Assembly: GCA_963749155.1 (NCBI GenBank)
Contig: CAVVLO010000002.1
Location: 960,001 to 1,024,000, forward strand
DNA length: 64,000 bases
Direction of reading: 5' to 3'
DNA from: an uncultured Armatimonadia bacterium
GTDB taxonomy: Bacteria; Armatimonadota; Zipacnadia; CAVVLO01
The notes below the pieces were generated by a model. It worked only from the letters and a program-made list of their open reading frames with translations, was not told the origin of the DNA and searched no databases. Positions 1 through 64,000 of the stretch are shown piece by piece. Every line of letters begins with the position of its first letter. Position 1 is the first letter of the stretch. The translations under genes and the position numbers were made by a program.

Positions 1-111
1 GAATCACGCTGCAAGCCCAAAAATCCCTGCGCTTGCGGGGGCACCTTCGTAAAAGTCGAAGAGGAAAAGAAGAGCTCCGGCTGCGGGTGCAGCAAGAAGA
101 AGTGCTCGTAA
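1..111 (+). CDS. 3' end of a small Cys-rich RCKP-type rubredoxin-like protein (partial)
   Basis: Frame 1 reads ESRCKPKNPCACGGTFVKVEEEKKSSGCGCSKKKCS* (RCKP...CxC motif). Not in the ORF track; followed by a terminator. Confidence 0.65.
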   Translation, partial: ESRCKPKNPCACGGTFVKVEEEKKSSGCGCSKKKCS

Positions 112-130
112 CCGAGTTCTGAGCAAGTGA

Positions 131-162
131 GGGGGAGGCCAGTTGGCCTCCCCTTCTGTTTT
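131..162 (+). terminator. Rho-independent terminator
   Basis: GGGGAGGCCA-gt-TGGCCTCCCC hairpin followed by TTCTGTTTT, between convergent genes. Confidence 0.75.
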
Positions 163-164
163 GA

Positions 165-269
165 TCAGTCCTTATTCCACTTGGCCCACCCATACAGGAT
201 AGACCCCAGGGCTACGGCAAGGCAGGCCCAGTAGGCCAGGGCGATTGCAGGATCAGCCATCCCAAGCAT
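165..269 (-). CDS. Symporter small accessory membrane peptide (34 aa)
   Basis: MLGMADPAIALAYWACLAVALGSILYGWAKWNKD*. Single hydrophobic helix starting 2 nt after the symporter stop; resembles the accessory peptides that accompany sodium:solute symporters. Confidence 0.7.
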   Translation of the reverse strand: MLGMADPAIALAYWACLAVALGSILYGWAKWNKD

Positions 270-271
270 CG

Positions 272-1903
272 CTACTTCGCCTCCTCGACAGATTCGTCGT
301 AGACGCTCTCGGCAAAACACTTGTCCAGATGCGCCGCATCGGGTTTCGGCGTGACCAGACTTACTACAACCGTTACCAGAGTCGCTAGCGGTAAGGCTAT
401 CAGAAGTGAGTCGATGCTCGCCCAGGGCTCTGGAAAGAGCGGCCCCCCGAACAGTTTATTGGCAAGCCCGACGGCACCCGCCTCCTTGCCATGCACCAGC
501 AAGGTCCAGGCCAGACTGCTTAAGCAGCCGGTCAACATCCCGGATATCGCGCCCGCTTTGGTCAGACCTCGTGTGAACAGCCCCCCCACCAGCATCGGCA
601 GGAAAGCTGCTCCGAACAAGCCAAACACGAAAGCTGTTCCCATCGCCACGATACTGGGTGGCAGGCTGAAGGCTATAACCACGCTGGCCAGGATGGCAAC
701 GGTGATGGCGATACGTGTCACTTTGATGGTGCTGGCAGCCGCCTCGCCCGATTTCTGCATCCAGACCTGGACTACATCGCGCCCAAGCGCGCTGCCCATT
801 GCGTGGAAAAGCGAACTCAAGGTGGACATTGCTGCAGCAAGCAAGGTCACCATAAACAAATAGACATACCACTGGGGCAGCTCCAGGTTGAGGAAGAGGG
901 GCATCACAAGATCCACATTCCCACCTGCGGCGTCCAGCGACAGCTTGCCAGTCTTATCGAGGAAGAAGACATTCGATAACGCGCCTGTGATATAGGCTGT
1001 ACCTACCATCACAAGTATGAAAAGTCCGCCAATAAGCACGCCGCGGTTGAGGTCGCGCCCGCGCTTCACGGTCATAAACCGGACATTGAGCTGAGGCTGA
1101 GCAAGGGAGCCCAGGCCGACAGGCAGTATGATACTTGTAATGAGGAGCCACCAGAAGGGCGAGCCAAAGGCAGGCATTGCTGTCCAGCCCTGCAGGCCTT
1201 TGGCAGCCAAACCAGCGGGCACTTCGGGAGCCAGGGCTGTCAGCGCCTGATGAGCCGGAAGGATGCCGCCCAGCTTCGCATACACCATAATCGCAAGAGC
1301 TGCCATTCCAAGGAACATCAGAGCGCCCTGGAAGGCCTCTGCCATCATGGCCGATTTGAGTCCTCCGATAACCACATAAATCGCGATTATAAGTGAGAAG
1401 ACGATGAGAGAGCCCTCATATGATACTTGCAACGTAGGCGCGATAAAGCGAGCGGCGCCAATCAGGATGACCCCAGCATAAAGAGGCAAGGTTAGGAAGA
1501 TCAGCAAGCCCGCGAAACCTTGCACGAAGCCTGATTGGACTCGCTTGCCGAGTAGTTCGGGGAAGGTGACCGCGTTCAGGTTGGAACCAACCTTACGCAC
1601 TGCCCGACCGAACACCGTGAAGGCCAGCAGGATACCTATAGCAATATTGGCGAATACAAGCCAAAGCAGGCCAAGACCCAGCATTGAAGCCAGTCCCGTA
1701 AAGCCTATTATGGCAGCGGTTGAGATGAAGCTGGCGCCATAACTAAGTGCCATCACGAAGGAGTGCATCCCCCGGCCTGCCAGCATATAGTCTTCGGCGG
1801 TCCTGGTCTTACGCCAGCCCTGGTAGCCAAGCAGCACCAACAAGATAAAATAGCTGCCGACAATCGCAAAGAACAGTGGCATATTAGGAGCAGTGGTTTC
1901 CAT
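272..1903 (-). CDS. Sodium:solute symporter family protein
   Basis: 543 aa with ~13 TM helices; SSS motifs DYMLAGR, GGLKS and LAAAMSTLSS. Confidence 0.9.
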   Translation of the reverse strand: METTAPNMPLFFAIVGSYFILLVLLGYQGWRKTRTAEDYMLAGRGMHSFVMALSYGASFISTAAIIGFTGLASMLGLGLLWLVFANIAIGILLAFTVFGRAVRKVGSNLNAVTFPELLGKRVQSGFVQGFAGLLIFLTLPLYAGVILIGAARFIAPTLQVSYEGSLIVFSLIIAIYVVIGGLKSAMMAEAFQGALMFLGMAALAIMVYAKLGGILPAHQALTALAPEVPAGLAAKGLQGWTAMPAFGSPFWWLLITSIILPVGLGSLAQPQLNVRFMTVKRGRDLNRGVLIGGLFILVMVGTAYITGALSNVFFLDKTGKLSLDAAGGNVDLVMPLFLNLELPQWYVYLFMVTLLAAAMSTLSSLFHAMGSALGRDVVQVWMQKSGEAAASTIKVTRIAITVAILASVVIAFSLPPSIVAMGTAFVFGLFGAAFLPMLVGGLFTRGLTKAGAISGMLTGCLSSLAWTLLVHGKEAGAVGLANKLFGGPLFPEPWASIDSLLIALPLATLVTVVVSLVTPKPDAAHLDKCFAESVYDESVEEAK

Positions 1904-1965
1904 AAGCAGTCCCCCTGGGGGCGGAATGAAACCTGGTCAGGGCGCGCAAGGCGTCCTTGGCAGGA

Positions 1966-3264
1966 TTATACGCTAGTCATGGATTCTGTTTGGGCATCGA
2001 CCTGGGAAGTGCCGTTTGCCTCAGTAATAAATAACCAGGCCATCAGGGCAGCCAGACCCGCCAGCACTGCACTGAGGATGAAAACCGCCTGGTAGCCCTG
2101 GGCCAGCCGGTCTACCAGCACGCCTCCCATAATCGGTCCCAGTGCTCCAGCAGGTGTAGTCAGAGCGCCTCCGAGTCCAAGAAATCCTGTCGCATCGTCA
2201 TGCGGGCACAGCTTTACTGTCAGTCGCCATTGGGCAAGGAAGAACGCGCTACCGCCCAGGCCACCTACCGCAAAAGCCGCATAAACGAGCCATACCTTCC
2301 CGAAGAGCAACAGCAGGCAGGAGATGGCCATACAGAGTGTAGCACCGATGATTACCGGTTTATAGCGTGTATGGTCGCCTACCCATCCTGCAATTGGACT
2401 GCCAACCATCCCTGCTATGGTGCCCGCGGCAATGAGCAAGGCAGTGCTACCCTCGGACATTCCGACACTTTCGACCGCCCAGACAGCCGAAAAAGCCCCG
2501 GCCATCGAAGCGAAGCCTACCAGACTGCGATTTGCAAGCAGCCCCAGGAAGGGACGGTTGCTGATTACCGACTTGAGCAGGCGACGAAAATATTCTCTGG
2601 GCCCTGGTCGTTGTTTTTCAGCGGGCCAACGCACCTCGCGCAGCCTGAAGATAAGCGCCAGGCTGATTGTCCAAAGCACCGCGCCTGCCAGGAAGCAATA
2701 CCCATAATTAAAGGGGTGGTCGAGATGATCTATCAGCCACTTGGCTGGTTTGGCCGCCAGTACTCCCATCAGGCCAGAGGCGAACATCATAATGCCAAAG
2801 GCCTTGCCGCGAAGGCGGACTGGATAGATTTTGTCGACCATCGCGAACCAGACGGGCATTATAAAACCGAAGGCCAGGCTCTGGATGAACTGGCTAATCA
2901 GCACCAACACAATTGCAGTAGTGTTGCCCAGAGTATCAGCATGGAAAGCTGTGAAGGCGAGTATGTATCCCCCAATCAGCACCGGGACATGCAACCAGAC
3001 CGCAGGGGTTTTCTTCTTGGGAAGATGCTCTGTATAGTAGGCCGTGATTAGCTGTGGGACGGTAGCCGCCACCGCCATCAACGCGGGCAACAAGCCAATG
3101 ATCATCCCACTGGCGCCAAGGCTTCGCAGAAATACTGGCAACAGAGCCTGCTGAGAGACAAACGCCGTCCCGGCGCCCCAGATGGCCTCCACAAAGAGCA
3201 AGACGTTGAGGTTGAAGCGCCAGCGTAACTCGACCTTTGCGTTGTAGTCGACCAGGTGATCCAT
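1966..3264 (-). CDS. MFS transporter
   Basis: ~12 TM helices; GWVGDH and GGVLVDRL MFS motifs. Start reassigned to ATG 3264 (MDHLV) because the longer ORF runs through a terminator. Confidence 0.8.
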   Translation of the reverse strand: MDHLVDYNAKVELRWRFNLNVLLFVEAIWGAGTAFVSQQALLPVFLRSLGASGMIIGLLPALMAVAATVPQLITAYYTEHLPKKKTPAVWLHVPVLIGGYILAFTAFHADTLGNTTAIVLVLISQFIQSLAFGFIMPVWFAMVDKIYPVRLRGKAFGIMMFASGLMGVLAAKPAKWLIDHLDHPFNYGYCFLAGAVLWTISLALIFRLREVRWPAEKQRPGPREYFRRLLKSVISNRPFLGLLANRSLVGFASMAGAFSAVWAVESVGMSEGSTALLIAAGTIAGMVGSPIAGWVGDHTRYKPVIIGATLCMAISCLLLLFGKVWLVYAAFAVGGLGGSAFFLAQWRLTVKLCPHDDATGFLGLGGALTTPAGALGPIMGGVLVDRLAQGYQAVFILSAVLAGLAALMAWLFITEANGTSQVDAQTESMTSV

Positions 3265-3337
3265 CAAGCACCCACAAGGGGGTAATTCAGCGGAATATAG
3301 CACGTCCACCGGCGTGGGAGAAGTCTTTTCCGGAAAC

Positions 3338-3375
3338 AAAAAAGCCGCCTGAGATTTTCCAGGCGGCTTTTTTTT
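3338..3375. terminator. Terminator with A/T tracts on both sides, downstream of the histidine kinase
   Basis: AAAAAAGCCGCCTG-agattttc-CAGGCGGCTTTTTTTT. Confidence 0.8.
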
Positions 3376-3392
3376 CAGACTCACCGAATCAG

Positions 3393-6300
3393 CTAGTCAG
3401 GCAGATGCTTGTCAAGGAGACGGATAAGCTCGTGTTGGCGGTAAGGCTTGGCCAAAACTTCGGTTATACCGACCAGGGCGGCATGATTCCTGTCTACCTG
3501 TTCGCCCCAGCCGGTCGCGAGAATAATCGGCAAGTCAGGGCGCATACGGTGTAGCTCACTGGCCAAATCGAGACCGCTTATACCGGGCATCCCCAGGTCG
3601 GTGACTACCAGGTCGAAGTCTCCCTCGCGCGCCCATTCAAGCGCCTCTAGCGGATCGCCGAACTCGATAACCTGGTGCCCCAGTTTGGCAAGCAGCGTGG
3701 TAAGCACGCGACGCACTTCGGGCAGATCTTCTACCACAAGCAGCTTGCCTGTCTTGGTCCCATGAGCCGGCACATCATCGACTAGCTGCTCGAAGGTAGC
3801 GTGCTGTTGTGGCTCGGGACGAGTATCATCCTCTACTGGCAGGCCGATGGTAATTGTCGTGCCTTCGCCAAGCTTGCTTGCGACTTGCAACCGGCCGCCA
3901 TGCCGCTTGGCAATGCCATGACTGACAGAAAGCCCCAGGCCTGTGCGACCTTTCGTCGAGTAGAAAGCTTCGCGACAATGTTGCAGTACCTCCGGCGCCA
4001 TCCCAAGGCCCGTATCGGCGACTGAAAGTCTGATTTCTCTGCCTTCAACCCCGGCGCTCAAACGCAACTCCCCACCGGCGGGCATAGCTTCTACGGCATT
4101 GAGGACAAGGCTCACGAAGAGCTGCTGCAGAGCGCTCTCATCGCCAACCAGGTCAGGCAGAGGTTCCTCGAGCTCCAGCACGGGATGGATAGTGATACCT
4201 CGGCGTTCGGCTTCATCAAGCCAGCGCGGCTCGGTCAGTTCGAGTACGGTCGAGAACAACTCTCTGACTGGTACCCGCTGAAGGTCGACATCCTTGCGGA
4301 TATTGGCGAATTCCTGGAGGCGACGGACGCTCGCAGCGCCTTCCTCGGCAGAGCCGACTATGCTTTCAAGCCAGTCCTTGCGCAGCTTGGGATCGTCTAT
4401 CTCGAGTGCGAGTTCGGCGTTGCCCATTATCGCAGCGAGTACATTGTTGAAGTCGTGAGCCACTCCCGCGGCAAGCTCGGCGATGATGCGAGTCTTCTCA
4501 CCCGCAGCCAGGCGTTCGCGCAGAGTATAAAGCTCGGTCACATCGGTGCCGACAAGCACCACGCCTTCAAGAGAGCCATCTTCAGCAGCAAGTGGCGAGG
4601 CGCTAAGAGTAAGCTGCCGTTTTCCGCCTTTGCCGTCCAGGAAGCCCAACTGGCCTTCGCGAACCGGCTGCCCTTCAAACAACACCCGAGAGGCGAGTTC
4701 GGCCATTGCCTCGCCCACGGTATTGGCTTCACCAGGCTCGGTAAGCGCCTTATTGGCCAACTGCTCGACATAGGAGTTCTGCGAGCGGATTGTCTTGTCC
4801 TGATTGTAGACCGCAATCGCAGCCTGGGAATTCTCGAGTACGCGCGCAAGGAAGGCATGGGCTCCGCTGGCTTCTTCTTGCGCCTTGCGCAGCTCGGTCA
4901 CATCGCTGAAGGAGAGCAACACAGCCACTTCGCCGTTGCCACCCAGGGTGGTGCTGCCAGAATACTGGAGCCACTGGGTAGACCCTTCCTGCTGTACCTC
5001 ACAAAGACCATAAATACTGGCGACCTTGCCTGCCGCGAGTTCTCGCACCTTGGCGATACAGGGAGTATCTCCCAGACGCGACAGGCTGGTTATCTGCTTG
5101 CCAAGCACTTCGGAGGCAGGCAGTCCAAGCAACTGCTCGGCTTTACCATTCCAAAGCTGGATTGTCAGTGCCTGGTTTAGCACGCACATCCCGCTACCGG
5201 CTTCGTCCAGCACCGAGGCGAGCCAGCGACTCGCCAGATCTGCCCTTTGGCGCTCTCTGAGGCGCCTTAGACTTGACTGTAGAGCTGGTAGCAGAAGCTG
5301 ATATAGATGGTAATGTATTTCGTGCTCTGAAAAAGTGAAAGGCTCGCCAGAAGCCACTACGGCAGCCGCCAGGATATCCTCTGGATTATCCGCATCCGAC
5401 ATTGGAAGGACAACCAGAGAGCGGATACCCGCTTCGACCCAGGCCTCTGCAAGGCCCCAGCTAGCGCTTTGCAACTCATCAAGGACCACGGGCTGGCGTG
5501 ATTTGGCTGCCAGGCTAAAGGGACTGCCAGGCCCTCCTGTAGCTTCGAGAGAGACTTTTTTGAGAGGCCCGCTGGCCTCGCCAAAGCGTTCCCAACCCTT
5601 ATCAACTGGACGCCAGAGGGCAGCGCCGGTCGCTCTGGTGAGTTGTAAGGCGGCTTTCGAGAAAGCTTTGGCCAGCTCTTCCTCTGTTGCACTGCCTAGC
5701 AGTTCACTTGAGAGTTCGTTGACTTTGGCATCAAAGCCAGCTTGTTCGGCGTGTTCTTTGTTCAGACCGCTCTCTCGGCGTGTCTTGATTAGCGTAGTGG
5801 CAAGTGAACCCATCGCAACCAGCAGCACCAGCGTAATGAGCAGGGCCTGACTGCGAGCACCCGCTGTGGCTGCGCCCAGATATGAGCGCGGAGTGGCGAC
5901 GAGGATAGTGAATCTCTGCTTGTCGATGCGAGTAGGCACGGCGCTAATCAGATAACCCGCCGCTTCGCAAGACATAACGGGGGTGCCTGGCGCGGAGTCA
6001 GCGCGCAGAAAGCCCCCTGCCCCCTCGGTCAGTTGCTGATTCAGACGTTCTTCCGCCACATCGACAAGCTTGGGCATATGCGGAAACTCCAGAGCTACTG
6101 GCTTTCCTTTGCCCTCGCTTACCTGGATCCCAAAATTGCTTGCGCTGGGATTGCTTTCGCCTGCGGCATAAGGAAGACGCCATATGACAACCAGAGAGCG
6201 TTGCCCCATCGGCATATAAACGCCGCTGACAACATAGAGCCCGCTATCTTCAGGTGAAGCAGCGGCAGTATTGTCCTGCACTTCGATCTCGGCGAACAAT

Positions 6301-6791
6301 TGCTCTTTGCCACTAGCCAGTTTCTCCAGGCCTTTGGTCATCAGAGGCTGGAAGCTTGCAGCAGATAAGCCAAGGGGCGTTATATAAGGGGTTGTAGCAG
6401 GCGGAGCCAGCACCCCAAGCGCTACCGGAGTAAGCACCTGGGAAGTTGCCTCGGTGGGGCGAAGCAAGCTGGACTTTGAGAGCGCCGCCACTTCGGGGGC
6501 GCTTCCAGTCGGCGGCTTGGCGAGCCTGAGTTTCGCCTCGACAGAATAAGCGAGCAGCTCGGTCCTTTGGCGCGCTTCTGCGACAGCTTGCTGTAATTCA
6601 ACTCGCGTGTCCTGGGCTCTGGTAAATTGCCGCGCGTAGATTTCGCTACTGGCAGCTCTCATCGAGCTGTTGTAGGTGGCCGCCGTGTAGAGAAGCACAC
6701 TCAACACGGCGACAATCAACAGCACGACTGTCGCGACGTCCAATGCAGGACGACCGCTCTTCCAGGTTTTGAACTCACCTGATAGGGCCAT
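3393..6791 (-). CDS. Membrane hybrid sensor histidine kinase (extracytoplasmic sensor, GAF, PAS x2, HisKA, HATPase, receiver)
   Basis: Two TM segments; H-box AGVAHDFNN; NAVEAM, DTGLGM and GLGLS boxes; C-terminal receiver domain (LLVVED, TDLGMPGISG, KPY). Confidence 0.92.
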   Translation of the reverse strand: MALSGEFKTWKSGRPALDVATVVLLIVAVLSVLLYTAATYNSSMRAASSEIYARQFTRAQDTRVELQQAVAEARQRTELLAYSVEAKLRLAKPPTGSAPEVAALSKSSLLRPTEATSQVLTPVALGVLAPPATTPYITPLGLSAASFQPLMTKGLEKLASGKEQLFAEIEVQDNTAAASPEDSGLYVVSGVYMPMGQRSLVVIWRLPYAAGESNPSASNFGIQVSEGKGKPVALEFPHMPKLVDVAEERLNQQLTEGAGGFLRADSAPGTPVMSCEAAGYLISAVPTRIDKQRFTILVATPRSYLGAATAGARSQALLITLVLLVAMGSLATTLIKTRRESGLNKEHAEQAGFDAKVNELSSELLGSATEEELAKAFSKAALQLTRATGAALWRPVDKGWERFGEASGPLKKVSLEATGGPGSPFSLAAKSRQPVVLDELQSASWGLAEAWVEAGIRSLVVLPMSDADNPEDILAAAVVASGEPFTFSEHEIHYHLYQLLLPALQSSLRRLRERQRADLASRWLASVLDEAGSGMCVLNQALTIQLWNGKAEQLLGLPASEVLGKQITSLSRLGDTPCIAKVRELAAGKVASIYGLCEVQQEGSTQWLQYSGSTTLGGNGEVAVLLSFSDVTELRKAQEEASGAHAFLARVLENSQAAIAVYNQDKTIRSQNSYVEQLANKALTEPGEANTVGEAMAELASRVLFEGQPVREGQLGFLDGKGGKRQLTLSASPLAAEDGSLEGVVLVGTDVTELYTLRERLAAGEKTRIIAELAAGVAHDFNNVLAAIMGNAELALEIDDPKLRKDWLESIVGSAEEGAASVRRLQEFANIRKDVDLQRVPVRELFSTVLELTEPRWLDEAERRGITIHPVLELEEPLPDLVGDESALQQLFVSLVLNAVEAMPAGGELRLSAGVEGREIRLSVADTGLGMAPEVLQHCREAFYSTKGRTGLGLSVSHGIAKRHGGRLQVASKLGEGTTITIGLPVEDDTRPEPQQHATFEQLVDDVPAHGTKTGKLLVVEDLPEVRRVLTTLLAKLGHQVIEFGDPLEALEWAREGDFDLVVTDLGMPGISGLDLASELHRMRPDLPIILATGWGEQVDRNHAALVGITEVLAKPYRQHELIRLLDKHLPD

Positions 6792-6980
6792 AATAGCTTT
6801 GCGCCTGACCTGTGATAGGTATAAGAGTTACAAAATGCCCGGGCTGCCTTTTCCCTGTGGCTCTATTATATGACCTTCGAAACCCCCCTTTTTGCGATGT
6901 GCAAAAGAATTGAACGATATGTTGCAATTGTTTACCTCAGAAAAGGCACTTTCAGCGTCTCTTTGACTGACTGAAGGCCC

Positions 6981-7009
6981 TTGACAGCCCGCCGGTGCTT
7001 GAATAAGGT
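6981..7009 (+). promoter_or_regulatory. Sigma70-type promoter of the NIL-ferredoxin/larE/nadB operon
   Basis: TTGACA (6981-6986), 17 nt spacer, TAAGGT (7004-7009); GGAGG RBS at 7019-7023. Confidence 0.6.
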
Positions 7010-7031
7010 AACCTGACTGGAGGAAAACACA

Positions 7032-7454
7032 ATGGATGCCACCAAGCAGGTCGCTCGACGCATTGTTATCAAGTATCCCGTCAACCTCGTAGGCGAGCCG
7101 CTAATATACCGGCTGGCCAGAGATTACGGTCTGGTATTCAATATCCTCAGGGCCAATGTGAATCCAGAAGCAGAGGGAGTATTGGTGCTGGAGCTACGTG
7201 GCACTGACGCCGCCTGCACTGAAGGCATCGAGTTTCTGAGTTCCGCCGGGGTCGATGTTCAGCCTCTGTCCATGCATATCCGCCGCGATGAGGAGGCGTG
7301 CACCCATTGTGGCCTTTGCACCAGTGTCTGCCCGACCGGCGCCCTGGTTGTAGATCAGGCGACGCAGCTTGTCGATTTCCTTCAAGAAGAATGCATCGCC
7401 TGTGGCCTGTGCGTGCGCACCTGTCCGATGAAGGCCATGCGCGTTGAGTTCTAG
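7032..7454 (+). CDS. NIL domain plus 2x[4Fe-4S] ferredoxin protein
   Basis: N-terminal EPLIYRLARDYGLVFNILRA (NIL); two CxxCxxCxxxCP motifs. Confidence 0.88.
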   Translation: MDATKQVARRIVIKYPVNLVGEPLIYRLARDYGLVFNILRANVNPEAEGVLVLELRGTDAACTEGIEFLSSAGVDVQPLSMHIRRDEEACTHCGLCTSVCPTGALVVDQATQLVDFLQEECIACGLCVRTCPMKAMRVEF

Positions 7455-7478
7455 CTGTGCTGGTGGAGAATCGCCTCA

Positions 7479-8291
7479 ATGAGTTTGCAGCGTCCCTTGC
7501 CTTCTGATGAGCGGCTAGACTGTCTTCGGGCTCGCCTGCGGGCTACGGGAGGCTGCGTTGTCGCCTTCTCGGGTGGGGTTGACAGCACCCTTCTGGCTGC
7601 AGTCGCCCTGGCCGAACTCGGTGACAAGTGCCTGTTTGCCTTTGTAAAGACCGCCTTCATCACCGAGAAAGAAGCTCAAGAGGCCGAAGTGCTTGCCCGG
7701 CGCCTGGGTGGTCGGCTGGTAAGGGTCGAACTCGATCCACTGGACTTGCCTCAGGTCGCCGCCAATGACAGGCTGCGTTGTTATTTTTGCAAACGCGCGC
7801 TGATGACCGAACTCAAGGTGTTAGCCGCCAGAGAAGGCTTGCATGCCGTGGTCGAAGGTAGCAATGCTGATGATCAACAAGCTTATCGCCCAGGAAAGAA
7901 AGCTCTCGAAGAACTGGGCATAATTTCTCCCCTGGCCGAGTGCGGTCTTACCAAGCAAGTTATCCGCGAGTTGGCCCTCGCCCTTGAATTACCCAACTGG
8001 CAGCGCCCCTCGCTCCCTTGCCTGGCGACCCGGTTTCCATACGACACTCTCCTTACGCCAGAGGCGCTGGCGCAGGTTGCCGAGGCAGAAGCCTTGCTGC
8101 GCGAGCTAGGATTTGGTGACTTCCGGGTACGTGTCGATGGCGGACTGGCGCGGATAGAAGTACCCGTCGACCAGATGTCTCGCTTGCTGGCACCGGAGGT
8201 GCGGGGCAGGATTCTGGAAAAACTCAGAGAATTGGGTTATAAATACGTGACTTGCGACCTGGCCGGATTTAGATCGGGCAGTTATGACTGA
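7479..8291 (+). CDS. larE: ATP-dependent sulfur transferase LarE (PP-loop family)
   Basis: AFSGGVDST PP-loop, RCYFCK, YRPG, PCLATRFPY, RVRV..GLARIEV and DLAGFRSGS motifs. Confidence 0.88.
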   Translation: MSLQRPLPSDERLDCLRARLRATGGCVVAFSGGVDSTLLAAVALAELGDKCLFAFVKTAFITEKEAQEAEVLARRLGGRLVRVELDPLDLPQVAANDRLRCYFCKRALMTELKVLAAREGLHAVVEGSNADDQQAYRPGKKALEELGIISPLAECGLTKQVIRELALALELPNWQRPSLPCLATRFPYDTLLTPEALAQVAEAEALLRELGFGDFRVRVDGGLARIEVPVDQMSRLLAPEVRGRILEKLRELGYKYVTCDLAGFRSGSYD

Positions 8292-8311
8292 CACCACTCG
8301 GGAGGCTTCCC

Positions 8312-9903
8312 GTGATAGCGAATCTGCGTCTTGCAGGCGTTGAGCCCGCGGACGCGGCTGAAGTAGTTAGCTGCCACGCGCTGGTTATCGGCTCTGGCGT
8401 TGCGGGACTTACCGTCGCCTTGAGGCTGAGCCAGCTTGGCGATGTGGTGGTTGTTACCAAGCAGCGCCTGGCTGAAACCACAACCGAATACGCCCAGGGG
8501 GGCGTCGCCTGCGTCTGGTCTACTGAGGATTCCTTCGACTTGCATATCTCGGACACCCTGGTGGCGGGCGATGGCCTGTGCAGTGAACCCGCCGTCCGGG
8601 TGCTGGTAACCGAGGGGCCAGCTAGTGTCCACCGACTCATCCAGCTTGGCGCCGATTTTGACGAGAAAGAAGGCGAACTGGATCTAACCCGCGAGGCCGC
8701 GCATAGCAGGCGACGTATCCTGCATGCCAGGGGCGATGCCACTGGCGCCGAGATCCAGACCACCCTCTCCCGAGCTGCTCTCGCAAATCCCAATCTTGCC
8801 CTGCGTGAATACGAATTTCTGCTTGAACTGCTTACTCACGAAGGCCGCGTTGTCGGCGCTCTCACCGTAGACCAGCGCACCCACAAACTGATCTTGTACA
8901 AGACTTCCACTATTGTGCTTTGCACAGGCGGGCTGGGCCAGGTGTTCCGTTACACCACCAACCCGAGCGTCGCCACTGGAGATGGCCTGGCAGCAGCTTA
9001 CAGAGCCGGCGCCGAGGTTGCCGACCTCGAGTTTGTTCAGTTTCACCCGACCGCCCTGGGTGTACCGACGAAGGACCACCGTATAGCGCTGGTCTCAGAA
9101 TCGGTGCGAGGCGAGGGGGCCTTGCTTCGCAACTGCAACGGCGAACTCTTTATGGCGAGTTACCATCCCGAAGCCGAACTGGCCCCTCGCGATGTCGTTG
9201 CGCGCGCCATAGTCCTCGAAAAACAGCGCACTGGCTGCGATACCATCTATCTGGATATGCGCGAGATGGAAGGTGATGTGGCAACTCGCTTCCCCACAAT
9301 TACCCAGTCCTGCCTCGACGTGGGGCTTAACCCTGCCAAGGTGCTGATTCCCGTTATGCCTGTCGCCCATTATCATATGGGAGGCATCATCGTGGACAGA
9401 TATGGTCGGGCCAGCCTGCAAGGCCTTTACGCCAGTGGCGAAGTCACCTGCACTGGCGTGCATGGCGCCAACCGGCTTGCCTCCAACTCAATGCTCGAGG
9501 CGATGGTCTTCTCGGACCGGATAGCCAGCTATCTTGAGCAAGGAAGGGCTTTCAGCTCCCGAAGCCAGCTTGCCAAGTCTGACCCAGGCCAACCAGGAAG
9601 ACAGCTCAAGGGATTGGCGAAGAGACTCTTGCCGAGTTGCAGCAGCTAAACTGGGAAAAACTCGGTATCCTGCGTGATGGAGAAGGGTTGAAATCCGCCC
9701 TTGAAAGGCTGGATACACTGGCCTGGAAGCTGTGTCCTGATTTGTCCAGTATAAAAGGGCTTGAAGTGCTGAACGTGGCGCTCGTGGGCCGTTTGATGGC
9801 AGAAAGCGCTTTGGCGCGCACCGAAAGTCGAGGCGCCCATTATCGACTGGATTATCCCCAGCGAGACGATAAACACTGGCATATCCGGCTTCTGCACGCC
9901 TAG
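8312..9903 (+). CDS. nadB: L-aspartate oxidase, frameshifted at ~9540-9605 (probable sequence error)
   Basis: GSGVAGL, EAAHSRRRILHA, QFHPT, SESVRGEG, HYHMGG and GANRLASNS motifs. The C-terminal RTESRGAHYRLDYP continues in ORF 9637..9903. Confidence 0.9.
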
Positions 9904-9958
9904 GCCAGCCAGCGCGACGCGTGTCCCTGGATTATCCGCTGAGTGAAGGTGAAGAACA

Positions 9959-10456
9959 GTGACGAATCCGAGTTACTCCACCGTGATTGGCATAGAACAG
10001 TCAGGTGAACGTACCCAGATAATCAGGAGACCTGGTGTAATCAGCATCGTCGTTTACACCGCGACAGGTGCGGTCGAACTGGCCAAAGTGTTTGGCGCGC
10101 TTGCCGATCGCGAGGTCTCGATTATGGTTATGCAGCTTGGAGAAGGTTATGCCAGCTTCGTGGTGGACTCCAAACTGAGGGAGCAGGCGCGCATCGCACT
10201 CGAGGGACTAGGCAAGGAGTTCCGCCTGAGCGATGATCGCACCATCGTCAGCATAAGAGCCAGCAATATGCGCGAGGCCTCTGGCATTATGTATCGCATC
10301 GCGCGCGCCTTGAAGAGAGCCGAGGCCAAAGTAGATTTGATAGGCGATTCTTATAACTCGGTGTCCTGTCTGATTGACGACTCGACGGTAGAGCAAACCT
10401 ACCAGGAGCTTTGTGCCGAGTTTCCGCAGGACGGCGAGTGTGGTGAGGAAGAATGA
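9959..10456 (+). CDS. Stand-alone tandem ACT-domain protein resembling the aspartokinase regulatory region
   Basis: AKVFGALADREVSI and IVSIRASNMREASGIMYRIARAL ACT-like patterns; ATGA overlap with the aspartokinase start. Confidence 0.7.
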   Translation: MTNPSYSTVIGIEQSGERTQIIRRPGVISIVVYTATGAVELAKVFGALADREVSIMVMQLGEGYASFVVDSKLREQARIALEGLGKEFRLSDDRTIVSIRASNMREASGIMYRIARALKRAEAKVDLIGDSYNSVSCLIDDSTVEQTYQELCAEFPQDGECGEEE

Positions 10457-11863
10457 CGCAGGCTGAAGGTAGCAAAGGGATAGTAATCCAGAAGTTTGGT
10501 GGCACCTCGGTCGCCACCCAACAGGCGCGTTCGGCTGCCATAGAGCGTATTGAACAGGCCTTGCGCGAGGGTTATCAACCCGTCGTAGTTGTCTCCGCGA
10601 TAGGCCGTATGGGCCAGCCTTACGCCACCGATACGCTTATCTCGCTGACCAATGAGATAGGCCCCAACATCGCCCGGCGCGAACTCGACATACTGATGGC
10701 CTGTGGCGAGTTAATCTCCATTGCGATAATGGCTCACCAAATCCAGACGGAACTGCAGATTCCAACGATTGCCCTAACTGGAGGGCAGTCAGGCATCGTA
10801 ACGGATGCGAATTTCGGCAAAGCCAAGATCCTGCAAATAAATCCGGCCCATATCCATCACCATCTTGAAAACGGCGAGATCTGCGTCGTGGCGGGCTTCC
10901 AGGGTGTCACGGAAGCCTTCGGCGAGGGAATCAATGGCAGCATCACAACGCTGGGACGCGGGGGCAGTGATACTACAGCCTCGGCTCTTGGAGCGGCCCT
11001 TGGCGCCACCAATGTCGAAATCTACACCGATGTCGAAGGGGTATTCACAGCCGATCCCAGCGTAGTCAAATCAGCTACGCCTATCCCCGAAGTCACCTAT
11101 GATGAAGTCTGCGAGATGGCTTATCAGGGTGCAAAAGTAGTGCATCCCCGCGCTGTGGAGATCGCCAAACGTTTCAATGTGCCGATGACAGTGCGCAGCA
11201 CTTTTTCTGGCGCGCCAGGCACCCGGGTGGTTGCCGTCGCCCCTGACCAGATGGACCAGGTCGTAGAGGACAGGCAGGTCAGCGGTATCGTCGAATTCGG
11301 GCCAGGTGCGCCTGATAGAGTTGCACTTTAACTCGCTGGACGAGAAGCTCACCCGAGAACAGGTGGCCTTAGTGGCCTCCGAGGCCGAACTCGAGACTTA
11401 TCGTCTGCTGGGCGAGGCGGGCATCAACCTGTATTTCGTGGCCAAGAGTGGCGGCACAATCCGCTTCGTGGTAAGCAATGATCAGATAGCTCAACTTGGC
11501 GCGCGTTTCAACGGGATGACGGTGCCTCTCAGCACCACAGGGGACAAGCCAGTGCTTGGCCTGCTCAGGTGCGGCAGCAGAGAGGGGCGTTTCTCCACTC
11601 AGGGCGCCGCCTTTGCCGACAGCGGTTTCGCTCTGCTGGAGCTGGAACTGCGCCTGGCCGAGCGTTGCCGGATAGTCAGTGTCATCGGGCCGGATCTCCA
11701 GCGGGTGCCTGGCATCATCGCGCGCGCGGCGGCGGCTTTGGCCAGAGAGGATTTGCCCATCCTGCAGACTTCAGGCTCGAAGCGCGCCTTCTCGATGCTG
11801 ATGAGCGAACAGGATAGTCAGACCGCCTTGCAGGTGCTCCACGACGAGTTCTTCAATAACTAG
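10453..11863 (+). CDS. Aspartate kinase (DapG-like), +1 frameshift at ~11293
   Basis: QKFGGTSV, VVVSAIGR..PYATDTL, TTLGRGGSDTTA and GAKVVHPRAVE motifs. ACT domains continue in ORF 11306..11863; removing one base at ~11293 joins the frames. Confidence 0.88.
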
Positions 11864-12258
11864 CGATTGGAAGAGGGATGTTGCGCGAGGTAACGCTCCA
11901 GCAACAATACCGCAACATAGTCGTCTATCGGCCCCGGGGGCGTCTGCAGCGAAACTGGCAGCAGGCGCCTCCAGCCTTTTGGAGGATTTTCCACGAAATA
12001 GCGCTTCCGGGCGAGCAAGGTCGTCTCTCGTTCATCCACCAGGGTGACTGGAATACCGGAAGCCTCGGCAAGCCCCTGGGCAAGAGGCTTGTGCCCTGTA
12101 CCCGCACCTACTATCACCGCTGACAATTGCCCTTTATGCCCAGCAGCGAAAACCAGCAGGTCCCCAGGAGACAGGATGCCTCGTTCAAGCAGACGCCCTT
12201 CCGAATCAGCCAGGGCATATCCCGCCTTCTGAGTGCCTGGGTCGACGGCAAGGATCAT
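11860..12258 (-). CDS. YqgF/RuvX-like RNase H-fold nuclease
   Basis: ILAVDPG..KAG, VDERETTLLAR and IDDYVAVLL motifs. Confidence 0.85.
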   Translation of the reverse strand: MILAVDPGTQKAGYALADSEGRLLERGILSPGDLLVFAAGHKGQLSAVIVGAGTGHKPLAQGLAEASGIPVTLVDERETTLLARKRYFVENPPKGWRRLLPVSLQTPPGPIDDYVAVLLLERYLAQHPSSNR

Positions 12259-13853
12259 TAGTTAGCCTCGGGCTGGGCGGGCGGGGCAGCGGGCTGCACG
12301 GTGAAGTCGAGTTCGACAGGCTGCAAGGTGCGGTTCAGCTTGCGAGCTTTGATACCTACATCTACCGGCCCGGTCTGGTCGATTATGAGGTCCAGCACCT
12401 CGAGCAATTGCTCCCCCGGCACTACGCCATGAGTTTCTTGCGTGGCCGCATAGGGATCGCGTTCTACTATCCTGGCGCGAACGCGCTCGGAGATAGTCTG
12501 GGCCAGCCTGTCATAGAGCCGGGGCAGTGGCCAGTCGGGTTGGACCCTCACTGTCGCGAGCACTTCGCCCTCGGTAAAGAGCACCCGGTCGGGCACGAGC
12601 TGAAGCCTCACAGGGACTGTCTCGCCCCGCACAGTGTTAATGACGCAGACAAGCTGAACCACAGAATCCTCGCCGAGGTCGCCCATCAGGGTCGCAATAT
12701 GGGCCTCGGCTTTTTCGCCAGTCAGCGCCTGGGCTTGTTCGCCAGGAGCGCCTACCGCTATCAGGATAAGTTGGGGCTGGTCGCCAGTCGTCGGACCCGT
12801 AGCCTTGGTGGCGTTGTCCAGCGCGGTCTGCCAGAGCTTCTTCGCCTGGTCGCGCACATACCATTGAGGGGAAGACTGCTTGATACGCGTATCGGCGACG
12901 ACATCCAGCGGTTTGAGGACAATCGTGCCAGCGCGCATCCCAAGCAACTCGGCGACCGTCTGCCTTGCCATTAGTGAAGCCTCGGCAAGCTGTTGCTGAT
13001 AATGCGTAACCTGGGCCTGGAGGCTTTCGGCTTCCTGTTCGAGGGCGCGACGCCGTTCTTCAAGTGCCTGGTTGCGGGCCTGGGTAGTGGTGAGCTGCTC
13101 TTGCGTAGCAACAAGCTCGGCGCTGGTGTGAGCAAGCTGCTGGCGAGAACTGGCAAGCTCTACCCGCTGCGTGTCGAGTTCGGCTCGGACCATCTCCAAA
13201 GCGATTGTTTCTCGGTCCAGCGACTTGGAGAGATCATCCATCTGCAGCCTGGCGCCTGCGAGCTGGCCAAGTGAGGCCTGTAATTCCTTTTCGCGCGCTG
13301 CCACAAGCTGTTCGGTGGATTTCAAGTCCTTTTCGAGCTTGGTCTGCAACACCCCAAGTTGCTTGTTGCGGCTGGCCAGGGTCGCATTCTGCTTCTTTAG
13401 GGCCACCAGACTGGATTGAAGCCGCTTGTACTGGGCGCGCGTTGACTCAAGGCTTGCCTTCATCGTAGCCAGTTGCTTGCGCTCACTCTCGAGTTCGGTC
13501 TTGAGCCCCTGGCTGCTGGCCTCGAGTTCGCTTAGCTTCTCCTGGCTGGTTGTAAGGTGAAACTGGGTGCGTTCGACCTGGAATTGAAGCTGTTTTTGCT
13601 CGGTCAACAACTGGTTGATGTGGAAAAGCCCCATCCTGGCCTGGCTGGAAAGTGCCAGCATGACAATCAGGGTGAAGATTGTGATAGCCATACCGACCGC
13701 GACGCTGATGAGGGTAGCCGTTGTACGAGGCCTGAGACCAAAAAGAGAGAGGCGTTTTTTGCCCAGCCTGTATCCGAGCAGGTCGCCCAGGTAGGCGATA
13801 CCCCCACTAACGATCACCAATATTACAAGCAATAACCAGCCTTGGGCTTCCAT
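12258..13853 (-). CDS. DUF3084-type membrane-anchored coiled-coil protein
   Basis: N-terminal GGIAYLGDLLGYRLGKKRLSLFGLRPRTTA, two TM helices, then a long coiled coil. Confidence 0.85.
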   Translation of the reverse strand: MEAQGWLLLVILVIVSGGIAYLGDLLGYRLGKKRLSLFGLRPRTTATLISVAVGMAITIFTLIVMLALSSQARMGLFHINQLLTEQKQLQFQVERTQFHLTTSQEKLSELEASSQGLKTELESERKQLATMKASLESTRAQYKRLQSSLVALKKQNATLASRNKQLGVLQTKLEKDLKSTEQLVAAREKELQASLGQLAGARLQMDDLSKSLDRETIALEMVRAELDTQRVELASSRQQLAHTSAELVATQEQLTTTQARNQALEERRRALEQEAESLQAQVTHYQQQLAEASLMARQTVAELLGMRAGTIVLKPLDVVADTRIKQSSPQWYVRDQAKKLWQTALDNATKATGPTTGDQPQLILIAVGAPGEQAQALTGEKAEAHIATLMGDLGEDSVVQLVCVINTVRGETVPVRLQLVPDRVLFTEGEVLATVRVQPDWPLPRLYDRLAQTISERVRARIVERDPYAATQETHGVVPGEQLLEVLDLIIDQTGPVDVGIKARKLNRTLQPVELDFTVQPAAPPAQPEAN

Positions 13854-13865
13854 CTGCTCCGCGAC

Positions 13866-14987
13866 TCAGTTGTTGGCTCGCCAGGCCAGCACAAGTCCAG
13901 CTGCGGCGAACACGAAATTGGCAAGCCAGGCGGCAATGAAAGGTTCGAGCCGGCCTGACTGACCCAGTATGTCACTAAAATGCATTACCAGGTAATAACC
14001 AAAAATGATCAGCACCGAAAGCCCCAGGCCAAGGGATGCCCCTGTCCTGTGTCGCCTGACTCCGAGTGGAGCGCCAATCATCACAAATACCAGACAAGTA
14101 AAAGGCAGTGACGTACGCGTGTAGAGCTGGGTCTTTAGTTCCAAAAATTCCGGCGTTTTCAAACTGGCCGCTGTAGCAGCAACCGAGAGTTCGTTTAGCC
14201 GGCGCCTCAATTCGACGAAGGTCATCTCCTCAGGTGACTTGGCCCTGGTGAGCAAGTCCTCGGGCTTTGCCTGTAACTGTTGGGTCAGCCTGGCAATCTT
14301 CGCCGTAATGGGTTTCTGGTCCGGATTCTGGCTTGTGACCAACTCGACCAAAGTGCAATCGGTAAGCACCCAGTCGGTGCCTTGCCATTCGGCTTTGGCT
14401 GCGGTCACGAGCGCTGCCGGTTCTTCCCTCTCATCGTAGTGTACCAGCGTAACTTTGTTAAGCACCAAAGCTTTGGGATCATAAGTGTCAGCAATTACCG
14501 CTTGCTTCAGTTTACCTTCTTTGCGCACCTGGTACATCGCGGAGTCGAGTTTGCCTACCTCATAACCTTTCTGGACCATCCCGGCTTCGAGGTAGGTTAG
14601 CCTCAAACTGGCCCGGGGCACCAGTACCTCGGTAAACATCAAGGTCAGTAAACTAATCCCCAATCCGAAAAGCAGAGCGGCTCTGCTAATTCTCAGAAAG
14701 CTCGCCCCCGAGGCTTTCAGCGCAGTAACTTCGGCATCGCCTGACATCCGCCCCATTGCAAGCAGGGTACCTAGCAGCATCGCCATCGGAAAGGTGAGCA
14801 CGAGCAGGGCAGGCAGCTTGAGGATCGTGAATTCCAGCGCGACCAGCGCGGGCACGTTTTTTTCGCTGACCATCTGGAGAAATTTGAACAGCAGGTTGCC
14901 CGCTATCAGCAGAGTGCTGAAAGCAGCTACCCCGAACAGGAAATTCGGGGCCAGCTCCTTGGCTACATAGCGGTCCAGTGTCTTCAT
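13866..14987 (-). CDS. LptF/LptG family LPS export permease
   Basis: LDRYVAKEL, GRMSGDAEVTALKASGAS and AAWLANFVF motifs; directly downstream of lptB. Confidence 0.9.
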   Translation of the reverse strand: MKTLDRYVAKELAPNFLFGVAAFSTLLIAGNLLFKFLQMVSEKNVPALVALEFTILKLPALLVLTFPMAMLLGTLLAMGRMSGDAEVTALKASGASFLRISRAALLFGLGISLLTLMFTEVLVPRASLRLTYLEAGMVQKGYEVGKLDSAMYQVRKEGKLKQAVIADTYDPKALVLNKVTLVHYDEREEPAALVTAAKAEWQGTDWVLTDCTLVELVTSQNPDQKPITAKIARLTQQLQAKPEDLLTRAKSPEEMTFVELRRRLNELSVAATAASLKTPEFLELKTQLYTRTSLPFTCLVFVMIGAPLGVRRHRTGASLGLGLSVLIIFGYYLVMHFSDILGQSGRLEPFIAAWLANFVFAAAGLVLAWRANN

Positions 14988-15018
14988 CAGCAGCAAGCCC
15001 TTGCCAGCGAGTGAGCGC

Positions 15019-15738
15019 TCAGGCTGTGAACCTCTCTCCCAGGTAGAACTTGCGCGCGATGGGGTCGTTGACCAGATCGGCTGGCGTCCCCTCGGTGAGT
15101 ATCTTCCCGTCGTTGATTATGTAACTGCGATCTGTGATCTGGAAGGTCTCGCGCACATTATGGTCTGTCAGCAGCACGCCAATGCCCCGCGCCTTGAGAT
15201 GCAGTATGATGTCCTGGATATCGTTGATTGCGATTGGGTCTACCCCTGTAAAAGGCTCGTCCAGCAGAATGAATTTCGGCTCGATACAAAGAGTACGTGC
15301 TATCTCTACGCGGCGCCTTTCGCCCCCCGAGAGAGCAAAACCCATCTGGTCTTTCAGGTGAGAGATGTGAAACTCCTCGAGCCGGTCAGCTATGATGCCG
15401 TCCTGCTGCTTGCGAGTCAGCCTTTGGAGCTCCAGCACGATACGCAGGTTGTCTTCGACAGAGAGCTTCTTGAAGATGGAGGGCTCCTGGGCCAAATAAC
15501 CCAGTCCTTTCAGCGCCCGGCGGTGCATCGGCAGGCCGGTGAGATTCTCTTCATCCAGCAGGACACGCCCGGCATTTGGCTTTACAGCGCCCATTATCAT
15601 ATAAAAGGTAGTGGTCTTGCCCGCGCCATTTGGACCGAGCAAGCCAACGACCTCTCCTGTGCCTACGCTAACTGAGAGGTCGTCCACTACACGCCGTTTA
15701 CCATAAATTTTGACCAGGTTGTTGCCAGACAAGTTCAT
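15019..15738 (-). CDS. lptB: LPS export ABC transporter ATP-binding protein
   Basis: GPNGAGKTTTFY, LSGGERRRVEIAR, LLDEPFTGVDP and TDHNVRET motifs. Confidence 0.95.
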   Translation of the reverse strand: MNLSGNNLVKIYGKRRVVDDLSVSVGTGEVVGLLGPNGAGKTTTFYMIMGAVKPNAGRVLLDEENLTGLPMHRRALKGLGYLAQEPSIFKKLSVEDNLRIVLELQRLTRKQQDGIIADRLEEFHISHLKDQMGFALSGGERRRVEIARTLCIEPKFILLDEPFTGVDPIAINDIQDIILHLKARGIGVLLTDHNVRETFQITDRSYIINDGKILTEGTPADLVNDPIARKFYLGERFTA

Positions 15739-16691
15739 CCTTGAACCGCCTCTGGCGCCCCTGTTATGAGGCCTTTCTCCACGCGTACCTTGCCCTGGTC
15801 AATCAGAAGGATTATGCGTTCTCCCTTAACCGTTGGAGGGGCTTGACCTTCTTGCTGAGGAGCAAGCTGCAAAGTGACGTTCCCCGTCAGGACGATTTGG
15901 CTCTCGGCAGCGGAATAGGTCGCGTGGTCGGCATGGCCGGTGGCCTTTCGCGTGCCGCCTGAACTGGTCGCAAGCAGTGACTCGACAGTGACGTTACCGG
16001 TAGCCACGGCTGAAGCAAGGTTCGTTCCCTGGCCCATCTCTGCAGTCAGAGAGTCCGCTTGAAGCGTGCCCTCAGGCGCCTTGATGGAAGTTTTTTCCGA
16101 AGCTGTAATCTTGCCGTCCCGCAGAGAATAGCTGAGCTTGCCGGCGGTAAGCGTGCTGGTGGTTGTGCCCTCTCCGTTGCCTGAAACCATAGTCAGGACA
16201 GAGCTGCCTTCGGATGCAAAGAGCTGGTCGCTCTGCGAGTACGTAGCCGAGGGCGCCTTGAGGCTGACCTTGCGCAGCAGACCCAAAATACCTGCCGCGC
16301 GCAGTTCTACGCCTCCACTGAATACCAGGTTGCCGGTATTAGCCAGATATTTCGCAAGACCCGCGGTGCTATGCACGAGAATCTGATTTCCATCGCTGGT
16401 TGTAAATTGCCCATCGAACTGCAGATTGCCCTGAGCCTGGGCGCCCAGGACACTGGAAAGGTCAGAACTAAGGGTGGCTACGACCTCATCACAGGTCATA
16501 CGCCCCTGATCGAGCTTTAGCGCGCAGTTACCAGTCGCCGTAAACTTGTCGTTTTCTATGTCCCACTCGATGAGGTCAGCTTCCAGCGCGCCGTTGCCTA
16601 CCGAGTTGGCTGCAATTGCCAATCCATTGCCAAGCAACATCACGAATCCAATTGCAAGGAGCCCTGCGAGCGCTCTCATTTTTCTCACCAT
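15735..16691 (-). CDS. lptA: LptA/OstA-family periplasmic beta-jellyroll protein (extended, 318 aa)
   Basis: Signal peptide, repeated ATGNV/LTGNV beta patterns, position between lptC-like and lptB. Confidence 0.7.
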   Translation of the reverse strand: MVRKMRALAGLLAIGFVMLLGNGLAIAANSVGNGALEADLIEWDIENDKFTATGNCALKLDQGRMTCDEVVATLSSDLSSVLGAQAQGNLQFDGQFTTSDGNQILVHSTAGLAKYLANTGNLVFSGGVELRAAGILGLLRKVSLKAPSATYSQSDQLFASEGSSVLTMVSGNGEGTTTSTLTAGKLSYSLRDGKITASEKTSIKAPEGTLQADSLTAEMGQGTNLASAVATGNVTVESLLATSSGGTRKATGHADHATYSAAESQIVLTGNVTLQLAPQQEGQAPPTVKGERIILLIDQGKVRVEKGLITGAPEAVQG

Positions 16692-17233
16692 GTCACCTTT
16701 GGCGAACCAGACAGGCGCAGTCTGGAGAGCCTGAGATCGCTCTCCAGCTTGCTCGCTGTCAGTTTGGCCCCTTTACGGCTGGCGGTGATACTGCCCTCCG
16801 CTGTAAGTGTATCCGCGCTGAAATCAAAAACCAGCCTGTCAGCCTCAAAACGCAGACCGCGTGTCTGGCTCCAGGCCACAAACTTGCCGGTCAGCGTCAG
16901 GTGGCGCGTTTCTCTGTCGAAGGCAAGTTCTGGCGCGCGCACAAACAAGACCTGCTTGCCGGCTTCCCTGAGGCTCAGTTCTATACCGCTTGCTGTAACC
17001 CTGGGTTGTTCCAGGCCGCCCTCAATTCTATCACAGGCCGCCTGCCACTCCAGCTTGCCATCCGCGCTGGAGCCGGAAAGACTGAGTTTAGTTGCGCTAA
17101 TCTCAGGTTTACCGTCACTACCAGGCCCAGAGGCCGGTTCTGGAGGACGGACAGGCCAAAAAACTACCAGCAGCACCATTACAACAGCCGCCACAATTCC
17201 GCCATAAAGCAGTAGTCTGGTCTGTCTGCTCAT
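16685..17233 (-). CDS. lptC: LptC-like LPS export protein
   Basis: Single N-terminal TM anchor, DGKLEWQ, beta-rich body; lptC-lptA-lptB synteny. Confidence 0.65.
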   Translation of the reverse strand: MSRQTRLLLYGGIVAAVVMVLLVVFWPVRPPEPASGPGSDGKPEISATKLSLSGSSADGKLEWQAACDRIEGGLEQPRVTASGIELSLREAGKQVLFVRAPELAFDRETRHLTLTGKFVAWSQTRGLRFEADRLVFDFSADTLTAEGSITASRKGAKLTASKLESDLRLSRLRLSGSPKVTW

Positions 17234-19077
17234 TCCCCAACACCAGGCAAAACAAACAGGCTCACGCGGTTTTGCGAGGTGAGCAATCGCAGTTCTCTCT
17301 TTGCGACAAGCTCCTCCAGCAAGGCGGGCAGGCGGCCAGTCTTGGGCATAAAGCTGAAATTCACCAGCATATAGTCATAACCTTGTCGGTGTAGCTCCTC
17401 AATAAGCGCCTCAGCATCTGCCAGTTTCGAATAATCTACCAGCAACTGGTATTCCTGTTCGCCCCAGAGATAGCCTCGATCGAGATAAAGGAGTCGCGGT
17501 TCGCCATAACATATGACCTTGGCGTCTTGAGGAAGGTTGCGATTTGCCCAGGCCAGAGTCTCATAGGGTTGCAGACCGGCTGTGAGCCAGGGCTCTGGTT
17601 CCGCCAAGCCGACAGCGACAGGCAACTTCACCAGAGAAGGCAAAACCAGCCCAGGCAGGTTAGCGAGAAGGCCAATCCCAAGCGCAGTCGCAATCGCCCA
17701 GCGCACCTTGGGCGCGCGTTTCCACAGTTCGACGAAAGCCCATCCGCCAGTCGCCGCCCAGATAGCCACCGAAGGCAGTAGATAGCGGATCTGCTGCATG
17801 CTGACAAACCAGCCAAGTGCCAGCAACAACGCCGCCAGATTGGCCCACTTGAGGCTCGAGGGAAGAGGCTTTACCAGTAAAGCCAAGGGCGTCAGTGCCA
17901 GGAAGAGCGGACCGATCTCGCCAAGCAACGAGCCGCTGTCGAAGAAAGCAGCCGCATTGAAAGTCAGGTCGAAGGGCAGCCTGATAAACTGCAGCGGCGA
18001 ATGGCCCAGGCCAAAGGCGAGTTGCTCTGCCCTGTAATGAGCGGCAGCCTCGGCCGACCAGTTGGCCCCACCGAAAATCGAGTAAAGAAAGGGATATACT
18101 GGATTTCCCGTCCAGGCCCAACTGCGAAGGAACCAGGGCAGGGCGATTAGCAAGGCCGGTAGACCAACCATCGCCAATCGACCGACAAGAACCCCGATGC
18201 GCTCTCTCTGCTTCAGCCCTGCCAGCAGCAGAAGCGCGCATACAATTACGAGCCACATCAGGCTTGAGAGTTTGAATCCGATGGCAGCGCCAACCAGCAG
18301 GCCGGTAAGCACCCAGAGCCGTGGCCTCGGTTGCTCAAGCGCCGCTAGTAAAGTGACCAGGCTGGCAAGCGTTGCCCAAACGAGTGCCAGGTCAATATAG
18401 GCGATAGTGGCTTCCCATAATATAACTGGCGCTGAAACGAGCAGCAGGGCAGCCAGCATACCCCCGCCCTTGCCTGCGCGCTGGGCAAGTGAATAAACCA
18501 GCAGCGCTGTGAGCAGCAGGAAAACCCAATGCAGCATCTGGGCTGCCGCAAGAGGCCCCAGGACGGCTGGTAGCGTGAAGACGAGTTCCAGCGCGAAGGG
18601 CTGGCTTGCGTGTTTTATGAAGGGCACATAGTGCATCTGGCCCGCTTCGGCGTAAAGCTTCGGCACGGCCAGGTGGTAAGAAATCGCATCCCAGTCATTC
18701 ACCCCTGGCGGAGCCAGAGTCTGCACCAGCGCGAGCAACAGCAGCAGCGCAGTCAGCAGTGAAAAAACTTTGTTGGCCTTCGTTACCCGCAAGGTGGCGC
18801 GCAGCAACCGGGGGGTCACTTTTCCAAGAGGGACGATGCCCCAGGAAATTAGCGCCGCCAGCAAAGCCAGCAGGGCCAGCGGAGAAAGCAGCCCAAGCGC
18901 GCCGAACAGCAGCATCACAAGCGAGAGCAAGGTGAATCCAAGTCCAACTGCCAGCGAGATTCGCGCCGCCAGGCCGAGCTGTGCAATGAAAAACAATCGC
19001 TCCAGGCGCGCGCCAGCGCTCGCGGCCGCAAGGGTCACGAGGGCAGCAAGCGCAATTGCCTGAAGCTGATCGGGCAT
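17230..19077 (-). CDS. Polytopic GT-C (ArnT/PMT-like) glycosyltransferase
   Basis: 615 aa with many TM helices; DWDAISYHL, YIDL, TGNPVYPF and QIRYLLP motifs typical of polyprenyl-phosphate-sugar transferases. Confidence 0.75.
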   Translation of the reverse strand: MPDQLQAIALAALVTLAAASAGARLERLFFIAQLGLAARISLAVGLGFTLLSLVMLLFGALGLLSPLALLALLAALISWGIVPLGKVTPRLLRATLRVTKANKVFSLLTALLLLLALVQTLAPPGVNDWDAISYHLAVPKLYAEAGQMHYVPFIKHASQPFALELVFTLPAVLGPLAAAQMLHWVFLLLTALLVYSLAQRAGKGGGMLAALLLVSAPVILWEATIAYIDLALVWATLASLVTLLAALEQPRPRLWVLTGLLVGAAIGFKLSSLMWLVIVCALLLLAGLKQRERIGVLVGRLAMVGLPALLIALPWFLRSWAWTGNPVYPFLYSIFGGANWSAEAAAHYRAEQLAFGLGHSPLQFIRLPFDLTFNAAAFFDSGSLLGEIGPLFLALTPLALLVKPLPSSLKWANLAALLLALGWFVSMQQIRYLLPSVAIWAATGGWAFVELWKRAPKVRWAIATALGIGLLANLPGLVLPSLVKLPVAVGLAEPEPWLTAGLQPYETLAWANRNLPQDAKVICYGEPRLLYLDRGYLWGEQEYQLLVDYSKLADAEALIEELHRQGYDYMLVNFSFMPKTGRLPALLEELVAKRELRLLTSQNRVSLFVLPGVGE

Positions 19078-19081
19078 CCAG

Positions 19082-19222
19082 CTAACCTCCGAGGAATAAC
19101 GCCAGCTTTTGGGCTAGCGCATAAAGAGTGATGACAAGCGCCCAGCCAGCCAGGAGTAACAGCAAGGGGCCTTGCTCCAGACGCAGTCCCGAGGAGGCGG
19201 GAGGTTCGTGTTTTTGTTTCAC
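19082..19222 (-). CDS. Small single-pass membrane protein (46 aa)
   Basis: MKQKHEPPASSGLRLEQGPLLLLLAGWALVITLYALAQKLALFLGG*. GTG start overlaps the upstream stop (GTGA) and the ORF fills the gap to the GT-C gene. Confidence 0.55.
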   Translation of the reverse strand: MKQKHEPPASSGLRLEQGPLLLLLAGWALVITLYALAQKLALFLGG

Positions 19223-19944
19223 AGTGAGATGACCTCCCAGTCAGTTATGCGCCAGTCGCCAGGGGCGCCTTCCAGAGTCAGCGCCCCCACAGTCTTCGCG
19301 TGGTCGCCGCTATGCACTATATATGAATTGCCATATTCCAGTGGTTGCTCGGACAGACTGTGCGTATGGCCCCCGAGAATCAGGTCGAAATCGGCAACTT
19401 CTGCAAGCCGTTTGTCCTCGCCGATACCAATATGAGTCAGCGCAATCAGCAGGTCGGCTTGCTCGCGCAGTTCGATGGCGGTGTCCATACCCGCGGTTAT
19501 CGGGTCGAGGAAACTGGCTTTCGTCACGCCCTGCCAGAAGGTGCCTGGCCTCACCATTGGCACCATCAGGCCAGTTATACCGATACGGATTCCCTGATGC
19601 TCAAGCAGGAGATACGCTTGCAGTCCAGTTTTACTGGACTCAGGCAGCTTGAGGTTCGCGCACACAAGCGGCATCGAGAAGCGACCGGCTTTGCGCGCAA
19701 GCCCAGCCTCCCAAAGGTGGAATTCGCGATTGCCGAGGGTCTTGGCAGTGTAATCCAGGCCATTCATAAGGCCAACTAGCGGTTCTTCGAGCAGGCCAAG
19801 TCCTACATTGGCGGCCCTCAGGGCATCTCCACAGTCAAAAAGCAGCGCGCCTCGAGCCTGTTTTAGCTCTCTGAGGTGTTCTGCCTTCTCCGGCGTCAGT
19901 TGCCCGTGGAAGTCCGAGGTGTGCAGCAAGCAGAGCCGGGCCAT
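19219..19944 (-). CDS. Calcineurin-like metallophosphoesterase (5'-nucleotidase N-terminal domain only)
   Basis: HTSDFHG, DCGD, GNREF, THIG and GGHTH metal-binding motifs. Confidence 0.82.
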   Translation of the reverse strand: MARLCLLHTSDFHGQLTPEKAEHLRELKQARGALLFDCGDALRAANVGLGLLEEPLVGLMNGLDYTAKTLGNREFHLWEAGLARKAGRFSMPLVCANLKLPESSKTGLQAYLLLEHQGIRIGITGLMVPMVRPGTFWQGVTKASFLDPITAGMDTAIELREQADLLIALTHIGIGEDKRLAEVADFDLILGGHTHSLSEQPLEYGNSYIVHSGDHAKTVGALTLEGAPGDWRITDWEVISL

Positions 19945-19956
19945 CTCGCGGGCCTC

Positions 19957-20508
19957 CTACTGGGCCAGATACCAGTCTACGACTTGCTTCAGCTTGCCCT
20001 GCTCGCGCAGCAACCAAACTAGCAGCTCACGGACCGCCGAGTCGCCTCCGCTGCGGGTGGAGACATGCGCCGCGAGCGCCTTTATCTCGTCAGGCGCATT
20101 TGCGACCGCCAGTGGCAGCCCGCAGACCTTGAGCCCGGCGGCATCCACATAGTCATCGCCGATAAAAGCGCACTCTTCCAGGGTCACGTTGTTGAGACGA
20201 CAAAGTTTTTTCAGGGCGTCGCCCTTATTGTTCATCCCCTGGATGACATTGTAGGGGGCGACTTTGAATTCTCTTGCTCGCCTGCGGACTGTCTCTGACC
20301 TGCGCCCTGTCGCGAGCGCCAGTATTAGCCCAGCCTTGCGGGCGGCGGCGAAAGCCCAGCCATCAGCAGCATCGAAGGATTTGATGAAATCGCCCTGCTC
20401 GGTAAAGTAGATGCGCCCATCGGTCAGGGTGCCGTCCACATCCATCGCCACCAGTTTGATGCGCTGGCAGGCGGTGTTGAGGTCAGTCTTCCACAGCGGT
20501 TCTTCCAC
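19957..20508 (-). CDS. kdsC: Kdo-8-phosphate phosphatase
   Basis: DVDGTLTDG, FIGDD..D and GGDSAVRE HAD motifs; within the kds cluster. Confidence 0.9.
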   Translation of the reverse strand: MEEPLWKTDLNTACQRIKLVAMDVDGTLTDGRIYFTEQGDFIKSFDAADGWAFAAARKAGLILALATGRRSETVRRRAREFKVAPYNVIQGMNNKGDALKKLCRLNNVTLEECAFIGDDYVDAAGLKVCGLPLAVANAPDEIKALAAHVSTRSGGDSAVRELLVWLLREQGKLKQVVDWYLAQ

Positions 20509-20511
20509 GAA

Positions 20512-21483
20512 TTACACCACTTTGCTCTTCAGCAGGTCTTGTACGTCAATTACGCCAAGGCAATTGCCTTGCTCATCCACCACAGGCAGGTTGTCCAGTT
20601 CGCGTGCTTCCATCAGGGCAAGCGCTTCGGTGGCCAGCTTGTCTGGTGCGATAGTCGTGGGATTCTTCGTCATCACATCACCGATACGGCTCTGAAGCAC
20701 ATCGCGGTCCTTCTTGAGACTGCGGCGCAGGTCGCCATCGGTGAAGATCCCAAGTAGCTTGCCTTCGGGTGAGATAATATTGGCGACGCCTCGCAGCTCG
20801 GAACTCATCATCAGCAGCAGAGTCTCTTCGACTGTGGCGTCGGGGCCGATTGTCGGATTATGCTCGCCTTTGTGCATCACATCGCCCACCCGCAGCATTG
20901 CGCGACCAAGCGCCCCCGCGGGATGGAAAAGCGCGAACTGCTCGCGCGTGAACTGACGCGCCTTCATCACGGTGACCGCAAGCGCATCCCCCATGGCAAG
21001 CAGCGCGGTAGTGCTGGTCGTTGGCGCCAGGTTGTGCGGACAGGCTTCGCGCTTGACGCGCACAGGCAGGACCAGGTCGGCAGCCTGGGCAAGCTGGCTT
21101 TCCGGCACTCCAGTCATACAGGCGAGTTTTGCGCCAAGTCGGCGTATGGTCGGCACCAGACGCAAGACTTCGTCGGTGCTGCCACTATGAGAAAGCGCAA
21201 TTATGAGGTCTCGTTTCGTGACCATCCCCAGGTCGCCGTGGACGGCTTCAGCCGGGTGGAGGAACAAGGCAGGGGTGCCCGTACTCGCGAAGGTAGAAGC
21301 AAGTTTGCTGGCAACTGCGCCGCTCTTGCCGATACCGGTCATTATGACGCGTCCCTCGAGGCCAAGGATTATCTCGACCAGCTCGGAGAAACACTCGTCC
21401 AGGCCTTCGGCAAGCTGCTGGATAGCCTCGCTCTCGAGGTGCAGGGCTTCGCGGCCACTTGCAAGATACTCCTCCCGGCTCAA
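20512..21483 (-). CDS. kdsD: Arabinose-5-phosphate isomerase (KpsF/GutQ; SIS plus CBS domains)
   Basis: GIGKSG, HPAEAVHGDLG, APTTSTT and FHPAGALG motifs; CBS pair. Confidence 0.93.
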   Translation of the reverse strand: MSREEYLASGREALHLESEAIQQLAEGLDECFSELVEIILGLEGRVIMTGIGKSGAVASKLASTFASTGTPALFLHPAEAVHGDLGMVTKRDLIIALSHSGSTDEVLRLVPTIRRLGAKLACMTGVPESQLAQAADLVLPVRVKREACPHNLAPTTSTTALLAMGDALAVTVMKARQFTREQFALFHPAGALGRAMLRVGDVMHKGEHNPTIGPDATVEETLLLMMSSELRGVANIISPEGKLLGIFTDGDLRRSLKKDRDVLQSRIGDVMTKNPTTIAPDKLATEALALMEARELDNLPVVDEQGNCLGVIDVQDLLKSKVV

Positions 21484-22307
21484 ACCGACTCCCTCCTGAC
21501 AAGTTCAGAAAGCGCTTTGCACTGACGGGCCGTGCGACGGAAAGCTTCGAGGTCCAGCATATTCGGCCCGTCCGAGAGCGCAGCCGAAGGATCTTCATGT
21601 ACCTCGAAAAAGAGCGCGCTTAGCGCGCCAGTTGCGACCGCGGCGCGCGCAAGCACTGGCGCCAGGCGCGAATCGCCTCCCGATTTCCCTCCCGCCCCGC
21701 TTGGTTTCTGCACACTATGAGTGGCATCGAAAACCACCGGATAACCGAGTTCGGCCATCTCTACAAGGCCTCGCATATCCACTACGAGGTTGTGGTAACC
21801 GAAAGCGCTGCCTCGCTCGCACAGCAGAATCTGATTGTTGCCGGTACTCTCAATTTTTTTCGCGGCCCAGATCATATCGCCCGGCGCGGCCATCTGCATC
21901 TTCTTCACATTTACAGGCTTGCCAGTTTCGCCAGCGGCGACCAGCAGGTCGGTCTGGCGCGCCAGCATCGCCGGAATCTGCAGCAAATCCGCGACAGAAC
22001 CAACCGGATCGGCCTGCCATACCTCGTGTAAATCAGTACATATTGGAAGACCCGAAGCCGCGCGCGCTTTGGAGAGGATATCCAGTCCAGCTTCCATTCC
22101 TGGCCCGCGATAACTGTCTACCGAGGTGCGATTGGCTTTGTCGAAGGAAGCCTTGAAAATCAGTGGCAAGCCTTCTTCGCGGGCGATCTCGGCAAGCGCC
22201 ATCGCAAGTTTCACCGTGTGTTCTTCCGATTCGATGACACAAGGTCCGGCGATAAAGAGTAGCGGGGCAGTTTCGCCCACGGGCAGTTTTGCAATTTTGA
22301 AACTCAT
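21480..22307 (-). CDS. kdsA: Kdo-8-phosphate synthase
   Basis: AGPCVIES, KASFDKANRTS, DATHSVQ and ALSDGPN motifs. Confidence 0.95.
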   Translation of the reverse strand: MSFKIAKLPVGETAPLLFIAGPCVIESEEHTVKLAMALAEIAREEGLPLIFKASFDKANRTSVDSYRGPGMEAGLDILSKARAASGLPICTDLHEVWQADPVGSVADLLQIPAMLARQTDLLVAAGETGKPVNVKKMQMAAPGDMIWAAKKIESTGNNQILLCERGSAFGYHNLVVDMRGLVEMAELGYPVVFDATHSVQKPSGAGGKSGGDSRLAPVLARAAVATGALSALFFEVHEDPSAALSDGPNMLDLEAFRRTARQCKALSELVRRESV

Positions 22308-22314
22308 CTCGGAG

Positions 22315-23058
22315 TCACTTCTTCTTTAGCAACTCGGCAGCAAGCTCGCGCGCCGCTTCAAGGTCAGCGGGCGTGTCAATGCCAAGTGAGATGTGGTCGG
22401 TATCGCCCACGAAAATCCGGTGGCCGTTCTCCATTACCTTTAACTGTTCGAGCGACTCGGAAAGCTGCAAGGTAGTCGGCGGCAACTTGGCCATCCCAAG
22501 CAGGAAGTCCCGCTTGTAGGCATAGACGCCCAGGTGGATAAAATGGGGCACATCCATTATTTCGCCATCGCGCACGTAGGGGATGGGCCAGCGCGAGAAG
22601 TAGAGGGCGAAACCCGCCAGATCGCGCACAACCTTCACTTTGTTCGGATCCATCACTTCCTCTTTGCCTGTCGGAACGCGGCAGAGGGTACTCATCAGCA
22701 GGTCGGGATACTTCTCGAAGGGAGCCACGAGTTCGTCAACGACGGTGCGAGAGAGGAAAGGCTCATCTCCCTGCAGGTTGCAGACGATGTCACAGTCCAG
22801 CCCAGCCGCCACTTCGGCGATGCGGTCGGTGCCGGTGATGTGGTCGGAGCTTGTCAGCGCAGCTTTACCACCGAAACCTTCGACGACATCCACCAGTCGC
22901 TGGCTGTCAGTGGCGACGATAACCTCATCGGCGCGGCCACTGGCGGTGCCTGCTTCATAAACCCATTGCACTATCGGCTTGCCCATAAGGTCGGCCAGAG
23001 GCTTGTCAGGCAGGCGAGTTGCAGCAAGCCGCGCAGGTATGACTACTACGACCTTCAT
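22315..23058 (-). CDS. kdsB: CMP-Kdo synthetase
   Basis: IPARLAATRLPDKPL, GTDRIAE, QGDEP, YFSRWPIP and ESLEQL motifs. Confidence 0.95.
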   Translation of the reverse strand: MKVVVVIPARLAATRLPDKPLADLMGKPIVQWVYEAGTASGRADEVIVATDSQRLVDVVEGFGGKAALTSSDHITGTDRIAEVAAGLDCDIVCNLQGDEPFLSRTVVDELVAPFEKYPDLLMSTLCRVPTGKEEVMDPNKVKVVRDLAGFALYFSRWPIPYVRDGEIMDVPHFIHLGVYAYKRDFLLGMAKLPPTTLQLSESLEQLKVMENGHRIFVGDTDHISLGIDTPADLEAARELAAELLKKK

Positions 23059-23546
23059 TTTGCTTCCTCCTCGCGCATCTGCTGGATTACGGCGGTGGTG
23101 GACCTGCCATCGTGAAAGGCCAGGATGTGGATACGCCCTCCCAGGCTCTTCACGAGCGGCGCCTCGGGCAAGGTCTCGGGTGTGTAATCTCCGCCCTTGG
23201 CGTGGACAGAGGGCCTGATGGCCGCGATATTATCGTCAGGACGATCTTCTTCAAAGATGACCACATAATCTACGCACTCGAGCGCGCCCAGCAGCATCGC
23301 GCGCTCATGTTCGGGAAAGACAGGCCGGCTTGGACCTTTAAGGCGTTTTACCGAGGCATCGCTGTTGAGAGAGACTATCAGAAGGTCCCCTTGAGCCCTG
23401 GCTTCGTTGAGTGATTTGATATGCCCAACGTGAAGCACATCAAAGCAGCCATTGGTGTGGACGATGGTCTTGCCCTCGGCATGCAGCAGATCGGCAATCC
23501 GGGTAATCTGCTCTCGAGTCTTGAGCTTGCCTGCTGGATAACGCAT
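23055..23546 (-). CDS. rfaE2: D-glycero-beta-D-manno-heptose 1-phosphate adenylyltransferase (RfaE domain II)
   Basis: TNGCFDVLHVGH, LNSDASVKRLKGPSRP, KGGDY and STT motifs. Confidence 0.88.
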   Translation of the reverse strand: MRYPAGKLKTREQITRIADLLHAEGKTIVHTNGCFDVLHVGHIKSLNEARAQGDLLIVSLNSDASVKRLKGPSRPVFPEHERAMLLGALECVDYVVIFEEDRPDDNIAAIRPSVHAKGGDYTPETLPEAPLVKSLGGRIHILAFHDGRSTTAVIQQMREEEAK

Positions 23547-23578
23547 TTGGTTCAGCTCCTGGTGAGAAGATGGGGCCT

Positions 23579-24549
23579 TCAGGAGGCCGGGCAGTCAGGT
23601 GGAGCTTGCTTCATCCCATCCGGGGCGCTCTTGGGATCAGTCTTCCACCGCCTATGGACCCAGAACCACTCCTCTGGATGACGGCGGATCTGATCTTCGA
23701 TAGCCTTGGTGAAGGCCACGGTATTATCGTAAATGTCGCGTTGCAGATCGCCCGTGCGCACGATTTTAATTGGGGGAAGAATGTGTCCGATATGACGGTC
23801 GTTGGCGTCACGCTCTACAAAGGCTGGCACTACAACAGCGCCGCTCTTGATAGCGAAAGTGGCAGGCCCGGTGAAGGTAGAGGCCTCTCTCCAGAGGAAA
23901 GGCACGAAGATACCCCTGCGGCCAGCATTCTGGTCCATCAGAATAGCCAGGACCATATTCTGCTTGAGTGCCCGGAAAGCTTTGAGTGGTGAACTCATTG
24001 GGATCACTTGCAACCCGTTACGGCTTCGCGTAGCCATCCCAAAAAGCTCTATCAACGGATCGTGGAGCTTTTTGGCGATGGCAGCCAGGGGGTAACCCTT
24101 CTGCACCAGCCGGGCGCCCATAAGCTCCCAGTTGCCATAGTGGGCGGTGAGCAGAAGGACTCCCTTACCTTTGGCCAGAGCCGCGTCCAGATGCTCGATT
24201 CCCTCGATTGTGACACTTTTCTCGAGTTCCTCTTCTGTCCAGCGGAAGGAGTTGAGTACCTCCAACATTGTCTTGGCAGCGTTTCTAACTGACAGGAGCG
24301 CCAGCCTGCGACACTCTTTGGGGCTCTTCTCGGGAAAAGACGGCGAAGCTGCTGATAGGCAGTTATGCGCACGCGCGGCACAACAGGCCCAATCAGGTTT
24401 ACAATTGTATTGAGCAAAAAATATTGAGACTTCATAGGCAGCCGGGAGATATGCCGCGCCCACAGGACAGTGAGCGCGCGCCCAGCATTACGGCTAAGCT
24501 GGCTCAGCAGTCGCTTGGAGAAGGCTCCAGGCAACCTGACTTTCATCAT
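23579..24549 (-). CDS. Lipid A late acyltransferase (LpxL/HtrB family), frameshift at ~24330-24360
   Basis: TAHYGNWEL, DQNAG and PEEWFWVHRRWK motifs. The N-terminus (MMKVRLPG...TAYQQL) lies in ORF 24052..24549, whose start overlaps the lpxK stop. Confidence 0.85.
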
Positions 24550-25643
24550 CGGATCACATCATCAAGCAGGAGCGTCAGTCGCGTCGCAAGGAGGCTGGCG
24601 CCAAGCTCAAGGGTAAGTTGGGCCTGAACAATTCGCAAGGTCGCGGGAAGTTCAAGGCCGGCCAATTTTACCGCATCCTTCTCTGTGCAGACAATCACCG
24701 TCGCTCCAAGCGCCTGCCGGCGGGCTTCCAGTTCCATTATTTCGTCTTGCGTGTAGGAATGGTGATCAGGAAAAGACGCCAACTCGACCACTTTCGCGCC
24801 AGCCTGGCCAAGTGAAGCCTCAAAGCCTGCCGGGTTGCCGAGTCCGCAGAAAGCCAGCACCGACAGGTCTTGTAGCGCCTCAGGTCCAGCTTCTTCCCAC
24901 TGGCCGGGGGTCGCCAGTCTGACCAGTTCGTATTCAGCCCGCGCAACAGGCACAGAAGGAGCTTTACGTCCGACCAGGTCCATCACAGCGGCAAGTTCGG
25001 CCTGGCTCGCTTCCCCTGTGATAACGCAACAAGCAGCGTGCTCGAGCAAATCCAGGGGTTCTCTTAAAGCGCCCAGGGGAAGCAGCCGGCCTGCTTTCAG
25101 AGTCTGCCTGACATGGAGCAGCAATATATCAGCGTCGCGTTGCAACTTGAGATATTGAAATCCATCATCGAGCAGAGCCAGCTCGCAACCTGCCTGCTGA
25201 GCAAGGCGCAGGCTCTGCTGGCGTTGTTTGCCGACAACGATAACTGCCTCTGGCAGTTGCCGCTTCAGCATCAGCGCCTCATCTCCGACCAGTTCGGCAA
25301 GAGAGTCGCTCTCGACCACCTGGGAGGCGCCAGATTTGCCCCTGTAGCCGCGCAGCAAGAGGGCGGGACGATAACCTTCCTCAACGAGTAATTCCCACAG
25401 CCAGGCTACAAAGGCGCTTTTGCCAGTGCCCCCGACGCTGAGGTTGCCCACGGAGATAACGGGGAGGACAGGCTTTTCTCTCGGCAATAAGCCTCTTTCG
25501 TAAATCCACCGGTGGCCTTTGGCCATTAGCCAGCCGAGGGGAAAAAGCAGATAACACAGCAGGAGGAGGAGCCTGGCCTTGAAGTCTCGCCGGTCTTCGT
25601 AGACCGCCTGCGTCCAGAGTCGTTCCAGTCCGCCCTCAGCCAT
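24546..25643 (-). CDS. lpxK: Tetraacyldisaccharide 4'-kinase
   Basis: VGNLSVGGTGKS, GDEA, LDDGFQ, LPLGALREP, FPDHH and TEKDAVK motifs. Confidence 0.95.
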   Translation of the reverse strand: MAEGGLERLWTQAVYEDRRDFKARLLLLLCYLLFPLGWLMAKGHRWIYERGLLPREKPVLPVISVGNLSVGGTGKSAFVAWLWELLVEEGYRPALLLRGYRGKSGASQVVESDSLAELVGDEALMLKRQLPEAVIVVGKQRQQSLRLAQQAGCELALLDDGFQYLKLQRDADILLLHVRQTLKAGRLLPLGALREPLDLLEHAACCVITGEASQAELAAVMDLVGRKAPSVPVARAEYELVRLATPGQWEEAGPEALQDLSVLAFCGLGNPAGFEASLGQAGAKVVELASFPDHHSYTQDEIMELEARRQALGATVIVCTEKDAVKLAGLELPATLRIVQAQLTLELGASLLATRLTLLLDDVIR

Positions 25644-26940
25644 CGGCGCGCTCTAGCAACTCGGTCAGTTTGGCAACTGTGCGCTCGGAAGCACCTTTGT
25701 TGGCAGCCAGGAAGGCCTTCGCTCGAGCGCCAAAACTGGCGAGAAGCTCCTCGTCTCGCATCAGCCGTATGACCGCCTCGGCCAGGGCCTGCTCGTCCTC
25801 TACGACGTAGCAGACGTCCGCTTCAGTAGCCAGTTCGACAAGGCTGCGGAAATTTTGAAAATGAGGGCCAGTCAGGGGAGGCTTGCCATGCGCAAGCGGT
25901 TGCAGCAGGTTCTGCCCGCCCCAGTTGATAAGACTGCCACCCAGGAAAGCCAGTCGCGCAATCGCATAAACGCGCGCAAGCTCGCCCAGTGTATTCAACA
26001 ACACAATTTGCCTGCCTGATGTGACAGCACCAGGCTGCACCTCGGTGCGCAGGAGAGGCTCAAAACCTGCAGTTTTAAGCAGTTGCACCACTTCAGGCAC
26101 GCGATGCAAGTGCCGGGGCGCAATCAGGAGTCTGGCTTCGGGCACTGCGAGGCGTATTTGCTCGAAGGCGGTGAGAAGCTTGGCTTCTTCCCCCTCGCGG
26201 GTGCTGCCACAGACCAGCACCAGGTCGCCCTCGGCAAAACCAAGCTGGCGCTTCAAGGCCGCGGCTTCTTCGGGAGAGACTTCCGGCTCTGGCTCCTCGA
26301 ACTTCGTGTTACCACCCACTGCAGCCCTCTCTCGAGGCGCGCCGAAGGCCAGAGCGCGTTCCAGGTCGGCTTTCGACTGCATCAGGATGGCATCCAGTTG
26401 GCGATAGATAGCCCGGTAATACCACTTGAGCCTGGCGCCGCGTTTGAGCGTCCTGTCGCTGATACGCCCATTGGCCAGCATTAGAGGGATGCCCCGTTTA
26501 CGCGCCAGGAAGACCAGGTTGTACCAAAGCTCGCTCTCCATGAGTACCAGTGCGTCAGGCTTGAGGCGGGCGAAAGCTCTGCGCACGAACCAGGGGATAT
26601 CAAAAGGCAGATAAACCACCAGATCGGCAGGCAGATTACGTTTGGCGACCATCTCTCTACCCGTTGGGGTGACGGTCGAGAGGATCAGGCGGCAGTCGAG
26701 AGCGGCCTTGATGGCGTGGGCAAGCGGAGCGGCAGCGACGACTTCACCAACTGACACCGCATGAAGCCAGATAACAGGCTTGCCAGGCTCGAAGAAACCT
26801 TCAGGCACCTCGTAGAGCCCCCGGCGCTCGCGCCAGGTACCCTTTTCCTTGCCAGAGGCAAGCCGCCGATAAAGGAGATACAGCCCCAACCAGGGCGAGG
26901 CTAATAACAACAACGTATTGTATAGGTAGTAAATCCCCAT
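25636..26940 (-). CDS. waaA: Kdo transferase
   Basis: WLHAVSVGE, ESELW, APRH, NTLGEL and GGQNLLQP motifs. Confidence 0.95.
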   Translation of the reverse strand: MGIYYLYNTLLLLASPWLGLYLLYRRLASGKEKGTWRERRGLYEVPEGFFEPGKPVIWLHAVSVGEVVAAAPLAHAIKAALDCRLILSTVTPTGREMVAKRNLPADLVVYLPFDIPWFVRRAFARLKPDALVLMESELWYNLVFLARKRGIPLMLANGRISDRTLKRGARLKWYYRAIYRQLDAILMQSKADLERALAFGAPRERAAVGGNTKFEEPEPEVSPEEAAALKRQLGFAEGDLVLVCGSTREGEEAKLLTAFEQIRLAVPEARLLIAPRHLHRVPEVVQLLKTAGFEPLLRTEVQPGAVTSGRQIVLLNTLGELARVYAIARLAFLGGSLINWGGQNLLQPLAHGKPPLTGPHFQNFRSLVELATEADVCYVVEDEQALAEAVIRLMRDEELLASFGARAKAFLAANKGASERTVAKLTELLERADG

Positions 26941-28695
26941 CAGGCCTGTGAGGCGTCTCCCATAGCCGACTGGATCTGGTGCAGCGAATAGTAAAGCCCT
27001 CGCTGAGCAATCAATTCGTCGTGACTGCCCTGTTCAGCCAGCCGGCCGCGCTCCAGCACACAGATAATGTCGGCGTTGCGCACGGTAGAAAGCCTGTGAG
27101 CTATTACCAGGGTCGTGCGCCCTTTCATTAGTTTCTCCAGCGCCTGTTGAACAAGTCGCTCGCTCTCACTGTCCAGCAAGCTGGTAGCCTCGTCCAAAAT
27201 CAGGATGCGTGGATTGAGCAGCAGCGCGCGCGCGATGGCGATGCGCTGCCTTTGGCCACCAGAGAGGCTGACTCCGCGCTCACCAACCTGGGTGTCGAAC
27301 TGCTGGGGCAGCTTCTCGATGAACTCGACCGCGTTGGCGTTGCTGGCAGCCTCGAAGACTTCCTCATCGGTGGCCTCCAGATTGCCATAAGCGATATTGT
27401 CTTTCACACTGCCCGAGAAGAGCAAAGTTTCCTGCGGCACTATGCCCATCTGAGAGCGCAGCGAGGGCAGCGTTACTTTCGTCACGTCGTGGCCATCCAC
27501 CAGCAAGCGGCCCTTGGTCGCTTCATAAAGCCGAGGCACCAGGTTGGCTATGGTCGTCTTGCCCGCGCCCGAAGGCCCGACAAGAGCAACAATCTGACCT
27601 GGGGCTACCTCAAGGCAGAAATCCTCGATGACCCAGTATTCACTGGACTTGTACTTGAAGAAGACATGGTCGAAGGTCAGGCGCCCGGCGGCTGGACCAG
27701 GGAGCTGCTCTGCATCTGGCTCATCGAAGATATCTTCGGGGGTCTGCAGAACCTGGACGAGTCGCTCACTTGCAGCTTCGGCGTGCTGCATGTGATGTTG
27801 AACTTGCCCAGGTCCGTAAACTTGGCGCCTACCTCGCGAATCAGGAACAAAAAGCTGAAGATGGTATTGGTCTCGAGTCTTCCCGCTGTGACTTCGACGA
27901 AACCTAACCAAAGAGCCACAGTAAGCCCACGGCTGCGATGATTTCCACCACAGGGCGTTAGCGCTCCCCGCAGCCGTGCCGCGCGCATCAGGTCGCGGAA
28001 GTTGGTCATATTCTCGTGATGGAAGCGCTCGACCTCGTAGTTTTCCCGACAGAAGATCTGCACTATCCGGATAGACGAGATGGCCTCCTGCATAAAGGAG
28101 GTCATCTGCCCAAGCACCTGCTGGATGCGCCGGCCAATCTTGCGCATACGCCCTCCGGCCCCAGCGATTGCGATCCCAATAAGCGGCACGAGCAACAAGG
28201 TCAGCAACGTTAACTTGGGACTGATTTTCATCATCCCGCACAGAGCGCCGATGATAGTCACCGGATCTTTAATCATCTGGTTGACGCTGCCTGTCAGGCC
28301 CCGCTGGATAGTCTGGATATCATTGGTCAGTCTGGACAGCAACTGGCCAGTTGCCTGGTCTTCAAAATAACCAAGAGAAAGATGCTGAAGTTTGGCATAG
28401 ACCTCCGGCGCAGGTCTACGAGGCTACGCTGGACAGTAAATTCGGTGAAATAGGTGCTGGCGAAGTGGAAAACGCCTTTAACCAGAACAATGCCCAGGAC
28501 GACGATGGTAACCTCGATCATCTTGGCTCTGGCGTTGGGCCCTCCTTCCATCAGAGGGGCCAGAAAACCAGGCCAAGATAATAAGGCAACGCAGCGTTAA
28601 GGCCGCCTTCAATTACTGAACAGAGAATGGCAAGCAAGGCCCGCCACTTTGTAAGGTCTAACGAACACAAAGATTTCTCGGAAGGCGCCCAGCAT
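26940..28695 (-). CDS. msbA: MsbA-like lipid flippase ABC transporter, broken by several frameshifts (probable sequence errors)
   Basis: ATG 28695 (MLGAFREIFVFVRPYK) overlaps the lpxB stop. The TM domain is spread over ORFs 28327..28551 and 27677..28342. The NBD (GPSGAGKT, LSGGQRQR, DEATS) is in ORF 26940..28241. Lies between lpxB and waaA. Confidence 0.8.
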
Positions 28696-29840
28696 CAGGA
28701 GGCCGCCTCCTTGTCGAGCAGCTCGAGAGCAAGCTTCACCGTACCATCGAAAGCGCCTGGCTTGAGGGCGCTTGCGCACTCAAGCCAGAGAGACTGGCGT
28801 TGCGCGCGGAGGAGACTGGGCGACTCCAGCAGGCGCAAGGCCGCTCTGGCAAGCTCGGCTCCGCTTGGCTGGATCAACTCGGGCACGACATGGCGCCCAG
28901 CGATTATATTGGGCAAGCCGAACATTGTCGGCCTTAAAGCCAGGTATTGCACCCAGTGCAGCGGATTAGCCCGATAGGCTATCAGCATCGGCCGGACAAG
29001 CAGAGCTGCCTCGAGGGTCACCGTGCCCGAACAGGCCAGCACGAAGTCGCACTCACGAAGCAGGCTGTGGACATCGTCGCGTACCTCAATATCGAGTTCC
29101 CGGATGGCTTCGGCGCGTTTATCGAAGTGACGCTGCAACACGGGCCGGGCCCTGGAGACCAGCAATTTCGCCTTCGAGAAGCGTTTACGCAGGTGATAGC
29201 CAGCCACCAGCAGCGGTGACAGCATATGGCGCAGCTCCGCGTGACGGCTGCCGGGAAGCAGACCGATGACCGGCGCATCGCCAAAATCGCGCACCGCGGT
29301 AGCCTCTTCCTGGGATTTTGGCAAAGCGTCTTTGAGCAAGTCCATCAGAGGGTGACCGACATAAGTCGCGTTTACACCGCTTGCCCGGAGGAGAGTCTCA
29401 GACCAGGGGAACTGGGTAGCCACAGCGTCCGTTACGGCGGCGAAGGGGCTCCAGTCGCGCTCTTTACGTGACCAGGATTTGGGTGGCAGGAAGTAGAGCA
29501 CTTTGCGCCCAAGCGCTTTGGCTTTGGCGGCTATCTTGGAATTGAAGGCGCCAAAATCCACGAGCAGGACGAGGTCGGGCTTGTTCAGCACAAGTTCGCG
29601 CTCGAGCAGGCGTTTGACGTAGAGATAACTGGGCAGTCCCTTGGCCGCCTCGAAGAAACCCATAGCGCCCCAGTCGCTGTTGTCGAAGAGCAACTCCACG
29701 CCAGCTTCGGCCATAAGGGTGGAACCTATGCCAACGCACTCAAGCTCGGGCGCCTGCTCCTTGAGAGCGCGCACAAGATGAGCCGCGTACATTTCGCCGG
29801 AGGCTTCTCCGGTGACCACGAGGAGTCGCTTGGGTTGCAC
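28695..29840 (-). CDS. lpxB: Lipid A disaccharide synthase
   Basis: GEASG, YVGHPL, LLPGSRHAEL, CSGTVTLE and GLPNIIAG motifs. Confidence 0.95.
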   Translation of the reverse strand: MQPKRLLVVTGEASGEMYAAHLVRALKEQAPELECVGIGSTLMAEAGVELLFDNSDWGAMGFFEAAKGLPSYLYVKRLLERELVLNKPDLVLLVDFGAFNSKIAAKAKALGRKVLYFLPPKSWSRKERDWSPFAAVTDAVATQFPWSETLLRASGVNATYVGHPLMDLLKDALPKSQEEATAVRDFGDAPVIGLLPGSRHAELRHMLSPLLVAGYHLRKRFSKAKLLVSRARPVLQRHFDKRAEAIRELDIEVRDDVHSLLRECDFVLACSGTVTLEAALLVRPMLIAYRANPLHWVQYLALRPTMFGLPNIIAGRHVVPELIQPSGAELARAALRLLESPSLLRAQRQSLWLECASALKPGAFDGTVKLALELLDKEAAS

Positions 29841-29853
29841 CTGGCGTGGCTAC

Positions 29854-30660
29854 CTACCTTCGCCGCGAGGCGCCGCGCGGATCAAGAGCGCGTCCCGCGA
29901 AGCCGGATTCTATCTTCCCAAGGAAATCGACAAACTCTTTGACCTCGGGGATGAGTTCGATTTCGGCCTCGATTTGTTCAAGCGCCTGGGAAAGGTTCAG
30001 TCCCGAGCGATACACCAGCTTGTATGCCCGCTTGAGAAGGGTCCGGTGCTGGGGGCTCATCCCTGACCTGCGCATACCAACGGTGTTGAGCCCTTCGGCT
30101 TCAAGCGGGATGCCATTGACCAAAGTATAAGGCGGCACATCCTGGGTCACGCGAGAAAAACCGCCGATCATCGCGCGCCGCCCAACCCGCACATACTGGT
30201 GCAATCCCGCCATACCGCCAATGGTAACATCGTCCTCGATTACGCAATGGCCACTGATACCTACGCTGTTGGCTACGGTACAACGGTCGCCCATCACGCC
30301 ATTATGGCCAATATGGAAATAAGCCATTAGCAGGTTATCGTCGCCGATGACGGTCTGCCCGCCCTCGCCAGTACCTCGGTGGAGGGTGGAGTATTCTCTA
30401 ATATCGTTGTTATCGCCGACCAAAAGCCAGGTCTCTTCATCGTGGAACTTGCGATCCTGGGGATCGTCGCCCAGCACTGCGCCAGTGTGAAGAATATTGT
30501 TTGCGCCCAGCTTCGTGTTGCGCACGAGGTGTACATGGGGATGCAGCACACAACCCGCGCCCAGGGTGACCCTGGGCCCAATCACACAGTAAGGGCCTAC
30601 TTCAATATTACTGGCAAGTTCTGCAGTTGGATCAACTAGCGCGGTCGGATGAATAGCCAT
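29854..30660 (-). CDS. lpxA: UDP-N-acetylglucosamine O-acyltransferase
   Basis: IHPTALVD, hexapeptide repeats, IREYSTLHRGT and QDVPPY; start set to ATG 30660 with RBS. Confidence 0.95.
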   Translation of the reverse strand: MAIHPTALVDPTAELASNIEVGPYCVIGPRVTLGAGCVLHPHVHLVRNTKLGANNILHTGAVLGDDPQDRKFHDEETWLLVGDNNDIREYSTLHRGTGEGGQTVIGDDNLLMAYFHIGHNGVMGDRCTVANSVGISGHCVIEDDVTIGGMAGLHQYVRVGRRAMIGGFSRVTQDVPPYTLVNGIPLEAEGLNTVGMRRSGMSPQHRTLLKRAYKLVYRSGLNLSQALEQIEAEIELIPEVKEFVDFLGKIESGFAGRALDPRGASRRR

Positions 30661-30697
30661 AAGGGTCGGTCTCCCTTTCAACAAGGCTGAGCCAGAC

Positions 30698-31165
30698 TCA
30701 GCGCTCGACCAGGGCGAAAGACAGGACGCCCTGGGCTACGATTTGGTCGTCGACTTTTGCAACGCAACTTACCTTGCCTGTAATGCCCTTGAGGGCGATT
30801 ATCTCGGCATCGGTAATCAGAGTATCGCCAGGATGCACCTGCTTGCGAAATTTCATCTGCTCGATGCTTCTGAACAGCGCCAGTTTCGAGACGGCATCAT
30901 CAGTCAGATAGAGCAGCACGCCCGCCACCTGGGCCATATGCTCGGTTATAAGAGCCCCAGGCATTATCGGGTTGCCGGGAAAATGCCCATTGAAAAACTC
31001 CTCATTTCGAGTGACGTTTTTCAAGCCCTTGATCCACTTGCCAAGTTCGAAATCGAGAATCCTGTCCACCAGCAGGAAAGGATACCTGTGGGGCAAGATG
31101 CTCTCGATAGCGATAATATCGAGTGGTGGCTCATATTTCGGGTTTGCATCCAGCTCTAAACTCAT
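30698..31165 (-). CDS. fabZ: 3-hydroxyacyl-ACP dehydratase
   Basis: LPHRYPFLLVDRI and FFNGHFPGNPIMPG motifs. Confidence 0.95.
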   Translation of the reverse strand: MSLELDANPKYEPPLDIIAIESILPHRYPFLLVDRILDFELGKWIKGLKNVTRNEEFFNGHFPGNPIMPGALITEHMAQVAGVLLYLTDDAVSKLALFRSIEQMKFRKQVHPGDTLITDAEIIALKGITGKVSCVAKVDDQIVAQGVLSFALVER

Positions 31166-32031
31166 TCTTGTCCACCCATCCCTGTTTGGTTTCGCAAAGC
31201 CAGCGCTGCCTGGGTGTGCAGCGCATGGCCAGACCTGCTTGCCGTGACTCTTGCTTCAACAAAGGCACCGGTAAGGTATAAGTCGCCCACCAGGTCAAGC
31301 AGCTTGTGGGCTGCCACTTCATTAGCCAGACGAGGCTCGTTTACATAGCCTTCCTCGCCAAGGACCAGGACGTTTTCAAGCGAGGCGCCGCGCGCAAGGC
31401 CTGATTCGATTAAGGCTTTCGCTTCGCTTTCAAGCCCGAAGGTTCGGGCGGGCGCGACCTGCTGGCCGAAAGACGCCTCACACGGGCGATAACTGGCCTC
31501 GACAACGCCAAGCCAGGCCAGTGGAGATTCGAAACGATATTCAAAACTGGCTGTAAGGGCAGGCTCGATGTGTATGAAAGCCTCACCTGCGCGCACCTCA
31601 AGAGGCTCGCTCAGGCGAAGCAGCTTGCGCGAAGCTTCCTGTTTCACAAGCCCCGCTCCCTCGATTAACTCGAGGAAGGGCAAGGCGCTTCCATCCATTA
31701 CGGGTATCTCTGTGCCCTGGACACGCACCAGGCAGTTGTCGACGCCAGCGCCCCAGAAGGCCGCCATCAGATGCTCGACCGTCGCAAGACGAGTTTTCCC
31801 AATACCAAGTGTGGTGCCCCGGCGCGTTTCCAATACATACTCGGCAAGAGCCGGTATGCGTTCGGTCCGTCCCTGACCAGGCACCTCGAATATGATCCCT
31901 GTGTCTTCTGGCGCAGGCAGCAACTCCAGTCCGACCAGCTCACCGGTATGCAACCCGATACCTGCCGCCCTGACTGGGCGCGCGAGGGTGCGTTGCGCTT
32001 CCTGCAACCTGGTCTCTGGAGTTCTCATCAC
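31162..32031 (-). CDS. lpxC: UDP-3-O-acyl-GlcNAc deacetylase
   Basis: GIGLHTG, TVEHLMAA, APARTFG and HKLLDLVGDL motifs. Start is GTG 32031 or ATG 32028. Confidence 0.93.
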   Translation of the reverse strand: MMRTPETRLQEAQRTLARPVRAAGIGLHTGELVGLELLPAPEDTGIIFEVPGQGRTERIPALAEYVLETRRGTTLGIGKTRLATVEHLMAAFWGAGVDNCLVRVQGTEIPVMDGSALPFLELIEGAGLVKQEASRKLLRLSEPLEVRAGEAFIHIEPALTASFEYRFESPLAWLGVVEASYRPCEASFGQQVAPARTFGLESEAKALIESGLARGASLENVLVLGEEGYVNEPRLANEVAAHKLLDLVGDLYLTGAFVEARVTASRSGHALHTQAALALRNQTGMGGQE

Positions 32032-32037
32032 CACGGG

Positions 32038-32048
32038 ATTATAGCACA
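32038..32048 (-). promoter_or_regulatory. Extended -10 promoter element ahead of lpxC
   Basis: Minus strand reads TGTGCTATAAT, 6 nt upstream of GTG 32031. Confidence 0.55.
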
Positions 32049-32094
32049 AAGCGACCGGCTTCCCGGCCGCTCTGGCTGGTCTTTCCCTTGGTAG

Positions 32095-33468
32095 CTAAAG
32101 GCTACGCGCCACCAGTCGGCCTGCGACGCGCACCATCCTGAATTCTGCTCCGCATACCGGGCAGGTTAACACCTGGCCCTCTTCCGGTGGCCGCTCGAGG
32201 GTCATCTGATATTTGCAGACCGGACATACAACTCCGGCGTTCTCGGTTAGCAGATAGCTGCCATCGAAGAGCTGACGCAGGAAGCTGCTGGAAAGCTCCT
32301 TTAGCCTTCGGCCTTCCCGGATTGCGGTCTCCAGTTTGCTCGCTTCGGTAATGTTGCCGATGAGGATAGCCCCAACGAGCACGCCCTTTTTTATGTTCAG
32401 GCGTTTGTAAACCCCGGCTTCTTCGAAGAGCTCCGAGCGTTCTTCATAATCTGGTCCCGTACCGTTCGAGTCGCCGAGTATTGCCACATCGAGGTCGAAG
32501 ACTCGCACCGAATAGCGCCTGCACTTGCCTCCATAGCTGATTTGCCCACCCAGCATGTTCTGGGCGGCGATTTTGCCTTCTTCGTAGGCGGGCAGCCAAC
32601 CTCGGCCCATCGGCAACAATCCGCCACTGGCGTTGAGCTCGATTGTGTCGCCGGCTGCGAAAACGTCAGGATCGCTTGTCTGGAGATGCTCGTTCACTTT
32701 GATTCCAGTCTCGACTTCAAGGCCTGCCTTGCGAGCAGGACCGGTGTCAGGCTGGAAGCCAACAGCGGGGAAGACAAGCTGGGTGTCAAGCTTCTCTCCC
32801 TTTTTAGTGAGCACCCCTGAAAGGCCTTGATCACTGTCCATCAATCGCTGTACTTCATCGCAGGTGATCATAACGCCAGCTCGGCGAAGCGCCGCCTCGA
32901 CCAGCGCAGCTGAACGCGCATCAAGCGCATGGGTGGCCAGGTGCGGGCCAGGCGTGAGTAGCCGCACATGCATTCCCGCCCTTATGAGCGCATTGATAGC
33001 CCATATGCAGGAAAGGCTTTCGCCAGCGACGACTGCCAATTCCTCAGCCTGCAGTTGCTCCTTGAGTTTCAGTGCGTCAGCAAACTCGGTCAGAGAGGCC
33101 AAATTGGACGCATAGGCGCCCGCTACCTCAAAAGGCCTAGGTTTCGCGCCAGTGCCAAGCAGCAACTTGTCATAAGGCAAAGCTTCGCCGTTTTCCAGCT
33201 TGACGAGTTTATTTTTAAGGTCTACATCGACGACATGCGAATTCATGCGATACTCAATGCCCTGATTCGCAAGCAAGTCAGAACGGCGGCTGAATAGCGC
33301 TTTCTCGGGGACGACACCCGCAACGAAATACGGGAGCATCGGACGATAATAGAAGGGATAGGCTTCCGCGGTCAGGATGATTATCGAGGCGCCAGGTGCT
33401 TCTTGCCGTAAGGTTTCGGCAGCGGTTACAGTGCTTACTCCGCCTCCAACCAGAACATAACTGGCCAT
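32095..33468 (-). CDS. FAD-dependent pyridine nucleotide-disulfide oxidoreductase (NirB/rubredoxin reductase-like) with C-terminal zinc ribbon
   Basis: YYRPML, YDKLLLGTGA and TSDPDVFAAGD motifs; C-terminal CPVC-x18-CPVC. Confidence 0.85.
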   Translation of the reverse strand: MASYVLVGGGVSTVTAAETLRQEAPGASIIILTAEAYPFYYRPMLPYFVAGVVPEKALFSRRSDLLANQGIEYRMNSHVVDVDLKNKLVKLENGEALPYDKLLLGTGAKPRPFEVAGAYASNLASLTEFADALKLKEQLQAEELAVVAGESLSCIWAINALIRAGMHVRLLTPGPHLATHALDARSAALVEAALRRAGVMITCDEVQRLMDSDQGLSGVLTKKGEKLDTQLVFPAVGFQPDTGPARKAGLEVETGIKVNEHLQTSDPDVFAAGDTIELNASGGLLPMGRGWLPAYEEGKIAAQNMLGGQISYGGKCRRYSVRVFDLDVAILGDSNGTGPDYEERSELFEEAGVYKRLNIKKGVLVGAILIGNITEASKLETAIREGRRLKELSSSFLRQLFDGSYLLTENAGVVCPVCKYQMTLERPPEEGQVLTCPVCGAEFRMVRVAGRLVARSL

Positions 33469-33504
33469 TGGCGCACCTCCTTGGGAGAAGTGAGATTAGA
33501 AATT

Positions 33505-33687
33505 TTAGTCCTCTATCAGAACAATCGCAGCGGCAGGACAGTTCTCCACACATTGGCCGCATTCGATACAATCCTCAGGTCGCTCTACCCAGCCTTTGTC
33601 GTCTTTGAGTTCAAAGACCTCAACTGGACACACCTCGACACAGGCGCCTGCCCCTGTGCATTTGTTGTGATCAATGACTGGATGCAT
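33505..33687 (-). CDS. Small dicluster ferredoxin (60 aa)
   Basis: CTGAGACVEVCP and CIECGQCVENCP; RBS AGGAGG upstream. Confidence 0.9.
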   Translation of the reverse strand: MHPVIDHNKCTGAGACVEVCPVEVFELKDDKGWVERPEDCIECGQCVENCPAAAIVLIED

Positions 33688-33787
33688 TGCTTTTCCTCCT
33701 GGCTGGTGGCTAGTTTCTACCTGCTCTCTATAACCATTTTACTCGCGCCAGCGCTTCTCCTGCCTCTTCTAGCCCAGATACAGCCTG

Positions 33788-33821
33788 AAAAAAACGATCC
33801 GGCCCCCAAAAGGCCGGATCG
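33788..33821 (-). terminator. Rho-independent terminator after the GHMP kinase
   Basis: 10-bp stem CGATCCGGCC/GGCCGGATCG with a T7 tail on the minus strand. Confidence 0.8.
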
Positions 33822-33850
33822 AATCCTGTTGAAACTCGTTTGAAAGGGGC

Positions 33851-34885
33851 CTATAGCCACTCCACCACCAGGCCTGGCTGGGGCTCAAGAGGCACGAGTT
33901 CGCCTCCAGCTTCTTCCACAAGGCGAGTCGCGAGGGCTTCTGGCGTCTCATGCAGCAGGATGATGGTGCCCCCCTGGCCGGCGCCGGCAAGCTTGGCGCC
34001 CCAGGCGCCTTCAGCCAAAGCCAGATTGATATAGTGTTCGTTGATTTCGCCCGAACCGCCCAGCCCTCGCTGAAGGGCGTGATTCTCGTTCATCAACTTG
34101 CCCAATCCTGCCCAGTCGCCTAGCAACAGTGCTTTCTTGCCAAGTCTTGCCAGGCGCGTTATCTCCCGGTAACTCTCGACAACCTCGGCCTCACCAGTCT
34201 CCCAGCGCTCCCTGATTGGCTTGTGCACCGAGGTAGAATCGTGCCTGACCCCGGTGTGGACAACTGCGAATTTGGAGAGATCCACCTTGCCTTCGAGAGG
34301 CTCGACAGTGGCGAAAGGTTCAGTCTCATCCTGACGTTGCCACTCTTTGCCAGCGAAATCGATGAAATTCACCCCGCCGAAGCAAGCCATATACTGGTCC
34401 TGGTAGCCACAGGTCTGGCCCATTATCTGGTGTTCGATTATGCGCACCGCCTCGGCGCTCTCGTGCAGTCCAGGGGACGCCCCGAACCAGGCTGCCAGGG
34501 CGCCCAGGATTGCCGTCGTAATCGCAGTTGAGCCGGCAAGCCCAGCCTGCATCGGGATGTCGGTATCCGCGGTGAGGGTGAAGCCTTGAGCCGGCCATTG
34601 ATAACCGCGCGCAAGGAAATACCGAAACGCCGCGCGCGCGACATCGGCCGGCGTGCGTTCTGGAAGGCCTCGCTGGGGCCCGAGCGCCAATTCTTCCGGC
34701 CCTGCCAGTGCTACTTCTTCCTCCGCCAGCTTTAGCTGAATCAGGCCTTCGCCAGGTGTAATCTCGCAGAAGCTGCGATGCCCTATGGTGCAAGCCAGCA
34801 TTGCGCCGCCATAACCATCAGTTGGATTACCGACGATGCCAGCTCTGCCAGGAGCACTGGCTCTGATACGTCTGACCTGGGTCAT
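33851..34885 (-). CDS. GHMP-family sugar kinase (glucuronokinase-like)
   Basis: SAPGRAGIVGNPTDGYGG, IPMQAGLAGSTA, CGYQDQY and KLAGAGQGG motifs; ATG 34885 overlaps the upstream stop. Confidence 0.8.
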   Translation of the reverse strand: MTQVRRIRASAPGRAGIVGNPTDGYGGAMLACTIGHRSFCEITPGEGLIQLKLAEEEVALAGPEELALGPQRGLPERTPADVARAAFRYFLARGYQWPAQGFTLTADTDIPMQAGLAGSTAITTAILGALAAWFGASPGLHESAEAVRIIEHQIMGQTCGYQDQYMACFGGVNFIDFAGKEWQRQDETEPFATVEPLEGKVDLSKFAVVHTGVRHDSTSVHKPIRERWETGEAEVVESYREITRLARLGKKALLLGDWAGLGKLMNENHALQRGLGGSGEINEHYINLALAEGAWGAKLAGAGQGGTIILLHETPEALATRLVEEAGGELVPLEPQPGLVVEWL

Positions 34886-35796
34886 CCCTGACCCTCCAGC
34901 CGCTCGAGCAGCCCCTTGGTGAAACTGCACAGGCCGGCGCCGAGTTCTTCATCTGACAGCGCAAGCTCTATGAAAGCTTTGAAATAACTGTCGTGCGAGC
35001 CGATGTCAAAACGCTTCTCACCAGGCTCGAGTAATACGCCGTAGACAGGCAAGCCTTCCTGCAGCAGCAGCTTGAGCGCATCGGTAAGCTGCAATTCGCC
35101 GCCGACGCCGGGCTTGATTTCCTGGATAGCTTCGAAGATACGCGGGCTCAGCACATAGCGCGATGCGATGGCCAGGTTGGAGGGCGCCTCTTCGGCTCGC
35201 GGCTTCTCCACCAGGTCGACGAGTTCAACGACTGGCCCCTCGGTGTCGCGCGCCCGTACGATGCCATAACGCTGGACCAGCTCACGCGGGACAGGCTGCA
35301 GGGCGATAGTGGCGGCGGCCTCGCGTTCAAGATGCGTCTTCAAAAGCCGGTTTACCAGAGAGTCTTCTCCGCTGCCCGTCCTGTAAATGACATCTCCAAG
35401 CGCCACGATGAAGTTATCGTCATCTACGAAAGGTTGCGCCAGGGCGATTGCGCCCGCCAGACCTGTCTGCACAGGCTGCCGCACGTAGAAAAGACGCATC
35501 TCGCGCTCTTCATAACCTGACACGTCAAAAGGCGCGTTGCGTAAATCCATCCCCTTGCGGTGGTTTATATCTGTCAGCGGGATGCTGCGATCGAAGTGAT
35601 CCTCGATGGCACGCTTGTGCTGGCCTGTGATGATGAGCGTATTATCAATGCCGGCATTCTTCAGCTCTTCGATTACATACTGGATGACCGGCTTGCGACC
35701 GACGGGGAGCATCTCCTTGGGCTGGGCGCGAGTCGCAGGCAGCAGTCGAGTACCGAGTCCAGCGGCCGGTATGACCGCCTTAACCTTTATGTCCAT
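34882..35796 (-). CDS. galU: UTP--sugar-1-phosphate uridylyltransferase (GalU family)
   Basis: IPAAGLGTRLLPATRAQPKEMLP, LVEKP and GELQLTDA motifs. Confidence 0.85.
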   Translation of the reverse strand: MDIKVKAVIPAAGLGTRLLPATRAQPKEMLPVGRKPVIQYVIEELKNAGIDNTLIITGQHKRAIEDHFDRSIPLTDINHRKGMDLRNAPFDVSGYEEREMRLFYVRQPVQTGLAGAIALAQPFVDDDNFIVALGDVIYRTGSGEDSLVNRLLKTHLEREAAATIALQPVPRELVQRYGIVRARDTEGPVVELVDLVEKPRAEEAPSNLAIASRYVLSPRIFEAIQEIKPGVGGELQLTDALKLLLQEGLPVYGVLLEPGEKRFDIGSHDSYFKAFIELALSDEELGAGLCSFTKGLLERLEGQG

Positions 35797-35868
35797 TAGA
35801 TTACCGCCCTTATCGGGTTGGTTTTGACGCCAATATGAGATGTTGGGAGAAGATTACCACAACAGAGA

Positions 35869-36972
35869 CTAGAGAGAACCTTCTCCTTTGAAGCTGACGA
35901 GATCAAGTCGACGATCAATCGAGGCGACATAAAACTGACCTGAACCAAGGAAACCTGCGGCAAAAGGCCTGGAACCAGTCAGGCCTTGCTTTAGCTCTCG
36001 ACCAGTCGCAGTATCAAGCAAGGTGAGCCTGCCCAAAGGACAAGCCAGTAAGGCTCTCTTTCCCTCGGGTGAAACCGCCACATTGCAGGAACGTCCGAGC
36101 GGCGATTCCCAGAGCACCTGGCCACCGGCCGCGATTGCGAGCATGCGAGTACCACAGACCGCCAGCACCGAGCCTGCCGCCGGTACGAGTTGGCCAGTAA
36201 CTCCCGGCACTCCCGCCAGTGGGGCAAGCGGCTCGCCTGGCACCTGCCAGAGTGAAAGCGCTCCATCCGAATCTGTCACGAAAGCGGTATCGCCAAGGAC
36301 TGCAAGTTGCCCAACCGAGCCAGCCGCCACCGGAGCGCTGAGAACAGGCTGCAAGGTCTCTGGGTCATACGCGACGAGGCCAATCCTTTCACAGCCAACC
36401 AGCACCCGCCCCTGCCAGAGCACAGGGCCACAGGTAGCCGCGGCGGGTAGACGAGTCTCAGCCAGCGACTCGCCAGAGCCTGGAGAGAGCGCCAGAAGGC
36501 GCGTTTCGGAGAGCACGAACAGGGCCTTCTCGGTGATGGCAATGTCGCCGGTTATATTTTCTGCGAGCTGACTTACCCACAAGACTTTCCCTTCATTGTA
36601 ACCAAGGCGATATACCGAGCCCTCCTGAGTGGCAAGCAAAAAACTGTCAGGTAGCGCGATGGGCGCCCCGGGAGCAAGCCCTCTAAGCACTCGCAGCACC
36701 TCGGGTTGTTGACTGCCGCCTCTTAGCAGAAGCACTTCGCCCGCTGTTGTAGCCAGCACGGCGTCCTGCCCAATATGGGCAGCGGGTTCAGTTACCAATC
36801 CCAGCAGACCAAAAGTGGCGTCAATTTCGAGGTGTCTTTCGGCCCGCCAATGCCGCCAGGAGAGGCTCCCAACCACTAAAAAGAGCCCAGCAAAAAGCAA
36901 CACCGCTCTGGCAAGTGACAGCGGTCGCCTGGCTGATTCTTTCACTGTCTTTCTACGTCTTGTTTCAAACAT
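35869..36972 (-). CDS. Membrane-anchored PQQ-like beta-propeller protein (BamB-like fold)
   Basis: N-terminal TM; repeated G.V.W and ALxxxxGE propeller blades. Confidence 0.65.
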   Translation of the reverse strand: MFETRRRKTVKESARRPLSLARAVLLFAGLFLVVGSLSWRHWRAERHLEIDATFGLLGLVTEPAAHIGQDAVLATTAGEVLLLRGGSQQPEVLRVLRGLAPGAPIALPDSFLLATQEGSVYRLGYNEGKVLWVSQLAENITGDIAITEKALFVLSETRLLALSPGSGESLAETRLPAAATCGPVLWQGRVLVGCERIGLVAYDPETLQPVLSAPVAAGSVGQLAVLGDTAFVTDSDGALSLWQVPGEPLAPLAGVPGVTGQLVPAAGSVLAVCGTRMLAIAAGGQVLWESPLGRSCNVAVSPEGKRALLACPLGRLTLLDTATGRELKQGLTGSRPFAAGFLGSGQFYVASIDRRLDLVSFKGEGSL

Positions 36973-37038
36973 AAGGATTTAGTAGAGCATCCTCGAATAT
37001 ATCAATGCTATACTTCCCATAAAGGGGGGAATTACTGG

Positions 37039-37335
37039 ATGATTCTACCAATGTTTCAGATGTTCCTTGAAGGCCCGGCAAACGCTGCGACTTATATGTT
37101 GCTTGCTATGGCGCTGCTGGCCTTGGCGCTAGTGCTCTGGGCTTCAATAGACTGCGCTCAACGCAGTTTCAAGAATTCGCTTGAGAAGCCTGTCTGGCTG
37201 CTTGTAATCCTGGCTGGATTGCCTCCACTCGGCTCTATCGTCTATCTGGCCGTCAAGCACAGCGAATTTGCCCAGGAGCCTGTCTCAGAGTTTACTCCCG
37301 AACCGCCCAGCGGGGTAGACCCCGGTGAGAAGTGA
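37039..37335 (+). CDS. Small membrane protein with PLDc_N-like hairpin
   Basis: LWASIDC...KPVWLLVIL...LGSIVYL pattern; RBS GGGGG. Confidence 0.7.
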   Translation: MILPMFQMFLEGPANAATYMLLAMALLALALVLWASIDCAQRSFKNSLEKPVWLLVILAGLPPLGSIVYLAVKHSEFAQEPVSEFTPEPPSGVDPGEK

Positions 37336-38173
37336 ACTAGTAACCAGGGGAGCCAGTGGCCTTGTGGTCATCGCCCTGTTACTTGGTTGCGTGCTGGCAG
37401 GCCCTTTTGGCCTGTTGGTGCTTGCTCTGCTGGTTAGCCTGGGCGGTGCCTTCGAGTTTATGCGAACTGGCGCTGCCCTTGGCGCAAAACCAGTAGTCGA
37501 ATTGCTTCTGCTGGCCGGTATCGGGCTGCCTGTGGCTGCCTGGTATTTTGGCAACGACCCACTGATTTTTTTTGCGCTGGCTGGGGCGCTCATCTGGCTT
37601 GCCACTATGCTGACTGGCGCCATCTTGCTGGCTCAGGAGCCAAATCGACAAACTGCCACCCGACTGGCCTTCGGACCCCTCTTCATTGTCTGGGTGCCTT
37701 TTGGGATAGCCCATCTACAGCTCTTGTATACAGCGGCATCCCAAACCTCGCCTCTGGCCTCAGGTGCCGATCCGGCCCTTAAAACTATCGTCCTTTTACT
37801 GTTGGCCTTATGGGTGAGTGATTCCTTTGCCTACCTTTTCGGCTCCAAGTTCGGCAAACGCAAGCTTATCCCGCATATAAGTCCGCACAAAAGCTGGTTC
37901 GGCCTGTTTGCCGGGATGCTGGGTGCGATGGCTGTTGCTGCCGCGGGAACTTACGGGCTGGGTGGCAATCTGAACACCGGGTTGATATTCGGCGCGCTTG
38001 TGGCAGTGCTGGCACCCCTTGGCGACCTCTTCAAGTCACTGCTCAAACGCAGCTTCGGGGTAAAAGATTTCGGTAGCCTTATCCCTGGCCATGGCGGTCT
38101 GCTGGACCGGTTTGATGTGGTCCTCTTCGTTGCGCCAGCCATCTACTGGCTGCTCTTCAATCCGCTTGGCTAG
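37325..38173 (+). CDS. cdsA: Phosphatidate cytidylyltransferase
   Basis: DSFAYLFG, ISPHKSW and KRSFGVKDFGSLIPGHGGLLDRFD motifs. Confidence 0.93.
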   Translation: MRSELVTRGASGLVVIALLLGCVLAGPFGLLVLALLVSLGGAFEFMRTGAALGAKPVVELLLLAGIGLPVAAWYFGNDPLIFFALAGALIWLATMLTGAILLAQEPNRQTATRLAFGPLFIVWVPFGIAHLQLLYTAASQTSPLASGADPALKTIVLLLLALWVSDSFAYLFGSKFGKRKLIPHISPHKSWFGLFAGMLGAMAVAAAGTYGLGGNLNTGLIFGALVAVLAPLGDLFKSLLKRSFGVKDFGSLIPGHGGLLDRFDVVLFVAPAIYWLLFNPLG

Positions 38174-38829
38174 AGCCTCATCTGGTCCATAAGCTGCTGG
38201 CGGTATTGCTCCGAGCCCATACCTAGTATCTCGTCACATTCAGTCTGGCTAATGAAGCGCGGCTTGCCAATGCTTAGAGCGGCAATCTGGATACGCGCAC
38301 CTTCCTCCAGCACCTCGGTGCGGAGTAGCGCCTCCCTGAAATTGCGCCCCACTGTCAGTGCGCCGTGGTTGGTCATCGTGACACCAGGATGGTCTCCAAG
38401 CAGCTCTACCGTGCGATCCGCCAGGGCTTTGGTAGTCGGAGGCTGGTACTCCAGATTGGGCACGCTGGCACCCAGATAGACCACGAAGTCTGGGAACATG
38501 GCCGAGACAGCCGTCCCGCAGCTTACAAGCGCTATCGTCAGAGGCGGATGGGTATGCACAATAGCGTTTACGTCTGGCCGCTGGCGCAGGATGTAAAGGT
38601 GCATCAACACCTCCGAGGTCGGCCTGCGCGAGCCTTGCACTACTTCTCCAGAGGCCAAATCAACGCCAACCAGGTCTTCTTCGGTCAGGTCTTCAAAGGC
38701 CAGTCCACTGGGCGTGACCCACATTAGCTCCCCGTCGCGGGCGCTCAGATTACCGCCAGGCCCCACAACGAGTTTCTTGTTTACTACCTCGAGTCCGCAA
38801 CGCAGTAGCTCTTCTTTTATGCCAGCCAT
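38170..38829 (-). CDS. Class II aldolase/adducin family protein (FucA-like)
   Basis: GGNLSAR, TPSG, PTSEVLMH, HTHP and NHG motifs; start ATG 38829 with AGGAG RBS. Confidence 0.88.
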   Translation of the reverse strand: MAGIKEELLRCGLEVVNKKLVVGPGGNLSARDGELMWVTPSGLAFEDLTEEDLVGVDLASGEVVQGSRRPTSEVLMHLYILRQRPDVNAIVHTHPPLTIALVSCGTAVSAMFPDFVVYLGASVPNLEYQPPTTKALADRTVELLGDHPGVTMTNHGALTVGRNFREALLRTEVLEEGARIQIAALSIGKPRFISQTECDEILGMGSEQYRQQLMDQMRL

Positions 38830-38845
38830 CAGAAGGTCTCCTCTA

Positions 38846-40234
38846 TCACTCTTCGAAAGCGCGTACTTTCTCAAGGGCTTTCTCGCCAAGCGCTCCGAGT
38901 CCACCAAGGAAGCTCGAAGCGAACTCGTCTAGTGAGGCCCAGTCAGTTGCTTCAAATCTGAGGGTCAGCGCAGGCTCGGTGACAGAGGCCCTTATCAGCG
39001 CCCAACCCTTGGCGAAATAGGCTTTCACGCCGTCCAGCAGTTCTACTCGCGCCCCAAGAGATTCTGCCTGCGACCTGGCCAGCGCCATAAGCGCCGCTTT
39101 GTCGCCAGAGTATTTCAAGCGGAACTCAGGTGTAGTGCAATATTCGGGTACTTCGGCCAGCAACTGATCGAAAGGAAGACCCACCTCGGCTACCAGAGAG
39201 GCTACCAGCAGCGCCGAGAACAGGCCATCATCGCCGCCATCCAGCTCCCGGTAGAAAAGATGCCCGCTGTATTCTCCACCGAACACTGCGCCCTTCTGCA
39301 GCATCGTTGTCTTTATAAAAGTGTGACCACTGCGCTCAGGGACCGGCTGGCCGCCATACTTTAGGATGGATTCCTCGACCGCGCGCGACAGCTTCAGGTC
39401 GAACACCACGGGAGAGGGGCCTTCGCGTTTAAGCAACTCTCCGGCAAGCCAGGCAATCAACCTGTCCGAAGTCACGCGCCGGCCTTTGGCATCCACAAAT
39501 CCAACCCTGTCGCCATCACCATCGAAGGCCGCGCCCAGGTCAGCCTTGCGCGCGGGCACCTCACGTTCGAGTTCGGCCAGGTCGCCCGGTTTCGAGATAT
39601 CAGGTGAACGGCTCGAGAAAGTGCCATCGGGTTTTTCGCCCAGGACGTCAGCAGTCAGCCCTAGACGTTTCAACACCAGGGGAAGCGCCCAGCCTGTAGC
39701 GCCTCCTCCGCAATCGAAAATCAACCTGGGGGCTTTCTCCGCAAGGCCTTTGAACCGGTCAGCGAGCCAGTCAACGTATTCTTCCTTGATGTCTACGCGT
39801 CTCAGCACCCCCTCGCCAGGGGCAAAGCCCCCCTCAACCAGACGTTCTTTCAGCCGGTCCAGTTCGTCAGGGCTGATGGGAAGGTCGCCAAAGATGGGCT
39901 TGAAGCCGTTGTGATTGGGCGGATTGTGGGAAGCGGTCACCATTACGCCCGCTCGGATGTCGAGGTGACGCCTGGCAAAGTAATAACCGGGCGTGGATAA
40001 CTGCCCCACGTCCACTACCTCGCAGCCTGAGGCCATCAGGCCGTCTACCAGCGCTCCTTTAAGCTCTGGGGTCGAAAGGCGGAAATCTCCCCCGACCAGT
40101 ACCTGGCCATCAGGGGCTTCCTCCGCCATTGCCAACCCGAGCCTGTAAGCTAGCTCGGGGGTGATGCTCTCTCCAATAACGCCGCGGACATCGCAGTCCT
40201 TGAACCCATCTAAAGGTATCCGCGCCGGTGACAC
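38846..40234 (-). CDS. Phosphomannomutase/phosphoglucomutase family protein
   Basis: FKDCDVRG, TASHNP, DGDGDR, GEYSGH and RASVTEP motifs; exact start uncertain. Confidence 0.9.
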   Translation of the reverse strand: MSPARIPLDGFKDCDVRGVIGESITPELAYRLGLAMAEEAPDGQVLVGGDFRLSTPELKGALVDGLMASGCEVVDVGQLSTPGYYFARRHLDIRAGVMVTASHNPPNHNGFKPIFGDLPISPDELDRLKERLVEGGFAPGEGVLRRVDIKEEYVDWLADRFKGLAEKAPRLIFDCGGGATGWALPLVLKRLGLTADVLGEKPDGTFSSRSPDISKPGDLAELEREVPARKADLGAAFDGDGDRVGFVDAKGRRVTSDRLIAWLAGELLKREGPSPVVFDLKLSRAVEESILKYGGQPVPERSGHTFIKTTMLQKGAVFGGEYSGHLFYRELDGGDDGLFSALLVASLVAEVGLPFDQLLAEVPEYCTTPEFRLKYSGDKAALMALARSQAESLGARVELLDGVKAYFAKGWALIRASVTEPALTLRFEATDWASLDEFASSFLGGLGALGEKALEKVRAFEE

Positions 40235-41652
40235 TCGGCTTTCAACTCCTCAAGTCTATGAGTAAAAAAATCTTGCAGTTTATTATACGGCTCAAAAGAG
40301 CCTTCCAGCCTAACCATTGCGCGCTGAGCTGCGCTGACTGATCCGGAGTGCCAGGCCCAACCCGCCGCAAGCAGGGCAACGCCCATCGCGGCTTCTGCTT
40401 CTTCGGTGCGCAACAAGGTCCTGCCCAGGGCTGTCGCCATCGCGCGCCCGAGGGTCAGGCCTTTGCCTCCGCCGCCGGACAGATAGAAATCTCCGTCCAC
40501 ATCGGCGCCCGCTACGTTGGCTTCTTCAACTGACCAGGCTGTAACTAGCGCCAGGCCAAGCAGATAACCTGCATACAGGTCAGCCTCATCTGCTGGCTTT
40601 CCGAGTACGAATCCCTCCGCGGTGCCGCTCACAAAGGGCATCCTTTCTCCCTGCCGGACAAGGGGATAAACAAGTGGCGCGCTTTCCAGTCGAGTCTGGG
40701 CGGCGGTGTCAAGCTCTGCCAGCCGGGCGACATCAAAGGTCTTCGTCAGCGCCTCTCCCCCACAGTTGCTGGCCCCGCCCGGCAGCCACCAGCCTTCTGG
40801 ATGCCTGTGACAATAGAGCCTGCCCTGCGGGTCGCGGACCAGTTCACGCGACACGCCCCGGATGGCGATAGTACTGCCCAGGGTGAGATTCCAGTCGCCG
40901 ACCGCGCTTGCCCTCGAAGCCAGGAAGGAGGCCGTCCCATCACTTGCTCCCGCGATAACAGGGGTGCCCTGTTTTAGTCCTGTGCGAGCCGCAGCAGCCT
41001 TTGATACTTCTCCGACCTGCTCACCTGGCCGTACGATGCGCGGAAGTTTTTCATGAGAGATACCCAGTTTGCTTTCTATAAAATCAGGCCACTGGCCAGT
41101 AATCAAATCCACGCCTGATTTGAGCGCATTGGAGGTATCTGTCACATTGAAATCACCAGTGAGCTGGCCAACGAGCCAGTCTGCCGGGTGGAGGAACTTC
41201 GCAGTCCTGGCAAGCAGCTCTGGCTGCTCCTTTGCAATCCAGGCAAGTTTTACCAGCGCGAAAGCGGGCGGGAAGGCATAACCAAGTCGATCACAGAAGT
41301 CGCCAGCAGCCTCGTTCACCGCCGCTTCCAGCCCCTTGGCGCGGTTATCGTTATACATCAGCGCCGGATGAAGTGGGGCGCCAACGACATCAACAGGGAC
41401 GAAAGTGCCCGAGGTAGAATCCACCGATATGGCCGCAACAGGCTGGCCCGCAAGGTCGCTGGAAAGCTTCGTCAGGCACTCGGCACCCGCAAGCCACCAT
41501 TCGGCCGCGTCCTGTTCGGCAAGGCCCGGTGCCGGCACATAGGGCGGGTGGGCAAAAGCCACCTGATGGCGTGCGACCAGATGCCCGTCAGCATCGAAAG
41601 CCATCGCCCGAGCTCCGCTTGTGCCCACGTCCAGTCCGATGACTACGCTCAC
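40210..41652 (-). CDS. FGGY-family carbohydrate kinase (pentulose kinase-like)
   Basis: GLDVGTSG, VDSTSGT, HPADWL, SNALK and GGASNCGG motifs. Confidence 0.88.
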   Translation of the reverse strand: MSVVIGLDVGTSGARAMAFDADGHLVARHQVAFAHPPYVPAPGLAEQDAAEWWLAGAECLTKLSSDLAGQPVAAISVDSTSGTFVPVDVVGAPLHPALMYNDNRAKGLEAAVNEAAGDFCDRLGYAFPPAFALVKLAWIAKEQPELLARTAKFLHPADWLVGQLTGDFNVTDTSNALKSGVDLITGQWPDFIESKLGISHEKLPRIVRPGEQVGEVSKAAAARTGLKQGTPVIAGASDGTASFLASRASAVGDWNLTLGSTIAIRGVSRELVRDPQGRLYCHRHPEGWWLPGGASNCGGEALTKTFDVARLAELDTAAQTRLESAPLVYPLVRQGERMPFVSGTAEGFVLGKPADEADLYAGYLLGLALVTAWSVEEANVAGADVDGDFYLSGGGGKGLTLGRAMATALGRTLLRTEEAEAAMGVALLAAGWAWHSGSVSAAQRAMVRLEGSFEPYNKLQDFFTHRLEELKAECHRRGYL

Positions 41653-41847
41653 AAGAGTGCTTCCTCCGCGCCTCTCTCCAAGGCAACCGAGACTCCAGGT
41701 GCAAACTAGTTATGACGGCAGGAAACTCTCCTTTTAAGGAGAATCGCAATCAGGACTTGGGCTCGCGCCTTTGTCTCACCTGCTTCAAGAGAATCAGATT
41801 CGTCTGGCAAAGAAGTTTTCCTGCCAGAGTTACCGTGGAGGAGAAGC

Positions 41848-42954
41848 ATGAAACCGCATCGATTGATACTGGTAGCCCTTGGGCTCTGTCTGATATCGGC
41901 ACTCGGCTGGGCCGGGTCTGTCACAGGGATTGTCTTTCTGGATGAAAATGCTAGTGGCGCTCGTGAAGCAGGTGAGGCAGGCATCGCAGGAGTGCAGGTC
42001 TCGGATGGCTTCACTCTTGCCCAGACAAATGCCGAGGGAACTTATGCCTTGACTGTGCCTGAGGGATATGCGGTGGTGCGGGTCACTAATCCAACCGGTT
42101 ATTGGTTCTCAGGACCTTTCTGGAAAGGCTTCGAATCAACCAGTGAGCCAATACAGGCCGATTTTGCGCTCATAAAGCAGGAGCAATCGCTGCCGGTGAC
42201 GTTTGCTGATATGACTGACGTCCACGTAAACGATACGGGTTTCCCGCGTTTCCAGGAGTTTATTGGACGCCTTAACGCGCAAGAACCTGCTCCGGCTTTC
42301 GTCATTGCGACAGGCGACCTGGTGATGGATGTACTGGGAGCGAAGACACCAGAACAAGTTGATCATCTTTATGGACTATACGAAACCGCCACGGCTGACC
42401 TCAAGCTGCGTCTTTTCAACTTGCCAGGCAACCACGAGCATGTCGGGTGGAATAGCGATTTTGATCGCGCCCATCCCTGGTTTGCCAAAGGCGCTTATCA
42501 GCGCAAGCTTGGGCCCCTTTATTACTCTCTTAATTATGGGCCTTATCATTTGCTGCTGCTGGACGCGACTACCCAGAATCCTGACGGTGGCTATTTCGAA
42601 GAGATCACCCCTGATTGCCTGGCCTGGCTCGAACAAGAGCTTGCCGCTACGCCGAAAGACTCGTTTCTCGTAGTGTTTGCCCATGAGCCCTTTTACGGCC
42701 TGCGTAATCGCTTCGCCCTGGGCAAATTGCTGACACGCGACCATAAGGTGGTTGCCTGCTTCAGTGGTCATACTCACAACCGGGACCATTATTACTTCTT
42801 TGGGGCGAAGGCCGAAGGCGCAGGAGCGGTCAGCGGTAGTTGGTGGAATGGCCCTAGTCCCGATGGCACTCCTGAAGGCTGCCTGCTTGTGACACTCGGG
42901 CCGCAGGGCATCGTGGACTGGACTTTCCTTGAAGGCTTCCCCAAAGTCGAATAA
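41848..42954 (+). CDS. Secreted calcineurin-like metallophosphoesterase with N-terminal beta-sandwich domain
   Basis: Signal peptide; GVQVSDG N-domain; DVH, GDLV, GNHE, HEP and GHTH motifs. Confidence 0.85.
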   Translation: MKPHRLILVALGLCLISALGWAGSVTGIVFLDENASGAREAGEAGIAGVQVSDGFTLAQTNAEGTYALTVPEGYAVVRVTNPTGYWFSGPFWKGFESTSEPIQADFALIKQEQSLPVTFADMTDVHVNDTGFPRFQEFIGRLNAQEPAPAFVIATGDLVMDVLGAKTPEQVDHLYGLYETATADLKLRLFNLPGNHEHVGWNSDFDRAHPWFAKGAYQRKLGPLYYSLNYGPYHLLLLDATTQNPDGGYFEEITPDCLAWLEQELAATPKDSFLVVFAHEPFYGLRNRFALGKLLTRDHKVVACFSGHTHNRDHYYFFGAKAEGAGAVSGSWWNGPSPDGTPEGCLLVTLGPQGIVDWTFLEGFPKVE

Positions 42955-42984
42955 CACTTTGTAAATTATCTGAAAATAGTCCTC

Positions 42985-43015
42985 TTGCGGTCGCCTTCGG
43001 GCGGCCGCAACTCTT
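42985..43015 (+). terminator. GC-rich hairpin, probable terminator
   Basis: TTGCGGTCGCC-TTCG-GGCGGCCGCAA followed by CTCTT (weak tail). Confidence 0.55.
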
Positions 43016-43043
43016 GGCAACTCGTTTTGTCTCAAGTTATAAT
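43014..43043 (+). promoter_or_regulatory. Sigma70-type promoter of porin operon 1
   Basis: TTGGCA-18 nt-TATAAT; the same arrangement precedes operons 2 and 3. Confidence 0.7.
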
Positions 43044-43065
43044 GCGGCAGTTGGGCTAGCCGAAG

Positions 43066-43177
43066 GACGCTGGCAATCCGGTCGAGAAGGAGGTGCCCCC
43101 CGAGGCCACGCAAAAGCGTCACTCAAGTCAACCACTCAAGCTCAAAAAAGCCAAAGAGAGGCAACATGGTAACTCTC
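43066..43177 (+). ncRNA. Putative structured 5' leader RNA, copy 1
   Basis: GACGC/GCGTC closing stem around a conserved GGYAATC-GGYC-GGAGGTG-AGGCCACGC core, then the hairpin GAGAG-GCAACATGGTAA-CTCTC. Confidence 0.55.
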
Positions 43178-43255
43178 AAAGGCCGTCGGGCTTTGCAGGT
43201 TGATGCTGGAGTTTTCCCAACTCGCAGTAAACAACCATATGGGGGTTACACCAAA

Positions 43256-44991
43256 GTGAAAAAACTCGCAATCGCAGTAGTAGCGCTAGCGCTACTCGCG
43301 CTCGTGCTTGCCCCCGCGATGGCCAAGGATATGCCCGATGTTCCGTTCACCCACTGGGCCTATGACGCAGTGGACGAACTCACCGACATCGGCATTCTGC
43401 AGGGCTATCCGGACGGCACCTACAAAGGCCAGAGGACTCTTACCCGCTATGAGTTCGCCGAGGCCACAGTCAAGCTCGTGCATTACCTCGAGAACTACGT
43501 AGACGAAAAGACCGCCGCCCTGGAGGCTGGCGTTGACGCCGCCGAGGCGCGCGCTATCGCCAAGGACGAGGCCGCCAAAGCCGTTGCGGCCATCAAGCTG
43601 CCGACCTTCGACATGACGATGGATCAGGTTCGGGCCGCCGCTGCCGCCGCTGGCGCGCAGGCTGCCAAAGACGCCCTGGCCGGTATGAGCCCTGGCGTTA
43701 CCAAAGCCGAGGTTCAGGCCATGATCGATGGCGCAGTGCGCAACCTCGTGACCAAAGACTACGTTGACAACCTGGCCGCGGAGTTCCGCGCCGATATCCA
43801 GGAGCTTGGCGTAGATGTCGACGATCTGATGTATCGCGTCGACCAGCTCGAAGCCAAGCTTGTTGCCCTCGATGGCCGCGTATACGCCCTCGAGAACAAG
43901 CCTGACAAGGTCACTGGCAACCTCAAGTGGCGCGTCGGCACCGCCGAAGCCGTCAATGGCATGTATGTCGGCAACTGGGAGCGTTTCAGCAACCTGGAAG
44001 TGCGCGTCAACATCGACGGCAAGATCTCCGACAAGGCCCAGGGCCATATCGGTATCTGGCGTCCGGATGCCACCTATGACTGGGACAACCGCGGCACCCA
44101 CATCGACACCGCTTACGTAGATGTCCAGGACGGCCTGTTCAAGGGCGTAGACTGGCGCTTCGGCAAGCAGTACTACAAGACCGGCTGCGGCCTGACCTTC
44201 GACAACAATACCATCCCCGCAGAGGCCATCAAAGCCAACTTCACGCTGGCTGGCATCGACTTCACCGCTCTGCTGGGCTTCATCGACTCCTCGGCCCCAA
44301 GTTGGTTCAACTCGGGCGACGAGGAAGAGATCCAGGTCTACTCGGCTGCTTACGACTTTGGCCGACTTGGCCTGGTGGGCACGCTACTGCAGCGGGCCGA
44401 CTTCTATGGCGACTATGAAGCCGAGCGCTGGGGCATCGCCGCGATGTACGATGGGCTGGATATCCCGTTCTTCGGGCTCCAGGCTGATGTCGCTGGCGAG
44501 TATACGCAGCTCAAGGACTGGGTCGCGGACAACGCCTGGTACCTCGAAGCCAAGATCGCCGGGGCTGGCTATGAGCCTGGCGACCTGATGCTGAAGGCGA
44601 CCTTCTCCGACAACGAGGACATCTGGTACTGGCTGCGCAGTCGGCGTCAACTACAACGGCATGGTTATGTACAACGGCCTTGCCTGGGACTGGCTCCTGG
44701 ACGACAACAGCGTAATCGGCACCTACGGCGGCAAGACCTGGAGCGCCGCTCTCTCCAAGGACCTCGGTGGCATGGATGCGTTGCTGCGCTGGGTACGTTT
44801 CGACGATGGTCAGCCTTTGGATGATAACGGCTATTTCCGGGCCTGGTGATAGTGCCGACCTGTGGCAACTCAGCCTGACCAAGGAGATCGCCAAGGGCGT
44901 AGACGCCAAGCTGACTTATGCTCTGCTCGATGACGATTACCTGGATGACAGGTTCGACTACTTCGCTGGCTCCATCGACGTGAGCTTCTAA
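43256..44991 (+). CDS. SLH-domain outer-membrane beta-barrel protein (OmpM-like), copy A1; two +1 insertions at 44642 and 44848
   Basis: Signal peptide, SLH motif (DVPFTHWAYDAV...GYPDGTYKG..TLTRYEFA), coiled-coil stalk, beta-rich C-domain ending in Phe. Nearly identical to intact copy A3 apart from two extra bases and a few SNPs. Confidence 0.88.
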
Positions 44992-45005
44992 CTGGCAAAA
45001 GCAAC

Positions 45006-45031
45006 TGGGGGCGGGGTTCGCCTCGCCCCCA
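45006..45031 (+). promoter_or_regulatory. Intercistronic UUCG hairpin between A and B genes (also 48951-48976 and 52800-52825)
   Basis: TGGGGGCGRGG-TTCG-CCTCGCCCCCA, 11-bp stem, no U tail. Confidence 0.7.
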
Positions 45032-45052
45032 CTCCCTAAGGGGGATATACTA

Positions 45053-46879
45053 ATGAAGACACTAGCACTGGCAGTGACCATGTTGTTGATGGTTGCTTTG
45101 CTCGTGCCAGCCGTCGCCAAGGATATGCCGGACGTGCCCTTCGGTCACTGGGCCTACGACGCGGTGGACGAACTCACCGATCTGGGCGTAGTCGAAGGTT
45201 ATCCGGATGGCACTTTCAAAGGCGACCGGACCTGGACGCGCTATGAATTCGCGGTAATGCTCACGCGGATGATCGACTTCCTGGAGGACTACCTTGATTC
45301 GAAGGTAGCCGGGATGGATATGGGCATCACCGAGTCGGCGGCTCGCGCCATCGCTCGGGAAGAGGCCCAGAAAGCTGCCGCGGGCGTGCAACTGCCTGAC
45401 GTCGCGGCTTTCATGAACCAGGTTAACAGCACCGCCACCTCGGCTGGAGCAGCAGCGGCTCGCGAAGCGCTTGCGGGCTACAAGCCAGGCATCTCGAAGG
45501 CCGAGGCGCAGGCAATGATCGACGCCGCGGTCAAGAACTTCGTGGACAAGGGCGCCCTCGATGCGATGGCGCAGGAGTTCCGCGGCGAGCTTGCGATGCT
45601 GGGCGCCGACGTGGACGACCTGATGTACAGGGTCGACGCGCTGGAGACCAAGTTCGCGGCCCTCGAAGCGCGGGTAACCGCCCTCGAGAACAAGCCCGAC
45701 AAAGTCACTGGCGTAATCGAGTGGAAAGCTGGCACCAACGAGTTCCCCGAGACTGGCGAGATCAATCCCAATGAGAACCTTGTTGGACTCGGTGCGCCTG
45801 CCCGCGACTATCTACCCGCTGGCCCAGGCTGGAACCGCTTCAGCAATCTCTCGGTCAAGGTAAACATCGACGGTAAAATCAGCGACAAGGCTCAGGGCCA
45901 TATCACTCTGTGGCGTCCCGATGCCACCTACGATTATATGGGCCGGGGCACCCACATCGACACTGCTTACGTGGATGTCCAGGATGGCCTTTTCAAGGGC
46001 GTAGACTGGCGTCTTGGCAAGCAGTATTTCAAGACAGGCTGTGGCCTGGTATTCGACAATGACCTGTTCCCTTCAGAAGCTGCCAAGCTGAGCTTTAATC
46101 TTGGCGGACTAGATCTGACTGGCTTCTTCGGCTGGACCGACTTCAGTCCAATGGAGGAAGCGTCCGAAGAACCGACCTATGTTGGCGAGGCCAAGTATAG
46201 CTTCGGACGACTCGACCTGGACGGTACCTATATGTTCAGGGGCGAAGGCGGCGCCAGGCGCTGGGGCATCGCGGCTGGGTACGAAGGGCTGGACGTGCCC
46301 TTCTTTGGGCTCAAAGCCAATGTCAAGGGCGAATGGGCTTCGATCGTAGATGCAATAGGGGGCGGAGTGCTGCCTCCTGGTATCTCGGACGAGGCTTATT
46401 ATGCCCGCGCAGATATCATGGGCAAGGGTTGGGAACCAGGCGACTGGATGTTTACAACCACCTGGGCCGAGCAGCAGCTTGGTTATCTGGCCCTCCTCAA
46501 CAGCACCCATCCATATAGCCTGGGCGTTCTCTACAATGGCTTGCCCTGGGACTATATGCTCAGCGACAACGTGACAATGGGCCAGCCTGGCATGTTCGCT
46601 TATAGCGCTGGGCTGTCTGGAGAACTGGCTAATATGCCTGTCAGTCTCCGTTGGGCGCGTTGGTCACCAACTGGAGCTTTGCTGGCTGCACTCGGCGCTC
46701 CAGCCGGCGTAGACTTCGACATCGACGTCTACCAGGTGACCCTCGACAAGGAACTGGCAGAAGGAGTTATGGCTCGCCTTACCTGGGCCAACTTCAAGCC
46801 AAGCATCGACTCTCCAGTTCCTATACCCTACGACCTGGAAGCGCAGTACGTTGGTGGTTCCATCAACGTGCTGTTCTAA
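45053..46879 (+). CDS. SLH-domain outer-membrane beta-barrel protein (OmpM-like), copy B1
   Basis: 608 aa: signal peptide, SLH, coiled coil, C-terminal GGSINVLF. Confidence 0.88.
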   Translation: MKTLALAVTMLLMVALLVPAVAKDMPDVPFGHWAYDAVDELTDLGVVEGYPDGTFKGDRTWTRYEFAVMLTRMIDFLEDYLDSKVAGMDMGITESAARAIAREEAQKAAAGVQLPDVAAFMNQVNSTATSAGAAAAREALAGYKPGISKAEAQAMIDAAVKNFVDKGALDAMAQEFRGELAMLGADVDDLMYRVDALETKFAALEARVTALENKPDKVTGVIEWKAGTNEFPETGEINPNENLVGLGAPARDYLPAGPGWNRFSNLSVKVNIDGKISDKAQGHITLWRPDATYDYMGRGTHIDTAYVDVQDGLFKGVDWRLGKQYFKTGCGLVFDNDLFPSEAAKLSFNLGGLDLTGFFGWTDFSPMEEASEEPTYVGEAKYSFGRLDLDGTYMFRGEGGARRWGIAAGYEGLDVPFFGLKANVKGEWASIVDAIGGGVLPPGISDEAYYARADIMGKGWEPGDWMFTTTWAEQQLGYLALLNSTHPYSLGVLYNGLPWDYMLSDNVTMGQPGMFAYSAGLSGELANMPVSLRWARWSPTGALLAALGAPAGVDFDIDVYQVTLDKELAEGVMARLTWANFKPSIDSPVPIPYDLEAQYVGGSINVLF

Positions 46880-46901
46880 GCAACATTCAAACCCGCAACA
46901 G

Positions 46902-46935
46902 AGAGTCCGGGGCTTCGGCTTCGGACTCTTTTTTT
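46902..46935 (+). terminator. Rho-independent terminator of porin operon 1
   Basis: AGAGTCCGGGGC-TTCG-GCTTCGGACTCT followed by a T tract. Confidence 0.85.
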
Positions 46936-46945
46936 GTGATATGGG

Positions 46946-46974
46946 TTGGCAGAAAAGCAATCTCGTATTACAAT
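46946..46974 (+). promoter_or_regulatory. Sigma70-type promoter of porin operon 2
   Basis: TTGGCA-17 nt-TACAAT. Confidence 0.7.
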
Positions 46975-46993
46975 ATTTTACAGAAGTTTTACA

Positions 46994-47116
46994 GAGAGCT
47001 GCGGTAATCGGGCCACCAGGGAGGTGAGCTTCGAGGCCACGCCAAGTTCTCAAATAAGTCACTTCGTGGGCAGTCCGAGAGTAGGACGAGGCAACACGGT
47101 GACTCCTCTACCCTCG
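46994..47116 (+). ncRNA. Putative structured 5' leader RNA, copy 2
   Basis: GAGAGCT/AGTTCTC closing stem around the same core, then the hairpin GAG-GCAACACGGTGA-CTC. Confidence 0.55.
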
Positions 47117-47175
47117 TGACTTCCCTATAACGATTAAGTTCGTCAGGTAATATCCCAAATTAGGGGGGGTCATAA

Positions 47176-48936
47176 GTGAAACCACTTGCAGCTACGGTAG
47201 TAGCGCTAGCGCTACTCGCGCTCGTGCTTGCCCCCGCGATGGCCAAGGATATGCCCGATGTTCCGTTCACCCACTGGGCCTATGACGCAGTGGACGAACT
47301 CACCGACATCGGCATTCTGCAGGGCTATCCGGACGGCACCTACAAAGGCCAGAGGACTCTTACCCGCTATGAGTTCGCCGAGGCCACAGTCAAGCTCGTG
47401 CATTACCTCGAGAACTACGTAGACGAAAAGACCGCCGCCCTGGAGGCTGGCGTTGACGCCGCCGAGGCGCGCGCTATCGCCAAGGACGAGGCCGCCAAAG
47501 CAGTCGCGGCCATCAAGCTGCCGACCTTCGACATGACGATGGATCAGGTTCGGGCCGCCGCTGCCGCCGCTGGCGCGCAGGCTGCCAAAGACGCCCTGGC
47601 CGGTATGAGCCCTGGCGTTACCAAAGCCGAGGTTCAGGCCATGATTGATGGCGCAGTGCGCAACCTCGTGACCAAAGACTACGTTGACAACCTGGCCGCG
47701 GAGTTCCGCGCCGATATCCAGGAGCTTGGCGTTGACGTAGACGATCTGATGTACCGCGTTGACCAGCTCGAAGCCAAACTTGTTGCCCTCGATGGCCGCG
47801 TATACGCCCTCGAGAACAAGCCTGACAAGGTCACTGGCAACCTCAAGTGGCGCGTCGGCACCGCCGAGGCTGCTAATGAGTATTACGATGCCATGTATGG
47901 GTGGATCAACTATCCAGGTAACTGGGAGCGCTTCAGCAACCTGGAAGTGCGCGTCAACATCGATGGCAAGATCTCGGACAAGGCCCAGGGCCATATCGGT
48001 ATCTGGCGTCCAGATGCCACCTATGACTGGGACAACCGTGGCACCCATATCGACACCGCTTACGTGGATGTCCAGGACGGCCTGTTCAAGGGCGTAGACT
48101 GGCGCTTCGGCAAGCAGTATCTGAAGACCGGCTGCGGCCTGACCTTCGACAACAATACCATCCCCGCCGAAGCCATCAAGGCCAACTTCACACTGGCTGG
48201 TATCGACTTCACCGCTCTGCTGGGCTTCATCGATGCCTCCGACCCGAGCTACTTTATGAGTGGCGACGAGGAAGAGATCCAGGTCTACTCGGCTGCTTAC
48301 AGCTTCGGCCGGCTTGGCCTGGTGGGTACGCTGCTCGAGCGCGCTGATTTCTATGGCGACTACGAAGCCGAGCGCTGGGGCATCGCCGCGATGTACGATG
48401 GGCTGGATATCCCGTTCTTCGGACTCCAGGCTGACGTCGCTGGCGAGTATACCCAGCTTGAGGACTGGGTTGCAGACAACGCCTGGTACCTCGAAGCCAA
48501 GATCGCCAAGAAGGGTTACGAGCCTGGCGACCTGATGCTGAAGGCGACCTTCTCCGACAACGAGGACATCTGGTACTGGCTTCGTTCGGCTGTCAACTAC
48601 AATGGCATGGTGCTGTATAACGGCCTTGCCTGGGACTGGATCCTGGACGACAACAGCCTGGTAGGCACCTTCGGCGGCAAGACCTGGAGCGCCGCTCTCT
48701 CCAAGGACCTCGGTGGCGTAGACGCACTGCTGCGCTGGGTGCGTTACACTGACAGCCAACCGCTCGATGACAATGGCAACTTCTGGACCTACGATGACGC
48801 CGACCTGTGGCAACTCAGCCTGACCAAGGAGATCGCCAAAGGTGTAGACGCCAAGCTGACCTATGCCCAACTCAATGACAAAGCCTTCGATGAGAAGTTC
48901 GACTACTTCGCTGGCTCGATCGACGTGAGTTTCTAA
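47176..48936 (+). CDS. SLH-domain outer-membrane beta-barrel protein (OmpM-like), copy A2
   Basis: 586 aa with the same N-terminal stalk as A1/A3 and substituted loop segments; ends AGSIDVSF. Confidence 0.88.
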   Translation: MKPLAATVVALALLALVLAPAMAKDMPDVPFTHWAYDAVDELTDIGILQGYPDGTYKGQRTLTRYEFAEATVKLVHYLENYVDEKTAALEAGVDAAEARAIAKDEAAKAVAAIKLPTFDMTMDQVRAAAAAAGAQAAKDALAGMSPGVTKAEVQAMIDGAVRNLVTKDYVDNLAAEFRADIQELGVDVDDLMYRVDQLEAKLVALDGRVYALENKPDKVTGNLKWRVGTAEAANEYYDAMYGWINYPGNWERFSNLEVRVNIDGKISDKAQGHIGIWRPDATYDWDNRGTHIDTAYVDVQDGLFKGVDWRFGKQYLKTGCGLTFDNNTIPAEAIKANFTLAGIDFTALLGFIDASDPSYFMSGDEEEIQVYSAAYSFGRLGLVGTLLERADFYGDYEAERWGIAAMYDGLDIPFFGLQADVAGEYTQLEDWVADNAWYLEAKIAKKGYEPGDLMLKATFSDNEDIWYWLRSAVNYNGMVLYNGLAWDWILDDNSLVGTFGGKTWSAALSKDLGGVDALLRWVRYTDSQPLDDNGNFWTYDDADLWQLSLTKEIAKGVDAKLTYAQLNDKAFDEKFDYFAGSIDVSF

Positions 48937-48999
48937 CTGGCAAAAGCAACTGGGGGCGAGGTTCGCCTCGCCCCCACTCCCTATAAGGGGGATATACTA

Positions 49000-50734
49000 A
49001 TGAAGACACTAGCCTTGGCAGTGACCCTTCTGTTGATGGTCGCTTTGCTCGTGCCAGCCGTCGCCAAGGATATGCCGGACGTGCCCTTCGGTCACTGGGC
49101 CTACGACGCGGTGGACGAACTCACCGATCTGGGCGTAGTCGAAGGTTATCCGGATGGCACTTTCAAAGGCGACCGGACCTGGACGCGCTATGAATTCGCG
49201 GTAATGCTCACGCGGATGATCGACTTCCTGGAGGACTACCTCGATTCGAAGGTAGCCGGGATGGATATGGGCATCACCGAGTCGGCGGCTCGCGCCATCG
49301 CTCGGGAAGAGGCCCAGAAAGCTGCCGCGGGCGTGCAACTGCCTGACGTCGCGGCTTTCATGAACCAGGTTAACAGCACAGCCACCTCGGCAGGTGCAGC
49401 AGCGGCTCGCGAAGCGCTTGCGGGCTACAAGCCGGGCATCTCGAAGGCCGAGGCGCAGGCAATGATCGACGCCGCGGTCAAGAACTTCGTGGACAAGGGC
49501 GCCCTCGATGCGATGGCGCAGGAGTTCCGCGGCGAGCTTGCGATGCTGGGCGCCGACGTGGACGACCTGATGTACAGGGTCGATGCGCTGGAGACCAAGT
49601 TCGCGGCCCTGGAAGCGCGGGTAACCGCCCTCGAGAACAAGCCCGACAAAGTCACTGGCGTAATCGAGTGGAAAGCTGGCTCTGTCGAGCCACTTGGCTT
49701 TGGGATGTATGGGCCATATGCTCGTAGCTGGGAACGTTTCAGCAACCTCTCGGTTAAGATCAACATCGATGGCAAGATCTCCGACAAGGCCCAGGGCCAT
49801 ATCGGTATCTGGCGTCCGGATGCCACCTATGACTGGGACAACCGCGGCACCCATATCGATACCGCTTACGTAGATGTCCAGGACGGCCTGTTCAAGGGCG
49901 TAGACTGGCGTTTTGGCAAGCAGTATTTCAAGACAGGCTATGGCCTGGTTTTTGATAATGACATACAGCCTTCCGAAGCTGTCAAACTCAACTTCCAACT
50001 GGGCGCACTTGATCTGACCGGTTTCTTCGGTTGGACCGATTGCCCCTATGGCTTTGGCGATGAAGATCCAACTTATGTTGGTGAAGCCAAATACAACATC
50101 GGCAGGCTTACACTGGATGGCACGTATGTCTTCCGGTCTGAAGTTGGCGCCAAGCGTTGGGGCATTGCAGCTGGGTACAAGGGGCTCGATGTGCCGTTCT
50201 TCGGCGCTAAAGCTGACCTCAAAGGCGAGTTCGGCGAGGTAATCAACGGCAACGGCGGAGGAGGAGTACCGTCCTCCATCGACAACGCCTATTTTGCGCG
50301 CGCTGACTTTATGGGCAACGGTTATGAGCCAGGCGACTTCAAACTCGGAGTAAGCTGGTCCGAGCAGCAGCGGGCATACCGTCCGTGGCTATGGAGCGGT
50401 TCGACTTATGACCATTATGTCCATTATGGCAGCTCGGCGATCGGCTCAGCCTGGGACTTCCTGCCTAGGCGAGAATTTCCAGGTTGGCGGACTGCTCTCG
50501 GGTACCCGCTGGACTGGCGAGATCGAGAAGGATCTTGGCAACCTAGGCCTGTTCCTTCGTTACGCGCAAATGAAAACTTGGGGTGCTCCTGAATATAGCA
50601 AGCTTTATCAGCTTGCTCTGGACAAGGAACTAGCCGATGGGGTCAACGCCAAGCTGACCTACGCGCGGATTGACTATGGTATGTTGGACACCGAGACCGA
50701 CTACTTCGGCGGCTCCATCAACGTAGACTTCTAA
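49000..50734 (+). CDS. SLH-domain outer-membrane beta-barrel protein (OmpM-like), copy B2; +1 frameshift at ~50464
   Basis: ORF 49000..50592 joins ORF 50408..50734 after AWDFL; ends GGSINVDF. Confidence 0.85.
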
Positions 50735-50757
50735 CCGGTTAGTTCAAGCGACACAAA

Positions 50758-50790
50758 AGAGCCCGGGGCTTCGGCCCCGGGCTTCTGTTT
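50758..50790 (+). terminator. Rho-independent terminator of porin operon 2
   Basis: AGCCCGGGGC-TTCG-GCCCCGGGCT followed by TCTGTTT. Confidence 0.8.
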
Positions 50791-50805
50791 GGGAGGATAC
50801 TACTG

Positions 50806-50834
50806 TTGGCAGAACGTGATTTTCCAGATACAAT
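50806..50834 (+). promoter_or_regulatory. Sigma70-type promoter of porin operon 3
   Basis: TTGGCA-17 nt-TACAAT. Confidence 0.7.
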
Positions 50835-50857
50835 AACAACAGGTTGGAAAGCAGAGG

Positions 50858-50973
50858 GGCGCTGGTAATCTGGCCAAAAAGGAGGTGTCCCCCAAGGCCA
50901 CGCCGAGGCGTCACTCAAGTCAGCTCAAAGAGAATCTGAAGGAGAACTCGAGAGGCAACTAGGATACTCCCGA
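50858..50973 (+). ncRNA. Putative structured 5' leader RNA, copy 3
   Basis: GGCGC/GCGTC closing stem around the same core, then the hairpin TCGAGAG-GCAACTAGGATA-CTCCCGA. Confidence 0.55.
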
Positions 50974-51051
50974 TCTTCCTCCTTCTTTTCTCCTTGTGAT
51001 GATGCTTGGGTATGCCAACCCGAATGTATACACCAACAAGGGGAAATCAAA

Positions 51052-52785
51052 GTGAAAAAACTCGCAATCGCAGTAGTAGCGCTAGCGCTGCTCGCGCTCG
51101 TACTTGCCCCCGCGATGGCCAAGGATATGCCCGATGTTCCGTTCACCCACTGGGCCTATGACGCAGTGGACGAACTCACCGACATCGGCATTCTGCAGGG
51201 CTATCCGGACGGCACCTACAAAGGCCAGAGGACTCTTACCCGCTATGAGTTCGCCGAGGCCACAGTCAAGCTCGTGCATTACCTCGAGAACTACGTAGAC
51301 GAAAAGACCGCCGCCCTGGAGGCTGGCGTTGACGCCGCCGAGGCGCGCGCTATCGCCAAGGACGAGGCCGCCAAAGCCGTCGCAGCCATCAAGCTGCCGA
51401 CCTTCGACATGACGATGGATCAGGTTCGGGCCGCCGCTGCCGCCGCTGGCGCGCAGGCTGCCAAAGACGCCCTGGCCGGCATGAGCCCTGGCGTTACCAA
51501 AGCCGAGGTTCAGGCCATGATCGATGGCGCAGTGCGCAACCTCGTGACCAAAGACTACGTTGACAACCTGGCCGCGGAGTTCCGCGCCGATATCCAGGAG
51601 CTTGGCGTAGATGTCGACGATCTGATGTATCGCGTCGACCAGCTCGAAGCCAAGCTTGTTGCCCTCGATGGCCGCGTATACGCCCTCGAGAACAAGCCTG
51701 ACAAGGTCACTGGCAACCTCAAGTGGCGCGTCGGCACCGCCGAAGCCGTCAATGGCATGTATGTCGGCAACTGGGAGCGTTTCAGCAACCTGGAAGTGCG
51801 CGTCAACATCGACGGCAAGATCTCCGACAAGGCCCAGGGCCATATCGGTATCTGGCGTCCGGATGCCACCTATGACTGGGACAACCGCGGCACCCACATC
51901 GACACCGCTTACGTAGATGTCCAGGACGGCCTGTTCAAGGGCGTAGACTGGCGCTTCGGCAAGCAGTACTACAAGACCGGCTGCGGCCTGACCTTCGACA
52001 ACAATACCATCCCCGCAGAGGCCATCAAAGCCAACTTCACGCTGGCTGGTATCGACTTCACCGCTCTGCTGGGCTTCATCGACTCCTCGGCCCCAAGTTG
52101 GTTCAACTCGGGCGACGAGGAAGAGATCCAGGTCTACTCGGCTGCTTACGACTTTGGCCGACTTGGCCTGGTGGGCACGCTACTGCAGCGGGCCGACTTC
52201 TATGGCGACTATGAAGCCGAGCGCTGGGGCATCGCCGCGATGTACGATGGGCTGGATATCCCGTTCTTCGGGCTCCAGGCTGATGTCGCTGGCGAGTATA
52301 CGCAGCTCAAGGACTGGGTCGCGGACAACGCCTGGTACCTCGAAGCCAAGATCGCCGGGGCTGGCTATGAGCCTGGCGACCTGATGCTGAAGGCGACCTT
52401 CTCCGACAACGAGGACATCTGGTACTGGCTGCGCAGTGGCGTCAACTACAACGGCATGGTTATGTACAACGGCCTTGCCTGGGACTGGCTCCTGGACGAC
52501 AACAGCGTAATCGGCACCTACGGCGGCAAGACCTGGAGCGCCGCTCTCTCCAAGGACCTCGGTGGCATGGATGCGTTGCTGCGCTGGGTACGTTTCGACG
52601 ATGGTCAGCCTTTGGATGATAACGGCTATTTCCGGGCCTGGTATAGTGCCGACCTGTGGCAACTCAGCCTGACCAAGGAGATCGCCAAGGGCGTAGACGC
52701 CAAGCTGACTTATGCTCTGCTCGATGACGATTACCTGGATGACAGGTTCGACTACTTCGCTGGCTCCATCGACGTGAGCTTCTAA
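51052..52785 (+). CDS. SLH-domain outer-membrane beta-barrel protein (OmpM-like), copy A3
   Basis: 577 aa intact ORF: signal peptide, SLH, coiled coil, terminal Phe. Confidence 0.9.
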   Translation: MKKLAIAVVALALLALVLAPAMAKDMPDVPFTHWAYDAVDELTDIGILQGYPDGTYKGQRTLTRYEFAEATVKLVHYLENYVDEKTAALEAGVDAAEARAIAKDEAAKAVAAIKLPTFDMTMDQVRAAAAAAGAQAAKDALAGMSPGVTKAEVQAMIDGAVRNLVTKDYVDNLAAEFRADIQELGVDVDDLMYRVDQLEAKLVALDGRVYALENKPDKVTGNLKWRVGTAEAVNGMYVGNWERFSNLEVRVNIDGKISDKAQGHIGIWRPDATYDWDNRGTHIDTAYVDVQDGLFKGVDWRFGKQYYKTGCGLTFDNNTIPAEAIKANFTLAGIDFTALLGFIDSSAPSWFNSGDEEEIQVYSAAYDFGRLGLVGTLLQRADFYGDYEAERWGIAAMYDGLDIPFFGLQADVAGEYTQLKDWVADNAWYLEAKIAGAGYEPGDLMLKATFSDNEDIWYWLRSGVNYNGMVMYNGLAWDWLLDDNSVIGTYGGKTWSAALSKDLGGMDALLRWVRFDDGQPLDDNGYFRAWYSADLWQLSLTKEIAKGVDAKLTYALLDDDYLDDRFDYFAGSIDVSF

Positions 52786-52846
52786 CTGGCAAAAGCAACT
52801 GGGGGCGGGGTTCGCCTCGCCCCCACTCCCTAAGGGGGATATACTA

Positions 52847-54578
52847 ATGAAGACACTAGCACTGGCAGTGACCATGTTGTTGATGGTTGCTTTGCTCGTG
52901 CCAGCCGTCGCCAAGGATATGCCAGACGTGCCCTTCGGTCACTGGGCCTACGACGCGGTGGACGAACTCACCGATCTGGGCGTAGTCGAAGGTTATCCGG
53001 ATGGCACTTTCAAAGGCGACCGGACCTGGACGCGCTATGAATTCGCGGTAATGCTCACGCGGATGATCGACTTCCTGGAGGACTACCTCGATTCGAAGGT
53101 AGCCGGGATGGATATGGGCATCACCGAGTCGGCGGCTCGCGCCATCGCTCGGGAAGAGGCCCAGAAAGCTGCCGCGGGCGTGCAACTGCCTGACGTCGCG
53201 GCTTTCATGAACCAGGTTAACAGCACCGCCACCTCGGCTGGAGCAGCAGCGGCTCGCGAAGCGCTTGCGGGCTACAAGCCAGGCATCTCGAAGGCCGAGG
53301 CGCAGGCAATGATCGACGCCGCGGTCAAGAACTTCGTGGACAAGGGCGCCCTCGATGCGATGGCGCAGGAGTTCCGCGGCGAGCTTGCGATGCTGGGCGC
53401 CGACGTGGACGACCTGATGTACAGGGTCGACGCGCTGGAGACCAAGTTCGCGGCCCTCGAAGCGCGGGTAACCGCCCTCGAGAACAAGCCCGACAAAGTC
53501 ACTGGCGTAATCGAGTGGAAAGCTGGTACCGCCAATGATGGCAGCAGCTGGAATCGCTTCAGCAACCTTGACTTGAAGGTAAACATCGATGGCAAAATAA
53601 GTGACAAGGCCCAGGGCCATGTCACCCTGTGGCGTCCGGATGCCACCTACGACTGGGACGAGCGCGGCACTCACATCGACACCGCTTACGTAGACGTCCA
53701 GGATGGCCTGTTCAAGGGCTTCGACTGGCGTTTGGGCAAGCAGTATTACAAGACCGGCTGCGGTCTGACCTTCGATAACGATGTCATGCCCGCCGAAGCT
53801 GTCAAGCTCAACTTCGACCTGCTTGGCGCCGATGCGACCGTGTTCTGGGGTACCAGCGATTACGCCGATAGCTGGTTTGGCTATGACGATGAGATGGTCA
53901 CCCTGCTTTACAACCTCAAGAAGCAGTTCGGCCATCTGACCCTGGATGGCACTTTCGTCGATCGCAACCTGTGGGAAGATGAGCAGCGTTGGGGCATCGC
54001 CGCAATGTATGAGGGGCTGGACGTGCCGTTCTTCGGCCTGAAGGCTGACCTCGAGGGCGAGTATACCCAATATGACAAGCCCTGGACTTCCTACAACTCC
54101 TACTACACTGGAGCCACGTTGAAGGGCAAGAACTATGAGCCGGGCGACTTGAAGCTCAAGCTGACCTTCGCAGACAATCCCTACTATGACGAGTACTGGC
54201 CTTACCAGAACGGCTTCATCACCTATGATGGATTTGTCTGGTACAGCAACCTGGCCTGGGACTTCCTTCTTGTCGGATGCCCCGAACCTGGGCGTGCCCT
54301 ACGGGAAGACCTGGAGCGCTACTCTGACCAAGGATCTGGGCTGCGTGGACGCGCTGCTGCGCTGGCGCAAATATGTACCCGACAATGCGGCCGGGTACAT
54401 CTACCTGGATTCCTGGGGCTACTCTTACCTTTACAACCAGGGCGACCTGTGGCAGCTCAGCCTCACCAAGGAGCTTGCAGAGGGCGTAGACGCCAAGCTG
54501 ACTTATGCTCAGCTCAATGACAACTATTACGATGAGACCTACAAGTACTTTGGTGGCAGCATCAACGTAGGCTTCTAA
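52847..54578 (+). CDS. SLH-domain outer-membrane beta-barrel protein (OmpM-like), copy B3; +1 frameshift at ~54271
   Basis: ORF 52847..54520 joins ORF 54186..54578 after AWDFLL; ends GGSINVGF. Confidence 0.85.
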
Positions 54579-54601
54579 TCAACCAACTGAACCAAACGAC
54601 C

Positions 54602-54632
54602 AAACCCGGGGCTACGGCCCCGGGTTTTTTTT
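54602..54632 (+). terminator. Rho-independent terminator of porin operon 3
   Basis: AAACCCGGGGC-TACG-GCCCCGGGTTT followed by a T tract. Confidence 0.85.
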
Positions 54633-54649
54633 GCGTTAAGAAGAAGAGT

Positions 54650-55228
54650 TCAGTCTAAGTGAGTCAGCCCGTGGAAATATGTTGTCAGAGTATGTTTCAA
54701 CTCTTCATCATAATCACGTGGGGTATCGGCATCTACTAGCGCCTGGGTATATATGCCACTGATGATGCCAAGCACAGCCAGAGTATCCAGATAAGGCCGC
54801 CTGGAAGCAGTCAGATGCTGCTTCATAAGTGCGACCAAGGAAGCCAGAAGCTCTACCACAACAGGGGGCACAGGTTCGGCGACTGGCGCAAGCTCGCGGA
54901 AGAGCAAGGTAAAGAAAGTGGGACGTTTGCCTATCTGCCGACCCAGTTCCAGGGCGAAAGCCAGCCCGCCATCATCACTGGAAGCTTCCTCAGAAAAGGC
55001 CTCCAGCTCCGCCTGAACCTTGCCAAACTTGCGCCTCAGGCACAGTTCGTAAAGCTGTTCCTTGTTGCCAACATAGTAGTAGAGCATCGCCTTGTTGACG
55101 CCAGCGGTTTCGGCGATCTCCTCCAGGGTGGCCGCGTGGAAGCCTTCGCGAGCGAATACCTGTAGCGCCGCCTTGATTACGGTGTCAACGCGGGCTTCTC
55201 TCTGTTCAATTCGACACTGCTTCATCAA
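54650..55228 (-). CDS. TetR/AcrR family transcriptional regulator
   Basis: AALQVFAREGFHAATLEEIAETAGVNKAMLYYY helix-turn-helix. Confidence 0.92.
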   Translation of the reverse strand: MMKQCRIEQREARVDTVIKAALQVFAREGFHAATLEEIAETAGVNKAMLYYYVGNKEQLYELCLRRKFGKVQAELEAFSEEASSDDGGLAFALELGRQIGKRPTFFTLLFRELAPVAEPVPPVVVELLASLVALMKQHLTASRRPYLDTLAVLGIISGIYTQALVDADTPRDYDEELKHTLTTYFHGLTHLD

Positions 55229-57099
55229 AGGCCAGCTCCTGCAGTCGTAGAAGCTTCGTCCTTGAGAGCGCGCGAGGCAAGCTCTTCAACGTCGATATTG
55301 AGGCTCTGGAGTTTCCACATCCGCGCGAAGACACCCCCCAGGGCAACTAGCTCTCCGGGAGTGCCGGCCTCGACTACCTTCCCTTTGTCCAGCACTACTA
55401 TCTGATCGGCATCGGCGATTGTAGAAAGCCGATGGGCGATTATGACGCTGGTGCGGCCCGTCATAAGGCGCTTCAAGGCATCGTGGACTTCCTTCTCGGC
55501 CTCAGTGTGCAGACTGGCAGTTGCTTCGTCCATCACAAGCAGCTCGGGATTACGCAAGATAGCCCGGGCAATAGCGATTCGCTGGCGCTGGCCACCTGAC
55601 AAACGCACGCCGCGCTCTCCGACGATGGTGTCCATCCCCTCGGGCAGTTCGGTGATAAAGCCAAGCGCCGCTGCGTCTTTACAGGCCTGAACAAGCTCTT
55701 CCTCCGTCGCCTCAGGTTGGGCCAGTAACAGATTTTCGCGGATGCTCATCCCAAAAAGGAAGCTCTCCTGCGGGATGTAAGTCACCCGGTCGCGGACCGA
55801 TTCGAGATCGAGTTCCGTAAACTTGCGGCCGGAGATGGCCAAATCACCCTTCTGCGGATCATAGAATCGGCACAGCAGCTTGGCGATAGTGCTCTTGCCC
55901 GCCCCTGAGGCGCCTACCAGCGCCGTTGTCTTGCCTGTCGGCAGGGCGAAGGAGGCATCCTCCAACACCCACTGCTCGTCTTCGTAGGCGAACCAGACAT
56001 GCCGCAGCTCGACATCGGCAGCCACCGTGGACAGCGAATGTTCGCCGGTGGGCTCGCGCATCTCGGGGGTAGCATCAATTATCTCGAATATCCGGTCTAC
56101 GCCCGCCAGTGTCTGCCGGTATTGGGTATAAAGGCGCGTCATCCAGCCGATTGGGCCGACTATCATCTGGACGTACATCGTGAAGGCAATTACCGAGCCT
56201 GCGGAGATATAGCCCTTGATGGCGCGGTAACCGCCAATACCGAGTACCAGCAGGTTGGGCAGCCCCATAACGAACTGCATAAGGCCGCCGAACAGCGCGC
56301 CCACCTTCACAGTCTCCATCGTGCGGTCGACAACCTCGCGGTTGTCCTTGTCGAAGCGGTCCTGCGCATACGCGGCAAGGTTGTAGCTCTTCACGACAGC
56401 CATACCCGAGAGCGTTTCCTGGACGAAGCTGGTGAGCACGGAGAGCTGCTCCTGCACCATCCGGCTGACCTCCTGCAGTCTGGGACCGAAGATGCGACCC
56501 AACCCAAGCACGGGCGGTATGACGAAGAGCAGCACGACGGTCATCGTGGGATCTTTATAAAGGATGTATCCCAGCGCGTAGAGCAGTCGTATGGGTTGCT
56601 GAATCAGTCCCATCAGCTGCCCACCAAGCAGGCCCTGCACCAGGCCTGTGTCGTTAGCCAGTCGCGAGAGCATATCGCCCGACATCGTCTTCTCATAATA
56701 ACGCATCGACAGGCCCAGACCGTGGTCATAAAGCTCCTTACGCAGATCGGCGGTTGCATGCTGGCCGAGGTAGCCGAGGAGTATGCCCTGGAAATAGCCG
56801 TTGATGGCACCTGCTATCGCAAGCACGAAAAGGCCAGCGACGACGCTCATCAGATGATGGACGTCTCCTTGCTTGCCCATCCCATCGAGGATACGGCCGA
56901 CGACGTCAGGCATGGCCAACTCGGCGGCAAGGCCCATCAACATAAAGGCGGCACCGGTGGCCGCATAAGCCCAGTAGGGTTTGACGTAACGCATCAACCG
57001 CTTGATGGGCTGCTTGGTGACGAACTTGTGCTCTTCGACGGGTCCACCGAGTCCGCGTCGGGCGTAGAAGCGAGCACCATGCGAGTGCATCATGTGCAT
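55225..57099 (-). CDS. ABC exporter, fused permease/ATP-binding protein
   Basis: Six-TM domain plus GASGAGKST, LSGGQRQR and DEATASL motifs. Confidence 0.92.
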   Translation of the reverse strand: MHMMHSHGARFYARRGLGGPVEEHKFVTKQPIKRLMRYVKPYWAYAATGAAFMLMGLAAELAMPDVVGRILDGMGKQGDVHHLMSVVAGLFVLAIAGAINGYFQGILLGYLGQHATADLRKELYDHGLGLSMRYYEKTMSGDMLSRLANDTGLVQGLLGGQLMGLIQQPIRLLYALGYILYKDPTMTVVLLFVIPPVLGLGRIFGPRLQEVSRMVQEQLSVLTSFVQETLSGMAVVKSYNLAAYAQDRFDKDNREVVDRTMETVKVGALFGGLMQFVMGLPNLLVLGIGGYRAIKGYISAGSVIAFTMYVQMIVGPIGWMTRLYTQYRQTLAGVDRIFEIIDATPEMREPTGEHSLSTVAADVELRHVWFAYEDEQWVLEDASFALPTGKTTALVGASGAGKSTIAKLLCRFYDPQKGDLAISGRKFTELDLESVRDRVTYIPQESFLFGMSIRENLLLAQPEATEEELVQACKDAAALGFITELPEGMDTIVGERGVRLSGGQRQRIAIARAILRNPELLVMDEATASLHTEAEKEVHDALKRLMTGRTSVIIAHRLSTIADADQIVVLDKGKVVEAGTPGELVALGGVFARMWKLQSLNIDVEELASRALKDEASTTAGAGL

Positions 57100-57128
57100 A
57101 CTTGGGTTCTCCCGAAACTAGTACTGCA

Positions 57129-57181
57129 TAAAGTTAACTAACCAGTCGGTTAACTTTACGCCGGGGTCCGGAAGCTGTCAA
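57129..57181 (-). promoter_or_regulatory. Promoter with overlapping palindromic operator (probable TetR site)
   Basis: Minus strand TTGACA (57181-57176), 17 nt spacer, TAAAGT (57158-57153). Inverted repeat TAAAGTTAAC-10 nt-GTTAACTTTA at 57129-57158. Confidence 0.75.
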
Positions 57182-57190
57182 GTCAGGAGT

Positions 57191-59278
57191 TCAATCGCCA
57201 AGCAGGTCGCGCCGTAAAGCCTTAACTCGGCCAGCAAAATAGGCTGGGGCGTCGGCTTCCAAAGGGAAACAGAACAGCCAGGGGCCGGGAGTTGAATAAC
57301 TCTGCCCTGGTTCGAGGAGTGCATTGGGAGGATGGCGCAGTTCAAGCAAAACCGGCTGCCCTGCACCGCCAGAGGACCAGTATTCAAAGTCGCGCGGGTC
57401 GAGGAAACTGACCCCGAGGCCGACGCCCGCCTGGCGGTCAAAAGCCCATATACCAGGGCGGTAGAAGGGGATCCACATATGGCGGAAGGGACCAGGCTCA
57501 TCGCCTGCTGAATCTCCCCCCACTTTGCTTTCAAGCCGCCACTGGGTTTCTGCCAGGCGCCAGGGGCGAGAGGAAACCGAAGTCACCTCTAGGCAGTCTT
57601 ACAGCACACCAGCCTTCCGGGCCGGTCGGAACCACGACCTCGGCGCGCGCGGAGAAAGCAAGGTCACCCTCGGCGATAAGCTCGAGTTCCAGTCGGGTAA
57701 TCCGGTCAGTGTGGGTAGCCGTCAGGATTTTGGTAGAAGAAGCGGTCGTCCAGCGATATCCCCCCGCGTGCTGGAGCAGTCGCAGCTCTAGTGCGCCAAG
57801 CGAGCTATTGCCGAGGGCAAAACCTGGCCTGCCCAGCTCATCCAGTCTGGTAGTAAGGAGGCCAGTCGTCAATTGCTCTGGCAGGGGACAGGCAACTCCG
57901 ACCTCGGTCATCCAGTCTGGCAGTTTTTTGGGGCTTGCGGTCGCCGGTGGAGTAGCCGCCAGATGGAGCCGGTCTACTTCCTGATTTGCCTTGGCAAGGG
58001 CCTCTGTTAAGTCAGGATACGGTTCGTCACGCTCATTCACCAGGCCGTAGTTGGTGTTTTCAGGATGGTGAGCCGCAAGCCCCAGGGCGGGCTCGTCTAC
58101 CCACATAAAGTAGCTGCTGCCAACAACATAAGGCAGACTTGCCAGCGCCTTGAGATAAGTAGCAGAAGCCGCAGCCCGCTGGGCCTGGGTCTCCACGCGC
58201 AGGCCGGCGCCTGTTGTGCAGGGCAGGCCGCTGTCCAGCGCGGGGAAGCTCCACTCGCTAATCAACAGAGGTTTACCTGAGAGCCTGTGCCACTGTTCCA
58301 GTTGGGTAATCTGCCAGTCAGGTAGCTCACCTTCAGGCTCAAAACGGGGATAGAGATTTACACTTATCACATCACAATATTTGCCGGCGATCTCCCAGAC
58401 AGGCTCTGGGGCATCTCCAGCAAAACGCACCCCGAGCAGCAGGTGATTTGGGTCATACCGCTTAACTGCCGCGGTGACCACACTGAAATAGCGCTCCGCA
58501 ACCAGGCGCAGCCAGTCATCGCACAAAGCAACCGCCGCATCAGTCATCGGCGGAGAGGGCTGGGCGCTTTGGGCAATCTGCTCCCAGGAGAAGCCAGGCG
58601 CTCCAAAATCTGCACAAAAGGCTTCACTAGAGGGGTAGCGCGATTTTAGAAAATCCAGCCAGGCCTGTTTGGCAGGGTCGTCAACCGGTTTGCGCCAGGC
58701 CTCTTCAAACAACCCCCAGGGCCGTCCAATGCGTCCCCACCAGGCCAGTTCGTTGTCCAGATAATAACCAATCAGGCCAGGCTCACTCGCGCGCTGGGCG
58801 CAGTAGGCAGCGGCTCGCTCCACGCAGCTGGCTTCCCAGTCGGGATGAAAGACATTAGGGAAAGCCGCGTAGACAGTAGGTGAGACAGTTGGGAGGCCCT
58901 CTTTGGAGGCGAACCAGTAACCAAGAGGGAGCAGCTCAATACTCGGCAGGCCAGCCTCGCCTTTGAGTTCGGCATTAGAGAGTTCGCCGACCGCATCGAA
59001 GCCCCAGGCCGCCAGACGTTCTCTGGTCACCCTGGCCCAGGCTTCTGGGGACCGCCATACTTCGCCTCGACCCATCGTTCATAGGGTGAATAACCTAGCC
59101 GTTCGCAGAAATGACCTGAATAGCGAACCTGACTCACGGCCGAGAGGAAGCTTGCTTCTCCCGAGGGAGCTACCAACCACCAGATGCCAGCGCGCTGCTC
59201 CAGGCCATAAAAGCCTGGGGCTGCCCAGGCTAGCGACGACAGAAGCGTAATTAGCAATATCAGGCCAGTTCGTATCAC
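57191..59278 (-). CDS. Secreted agarase-like (GH50-related, clan GH-A) glycoside hydrolase; frameshifts at ~59052 and ~57590
   Basis: Signal peptide and WWLVAPSG in ORF 59027..59278; GYYLDNEL, YDPNHLLLGVRF, LISEWSFPA and ENTNYGLV in ORF 57531..59075; C-terminal part in ORF 57191..57586. Confidence 0.72.
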
Positions 59279-59298
59279 GTATCCAGGTTCGCCCCGCC

Positions 59299-59334
59299 AA
59301 AAGAAAGCCCTGCCCTCAAAGAGAGGACAGGGCT
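59299..59334 (-). terminator. Rho-independent terminator
   Basis: Minus strand AGCCCTGTCCTC-tcttt-GAGGGCAGGGCT followed by TTCTTTT. Confidence 0.7.
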
Positions 59335-59358
59335 AGCAAGCCAAGGTTGGTGTTCAAG

Positions 59359-60183
59359 CTATTCGGTAAGACCAGCGGCCTTGAGCAGCTTGGTGACGGC
59401 GAAAGTGCGTTCTTCGGTGAAGAAGCCACGACTGAAGCTGCCGTCGCGCTTCTGAGCCCTCTCGAGGAAGGTATTGTCCGTGTTAACCAACCTGCGCGCA
59501 GGGGCGCCAGGCCACTCGGACAGGCAGTAATACATATACCAGGGTTTCATGGTGCCTTTCCAGGCGCCGGGTTTGCGCTGGGTAGCAAGCAACTTGGAAA
59601 GCCCCTCCGCGATGAAGGGTCCCTGGGAAAGCTTCTGATTGGCCGCTATGGCGAAATAGGCGGTAGAAAGCGTCAGGCTGCACATCCAGGAAGGTGGCCT
59701 GGTCAGCAGCTCGAACAGCCTGTCGTCCACAGTTGCGAACTGCTCCCCATCGCCACTAAGCAGCCAAAGGGCGCGCATACCGAGTATACCAAGCTGGAAC
59801 TCGATGCTGCCTGTCGCGCCTGGAGGCTGCCCTGTATACAGTTTGGGATCGTTTTTCAGTTCTCTGTCACTAGGCACTGGCAAGCCAGGCACAACAGCGG
59901 CATCAGAGCACTGGGAAAGCAACCAGGCAAAGGCTCTGCCGAGGCGCTCGTGGTCACGCTCAACGCCAAGCCAGAGCAATTGATCTATGGCATGAGCAGT
60001 CTGCACGAGAGATTCGTTCCAGTGGCCGTGGTGACTTTGTTTCGCAAAGAGCACTTGCTTGTGTTCTTCCACTGCTCTTTGGTCTTTGGGACTGGTAAGG
60101 TCAAGGAGAACAACGCGCGCGATAACAGCGTTCACCGTGCGGCGACCTTGCCAGTACTGCCGAAGCAGATCGAGGTCGACCAT
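59359..60183 (-). CDS. Hypothetical protein with prenyltransferase/QW-like alpha-barrel repeats
   Basis: Repeated motifs AKQSHHGHW, ATQRKPGAW and RAQKRDGSF; plausible RBS and downstream terminator. Confidence 0.6.
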   Translation of the reverse strand: MVDLDLLRQYWQGRRTVNAVIARVVLLDLTSPKDQRAVEEHKQVLFAKQSHHGHWNESLVQTAHAIDQLLWLGVERDHERLGRAFAWLLSQCSDAAVVPGLPVPSDRELKNDPKLYTGQPPGATGSIEFQLGILGMRALWLLSGDGEQFATVDDRLFELLTRPPSWMCSLTLSTAYFAIAANQKLSQGPFIAEGLSKLLATQRKPGAWKGTMKPWYMYYCLSEWPGAPARRLVNTDNTFLERAQKRDGSFSRGFFTEERTFAVTKLLKAAGLTE

Positions 60184-60375
60184 TTTTTAACCACCACGTT
60201 TCCGGATCTAGTCCGAAGTGATGTACCCAGTCAAGTAATCCGGCCCAAAAGACTGGCGTAAGTCCTATTGTTGACCATTCTAACCTGTAAATCCCCAAGT
60301 GGCAAGTGATACCGACAACTTCAGCTAGATTTTAGCTTGTACTTGTGAAATTTAAGCTTTTCGAGGGATGACCTT

Positions 60376-61071
60376 CTAGAGCAGGTCACGAGATGTAACG
60401 CGATATGCACAAAGTGTCCACAGAGCTACAACACCATCCCACCAACGTATCTTTTTGCCCTCCTTGGTGGTCCTTGCCTTGTAACGAATTGGTAACTCCA
60501 GTATCCGGTGCCCTAAACGACGTGATTTTGCTGTTACTTCGGGGCAGAACTCGAACCGCTCACAGCGGAGCCTCATCGACGCCAGCACATCCCGGTGGAA
60601 GACTTTATAAGCGGTGGCTTCATCTGTCAGGCGTTGGCCATAAAGGAGGCTGGCGGTCCAGGAGAGCAACTGGTTGGCCAGCCAGTGATGAGGTTGCATG
60701 CGCTCGATCCGGCCCAGGAAGCGCGACCCGTAAACCACCGTGGCCTTGCCCTGCTCGATGGGTTCTACCAGGCGTGGCAGGTCTTCAGGCTCATATTCGA
60801 GGTCAGCGTCCTGCACTGCAATTATCTCGCCGGTTGCAATCGCTAGAGCTTTCCGGATTGCTCGACCTTTTCCGCCTGGCGCCGAGTTGTGCAGCACCTT
60901 GAGCTGGGGCAGAATCTGCTGATATTCGGCAAGTATCTGGGCTGTAGCGTCAGTAGAGCCATCATTTACAACGATAATCTCCATATCCAGTGGCAAAGCT
61001 CCAACCCGATCAAGCACCTCGGGCAAGGTAGCCTCCTCGTTCATCGCCGGGATGAGGACGGAGATTTTCAC
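60376..61071 (-). CDS. GT2 glycosyltransferase (DPM1-like polyprenol-phosphate glycosyltransferase)
   Basis: IPAMNEE, VNDGSTD, QDADLEY, VYGSRF and EGKKIRWWDG motifs. Confidence 0.9.
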   Translation of the reverse strand: MKISVLIPAMNEEATLPEVLDRVGALPLDMEIIVVNDGSTDATAQILAEYQQILPQLKVLHNSAPGGKGRAIRKALAIATGEIIAVQDADLEYEPEDLPRLVEPIEQGKATVVYGSRFLGRIERMQPHHWLANQLLSWTASLLYGQRLTDEATAYKVFHRDVLASMRLRCERFEFCPEVTAKSRRLGHRILELPIRYKARTTKEGKKIRWWDGVVALWTLCAYRVTSRDLL

Positions 61072-61076
61072 TTGAC

Positions 61077-61643
61077 TCAGTCAGCCTTTGGGCCGAATTC
61101 CTTGACGAATAGCACATACAGTACATGCCCGAGAATCAAGTGCAGGTCTTCTATCCGCTGCATATTATCGCTTGGCGCGACATAAGCCAGATCGGCCTCC
61201 TGGGAGAGCTTGCCGCCGCCCATCCCTGTCAGGCCAACTGTGGTCGCGCCCTGAGCTTTGGCATAGCGGAGGGCCTCGAGTACGTTCTCGGAATTGCCCG
61301 AGCCGCTGATGCCGATGACGACATCGCCCGCATCAACGAAGTTGCGAAGCTGACCGACGAAGATACTTTCGTAGCCGATATCGTTGGCCCAGGCCATTAT
61401 CAAAGGGGTGTTATCAGTAAGAGAAGTGATTCTGAAACGTAAATGGCAATCGAATTGGGCACCTTTGGCGAGGTCTTCGGCGATGTGAGAAGCGGTCGCC
61501 CCGCTGCCCCCGTTGCCGAGGATAAATACCTGTTTGTCTTTGCGGCAAGCCTCGAAGAGCAGCTCGGCAATTGCATCAAACTCGGCGGGGTTGGTCGCAT
61601 CGATTGCGTCTTTAAGCAACTGGAGATAGGTAACGGTATCCAA
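61077..61643 (-). CDS. gmhA: SIS-domain phosphoheptose isomerase-like protein
   Basis: GNGGSGATASH, WANDIGY, ISGSGNSENV and IEDLHL motifs. Confidence 0.75.
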   Translation of the reverse strand: MDTVTYLQLLKDAIDATNPAEFDAIAELLFEACRKDKQVFILGNGGSGATASHIAEDLAKGAQFDCHLRFRITSLTDNTPLIMAWANDIGYESIFVGQLRNFVDAGDVVIGISGSGNSENVLEALRYAKAQGATTVGLTGMGGGKLSQEADLAYVAPSDNMQRIEDLHLILGHVLYVLFVKEFGPKAD

Positions 61644-61655
61644 AAGTGAGTCCTC

Positions 61656-62531
61656 CTAACGCCAATAAATGACAGCCACTGCGACCAGGAGGAAGAGAAA
61701 CAGGTTCATCAGGATAGGCCTGTCCGTGATAAGGACTTCCTCAGGCGCACCGGCCTTTTCCTGAGTGTACAGTATCCACAGATAGCGGAAAACCCCGAAT
61801 ACTACGAAGGGGATGGTAAGCTCGAGATGGGCGCCAGGGAACTTCGCCAGCGTCTGGGGCGCGAAGGTATAGAGGCAGTAAGTAAGGATGGCGCCTGTTG
61901 CGGCGATGAGGATGTACTGATCGAGCAACTGACTGGTGTAATGAGCAAGAGCCGCCCTGTGAGAAGCCGAATCAGGCAGGCTGACCAGTTCTACTCGCCG
62001 CTTGCCGAGTACGAGCAGCAAGGCCAGGAAGAAAGTGCAGACCAGAAACCACGAACTTATCTCAACCGAGATGACCAAGGCGCCCGCAATGGCTCTGAGC
62101 AAGAAGCCCAGCGCGACCACCAGTGACTCGGCGATAGGCCAGTGCTTTACCCCCAGGTTGTAAGCCAGCACCAGCCCGACATAAGCCGCATAACTGGCCA
62201 GGAAGCCTTCGCCCAAAGGTATCGCCAGAAGCAGTGAACCACAAATCAGCACCGCGCTTGCATAGAGAGCACTAGCCTGGTTGAGTTTGCCTGAAGGCAG
62301 GGGACGAAGCCGCTTGCGTGGATGAGTCTGGTCGGCTGCCAGATCCAGCAAGTCGTTAAGAAGATAGAGGCCCCCTGTGCCCGCGCAGAATAGGAGAAAG
62401 GCTTCGATGGCGCGGAGGAGCGCCTCAGCCGAGTCAAGCTTGAGCGCGAAAATGAGCGCGGCAAAGACGAGGAGGTTCTTCGTCCATTGACGAGGCCTGA
62501 GGCTTGTGAAGAGGTACCCGAGCTGTCCCAT
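61656..62531 (-). CDS. UbiA-family polyprenyl-phosphate phosphoribosyltransferase (DPPR synthase-like)
   Basis: LRPRQWTKNLLVF, YLLNDLLD..ADQTHPRKRLRP, GKRRVEL and TIPFVVFGVFRY motifs. Confidence 0.85.
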   Translation of the reverse strand: MGQLGYLFTSLRPRQWTKNLLVFAALIFALKLDSAEALLRAIEAFLLFCAGTGGLYLLNDLLDLAADQTHPRKRLRPLPSGKLNQASALYASAVLICGSLLLAIPLGEGFLASYAAYVGLVLAYNLGVKHWPIAESLVVALGFLLRAIAGALVISVEISSWFLVCTFFLALLLVLGKRRVELVSLPDSASHRAALAHYTSQLLDQYILIAATGAILTYCLYTFAPQTLAKFPGAHLELTIPFVVFGVFRYLWILYTQEKAGAPEEVLITDRPILMNLFLFLLVAVAVIYWR

Positions 62532-62534
62532 AAG

Positions 62535-63479
62535 CTACAGGCCCAGTTGGCGCAGCCACTCCACCTCCCGGGCAAGGCCTTCCTCCAGTGAGACGGCAGC
62601 AGAATACCCAAGCAACTCGCGCGCCTTGGAGCCATCGGCGCGGGTATGGCGCACATCGCCTTTTTCGACGGCTTTGTGAACGGCTTTCACGGGCCTCTGG
62701 CACAGTTGCCCAATCAACTCCAGGACCTGGTTTACAGAGACTTGCGAGCCGCCTCCAACATTGAAGGTCTCTCCGGCCACGTCACTGGTAGCCGCCAGGA
62801 TATTGGCGCGAACGGCATCAGCCACAAAAGTGAAATCGCGTGTTTGTTCGCCATCGCCGTAGACTTCCAGTTGCTGCCCCGCAAGTACGGCCTTGCTGAA
62901 CTTGTGGAAAGCCATATCTGGCCGCTGGCGAGGACCATAGACGGTGAAATAGCGCAGGCTGACAGTAGGGACGTTCCAGTTGCGGAAATAGAGCCTGGCC
63001 AGATGCTCGCCGGCGAGCTTGGTTACGCCATAAGGCGACAGGGGTGCTGGAGTTGCCATCTCGGGTGTTGGGAAGCACTCTGCGTCGCCATAAATTGACG
63101 AGGAGCTGGAGTAGACAAACTTGGCGATTGGGACTCCCTTGCAGGCCTCAAGCAAGCGCTGAGTCGCCAGCACATTGTCGCTGGTGTAGTTCTCAAAGGA
63201 CTTGCCCCAGCTTGCGCGCACGCCCGCCTGGGCAGCCAGGTGGAAGACATAGGTGACACCCTCGAGGAGAGAATCAAGGGGCGCGTCGAGCAGGTTGGCC
63301 TCTGACAGGGTGAAGGCCGGTTGGGTTCTCAGAGCGCTCAGGTTGGCTTCTTTGTAGGGCCTGGGATAATAATCGCGGAAACAATCGATGCCTCGGACCT
63401 GATGGCCTTCGGCTAGAAGAGCTTCTGACAGGGTTGAACCGATAAAACCGGCTGCTCCGGTGACTAGACAGAGGCTCAA
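62535..63479 (-). CDS. NAD-dependent nucleotide-sugar epimerase/dehydratase (UDP-glucuronate 4-epimerase-like)
   Basis: TGAAGFIG, HLAAQAGVR, SPYGVTK and FTVYGPRQRPDMA motifs; start set to TTG 63479 after a GGGAGG RBS. Confidence 0.88.
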   Translation of the reverse strand: MSLCLVTGAAGFIGSTLSEALLAEGHQVRGIDCFRDYYPRPYKEANLSALRTQPAFTLSEANLLDAPLDSLLEGVTYVFHLAAQAGVRASWGKSFENYTSDNVLATQRLLEACKGVPIAKFVYSSSSSIYGDAECFPTPEMATPAPLSPYGVTKLAGEHLARLYFRNWNVPTVSLRYFTVYGPRQRPDMAFHKFSKAVLAGQQLEVYGDGEQTRDFTFVADAVRANILAATSDVAGETFNVGGGSQVSVNQVLELIGQLCQRPVKAVHKAVEKGDVRHTRADGSKARELLGYSAAVSLEEGLAREVEWLRQLGL

Positions 63480-63498
63480 GAGAAGGCCCTCCCAGCAG

Positions 63499-63558
63499 TT
63501 ATCTCGTGCCACGCCAGATTATCTGGCGCCACGCCAGACTATCTGGCGCCACGCCCCA
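63499..63558. repeat. 20-bp tandem repeat x3 overlapping the sugar transferase stop
   Basis: TTATCTCGTGCCACGCCAGA / TTATCTGGCGCCACGCCAGA / CTATCTGGCGCCACGCCCCA. Confidence 0.85.
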
Positions 63559-64000
63559 GTACGATTACAGGCACGGTCATAATAATAATCCACAAGTCGA
63601 AAAGCAAACTGCGGCGGAGAAGGTAGTGAAGGTCCAGGTTAATCATAGTCTGGAAATCGGCATCTTTACGTCCTGACACCTGCCAAAGGCCAGTCAGGCC
63701 AGGTGTAATCAGGAGCCTGGCGCTTTCTCTGGGCGTATAACGCAAAAATTCCGCATACCAGGGGGGGCGAGGCCCGACAAAGACCATATCTCCCCGGACG
63801 ATATTGAGCAGTTGAGGCAACTCGTCGAGACTTGTCTTGCGAAGGAACTGACCAACCCGGGTGATCCTGTGGTCTTTTGGGATACGCAGCAGCTTGCCAC
63901 TTGCTTCTTCGTTCTGGTCCAGCACTTCATGCAAGCGAGCTTCGGCGTCTTCGACCATAGTGCGGAATTTGAACATCACAAAGGGCCTGCCGTAACGCGC
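63539..64000 (-). CDS. Polyprenyl glycosylphosphotransferase (bacterial sugar transferase), 5' part outside the window
   Basis: FKFRTM, DHRITRVGQFLRKTSLDELPQL, VGPRP and PGLTGLWQVSGR motifs. Confidence 0.92.
   Translation of the reverse strand, partial: ARYGRPFVMFKFRTMVEDAEARLHEVLDQNEEASGKLLRIPKDHRITRVGQFLRKTSLDELPQLLNIVRGDMVFVGPRPPWYAEFLRYTPRESARLLITPGLTGLWQVSGRKDADFQTMINLDLHYLLRRSLLFDLWIIIMTVPVIVLGRGAR

Follow-up and report, generated by a model that had tools for sequence, protein, structure and literature searches.

Near-identical stalks and apparently exchanged outer barrels in an amplified OmpM family of an Armatimonadota genome, with a leader hairpin found across phyla

The window analysed here, a whole stretch of 64,000 nucleotides, carries three tandem units on the plus strand, each composed of a promoter, a leader of ∼200 nt, a gene A, a G+C hairpin, a gene B and a terminator-like hairpin, as described in the initial annotation. 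Unit 1 opens with a sigma-70-like promoter (43014..43043, TTGGCA-18-TATAAT), followed by leader module M1 (43072..43107), leader hairpin M2 (43148..43185), ompM A1 (43256..44991), the intercistronic hairpin (45006..45031), ompM B1 (45053..46879, intact, 608 aa) and a terminator-like hairpin with a T run (46900..46931). Unit 2 has its promoter (TTGGCA-17-TACAAT) at 46946..46974, M1 at 47003..47038, M2 at 47078..47115, ompM A2 at 47176..48936 (intact, 586 aa), the intercistronic hairpin at 48951..48976 and ompM B2, with an A-type tract in strands 3–5, at 49000..50734; the hairpin after B2 (50760..50783) has at most a weak T run on the plus strand. Unit 3 comprises a promoter of the same sequence (50806..50834), M1 (50864..50899), M2 (50942..50979), ompM A3 (51052..52785, intact, 577 aa), a hairpin (52800..52825), ompM B3 (52847..54578), in which a B stalk bears a barrel elsewhere paired with A stalks, and a terminator-like hairpin with a T run (54602..54627). 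The promoters of units 1, 2 and 3 match the sigma-70-like consensus at 11, 10 and 10 of 12 positions and are the best 3 of 8 sites (shuffle mean 4.7).

Six paralogues had been counted, which is right for the array, but the genome holds 10 ompM-family genes: a fourth A-B unit lies on another contig (G000:C3:61900-65567), and two orphan paralogues elsewhere both carry A-type stalks and have no B partner. Gene A precedes gene B in 4/4 units, and a promoter-like site and an intact leader stand before all four. As assembled, A2, A3 and B1 are intact and A1, B2 and B3 are frameshifted, with two extra bases in A1 relative to A3 (44642 and 44848) and one each in B2 (∼50464) and B3 (∼54272); the claim that all copies end in Phe is valid when the frameshifts are read through, but not for these three copies as they stand. 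The extra base of B2 is missing in three independent contigs and that of B3 in one, and the breaks in A1 and B4 are bridged by none of the contigs listed; array parts not covered by independent contigs were left out of the evidence. A codon-model scan of all seven contigs, crude in that gene overlaps and shadow frames are counted in, yielded 547 insertion-type and 186 deletion-type internal frameshifts, and the five insertions in ∼14 kb of ompM genes exceed the roughly two expected. We consider the frameshifts in A1, B2 and B3 to be probably long-read errors. The reading of B2 and B3 as real pseudogenes or silent donors was rejected because independent contigs do not contain the extra base and insertions are in excess genome-wide.

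OmpM is the chief outer-membrane tether of diderm Terrabacteria and is central to the debate on the origin of the Gram-positive envelope. The assignment of the array proteins to this family was borne out: the SLH domain PF00395 scored 32.6–35.6 bits (gathering cut-off 20.8) in the 3/3 intact copies A2, A3 and B1, and a 50-sequence profile matched Veillonella parvula OmpM1 across SLH domain and barrel (E=2.8e-47). An AlphaFold model of the A3 monomer (pLDDT 77.6 overall) predicts a barrel of 18 strands, mostly with pLDDT >85, and its best Foldseek matches are MOMP, OmpM1 and AlgE. In A3 the signal (1–23) and SLH domain (31–68) are followed by a helical stalk to ∼218 and the predicted barrel (219–577). 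A signal peptide, one SLH domain, a coiled-coil stalk, a C-terminal barrel with final Phe, multiple copies and proximity to an LPS/Lpt gene cluster are shared with OmpM of diderm Terrabacteria (V. parvula OmpM1, PDB 8BYS/8BYM; Deinococcus/Thermus SlpA, 7ZGX). However, the Ala-rich stalk is ∼100 residues longer, the barrel is predicted with 18 strands instead of the 16 of OmpM1, and the stalks of the array fall into two classes encoded by fixed two-gene operons, with stalks and barrels shuffled. The window contains lpxC/A/B/K, waaA, kds and lptA/B/C/FG, with the LPS/Lpt genes 11–30 kb upstream of the array, a gene content in keeping with a diderm Terrabacteria host that has an LPS outer membrane. 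By analogy with OmpM1 the array proteins would bind the wall and act as porins. As a lead only, Atlas look-alikes of the barrel are porin clusters.

The near-invariant N-terminal part of ∼225 codons and its abrupt end at the first loop were both recovered: in codons 24–228 the proteins are identical at 205/205 positions among A copies, and likewise among B copies, and divergence sets in at residue 229, where the loops read as reported before (VNGMYVGN in A1/A3, TANDGSS in B3). Between the B copies, stalks have 100% protein identity and a pS of 0.007–0.055 as against 0.63–0.76 in the barrels, which are 42–57% identical (residues 318–577). The two orphans serve as control: their A-type stalks are 83–87% identical as protein, yet pS reaches 0.56–0.65. 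By this comparison the stalks are homogenised down to silent sites, as had been supposed of the scaffold. After loop 1 a further conserved block, strands 2–5, is 81–100% identical across all eight genes. Strong divergence of the barrels holds for the B copies but not for the A copies, whose barrels are 88–100% identical; the A1 and A3 proteins do not differ except at the breaks, and their genes have six silent differences. In paralogue pairs of nine class relatives, four-fold sites in the stalks differ by 19–73%, and homogenisation like that of the array was not found in these nine, whose short-read assemblies would break near-identical copies. Both stalk types are also kept in the more distant relatives P0009 and P0010.

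The barrels have a history of their own. A tree of barrels rejects a B clade (AU p=2.9e-7) and groups the B3 barrel with those of the A-stalked proteins P0007 and P0073 (support 100/100), to which B3 is 81–85% identical in the barrel and 58% in the stalk. Shorter exchanges are visible as well: A genes and B2 have tracts of identical DNA (83–94 and 50 nt) inside barrels that are otherwise 54–55% alike, in P0013 a loop 1 of B4 type sits on a B1 barrel, and in run X17 a B2-type end is followed by the 3′ flank of B3. All three incompatible 2:2 site patterns are present among the A stalks. On this sequence evidence barrels move between stalk types, which likely varies the cell surface. Alleles are not identical across samples: behind the unit-1 leader we found three proteins in other samples, from strains of unspecified distance to the host, with barrels 69–86% identical to A1/A3, and the NusG, L1 and L7/L12 proteins found in the same clusters as these alleles are 95–100% alike. 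Direct scans for the loci of relatives confirmed 0/30 and 0/25 candidates in metagenome and genome collections, a search for genomes of the host's own family or order yielded none, and a literature search on conversion-mosaic outer-membrane paralogues found no matching work.

When mapped onto the predicted topology, the variable segments lie mostly in predicted extracellular loops, mainly six of them: L1, 4, 5, 6, 8 and 9 are 21–31% identical and carry the indels, and the periplasmic turns are 77% identical with zero indels. The loops thus vary most, as had been proposed, but the picture of hypervariable loops on a homogenised scaffold was overstated, since in the B copies whole strands 6–9 and 11–17 diverge (31–58%) and among A pairs the variable loops gave no dN/dS >1 (pN/pS 0.3–0.5). 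Positive selection in the loops was not found by this ratio, which therefore gives no support to selection for diversity; together with the divergence of whole B strands, the ratio indicates that recombination has reshuffled old barrel lineages to yield the diversity. The long loop L7 is 44% identical. In the single-copy orphan O1 the barrel is also more variable between samples (89–90%) than the stalk (97–98%).

Two elements recur in the leaders. The M1 pattern GGYAAUC.GGYC...GGAGGUG...GAGRCC occurs exactly four times in the genome, once before each A gene, and contains an SD-like run for which the frame of the gene offers no matching start. In cross-phylum loci an SD-like run lies ≤100 nt upstream in 21/83 rows; M1 is therefore optional and was rejected as a cross-phylum element. 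M2 (AGG[A/C]AAC-N2/3-GGNNACU) is a hairpin with a covarying stem found in each operon leader. In alignment A6, which was fitted to the model that also picked its hits, covariation was 0.38 as against 0.11–0.13 after shuffling, the best of seven registers, and one base pair is intact in 74/74 sequences with three pair types. M2 was detected in 88/101 genomes of Deinococcota, 75/101 of Negativicutes, 18/23 of the Synergistota family and 57/79 of the host's own class, and in 2/81 Bacilli and 3/81 Pseudomonadota used as controls. It stands nearly always upstream of ompM/slpA genes; among fetched loci it precedes SLH genes in 24/29 Synergistaceae and 25/30 Negativicutes. A Pfam search of 12 downstream ORFs that lack SLH gave Porin_4 above the cut-off in two, weak barrel-type matches in three and none in seven. 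M2 is likely a small regulatory RNA element. Judged by gene context, it probably corresponds to the published 'SLH riboswitch candidate', a structured element described in the accessible part of PMC6429828 (Stav et al. 2019) with 80 examples in Synergistetes and Firmicutes, before SLH genes of Synergistaceae and Negativicutes and otherwise before unannotated genes; the strings GGAAAC and GGACAC are absent from 11 supplementary text files of that paper. New here is the extension of this candidate to phyla beyond the range given in that part, namely Armatimonadota, Deinococcota and Abditibacteriota, and its tie to OmpM: unlike the S-layer proteins assumed there, the downstream genes are OmpM/SlpA and SLH-less porin-like genes. 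An orphan riboswitch candidate thereby gains a gene context and a far wider range, with a 17-nt core common to ompM/slpA mRNAs across phyla.

We consider it reasonably probable that the array belongs to an OmpM family with converted stalks, swapped outer barrels, several anchors made together and a leader hairpin that sets mRNA output. The amplified tether-porin family has eight genes arranged as four A-B operons, and two orphans besides. Its periplasmic stalks and first barrel strands are likely held alike by gene conversion, and older barrel variants and loop patches would be exchanged between copies. The cell likely makes several anchors simultaneously, with a common inner scaffold and a different outer face, possibly as mixed A/B trimers; phage or predator pressure might explain why barrel diversity is retained. 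M2, which other phyla also have at their ompM/slpA genes, likely controls mRNA output through a protein bound to it. A tentative extension, which we hold possible, is that M2 is an ancestral cis-regulator coupling porin synthesis to assembly and that mixed A/B trimers present interchangeable faces to phages. If so, at least four phyla would have retained M2 in their ompM/slpA and porin mRNAs, monoderm Bacilli and Pseudomonadota would lack it, either a conserved RNA-binding factor or OmpM that is still unassembled would act through M2, and conversion-locked stalks and interface strands would serve as a standing phage defence.

Several other explanations were weighed. That mixed strains produced the array and its mosaics as an artefact of assembly is very improbable: the long-read assembly is rich in errors with 5.87% contamination, A1 nearly equals A3 and no contig examined spans the whole array, but the junction of the upstream gene with leader 1 recurs in another sample (X2), those of the B1 end with leader 2 and of the terminator with leader 3 recur in X4 and X7, and the B3-tetR junction in X1, X4 and X7. 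Moreover, at 6/6 differences between A1 and A3 the base also occurs in A2 or A4 and is no random error, the genome's sole tRNA-Asn sits on the contig of the fourth unit, and the stalk/barrel chimeras P0007, P0073 and P0013 come from other data sets. We also regard as improbable a phase-variable or antigenic switch in which a single operon is on at any moment and A/B hetero-trimers are obligatory. Campylobacter fetus sap, Neisseria opa, Anaplasma msp2 and Treponema tprK are surface families diversified by recombination, and the array resembles them in its constant 5′ region, variable exposed 3′ part and patchwork conversion; the strict A-then-B order, the persistence of both stalk types in P0009 and P0010 and four leaders that differ outside M1/M2, allowing separate control, would also suit a switch. 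In contrast to these families, the array lacks a host, a single expression site with silent donors and an invertible promoter: each operon owns a promoter-like site and an intact leader in a single orientation, no silent promoterless cassettes or inversions were seen in the window, and no recombinase was found among the 38 window proteins that were scanned. RNA-library runs X9 and X11 each contain pieces specific to at least three units, although such contigs indicate population-level presence only and may include DNA, and both orphans do without a B partner. The proposal of alternatively expressed operons was accordingly not supported.

Dosage amplification with passive concerted evolution, in which the barrels are specialised channels differing in constriction and substrate and are not phage-driven, appears rather unlikely. 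A1 and A3 encode one protein and part of the amplification therefore adds dosage, not diversity; pN/pS is <1 everywhere, the B barrels differ along whole strands and in L7, and OmpM1 doubles as a nutrient channel whose loops 3 and 7 form the constriction, as stated in the accessible text of PMC10628300. However, barrel types are not bound to locus or stalk but move between stalks and positions, and the diverse barrels behind the unit-1 leader occur beside near-identical NusG, L1 and L7/L12. A metabolite-sensing riboswitch (e.g. for a cyclic dinucleotide) in place of a protein-binding or stability element is an unlikely reading of M2: its loop bases are invariant across phyla and riboswitch is the term of PMC6429828, but M2 has a core of 16–17 nt in a single hairpin, the start codon follows at a distance of ∼45–175 nt, neither a conserved terminator nor an RBS-sequestering partner was seen, and Rfam 15 covariance models found nothing at the leader, whether in the window, in nine class loci or in 18 cross-phylum loci.

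In the accessible part of bioRxiv 10.1101/2021.05.31.446380, large ompM copy numbers are given only for Negativicutes, recombination is suggested without a test and the cause of many copies in some lineages is called unknown; the 10 copies found here lie in an Armatimonadota genome. The array would provide direct sequence evidence for one answer to multicopy ompM, a scaffold locked by conversion with barrels exchanged. M2 also occurs in genetically tractable genera (the Thermus/Deinococcus group and Veillonella), so control of OmpM synthesis is directly testable there.

Three head-to-tail units of ~3.9 kb each occupy 43–55 kb of the window, and each has the order that the initial annotation described: a sigma-70-like site and a leader of ~200 nt come first, genes A and B follow with a G+C hairpin between them, and a terminator-like hairpin closes the unit. 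The A–B intercistronic G+C hairpins are near-identical between units, and the sigma-70-like sites at 43014, 46946 and 50806 were the top three of eight sites found. A search of the source genome, which belongs to the phylum Armatimonadota, yielded ten ompM genes in total: the three window units (A1-B1 to A3-B3), a fourth A–B operon on contig C3 (A4-B4; L016, 61900–65567), which has a leader of its own and a −35 box that matches less well, and two single orphans with A-type stalks on contig C2 (L018, 762853–764535; L017, 1377100–1378866). The fourth-unit leader is also present in the RNA-library runs X4, X9, X11 and X17. A TetR regulator and an ABC exporter (54650–57099, minus strand) converge on the array end, a junction retained in runs X1, X4 and X7.

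As assembled, open frames are found only for B1, A2 and A3 among the six window genes. Compared with A3, A1 carries two extra bases; B2, B3 and B4 each have one, and all five breaks are single-base insertions. We read them as long-read errors: a crude codon-model scan found 547 insertion-type vs 186 deletion-type internal frameshifts over all seven contigs (~1.3 calls per 10 kb, insertion-biased on every contig). The extra base of B2 is absent from contigs of three of four RNA-library runs, which are all three with a contig there, and that of B3 is absent in run X1; the A1 and B4 breaks have no bridging contig. Further split genes at 10453–11863, 26940–28551 and 57191–59278 are likely errors too. 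There was no array-spanning contig among the runs; unique array junctions were nonetheless seen again in other samples. The six substitutions between A1 and A3 each match a base of A2 or A4, which fits A1 being a genuine, converted copy.

The proposed SLH-stalk-barrel OmpM identity was borne out by several lines of evidence. Pfam assigned one SLH domain to each of the three intact copies, and a profile of 50 sequences matched Veillonella parvula OmpM1 across SLH domain and barrel (E = 2.8e-47) and also SlpA (7ZGX). A beta-barrel of 18 strands is predicted for mature A3 (AlphaFold, pLDDT 77.6; barrel high, stalk low), and Foldseek ranked MOMP, OmpM1 and AlgE first. OmpM1 itself is described as a trimeric porin with a coiled-coil stalk and, in contrast to the A3 model, 16 strands (PMC10628300). 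OmpM proteins are defined by SLH domain plus barrel, with Armatimonadetes among the carriers reported (10.1101/2021.05.31.446380), and homologues with both parts occur in 30/30 class genomes searched. Where the window lineage has an Ala-rich helical segment, other families of the class (L005–L015, L020–L027, L203–L222) have a collagen-like Gly-X-Y stalk between SLH domain and coiled coil. The window also holds an outer-membrane biogenesis cluster at 13866–32049 (−), with lpxC, lpxA, lpxB, an msbA-like ABC gene, waaA, lpxK, a lipid A acyltransferase, kdsB/A/D/C, lptC, lptA, lptB, lptF/G and then DUF3084; this lipid A, Kdo and Lpt gene set resembles the Negativicutes cluster in which ompM copies sit. 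The protein family is known; in our judgement the arrangement is new, with two stalk classes in four operons and barrels shuffled.

The claim of invariant stalks and variable loops held in part. Over residues 24–228 the protein sequence does not differ among the four A copies or among the four B copies, and A and B share 59% identity. Stalk silent divergence is 0.02–0.07 among A and 0.007–0.055 among B copies. The orphan A-type stalks serve as a control: they retain 83–87% protein identity, yet their silent divergence is 0.56–0.65, so protein-level selection alone does not preserve silent sites. B barrels (318–577) are 42–57% identical with saturated silent sites (0.63–0.76); A barrels, at 88–100% identity, depart from the claim. 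Averaged over 13 sequences, with strand limits hand-set from the DSSP string of the model, identity is 38% in predicted extracellular loops, 65% in strands and 77% in periplasmic turns, the last with zero gaps. Loops L1, 4, 5, 6, 8 and 9 fall to 21–31% and contain the indels, L7 reaches 44%, and L2 and L3 73–75%. In B/B and A/B pairs, identity is 67–100% for strands 1–5 and 31–61% for most of the later ones. In classical porins strands 1–5 belong to the trimer interface; their conservation would leave mixed A/B trimers possible.

Trees of 17 rows (A1, equal to A3, and the fragments P0074 and P0075 omitted) split A from B stalks with 100/100 support. For the barrels, a clade of B-stalked rows is rejected (p-AU 2.9e-7), since the B3 barrel groups, at 100/100, with the A-stalked P0007 and P0073, both from other data sets. 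B2 shares identical DNA tracts of 83–94 and 50 nt with A genes within barrels otherwise 54–55% alike, and the related protein P0013 joins loop 1 of B4 to the barrel of B1. Loose ends in run X17 show a B2-type gene end followed by the 3′ flank of B3 and an A2-type barrel terminating in a B3-like loop. P0003, P0004 and P0006, from other samples and behind a translated unit-1 leader, have stalks 95–99% but barrels 69–86% identical to A3; three housekeeping proteins are 95–100% alike within their own clusters and orphan barrels 89–96%. Paralogue pairs of class relatives gave no comparable stalk homogenisation, although in two of their genomes, both of one genus, a leader precedes two ompM genes that are unlike each other. 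The proposed diversification holds in part. Against a simple arms race stands the finding that silent and replacement divergence are both high in the variable loops of A pairs (pN/pS 0.3–0.5), a pattern that suggests patches either imported or retained for a long time. The suggestion of alternatively expressed operons found no support. Each of the four units has a promoter-like site and an intact leader, no unit is inverted, and a scan of 38 window proteins found no recombinase. In run X9, and likewise in X11, there are contigs specific to at least three units, a population-level presence in RNA libraries in which DNA carry-over is possible.

A more general result than the ompM array is the hairpin in its leaders. 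The four leaders share two modules, M1, with exactly four occurrences genome-wide, and the hairpin M2, A-G-G-[A/C]-A-A-C-N2/3-G-G-N-N-A-C-U closed by a stem, which also precedes ompM at 12/14 class loci. Orphan O1 has M2 without M1; O2, immediately before a 16S rRNA gene, has a degenerate M2 only. The search model R1 marks five sites in the genome, the four units and O1, all of them training sequences. It matched 57/79 class genomes (~17 of these matches having supplied training sequences) and 57/151 phylum genomes, with an SLH gene downstream at 27/29 and 16/21 fetched loci, respectively. Outside the training groups it matched 88/101 Deinococcota, 75/101 Negativicutes and 18/23 genomes of one Synergistota family, vs 2/81 Bacilli and 3/81 Pseudomonadota at the same cut-off, about chance level at E = 0.05. 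Among the best-scoring loci of these three groups an SLH gene follows at 30/30, 25/30 and 24/29; the five Synergistota misses have <120 nt of contig remaining, and the five Negativicutes misses precede porin-like ORFs ending in Phe. The exact 18-base pattern gave at least 120 loci in the genome collection. Among matches listed, 67 precede an SLH gene, these including 39/45 in Negativicutes, 11/12 in Deinococcota and 3/4 in Synergistota; for Pseudomonadota the count is 0/14.

Sense orientation, location 3′ of the −10 box, a spacer of two or three bases and covariation favour an RNA over a DNA site. Stem covariation is 0.382 vs 0.114 shuffled, the best among seven registers (22 sequences), and one stem pair is intact as G-C, A-U or C-G in 74/74 held-out matches, in an alignment fitted to R1. 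The hairpin is small and lies 45–175 nt from the start codon, and the Thermus slpA leader is reportedly bound by SlpA itself and reportedly controls SlpA translation; a protein-binding site would therefore be the likeliest role. No Rfam family matches the leader. The text of PMC6429828 reports 80 examples of an ‘SLH riboswitch candidate’, drawn from Synergistaceae, Negativicutes and Clostridia, and places 60% of them before SLH genes; we consider it quite likely that M2 is the core of this candidate. It was the only article concerning an RNA found in the literature on the SLH motif as a riboswitch, and none of the papers found outside subscription journals connected an RNA of this kind with ompM, with Deinococcota or with Armatimonadota. 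With the cross-phylum hairpin, this published orphan motif is probably both extended in range and reinterpreted.

An SD-like run (GAAAGGAGGUG) lies 60–100 nt 5′ of M2 in a minority of leaders from several phyla (L068, L085, L105, L128, L264, L273, L305 and the four window-type leaders). By analogy with cry3A, this run may stabilise the mRNA in a ribosome-based manner. M2 also precedes genes lacking SLH domains: small secreted barrel-like proteins of ~240–260 aa in other Armatimonadota (L184, L185, L190, L202), one with a weak YjbH match, and tandem porin-like genes in one Halanaerobiales-titled and one Bacillota-titled genome (L226, L228, L223, L229), with Porin_4 above cut-off in two.

Follow-up and report, generated by a model that had tools for sequence, protein, structure and literature searches.

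Background

The 5' untranslated region of the Escherichia coli ompA mRNA acts as a stabilizer, being a folded leader near the 5' end of the message for an abundant outer-membrane protein, and 5'-terminal hairpins stabilize E. coli porin mRNAs as well. Stabilization through a ribosome-binding sequence is established for the cry3A mRNA of Bacillus thuringiensis, in which a tract resembling a Shine-Dalgarno sequence (STAB-SD) binds the 30S subunit and stabilizes the mRNA (PMC4113751). Structured RNA has also been described upstream of genes for SLH-domain proteins. The "SLH" riboswitch candidate of Stav et al. (2019; BMC Microbiol 19:66, PMC6429828) is reported with 80 examples from Synergistia, Negativicutes, Clostridia and metagenomes, one of them being NC_016148.1/613490-613841 from Thermovirga lienii. 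In diderm Terrabacteria, SLH porins of the OmpM type serve as the chief tether and nutrient channel of the outer membrane (PMC10628300), and a literature search on the control of their expression returned only the orphan SLH candidate.

Here we describe a structured leader of such porin mRNAs, found in a 64,000-nucleotide stretch of DNA (the window) from an uncultured member of the Armatimonadota and in the relatives of this organism. The element consists of two hairpin modules, and it precedes SLH-porin genes across a whole bacterial class and in parts of the phylum. Like the SLH candidate, it is an uncharacterized structured RNA located before SLH-domain genes of diderm Terrabacteria, with no known ligand; the candidate is reported from the other lineages listed above (PMC6429828), and the two are compared here by gene association. 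Like STAB-SD, it carries a far-upstream SD-like tract that is complementary to the 3' end of 16S rRNA, does not serve initiation and belongs to a very highly expressed mRNA (PMC4113751). Unlike STAB-SD, the present tract caps a long conserved hairpin, is partly paired and is accompanied by a second conserved hairpin. The present tract also persists in families without detected RNase J, and it is not a homologue of STAB-SD. A search for RNase J (TIGR00649, E<=1e-30) recovered it from 42 of the 79 class genomes; the window's genome encodes it. It was found in none of the genomes of families f7 (0/17), f13 (0/4) and f3 (0/2), all three of which keep the motif, and a roadblock to RNase J was therefore rejected as the shared mechanism. 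The resemblance to ompA lies in a folded leader that begins close to the start of the mRNA for a plentiful outer-membrane protein; no sequence relation is known, and the ompA leader is not known to have an upstream super-SD tract such as the present leaders carry.

Leaders of the porin operons

The window contains three operons of two porin genes each (Table 1), and a Pfam SLH domain was found on all six of these genes. In the ESM Atlas, all clusters retrieved with the porin were SLH clusters, and they came from Synergistota, Rifleibacteriota and Armatimonadota. The -10 boxes of the sigma-70-like promoters end at 43043, 46974 and 50834, with module 1 about 20-25 nt further downstream; the predicted start of transcription and the 5' edge of module 1 are about 16 nt apart. 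In metatranscriptomes, RNA contigs begin 8-12 nt 3' of these predicted starts and continue across the motif into the coding region. No contig was found over leader 2 (46770-47166) or over the DNA upstream of promoter 1, and contigs of this kind cannot show absence. The window leaders contain no terminator, and an attenuator reading was rejected on this ground.

Table 1. Positions of leader, promoter and gene features in the window
Feature	Position	Strand	Evidence or remark
Promoter-like site, operon 1 (TTGGCA, 18-nt spacer, TATAAT)	43014..43043	+	11/12 matches
Module 1, copy 1	43066..43120	+	R1 83.3 bits
Copy 1, helix P1 of module 1	43066-70 with 43116-20	+	folding, comparison of copies
Copy 1, 5' bulge AATCC of module 1	43075-79	+	
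Copy 1, helix P2 of module 1	43080-83 with 43104-07	+	apical purine tract and C-run between the arms
Copy 1, apical SD-like tract AAGGAGGTG	43087..43095	+	nine Watson-Crick pairs with 16S 3' tail
Copy 1, C-run directly 3' of SD-like tract	43096-43101	+	
Module 2, copy 1 (hairpin closed by GAGAG/CTCTC)	43140..43194	+	R2 28.8 bits
Module 2, copy 1, conserved loop AGGCAAC-AT-GGTAACT	43159-43174	+	
Real ribosome site (GGGGG) and GTG start, porin gene 1	43241..43258	+	
Operon 1, two SLH-domain porin genes (43256-44824, 45053-46879)	43256..46879	+	Pfam SLH
Promoter-like site, operon 2	46946..46974	+	10/12 matches
Module 1, copy 2	46994..47051	+	R1 83.6 bits
Copy 2, P1 (GAGAGCT with AGTTCTC)	46994-47000 with 47045-51	+	
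Copy 2, SD-like tract	47018-47026	+	
Module 2, copy 2 (conserved loop 47089-47104)	47070..47124	+	R2 28.4 bits
Operon 2, two SLH-domain porin genes (47176-48936, 49000-50592)	47176..50592	+	Pfam SLH
Promoter-like site, operon 3	50806..50834	+	10/12 matches
Module 1, copy 3	50858..50912	+	R1 85.1 bits
Copy 3, P1	50858-63 with 50907-12	+	
Copy 3, SD-like tract	50878-50887	+	
Module 2, copy 3 (conserved loop 50953-50968)	50934..50988	+	R2 33.2 bits
Operon 3, two SLH-domain porin genes (51052-52785, 52847-54520)	51052..54520	+	Pfam SLH

A first-pass annotation of this DNA had proposed a conserved leader RNA upstream of the three operons, and what it observed is present. The three core strings that it quoted lie where it had placed them, and the closing stems (GACGC/GCGTC, GAGAGCT/AGTTCTC, GGCGCT/GGCGTC) and the inner GGYC/GRCC helix pair in the copies. 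The leaders share this core and are otherwise divergent, as it had stated, with a pairwise identity of 61-82% in the core versus 16-24% in the linker. The core was correctly recognized, but it makes up only about half of the element, module 2 having been missed. This second block is 60-72% identical between pairs of the three window copies, and identity further downstream is 28-52%.

The genome has a fourth porin gene on a different contig, and a fourth copy of the core precedes it (G000:C3:65680-65750, minus strand); with this copy counted, core identity spans 60-82%. The fourth copy is closed by a stem of yet another sequence, its inner helix has a U-A pair versus U-G or C-G in the other copies, and the contigs of two metatranscriptome studies end within 1 nt of each other for its leader. 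The four copies are paralogues with nearly identical coding 5' ends, and on their own they provide weak evidence of covariation; the decisive support comes from the relatives. In single-sequence folding, copies 1 and 3 are unremarkable (z of +0.64 and -0.41) and copy 2 is the sole outlier (-2.84).

A model built from the four paralogues only (R1) scored its own copies at 75-85 bits, but it gave only chance-level matches in the 78 class relatives (9 genomes, E 0.018-0.096) and was rejected as too narrow for a family model. Against the phylum sample it gave 2 weak matches only. A fixed-spacing DNA pattern searched against 40 relatives returned noise, and the loci that matched such a pattern (17 genome, 22 metagenome) were taken as chance, with R1 scores of at most 25.1 bits.

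Distribution in the class and the phylum

Homologues of the porins were found in 75 of the 79 class genomes, and module 2 in 63 of the 79 (R2, E<=0.01). In a sample of 137 genomes that represent the other classes of the phylum, 12 had module 2, and the two of these matches that were inspected both precede SLH proteins. An open reading frame with a signal peptide begins 84-175 nt after 70 of 84 module-2 sites. In their barrels, the porins of motif-bearing class genomes share no more than about 30-38% identity.

When profiles were built from relatives only, their top match in the window was module 1 of copy 3, and nhmmer matched module 2 of copy 3 at E 0.0093. The corresponding model of module 1 found no match in the window with default filters; with filters off, its best window match (50867-50900, 11.5 bits, E 0.28) was not significant.

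No Rfam 15 family matches the window or 15 loci of relatives, and weak Rfam matches were set aside because they lay on the terminators of upstream operons or were chance. The first-pass annotation likewise did not recognize a known riboswitch class. Its label "undescribed" is doubtful because the SLH candidate, with the same gene association, has been published upstream of SLH-domain genes (PMC6429828).

Structure and covariation

Both stems covary strongly. The stem of module 2, in which 74.4% of cells are paired, has a covariation score of 0.338 versus 0.109 in shuffles (0/500 reach it), with slid controls at 0.06-0.13. Module 1 in 64 relatives scores 0.394 versus 0.199 (0/500), with slid controls of at most 0.157, and all 9 pairs of P1 vary on both sides. 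Arm-swap tests, which are alignment-free and used one leader per family in the derangements, gave native energies of -26.0 kcal/mol for P1 and -16.7 kcal/mol for module 2, versus -18.5 and -10.8 kcal/mol for deranged arms; in either case 0/21844 derangements were as low. Many G-U pairs are compatible with the mRNA strand only. Covariation in the relatives, together with the RNA contigs that run through the motif, upholds the earlier claim that the major SLH-porin operons carry, on the mRNA strand, a 5' leader whose structure is conserved and covaries.

In the relatives, the covarying stems surround invariant unpaired bases. P1 and its extension amount to 15-20 pairs near the 5' end. Of 64 relatives, 63 keep the apical tract unchanged, and this invariance is confined to one strand. 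In P3 (87% of cells paired) the tract pairs in part with a 3' strand rich in C and U, so that it is not freely exposed. A closing helix between the 5' flank of the leader and the region before the ribosome-binding site (RBS) was unsupported (native -21.7 versus -20.6 kcal/mol, with 4317/22122 derangements as low), and pairing of the RBS with the pyrimidine tract that follows module 2 was borderline, at 6-7% of derangements.

Complementarity to 16S rRNA

The 16S rRNA ends in ...GATCACCTCCTTTC at its 3' side, and the apical tract is complementary to this tail over 9-10 nt. In copy 1, the tract pairs with the 16S tail at -16.3 kcal/mol, versus -9.6 for the real RBS. The anchor for the wider comparison was located by a GGAGG-type pattern, which makes the SD-like character of the tip a partly circular finding, and the informative parts are only the strength and constancy of the pairing and its contrast with the real RBS: -14.9 +/- 0.7 kcal/mol for the tract versus -9.9 +/- 2.8 for the gene's own RBS in 59 leaders. 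The tract beats the gene's own RBS, and is the best site of the whole leader, in 59/59. It holds about -14.8 kcal/mol where the real site has decayed to between -4 and -6. Between the window and its relatives the letters and the register of the tract differ, and about nine pairs with the 16S tail are kept in both. A start codon is found 4-13 nt 3' of the tract in only 1 of the 59 leaders, versus about 38% expected in random sequence.

The most conserved part of the leader is a tract that resembles a ribosome-binding site, which points to the ribosome and not to a metabolite. Because the tip bears such an unusually strong sequence of this type, the leader probably sets the amount of the main envelope protein that is made.

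Models of leader function

The reading that we favor, at a probability of roughly 0.45, is that the leader acts in cis by docking a 30S subunit, which would stabilize or load the mRNA. On this reading the element is a two-hairpin, cis-acting 5' leader of SLH-porin (OmpM-type) mRNAs, inherited across the class and parts of the phylum. Module 1, a long irregular hairpin, presents the 16S-complementary purine tract at its tip, and there, near the 5' end, the tract may dock a 30S subunit or compete for one. The docked subunit and the 5' hairpin could shield a very abundant mRNA from decay that depends on the 5' end; alternatively, ribosomes might be loaded for the real ribosome site, which is often weak. 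Module 2, the second hairpin with its conserved purine-rich loop, belongs to the same element. Several points count against docking. Module 2, the long scaffold and the conserved bulge of the AAUCC type would be superfluous for a simple SD-like tract, and the tract is partly engaged in P3. The RNase J roadblock of the cry3A precedent cannot serve as a shared mechanism, the SD-like character is partly circular, and the model from relatives only does not match the window's module 1 significantly.

The main rival, rather unlikely in our judgment, is a translational switch that works like a riboswitch or responds to a protein. The purine tract would then be an SD mimic that holds the C/U-rich strand of P3, an anti-SD, and a ligand or protein on the conserved loops (module 2, the bulge) would free the anti-SD to mask the real site, or the reverse. 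Covarying stems around invariant unpaired bases are a pattern typical of factor-binding RNAs, and a motif that shares this gene association was rated a riboswitch candidate by the Breaker laboratory (PMC6429828). In lineages with odd ribosome sites, moreover, it is the real site that the 3' strand of P3 tracks, rather than the invariant 5' strand, as in UCUCGC/GCGAGA, CCUCUC/GAGAGG, CCCCCC/GGGGG of window copy 1 and UUACCCUCC/GGAGGGUAA (P3 3' strand/real site); the native duplex in such examples beats 98-100% of the partners from other families. However, with one leader per family the match between anti-SD and RBS is not significant (native -9.1 versus -8.2 kcal/mol, 2576/33017 derangements as low; 7.3% in a repeat), and copy 2 of the window has no such match. 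The predicted partners of the real site are the pyrimidine tract after module 2 (0.25) and the 5' arm (0.23), with only 0.05 for the P3 strand; terminators are absent from the leaders, and no ligand is indicated. Nor does the SD mimic track the real site, and this independence fits better with a fixed partner such as 16S rRNA.

An improbable alternative is that the module 1 hairpin is chiefly a site of processing or protection, as the target of a double-strand RNase or as a cap-like 5' hairpin of the E. coli ompA type, with the SD-like tract being incidental. The long P1 duplex close to the 5' end would suit this role, as would the precedent of the hairpin-stabilized E. coli porin mRNAs, but a purely structural function leaves unexplained both the invariance of the tract on one strand and its constant fit to the 16S tail. 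The leader might also be a platform for CsrA, with GGA motifs in the loops of hairpins as its binding sites, on the pattern of flagellin leaders, since AGGA-type motifs of the relatives occur in the module 2 loop, the apical tract and the real ribosome site, and CsrA is encoded in the window's genome. We consider this highly improbable: csrA sits between fliW and flagellin in that genome, the window's module 2 loops mostly lack GGA, and a search of the 79 class genomes found CsrA in no more than 30, including 0/18 of family f10, where the motif occurs in 16/18, and 3/17 of family f7, which keeps the motif. Several motif-bearing genomes without CsrA are 95-98% complete, and CsrA was rejected as the family-wide partner because it is missing from whole families that keep the motif. 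Almost no credence can be given to the idea that the leaders have no function at the RNA level and are only what remains of similarity between operons duplicated not long ago, or encode a short leader peptide. The copies are indeed paralogues with almost the same coding 5' ends, and in the window copies short frames begin at a GTG within the tract, but the differences between copies fall on first codon positions, the frame of copy 4 ends after 9 codons, and a start codon at working distance is as rare as noted above. The comparative data contradict this explanation, in that both modules recur in the 63 genomes despite the divergence of the porins, with compensatory changes in their stems.

Implications

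A wider interpretation, distinctly unlikely at present, is that the leader is an uncatalogued, phylum-wide RNA device, in which a structured upstream "super" ribosome-binding tract, with its covarying scaffold and second conserved hairpin, would recruit or gate the 30S subunit for the protein that in diderm Terrabacteria is both porin and chief tether of the outer membrane. Such a device would partly replace the decayed local site, may sense an envelope-related signal, and may be the ancient element behind the orphan SLH candidate of other phyla.

As a leader conserved over the class and parts of the phylum, the element offers a concrete handle on how the very high expression of these porins is set, and the tract, P1, P3 and the module 2 loop are available as mutational targets. 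Recruitment of ribosomes by the upstream tract to genes with decayed sites, if it occurs, would represent an uncommon way of controlling initiation. If the leader is the same as the published SLH motif, its complementarity to 16S rRNA would give a non-riboswitch explanation for that orphan candidate.

Structure and covariation of the leader RNA

The folded leader RNA that precedes the SLH-porin operons is real, and it is far more widespread than the first-pass annotation had flagged. It consists of two hairpins. Module 1, a long irregular hairpin, comprises an outer helix of variable sequence (P1), a 5' bulge that terminates in CC or CU (AAUCC, AAACC, ACUCC and similar), a short helix P2 (GGC/GCC in relatives, GGYC/GRCC in the window), an A- and G-rich junction, and an apical mini-hairpin (P3). 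The 5' strand of P3 lies within a near-invariant purine tract, and the 3' strand is rich in C and U. In module 2, invariant A-U and G-C pairs close a hairpin that has a covarying stem and a conserved, purine-rich loop of 13-14 nt.

The claim that these leaders form a conserved, covarying structure holds, with support from about 60-80 independent sites. Across 29 sequences, 74.4% of cells in the module 2 stem are paired, and the covariation score is 0.338; shuffles give 0.109, none of 500 attaining the native value, and slid controls 0.06-0.13. For module 1, the leaders of 64 relatives were aligned with a model made from 49 relatives alone. All nine P1 pairs vary on both sides, with 85.8% of cells paired, while P2 is invariant save one GC-to-CG flip in three sequences and variation in P3 is confined to the 3' side. 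The module 1 score is 0.394; shuffles give 0.199, again with none of 500 attaining the native value, and slid controls do not exceed 0.157. Because this alignment is fitted to its model, an alignment-free test was added, in which each leader's 5' arm was matched either to its own 3' arm or to one from another family. The P1 arms gave -26.0 kcal/mol with their own partners and -18.5 kcal/mol when swapped, and the module 2 arms -16.7 and -10.8 kcal/mol; with one leader per family, none of 21844 derangements was as low in either case. G-U pairs are frequent in P1, a feature that fits the mRNA strand only.

Leaders and porin genes in the window

SLH-domain proteins are encoded in the window by three tandem two-gene operons, and SLH is the sole Pfam family above its curated cut-off in all six genes. 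A sigma-70-like promoter precedes each operon (-10 boxes ending at 43043, 46974 and 50834), and the leaders span 200-215 nt. The strings that the first-pass annotation quoted for the three copies were found in the window sequence exactly where it had placed them. Their core is 61-82% identical and the following linker 16-24%; a second block, absent from that annotation, is 60-72% identical among the copies. Copy 4 is on a different contig of this genome and precedes a fourth porin gene, whose 5' end is nearly identical. Two more distant porin paralogues (L220, L221) have only degenerate versions of the element.

Coordinates of the porin genes, second blocks and degenerate elements (G000, the window's genome)
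Feature	Position	Strand	Remark
Operon 1 SLH genes	43256-44824, 45053-46879		
Operon 2 SLH genes	47176-48936, 49000-50592		
Operon 3 SLH genes	51052-52785, 52847-54520		
Second block, copy 1	about 43150-43183		
Second block, copy 2	about 47070-47124		
Second block, copy 3	about 50934-50988		
L221	G000:C2:1378750-1379900	minus	weak module 2, 17.3 bits, locus about 160-300
L220	G000:C2:761800-762950		weak module 2, 14.8 bits, locus about 980-1040

Several other features of these loci were observed. The module 1 tip of L221 seems inverted, the C-rich strand preceding the GGAGG strand, and a protein with a prepilin-type N-terminal methylation motif (L221 487-1137, plus strand) adjoins this paralogue. 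The upstream neighbor of operon 1 (41848-42954) is a calcineurin-like metallophosphoesterase with an SdrD B-like N-terminal domain. In the four porin operons (43256-54520, and contig 3 at about 62300-65570), the 5' parts encoding signal peptide, SLH and coiled coil are nearly identical and the barrel ends differ; the 5' part of the first gene is 96-100% identical over about 460 residues. In-frame stops (1 TAG or TAA) occur in the second gene of the contig-3 operon and in two gene tails. The nearly identical 5' parts and the stops suggest gene conversion among the porin paralogues, perhaps with one broken copy.

Parts of the porin locus are present as contigs in four metatranscriptome runs. A 242-nt contig, about 91% identical to the window and with the highest depth of the contigs compared (27.6), covers 43067-43297 plus nine letters further upstream; it starts about 8 nt after the predicted transcription start and runs over the start codon. 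Its differences from the window include an A in place of G at 43066 and a T in place of C at 43120, which turn the outer P1 pair, G-C in the window, into A-U, and an A in place of G at 43105, which makes the P2 pair U-A. Three contigs that match the copy-4 leader run past the shared coding 5' region on its upstream side, by 177, 114 and 176 nt; the two longest, from different studies, stop no more than 1 nt apart, some 12 nt past the predicted start. Because contigs are no proof of where a transcript ends, and DNA may have been carried over, these data are a weak hint, but one that points toward a start upstream of the motif, as the first-pass annotation's refuting condition demanded.

Distribution among relatives

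A model built from the four paralogues gave no convincing match in 78 class relatives, a phylum sample or collection-wide pattern scans. A protein search located porin homologues in 75 of 79 class genomes, and the DNA upstream of these genes was then read. Of 29 loci, 26 have a block, AGG-N-AAC followed after 2-5 nt by GG-NN-ACT, that precedes the start codon by about 100-175 nt, and most loci with the block have a purine tract within a long hairpin 60-95 nt upstream of it. A model of this second block (module 2) from 29 sequences, including four of the window's genome, finds the homologues before SLH/porin genes elsewhere that the first-pass annotation had called for: it matches 63 of the 79 class genomes (84 sites, E<=0.01) and 12 of 137 sampled genomes of the phylum's other classes (E<=0.001). 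Two of these twelve were inspected, and both precede signal-peptide SLH proteins and have a variant first module. All 84 sites were examined (80 elsewhere and four in the window's genome). A signal-peptide ORF begins 84-175 nt after the block at 70 sites, the available stretch has no recognizable start at nine (mostly contig ends), and the block pattern is missing at five.

Module 2 of the window has all of the invariant positions of the relatives' module 2. The best match to a relatives-only module 2 profile on both strands of the 64-kb window is copy 3 (50940-50982, E 0.0093), and copy 3 is also the best match to the module 1 profile (50868-50908, E 0.082). The relatives-only model used for the module 1 alignment gives no match in the window with default filters; with filters off, 50867-50900 ranks first (11.5 bits, E 0.28). 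Copies 1 and 2 were not independently detected in the window by relatives-only models. The probable homology of the window's module 1 is thus argued from two coinciding weak top matches, order and spacing, and gene context, the score itself not being significant.

Known RNA families

The first-pass annotation had not recognized the leaders as a known riboswitch class, and they match no Rfam 15 family: nothing in the window matches Rfam 15 at gathering score, and relaxed searches of 42900-51100 (E<=10) and of 15 relatives' loci (E<=1) gave nothing relevant. A literature search covering OmpM/SLH untranslated regions, S-layer homology RNA motifs, SLH riboswitches and GC-IGR discovery returned one relevant item, the "SLH" riboswitch candidate of Stav et al. 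2019. It is described there as having 80 examples from Synergistia, Negativicutes, Clostridia and metagenomes, about 60% of them upstream of SLH-domain genes, and its authors guess at a cell-wall signaling ligand (PMC6429828). The two RNAs share this gene association and may be the same motif. The terms SLH, porin and outer membrane are absent, by term match, from the two later discovery papers of that laboratory. The label of undescribed is doubtful, and the leader's novelty is limited by this published orphan candidate.

The purine tract and the ribosome

The 16S rRNA of the window's genome ends in ...GATCACCTCCTTTC. The window tracts (AAGGAGGTG, AGGGAGGTG and AAAGGAGGTG) can form nine to ten pairs with this tail, and the relatives' tract (GAAGGGAGG) nine, one of them a wobble, with the register offset by two. 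In the 59 leaders with an anchor, which was set with a GGAGG-like pattern and so makes SD-likeness as such circular, the predicted duplex is -14.9 +/- 0.7 kcal/mol. The constancy of this value, the extension of pairing into flanking bases and the contrast with the gene's own ribosome-binding site (-9.9 +/- 2.8 kcal/mol) are not circular. The tract outdoes the real site and is the strongest 16S-tail site of the whole leader in 59 of 59, and its duplex stays near -14.8 even in leaders with a real site decayed to -4 to -6. A start codon follows the tract at working distance in one of the 59 leaders. Selection for pairing with the 16S tail best explains an invariant strand that is one-sided and whose letters differ by lineage with the same fit to a fixed partner.

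We therefore put at roughly 0.45 the probability that a 30S subunit docks at this 5'-proximal scaffold, which would protect the mRNA from 5'-end-dependent decay, load ribosomes for a weak real site, or both. Docking is favored because the ribosome is the only partner present everywhere, and it fits the most conserved part better than a riboswitch does. The main rival, which we consider rather unlikely, is a switch in which the tract is an SD mimic holding an anti-SD strand. In its favor, several f7 lineages, f15 and window copies 1, 3 and 4 have an unusual real site that is a better match for the P3 3' strand than the invariant 5' strand is. However, the effect is not significant when each family contributes a single leader (derangements as low: 7.8% and 7.3%), the strand of copy 2 fails to match its real site, and predicted folding gives the real site other partners. 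Neither docking nor the switch explains module 2.

Leaders of one f7 genus, g13 (L139, L141, L143, L145, L146, L148, L169), have a CUCUCAG near the 5' end, the complement of a CUGAGAG some 25 nt ahead of the start codon, and a second CUCGC directly after module 2, and may thus carry several anti-RBS strands. A class-wide test for a helix between the 5' end and the pre-RBS region was negative.

Candidate factors

The nearest established precedent for the tract is the STAB-SD of cry3A, an SD-like tract described as binding the 30S subunit and blocking RNase J1 (PMC4113751). RNase J is encoded in the window's genome and in 42 of 79 class genomes (17 of 18 in f10). It was not found in f7 (0/17), f13 (0/4) or f3 (0/2), all of which keep the motif, so an RNase J roadblock cannot be the shared mechanism. 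CsrA, present in 30 of 79 genomes (7/7 in f2), was not found in f10 (0/18), though f10 keeps the motif, and is likewise rejected as shared partner. In the window's genome (locus L093, G000:C2:406487-409639), csrA is part of a flagellar cluster: a fliW-like gene and a flagellin gene flank it, and a flagellar hook-associated-type gene lies upstream. The order matches the FliW-CsrA-flagellin arrangement familiar from Bacillus. The family-level patchiness of RNase J and CsrA across the class is notable for the mRNA-decay biology of this group.
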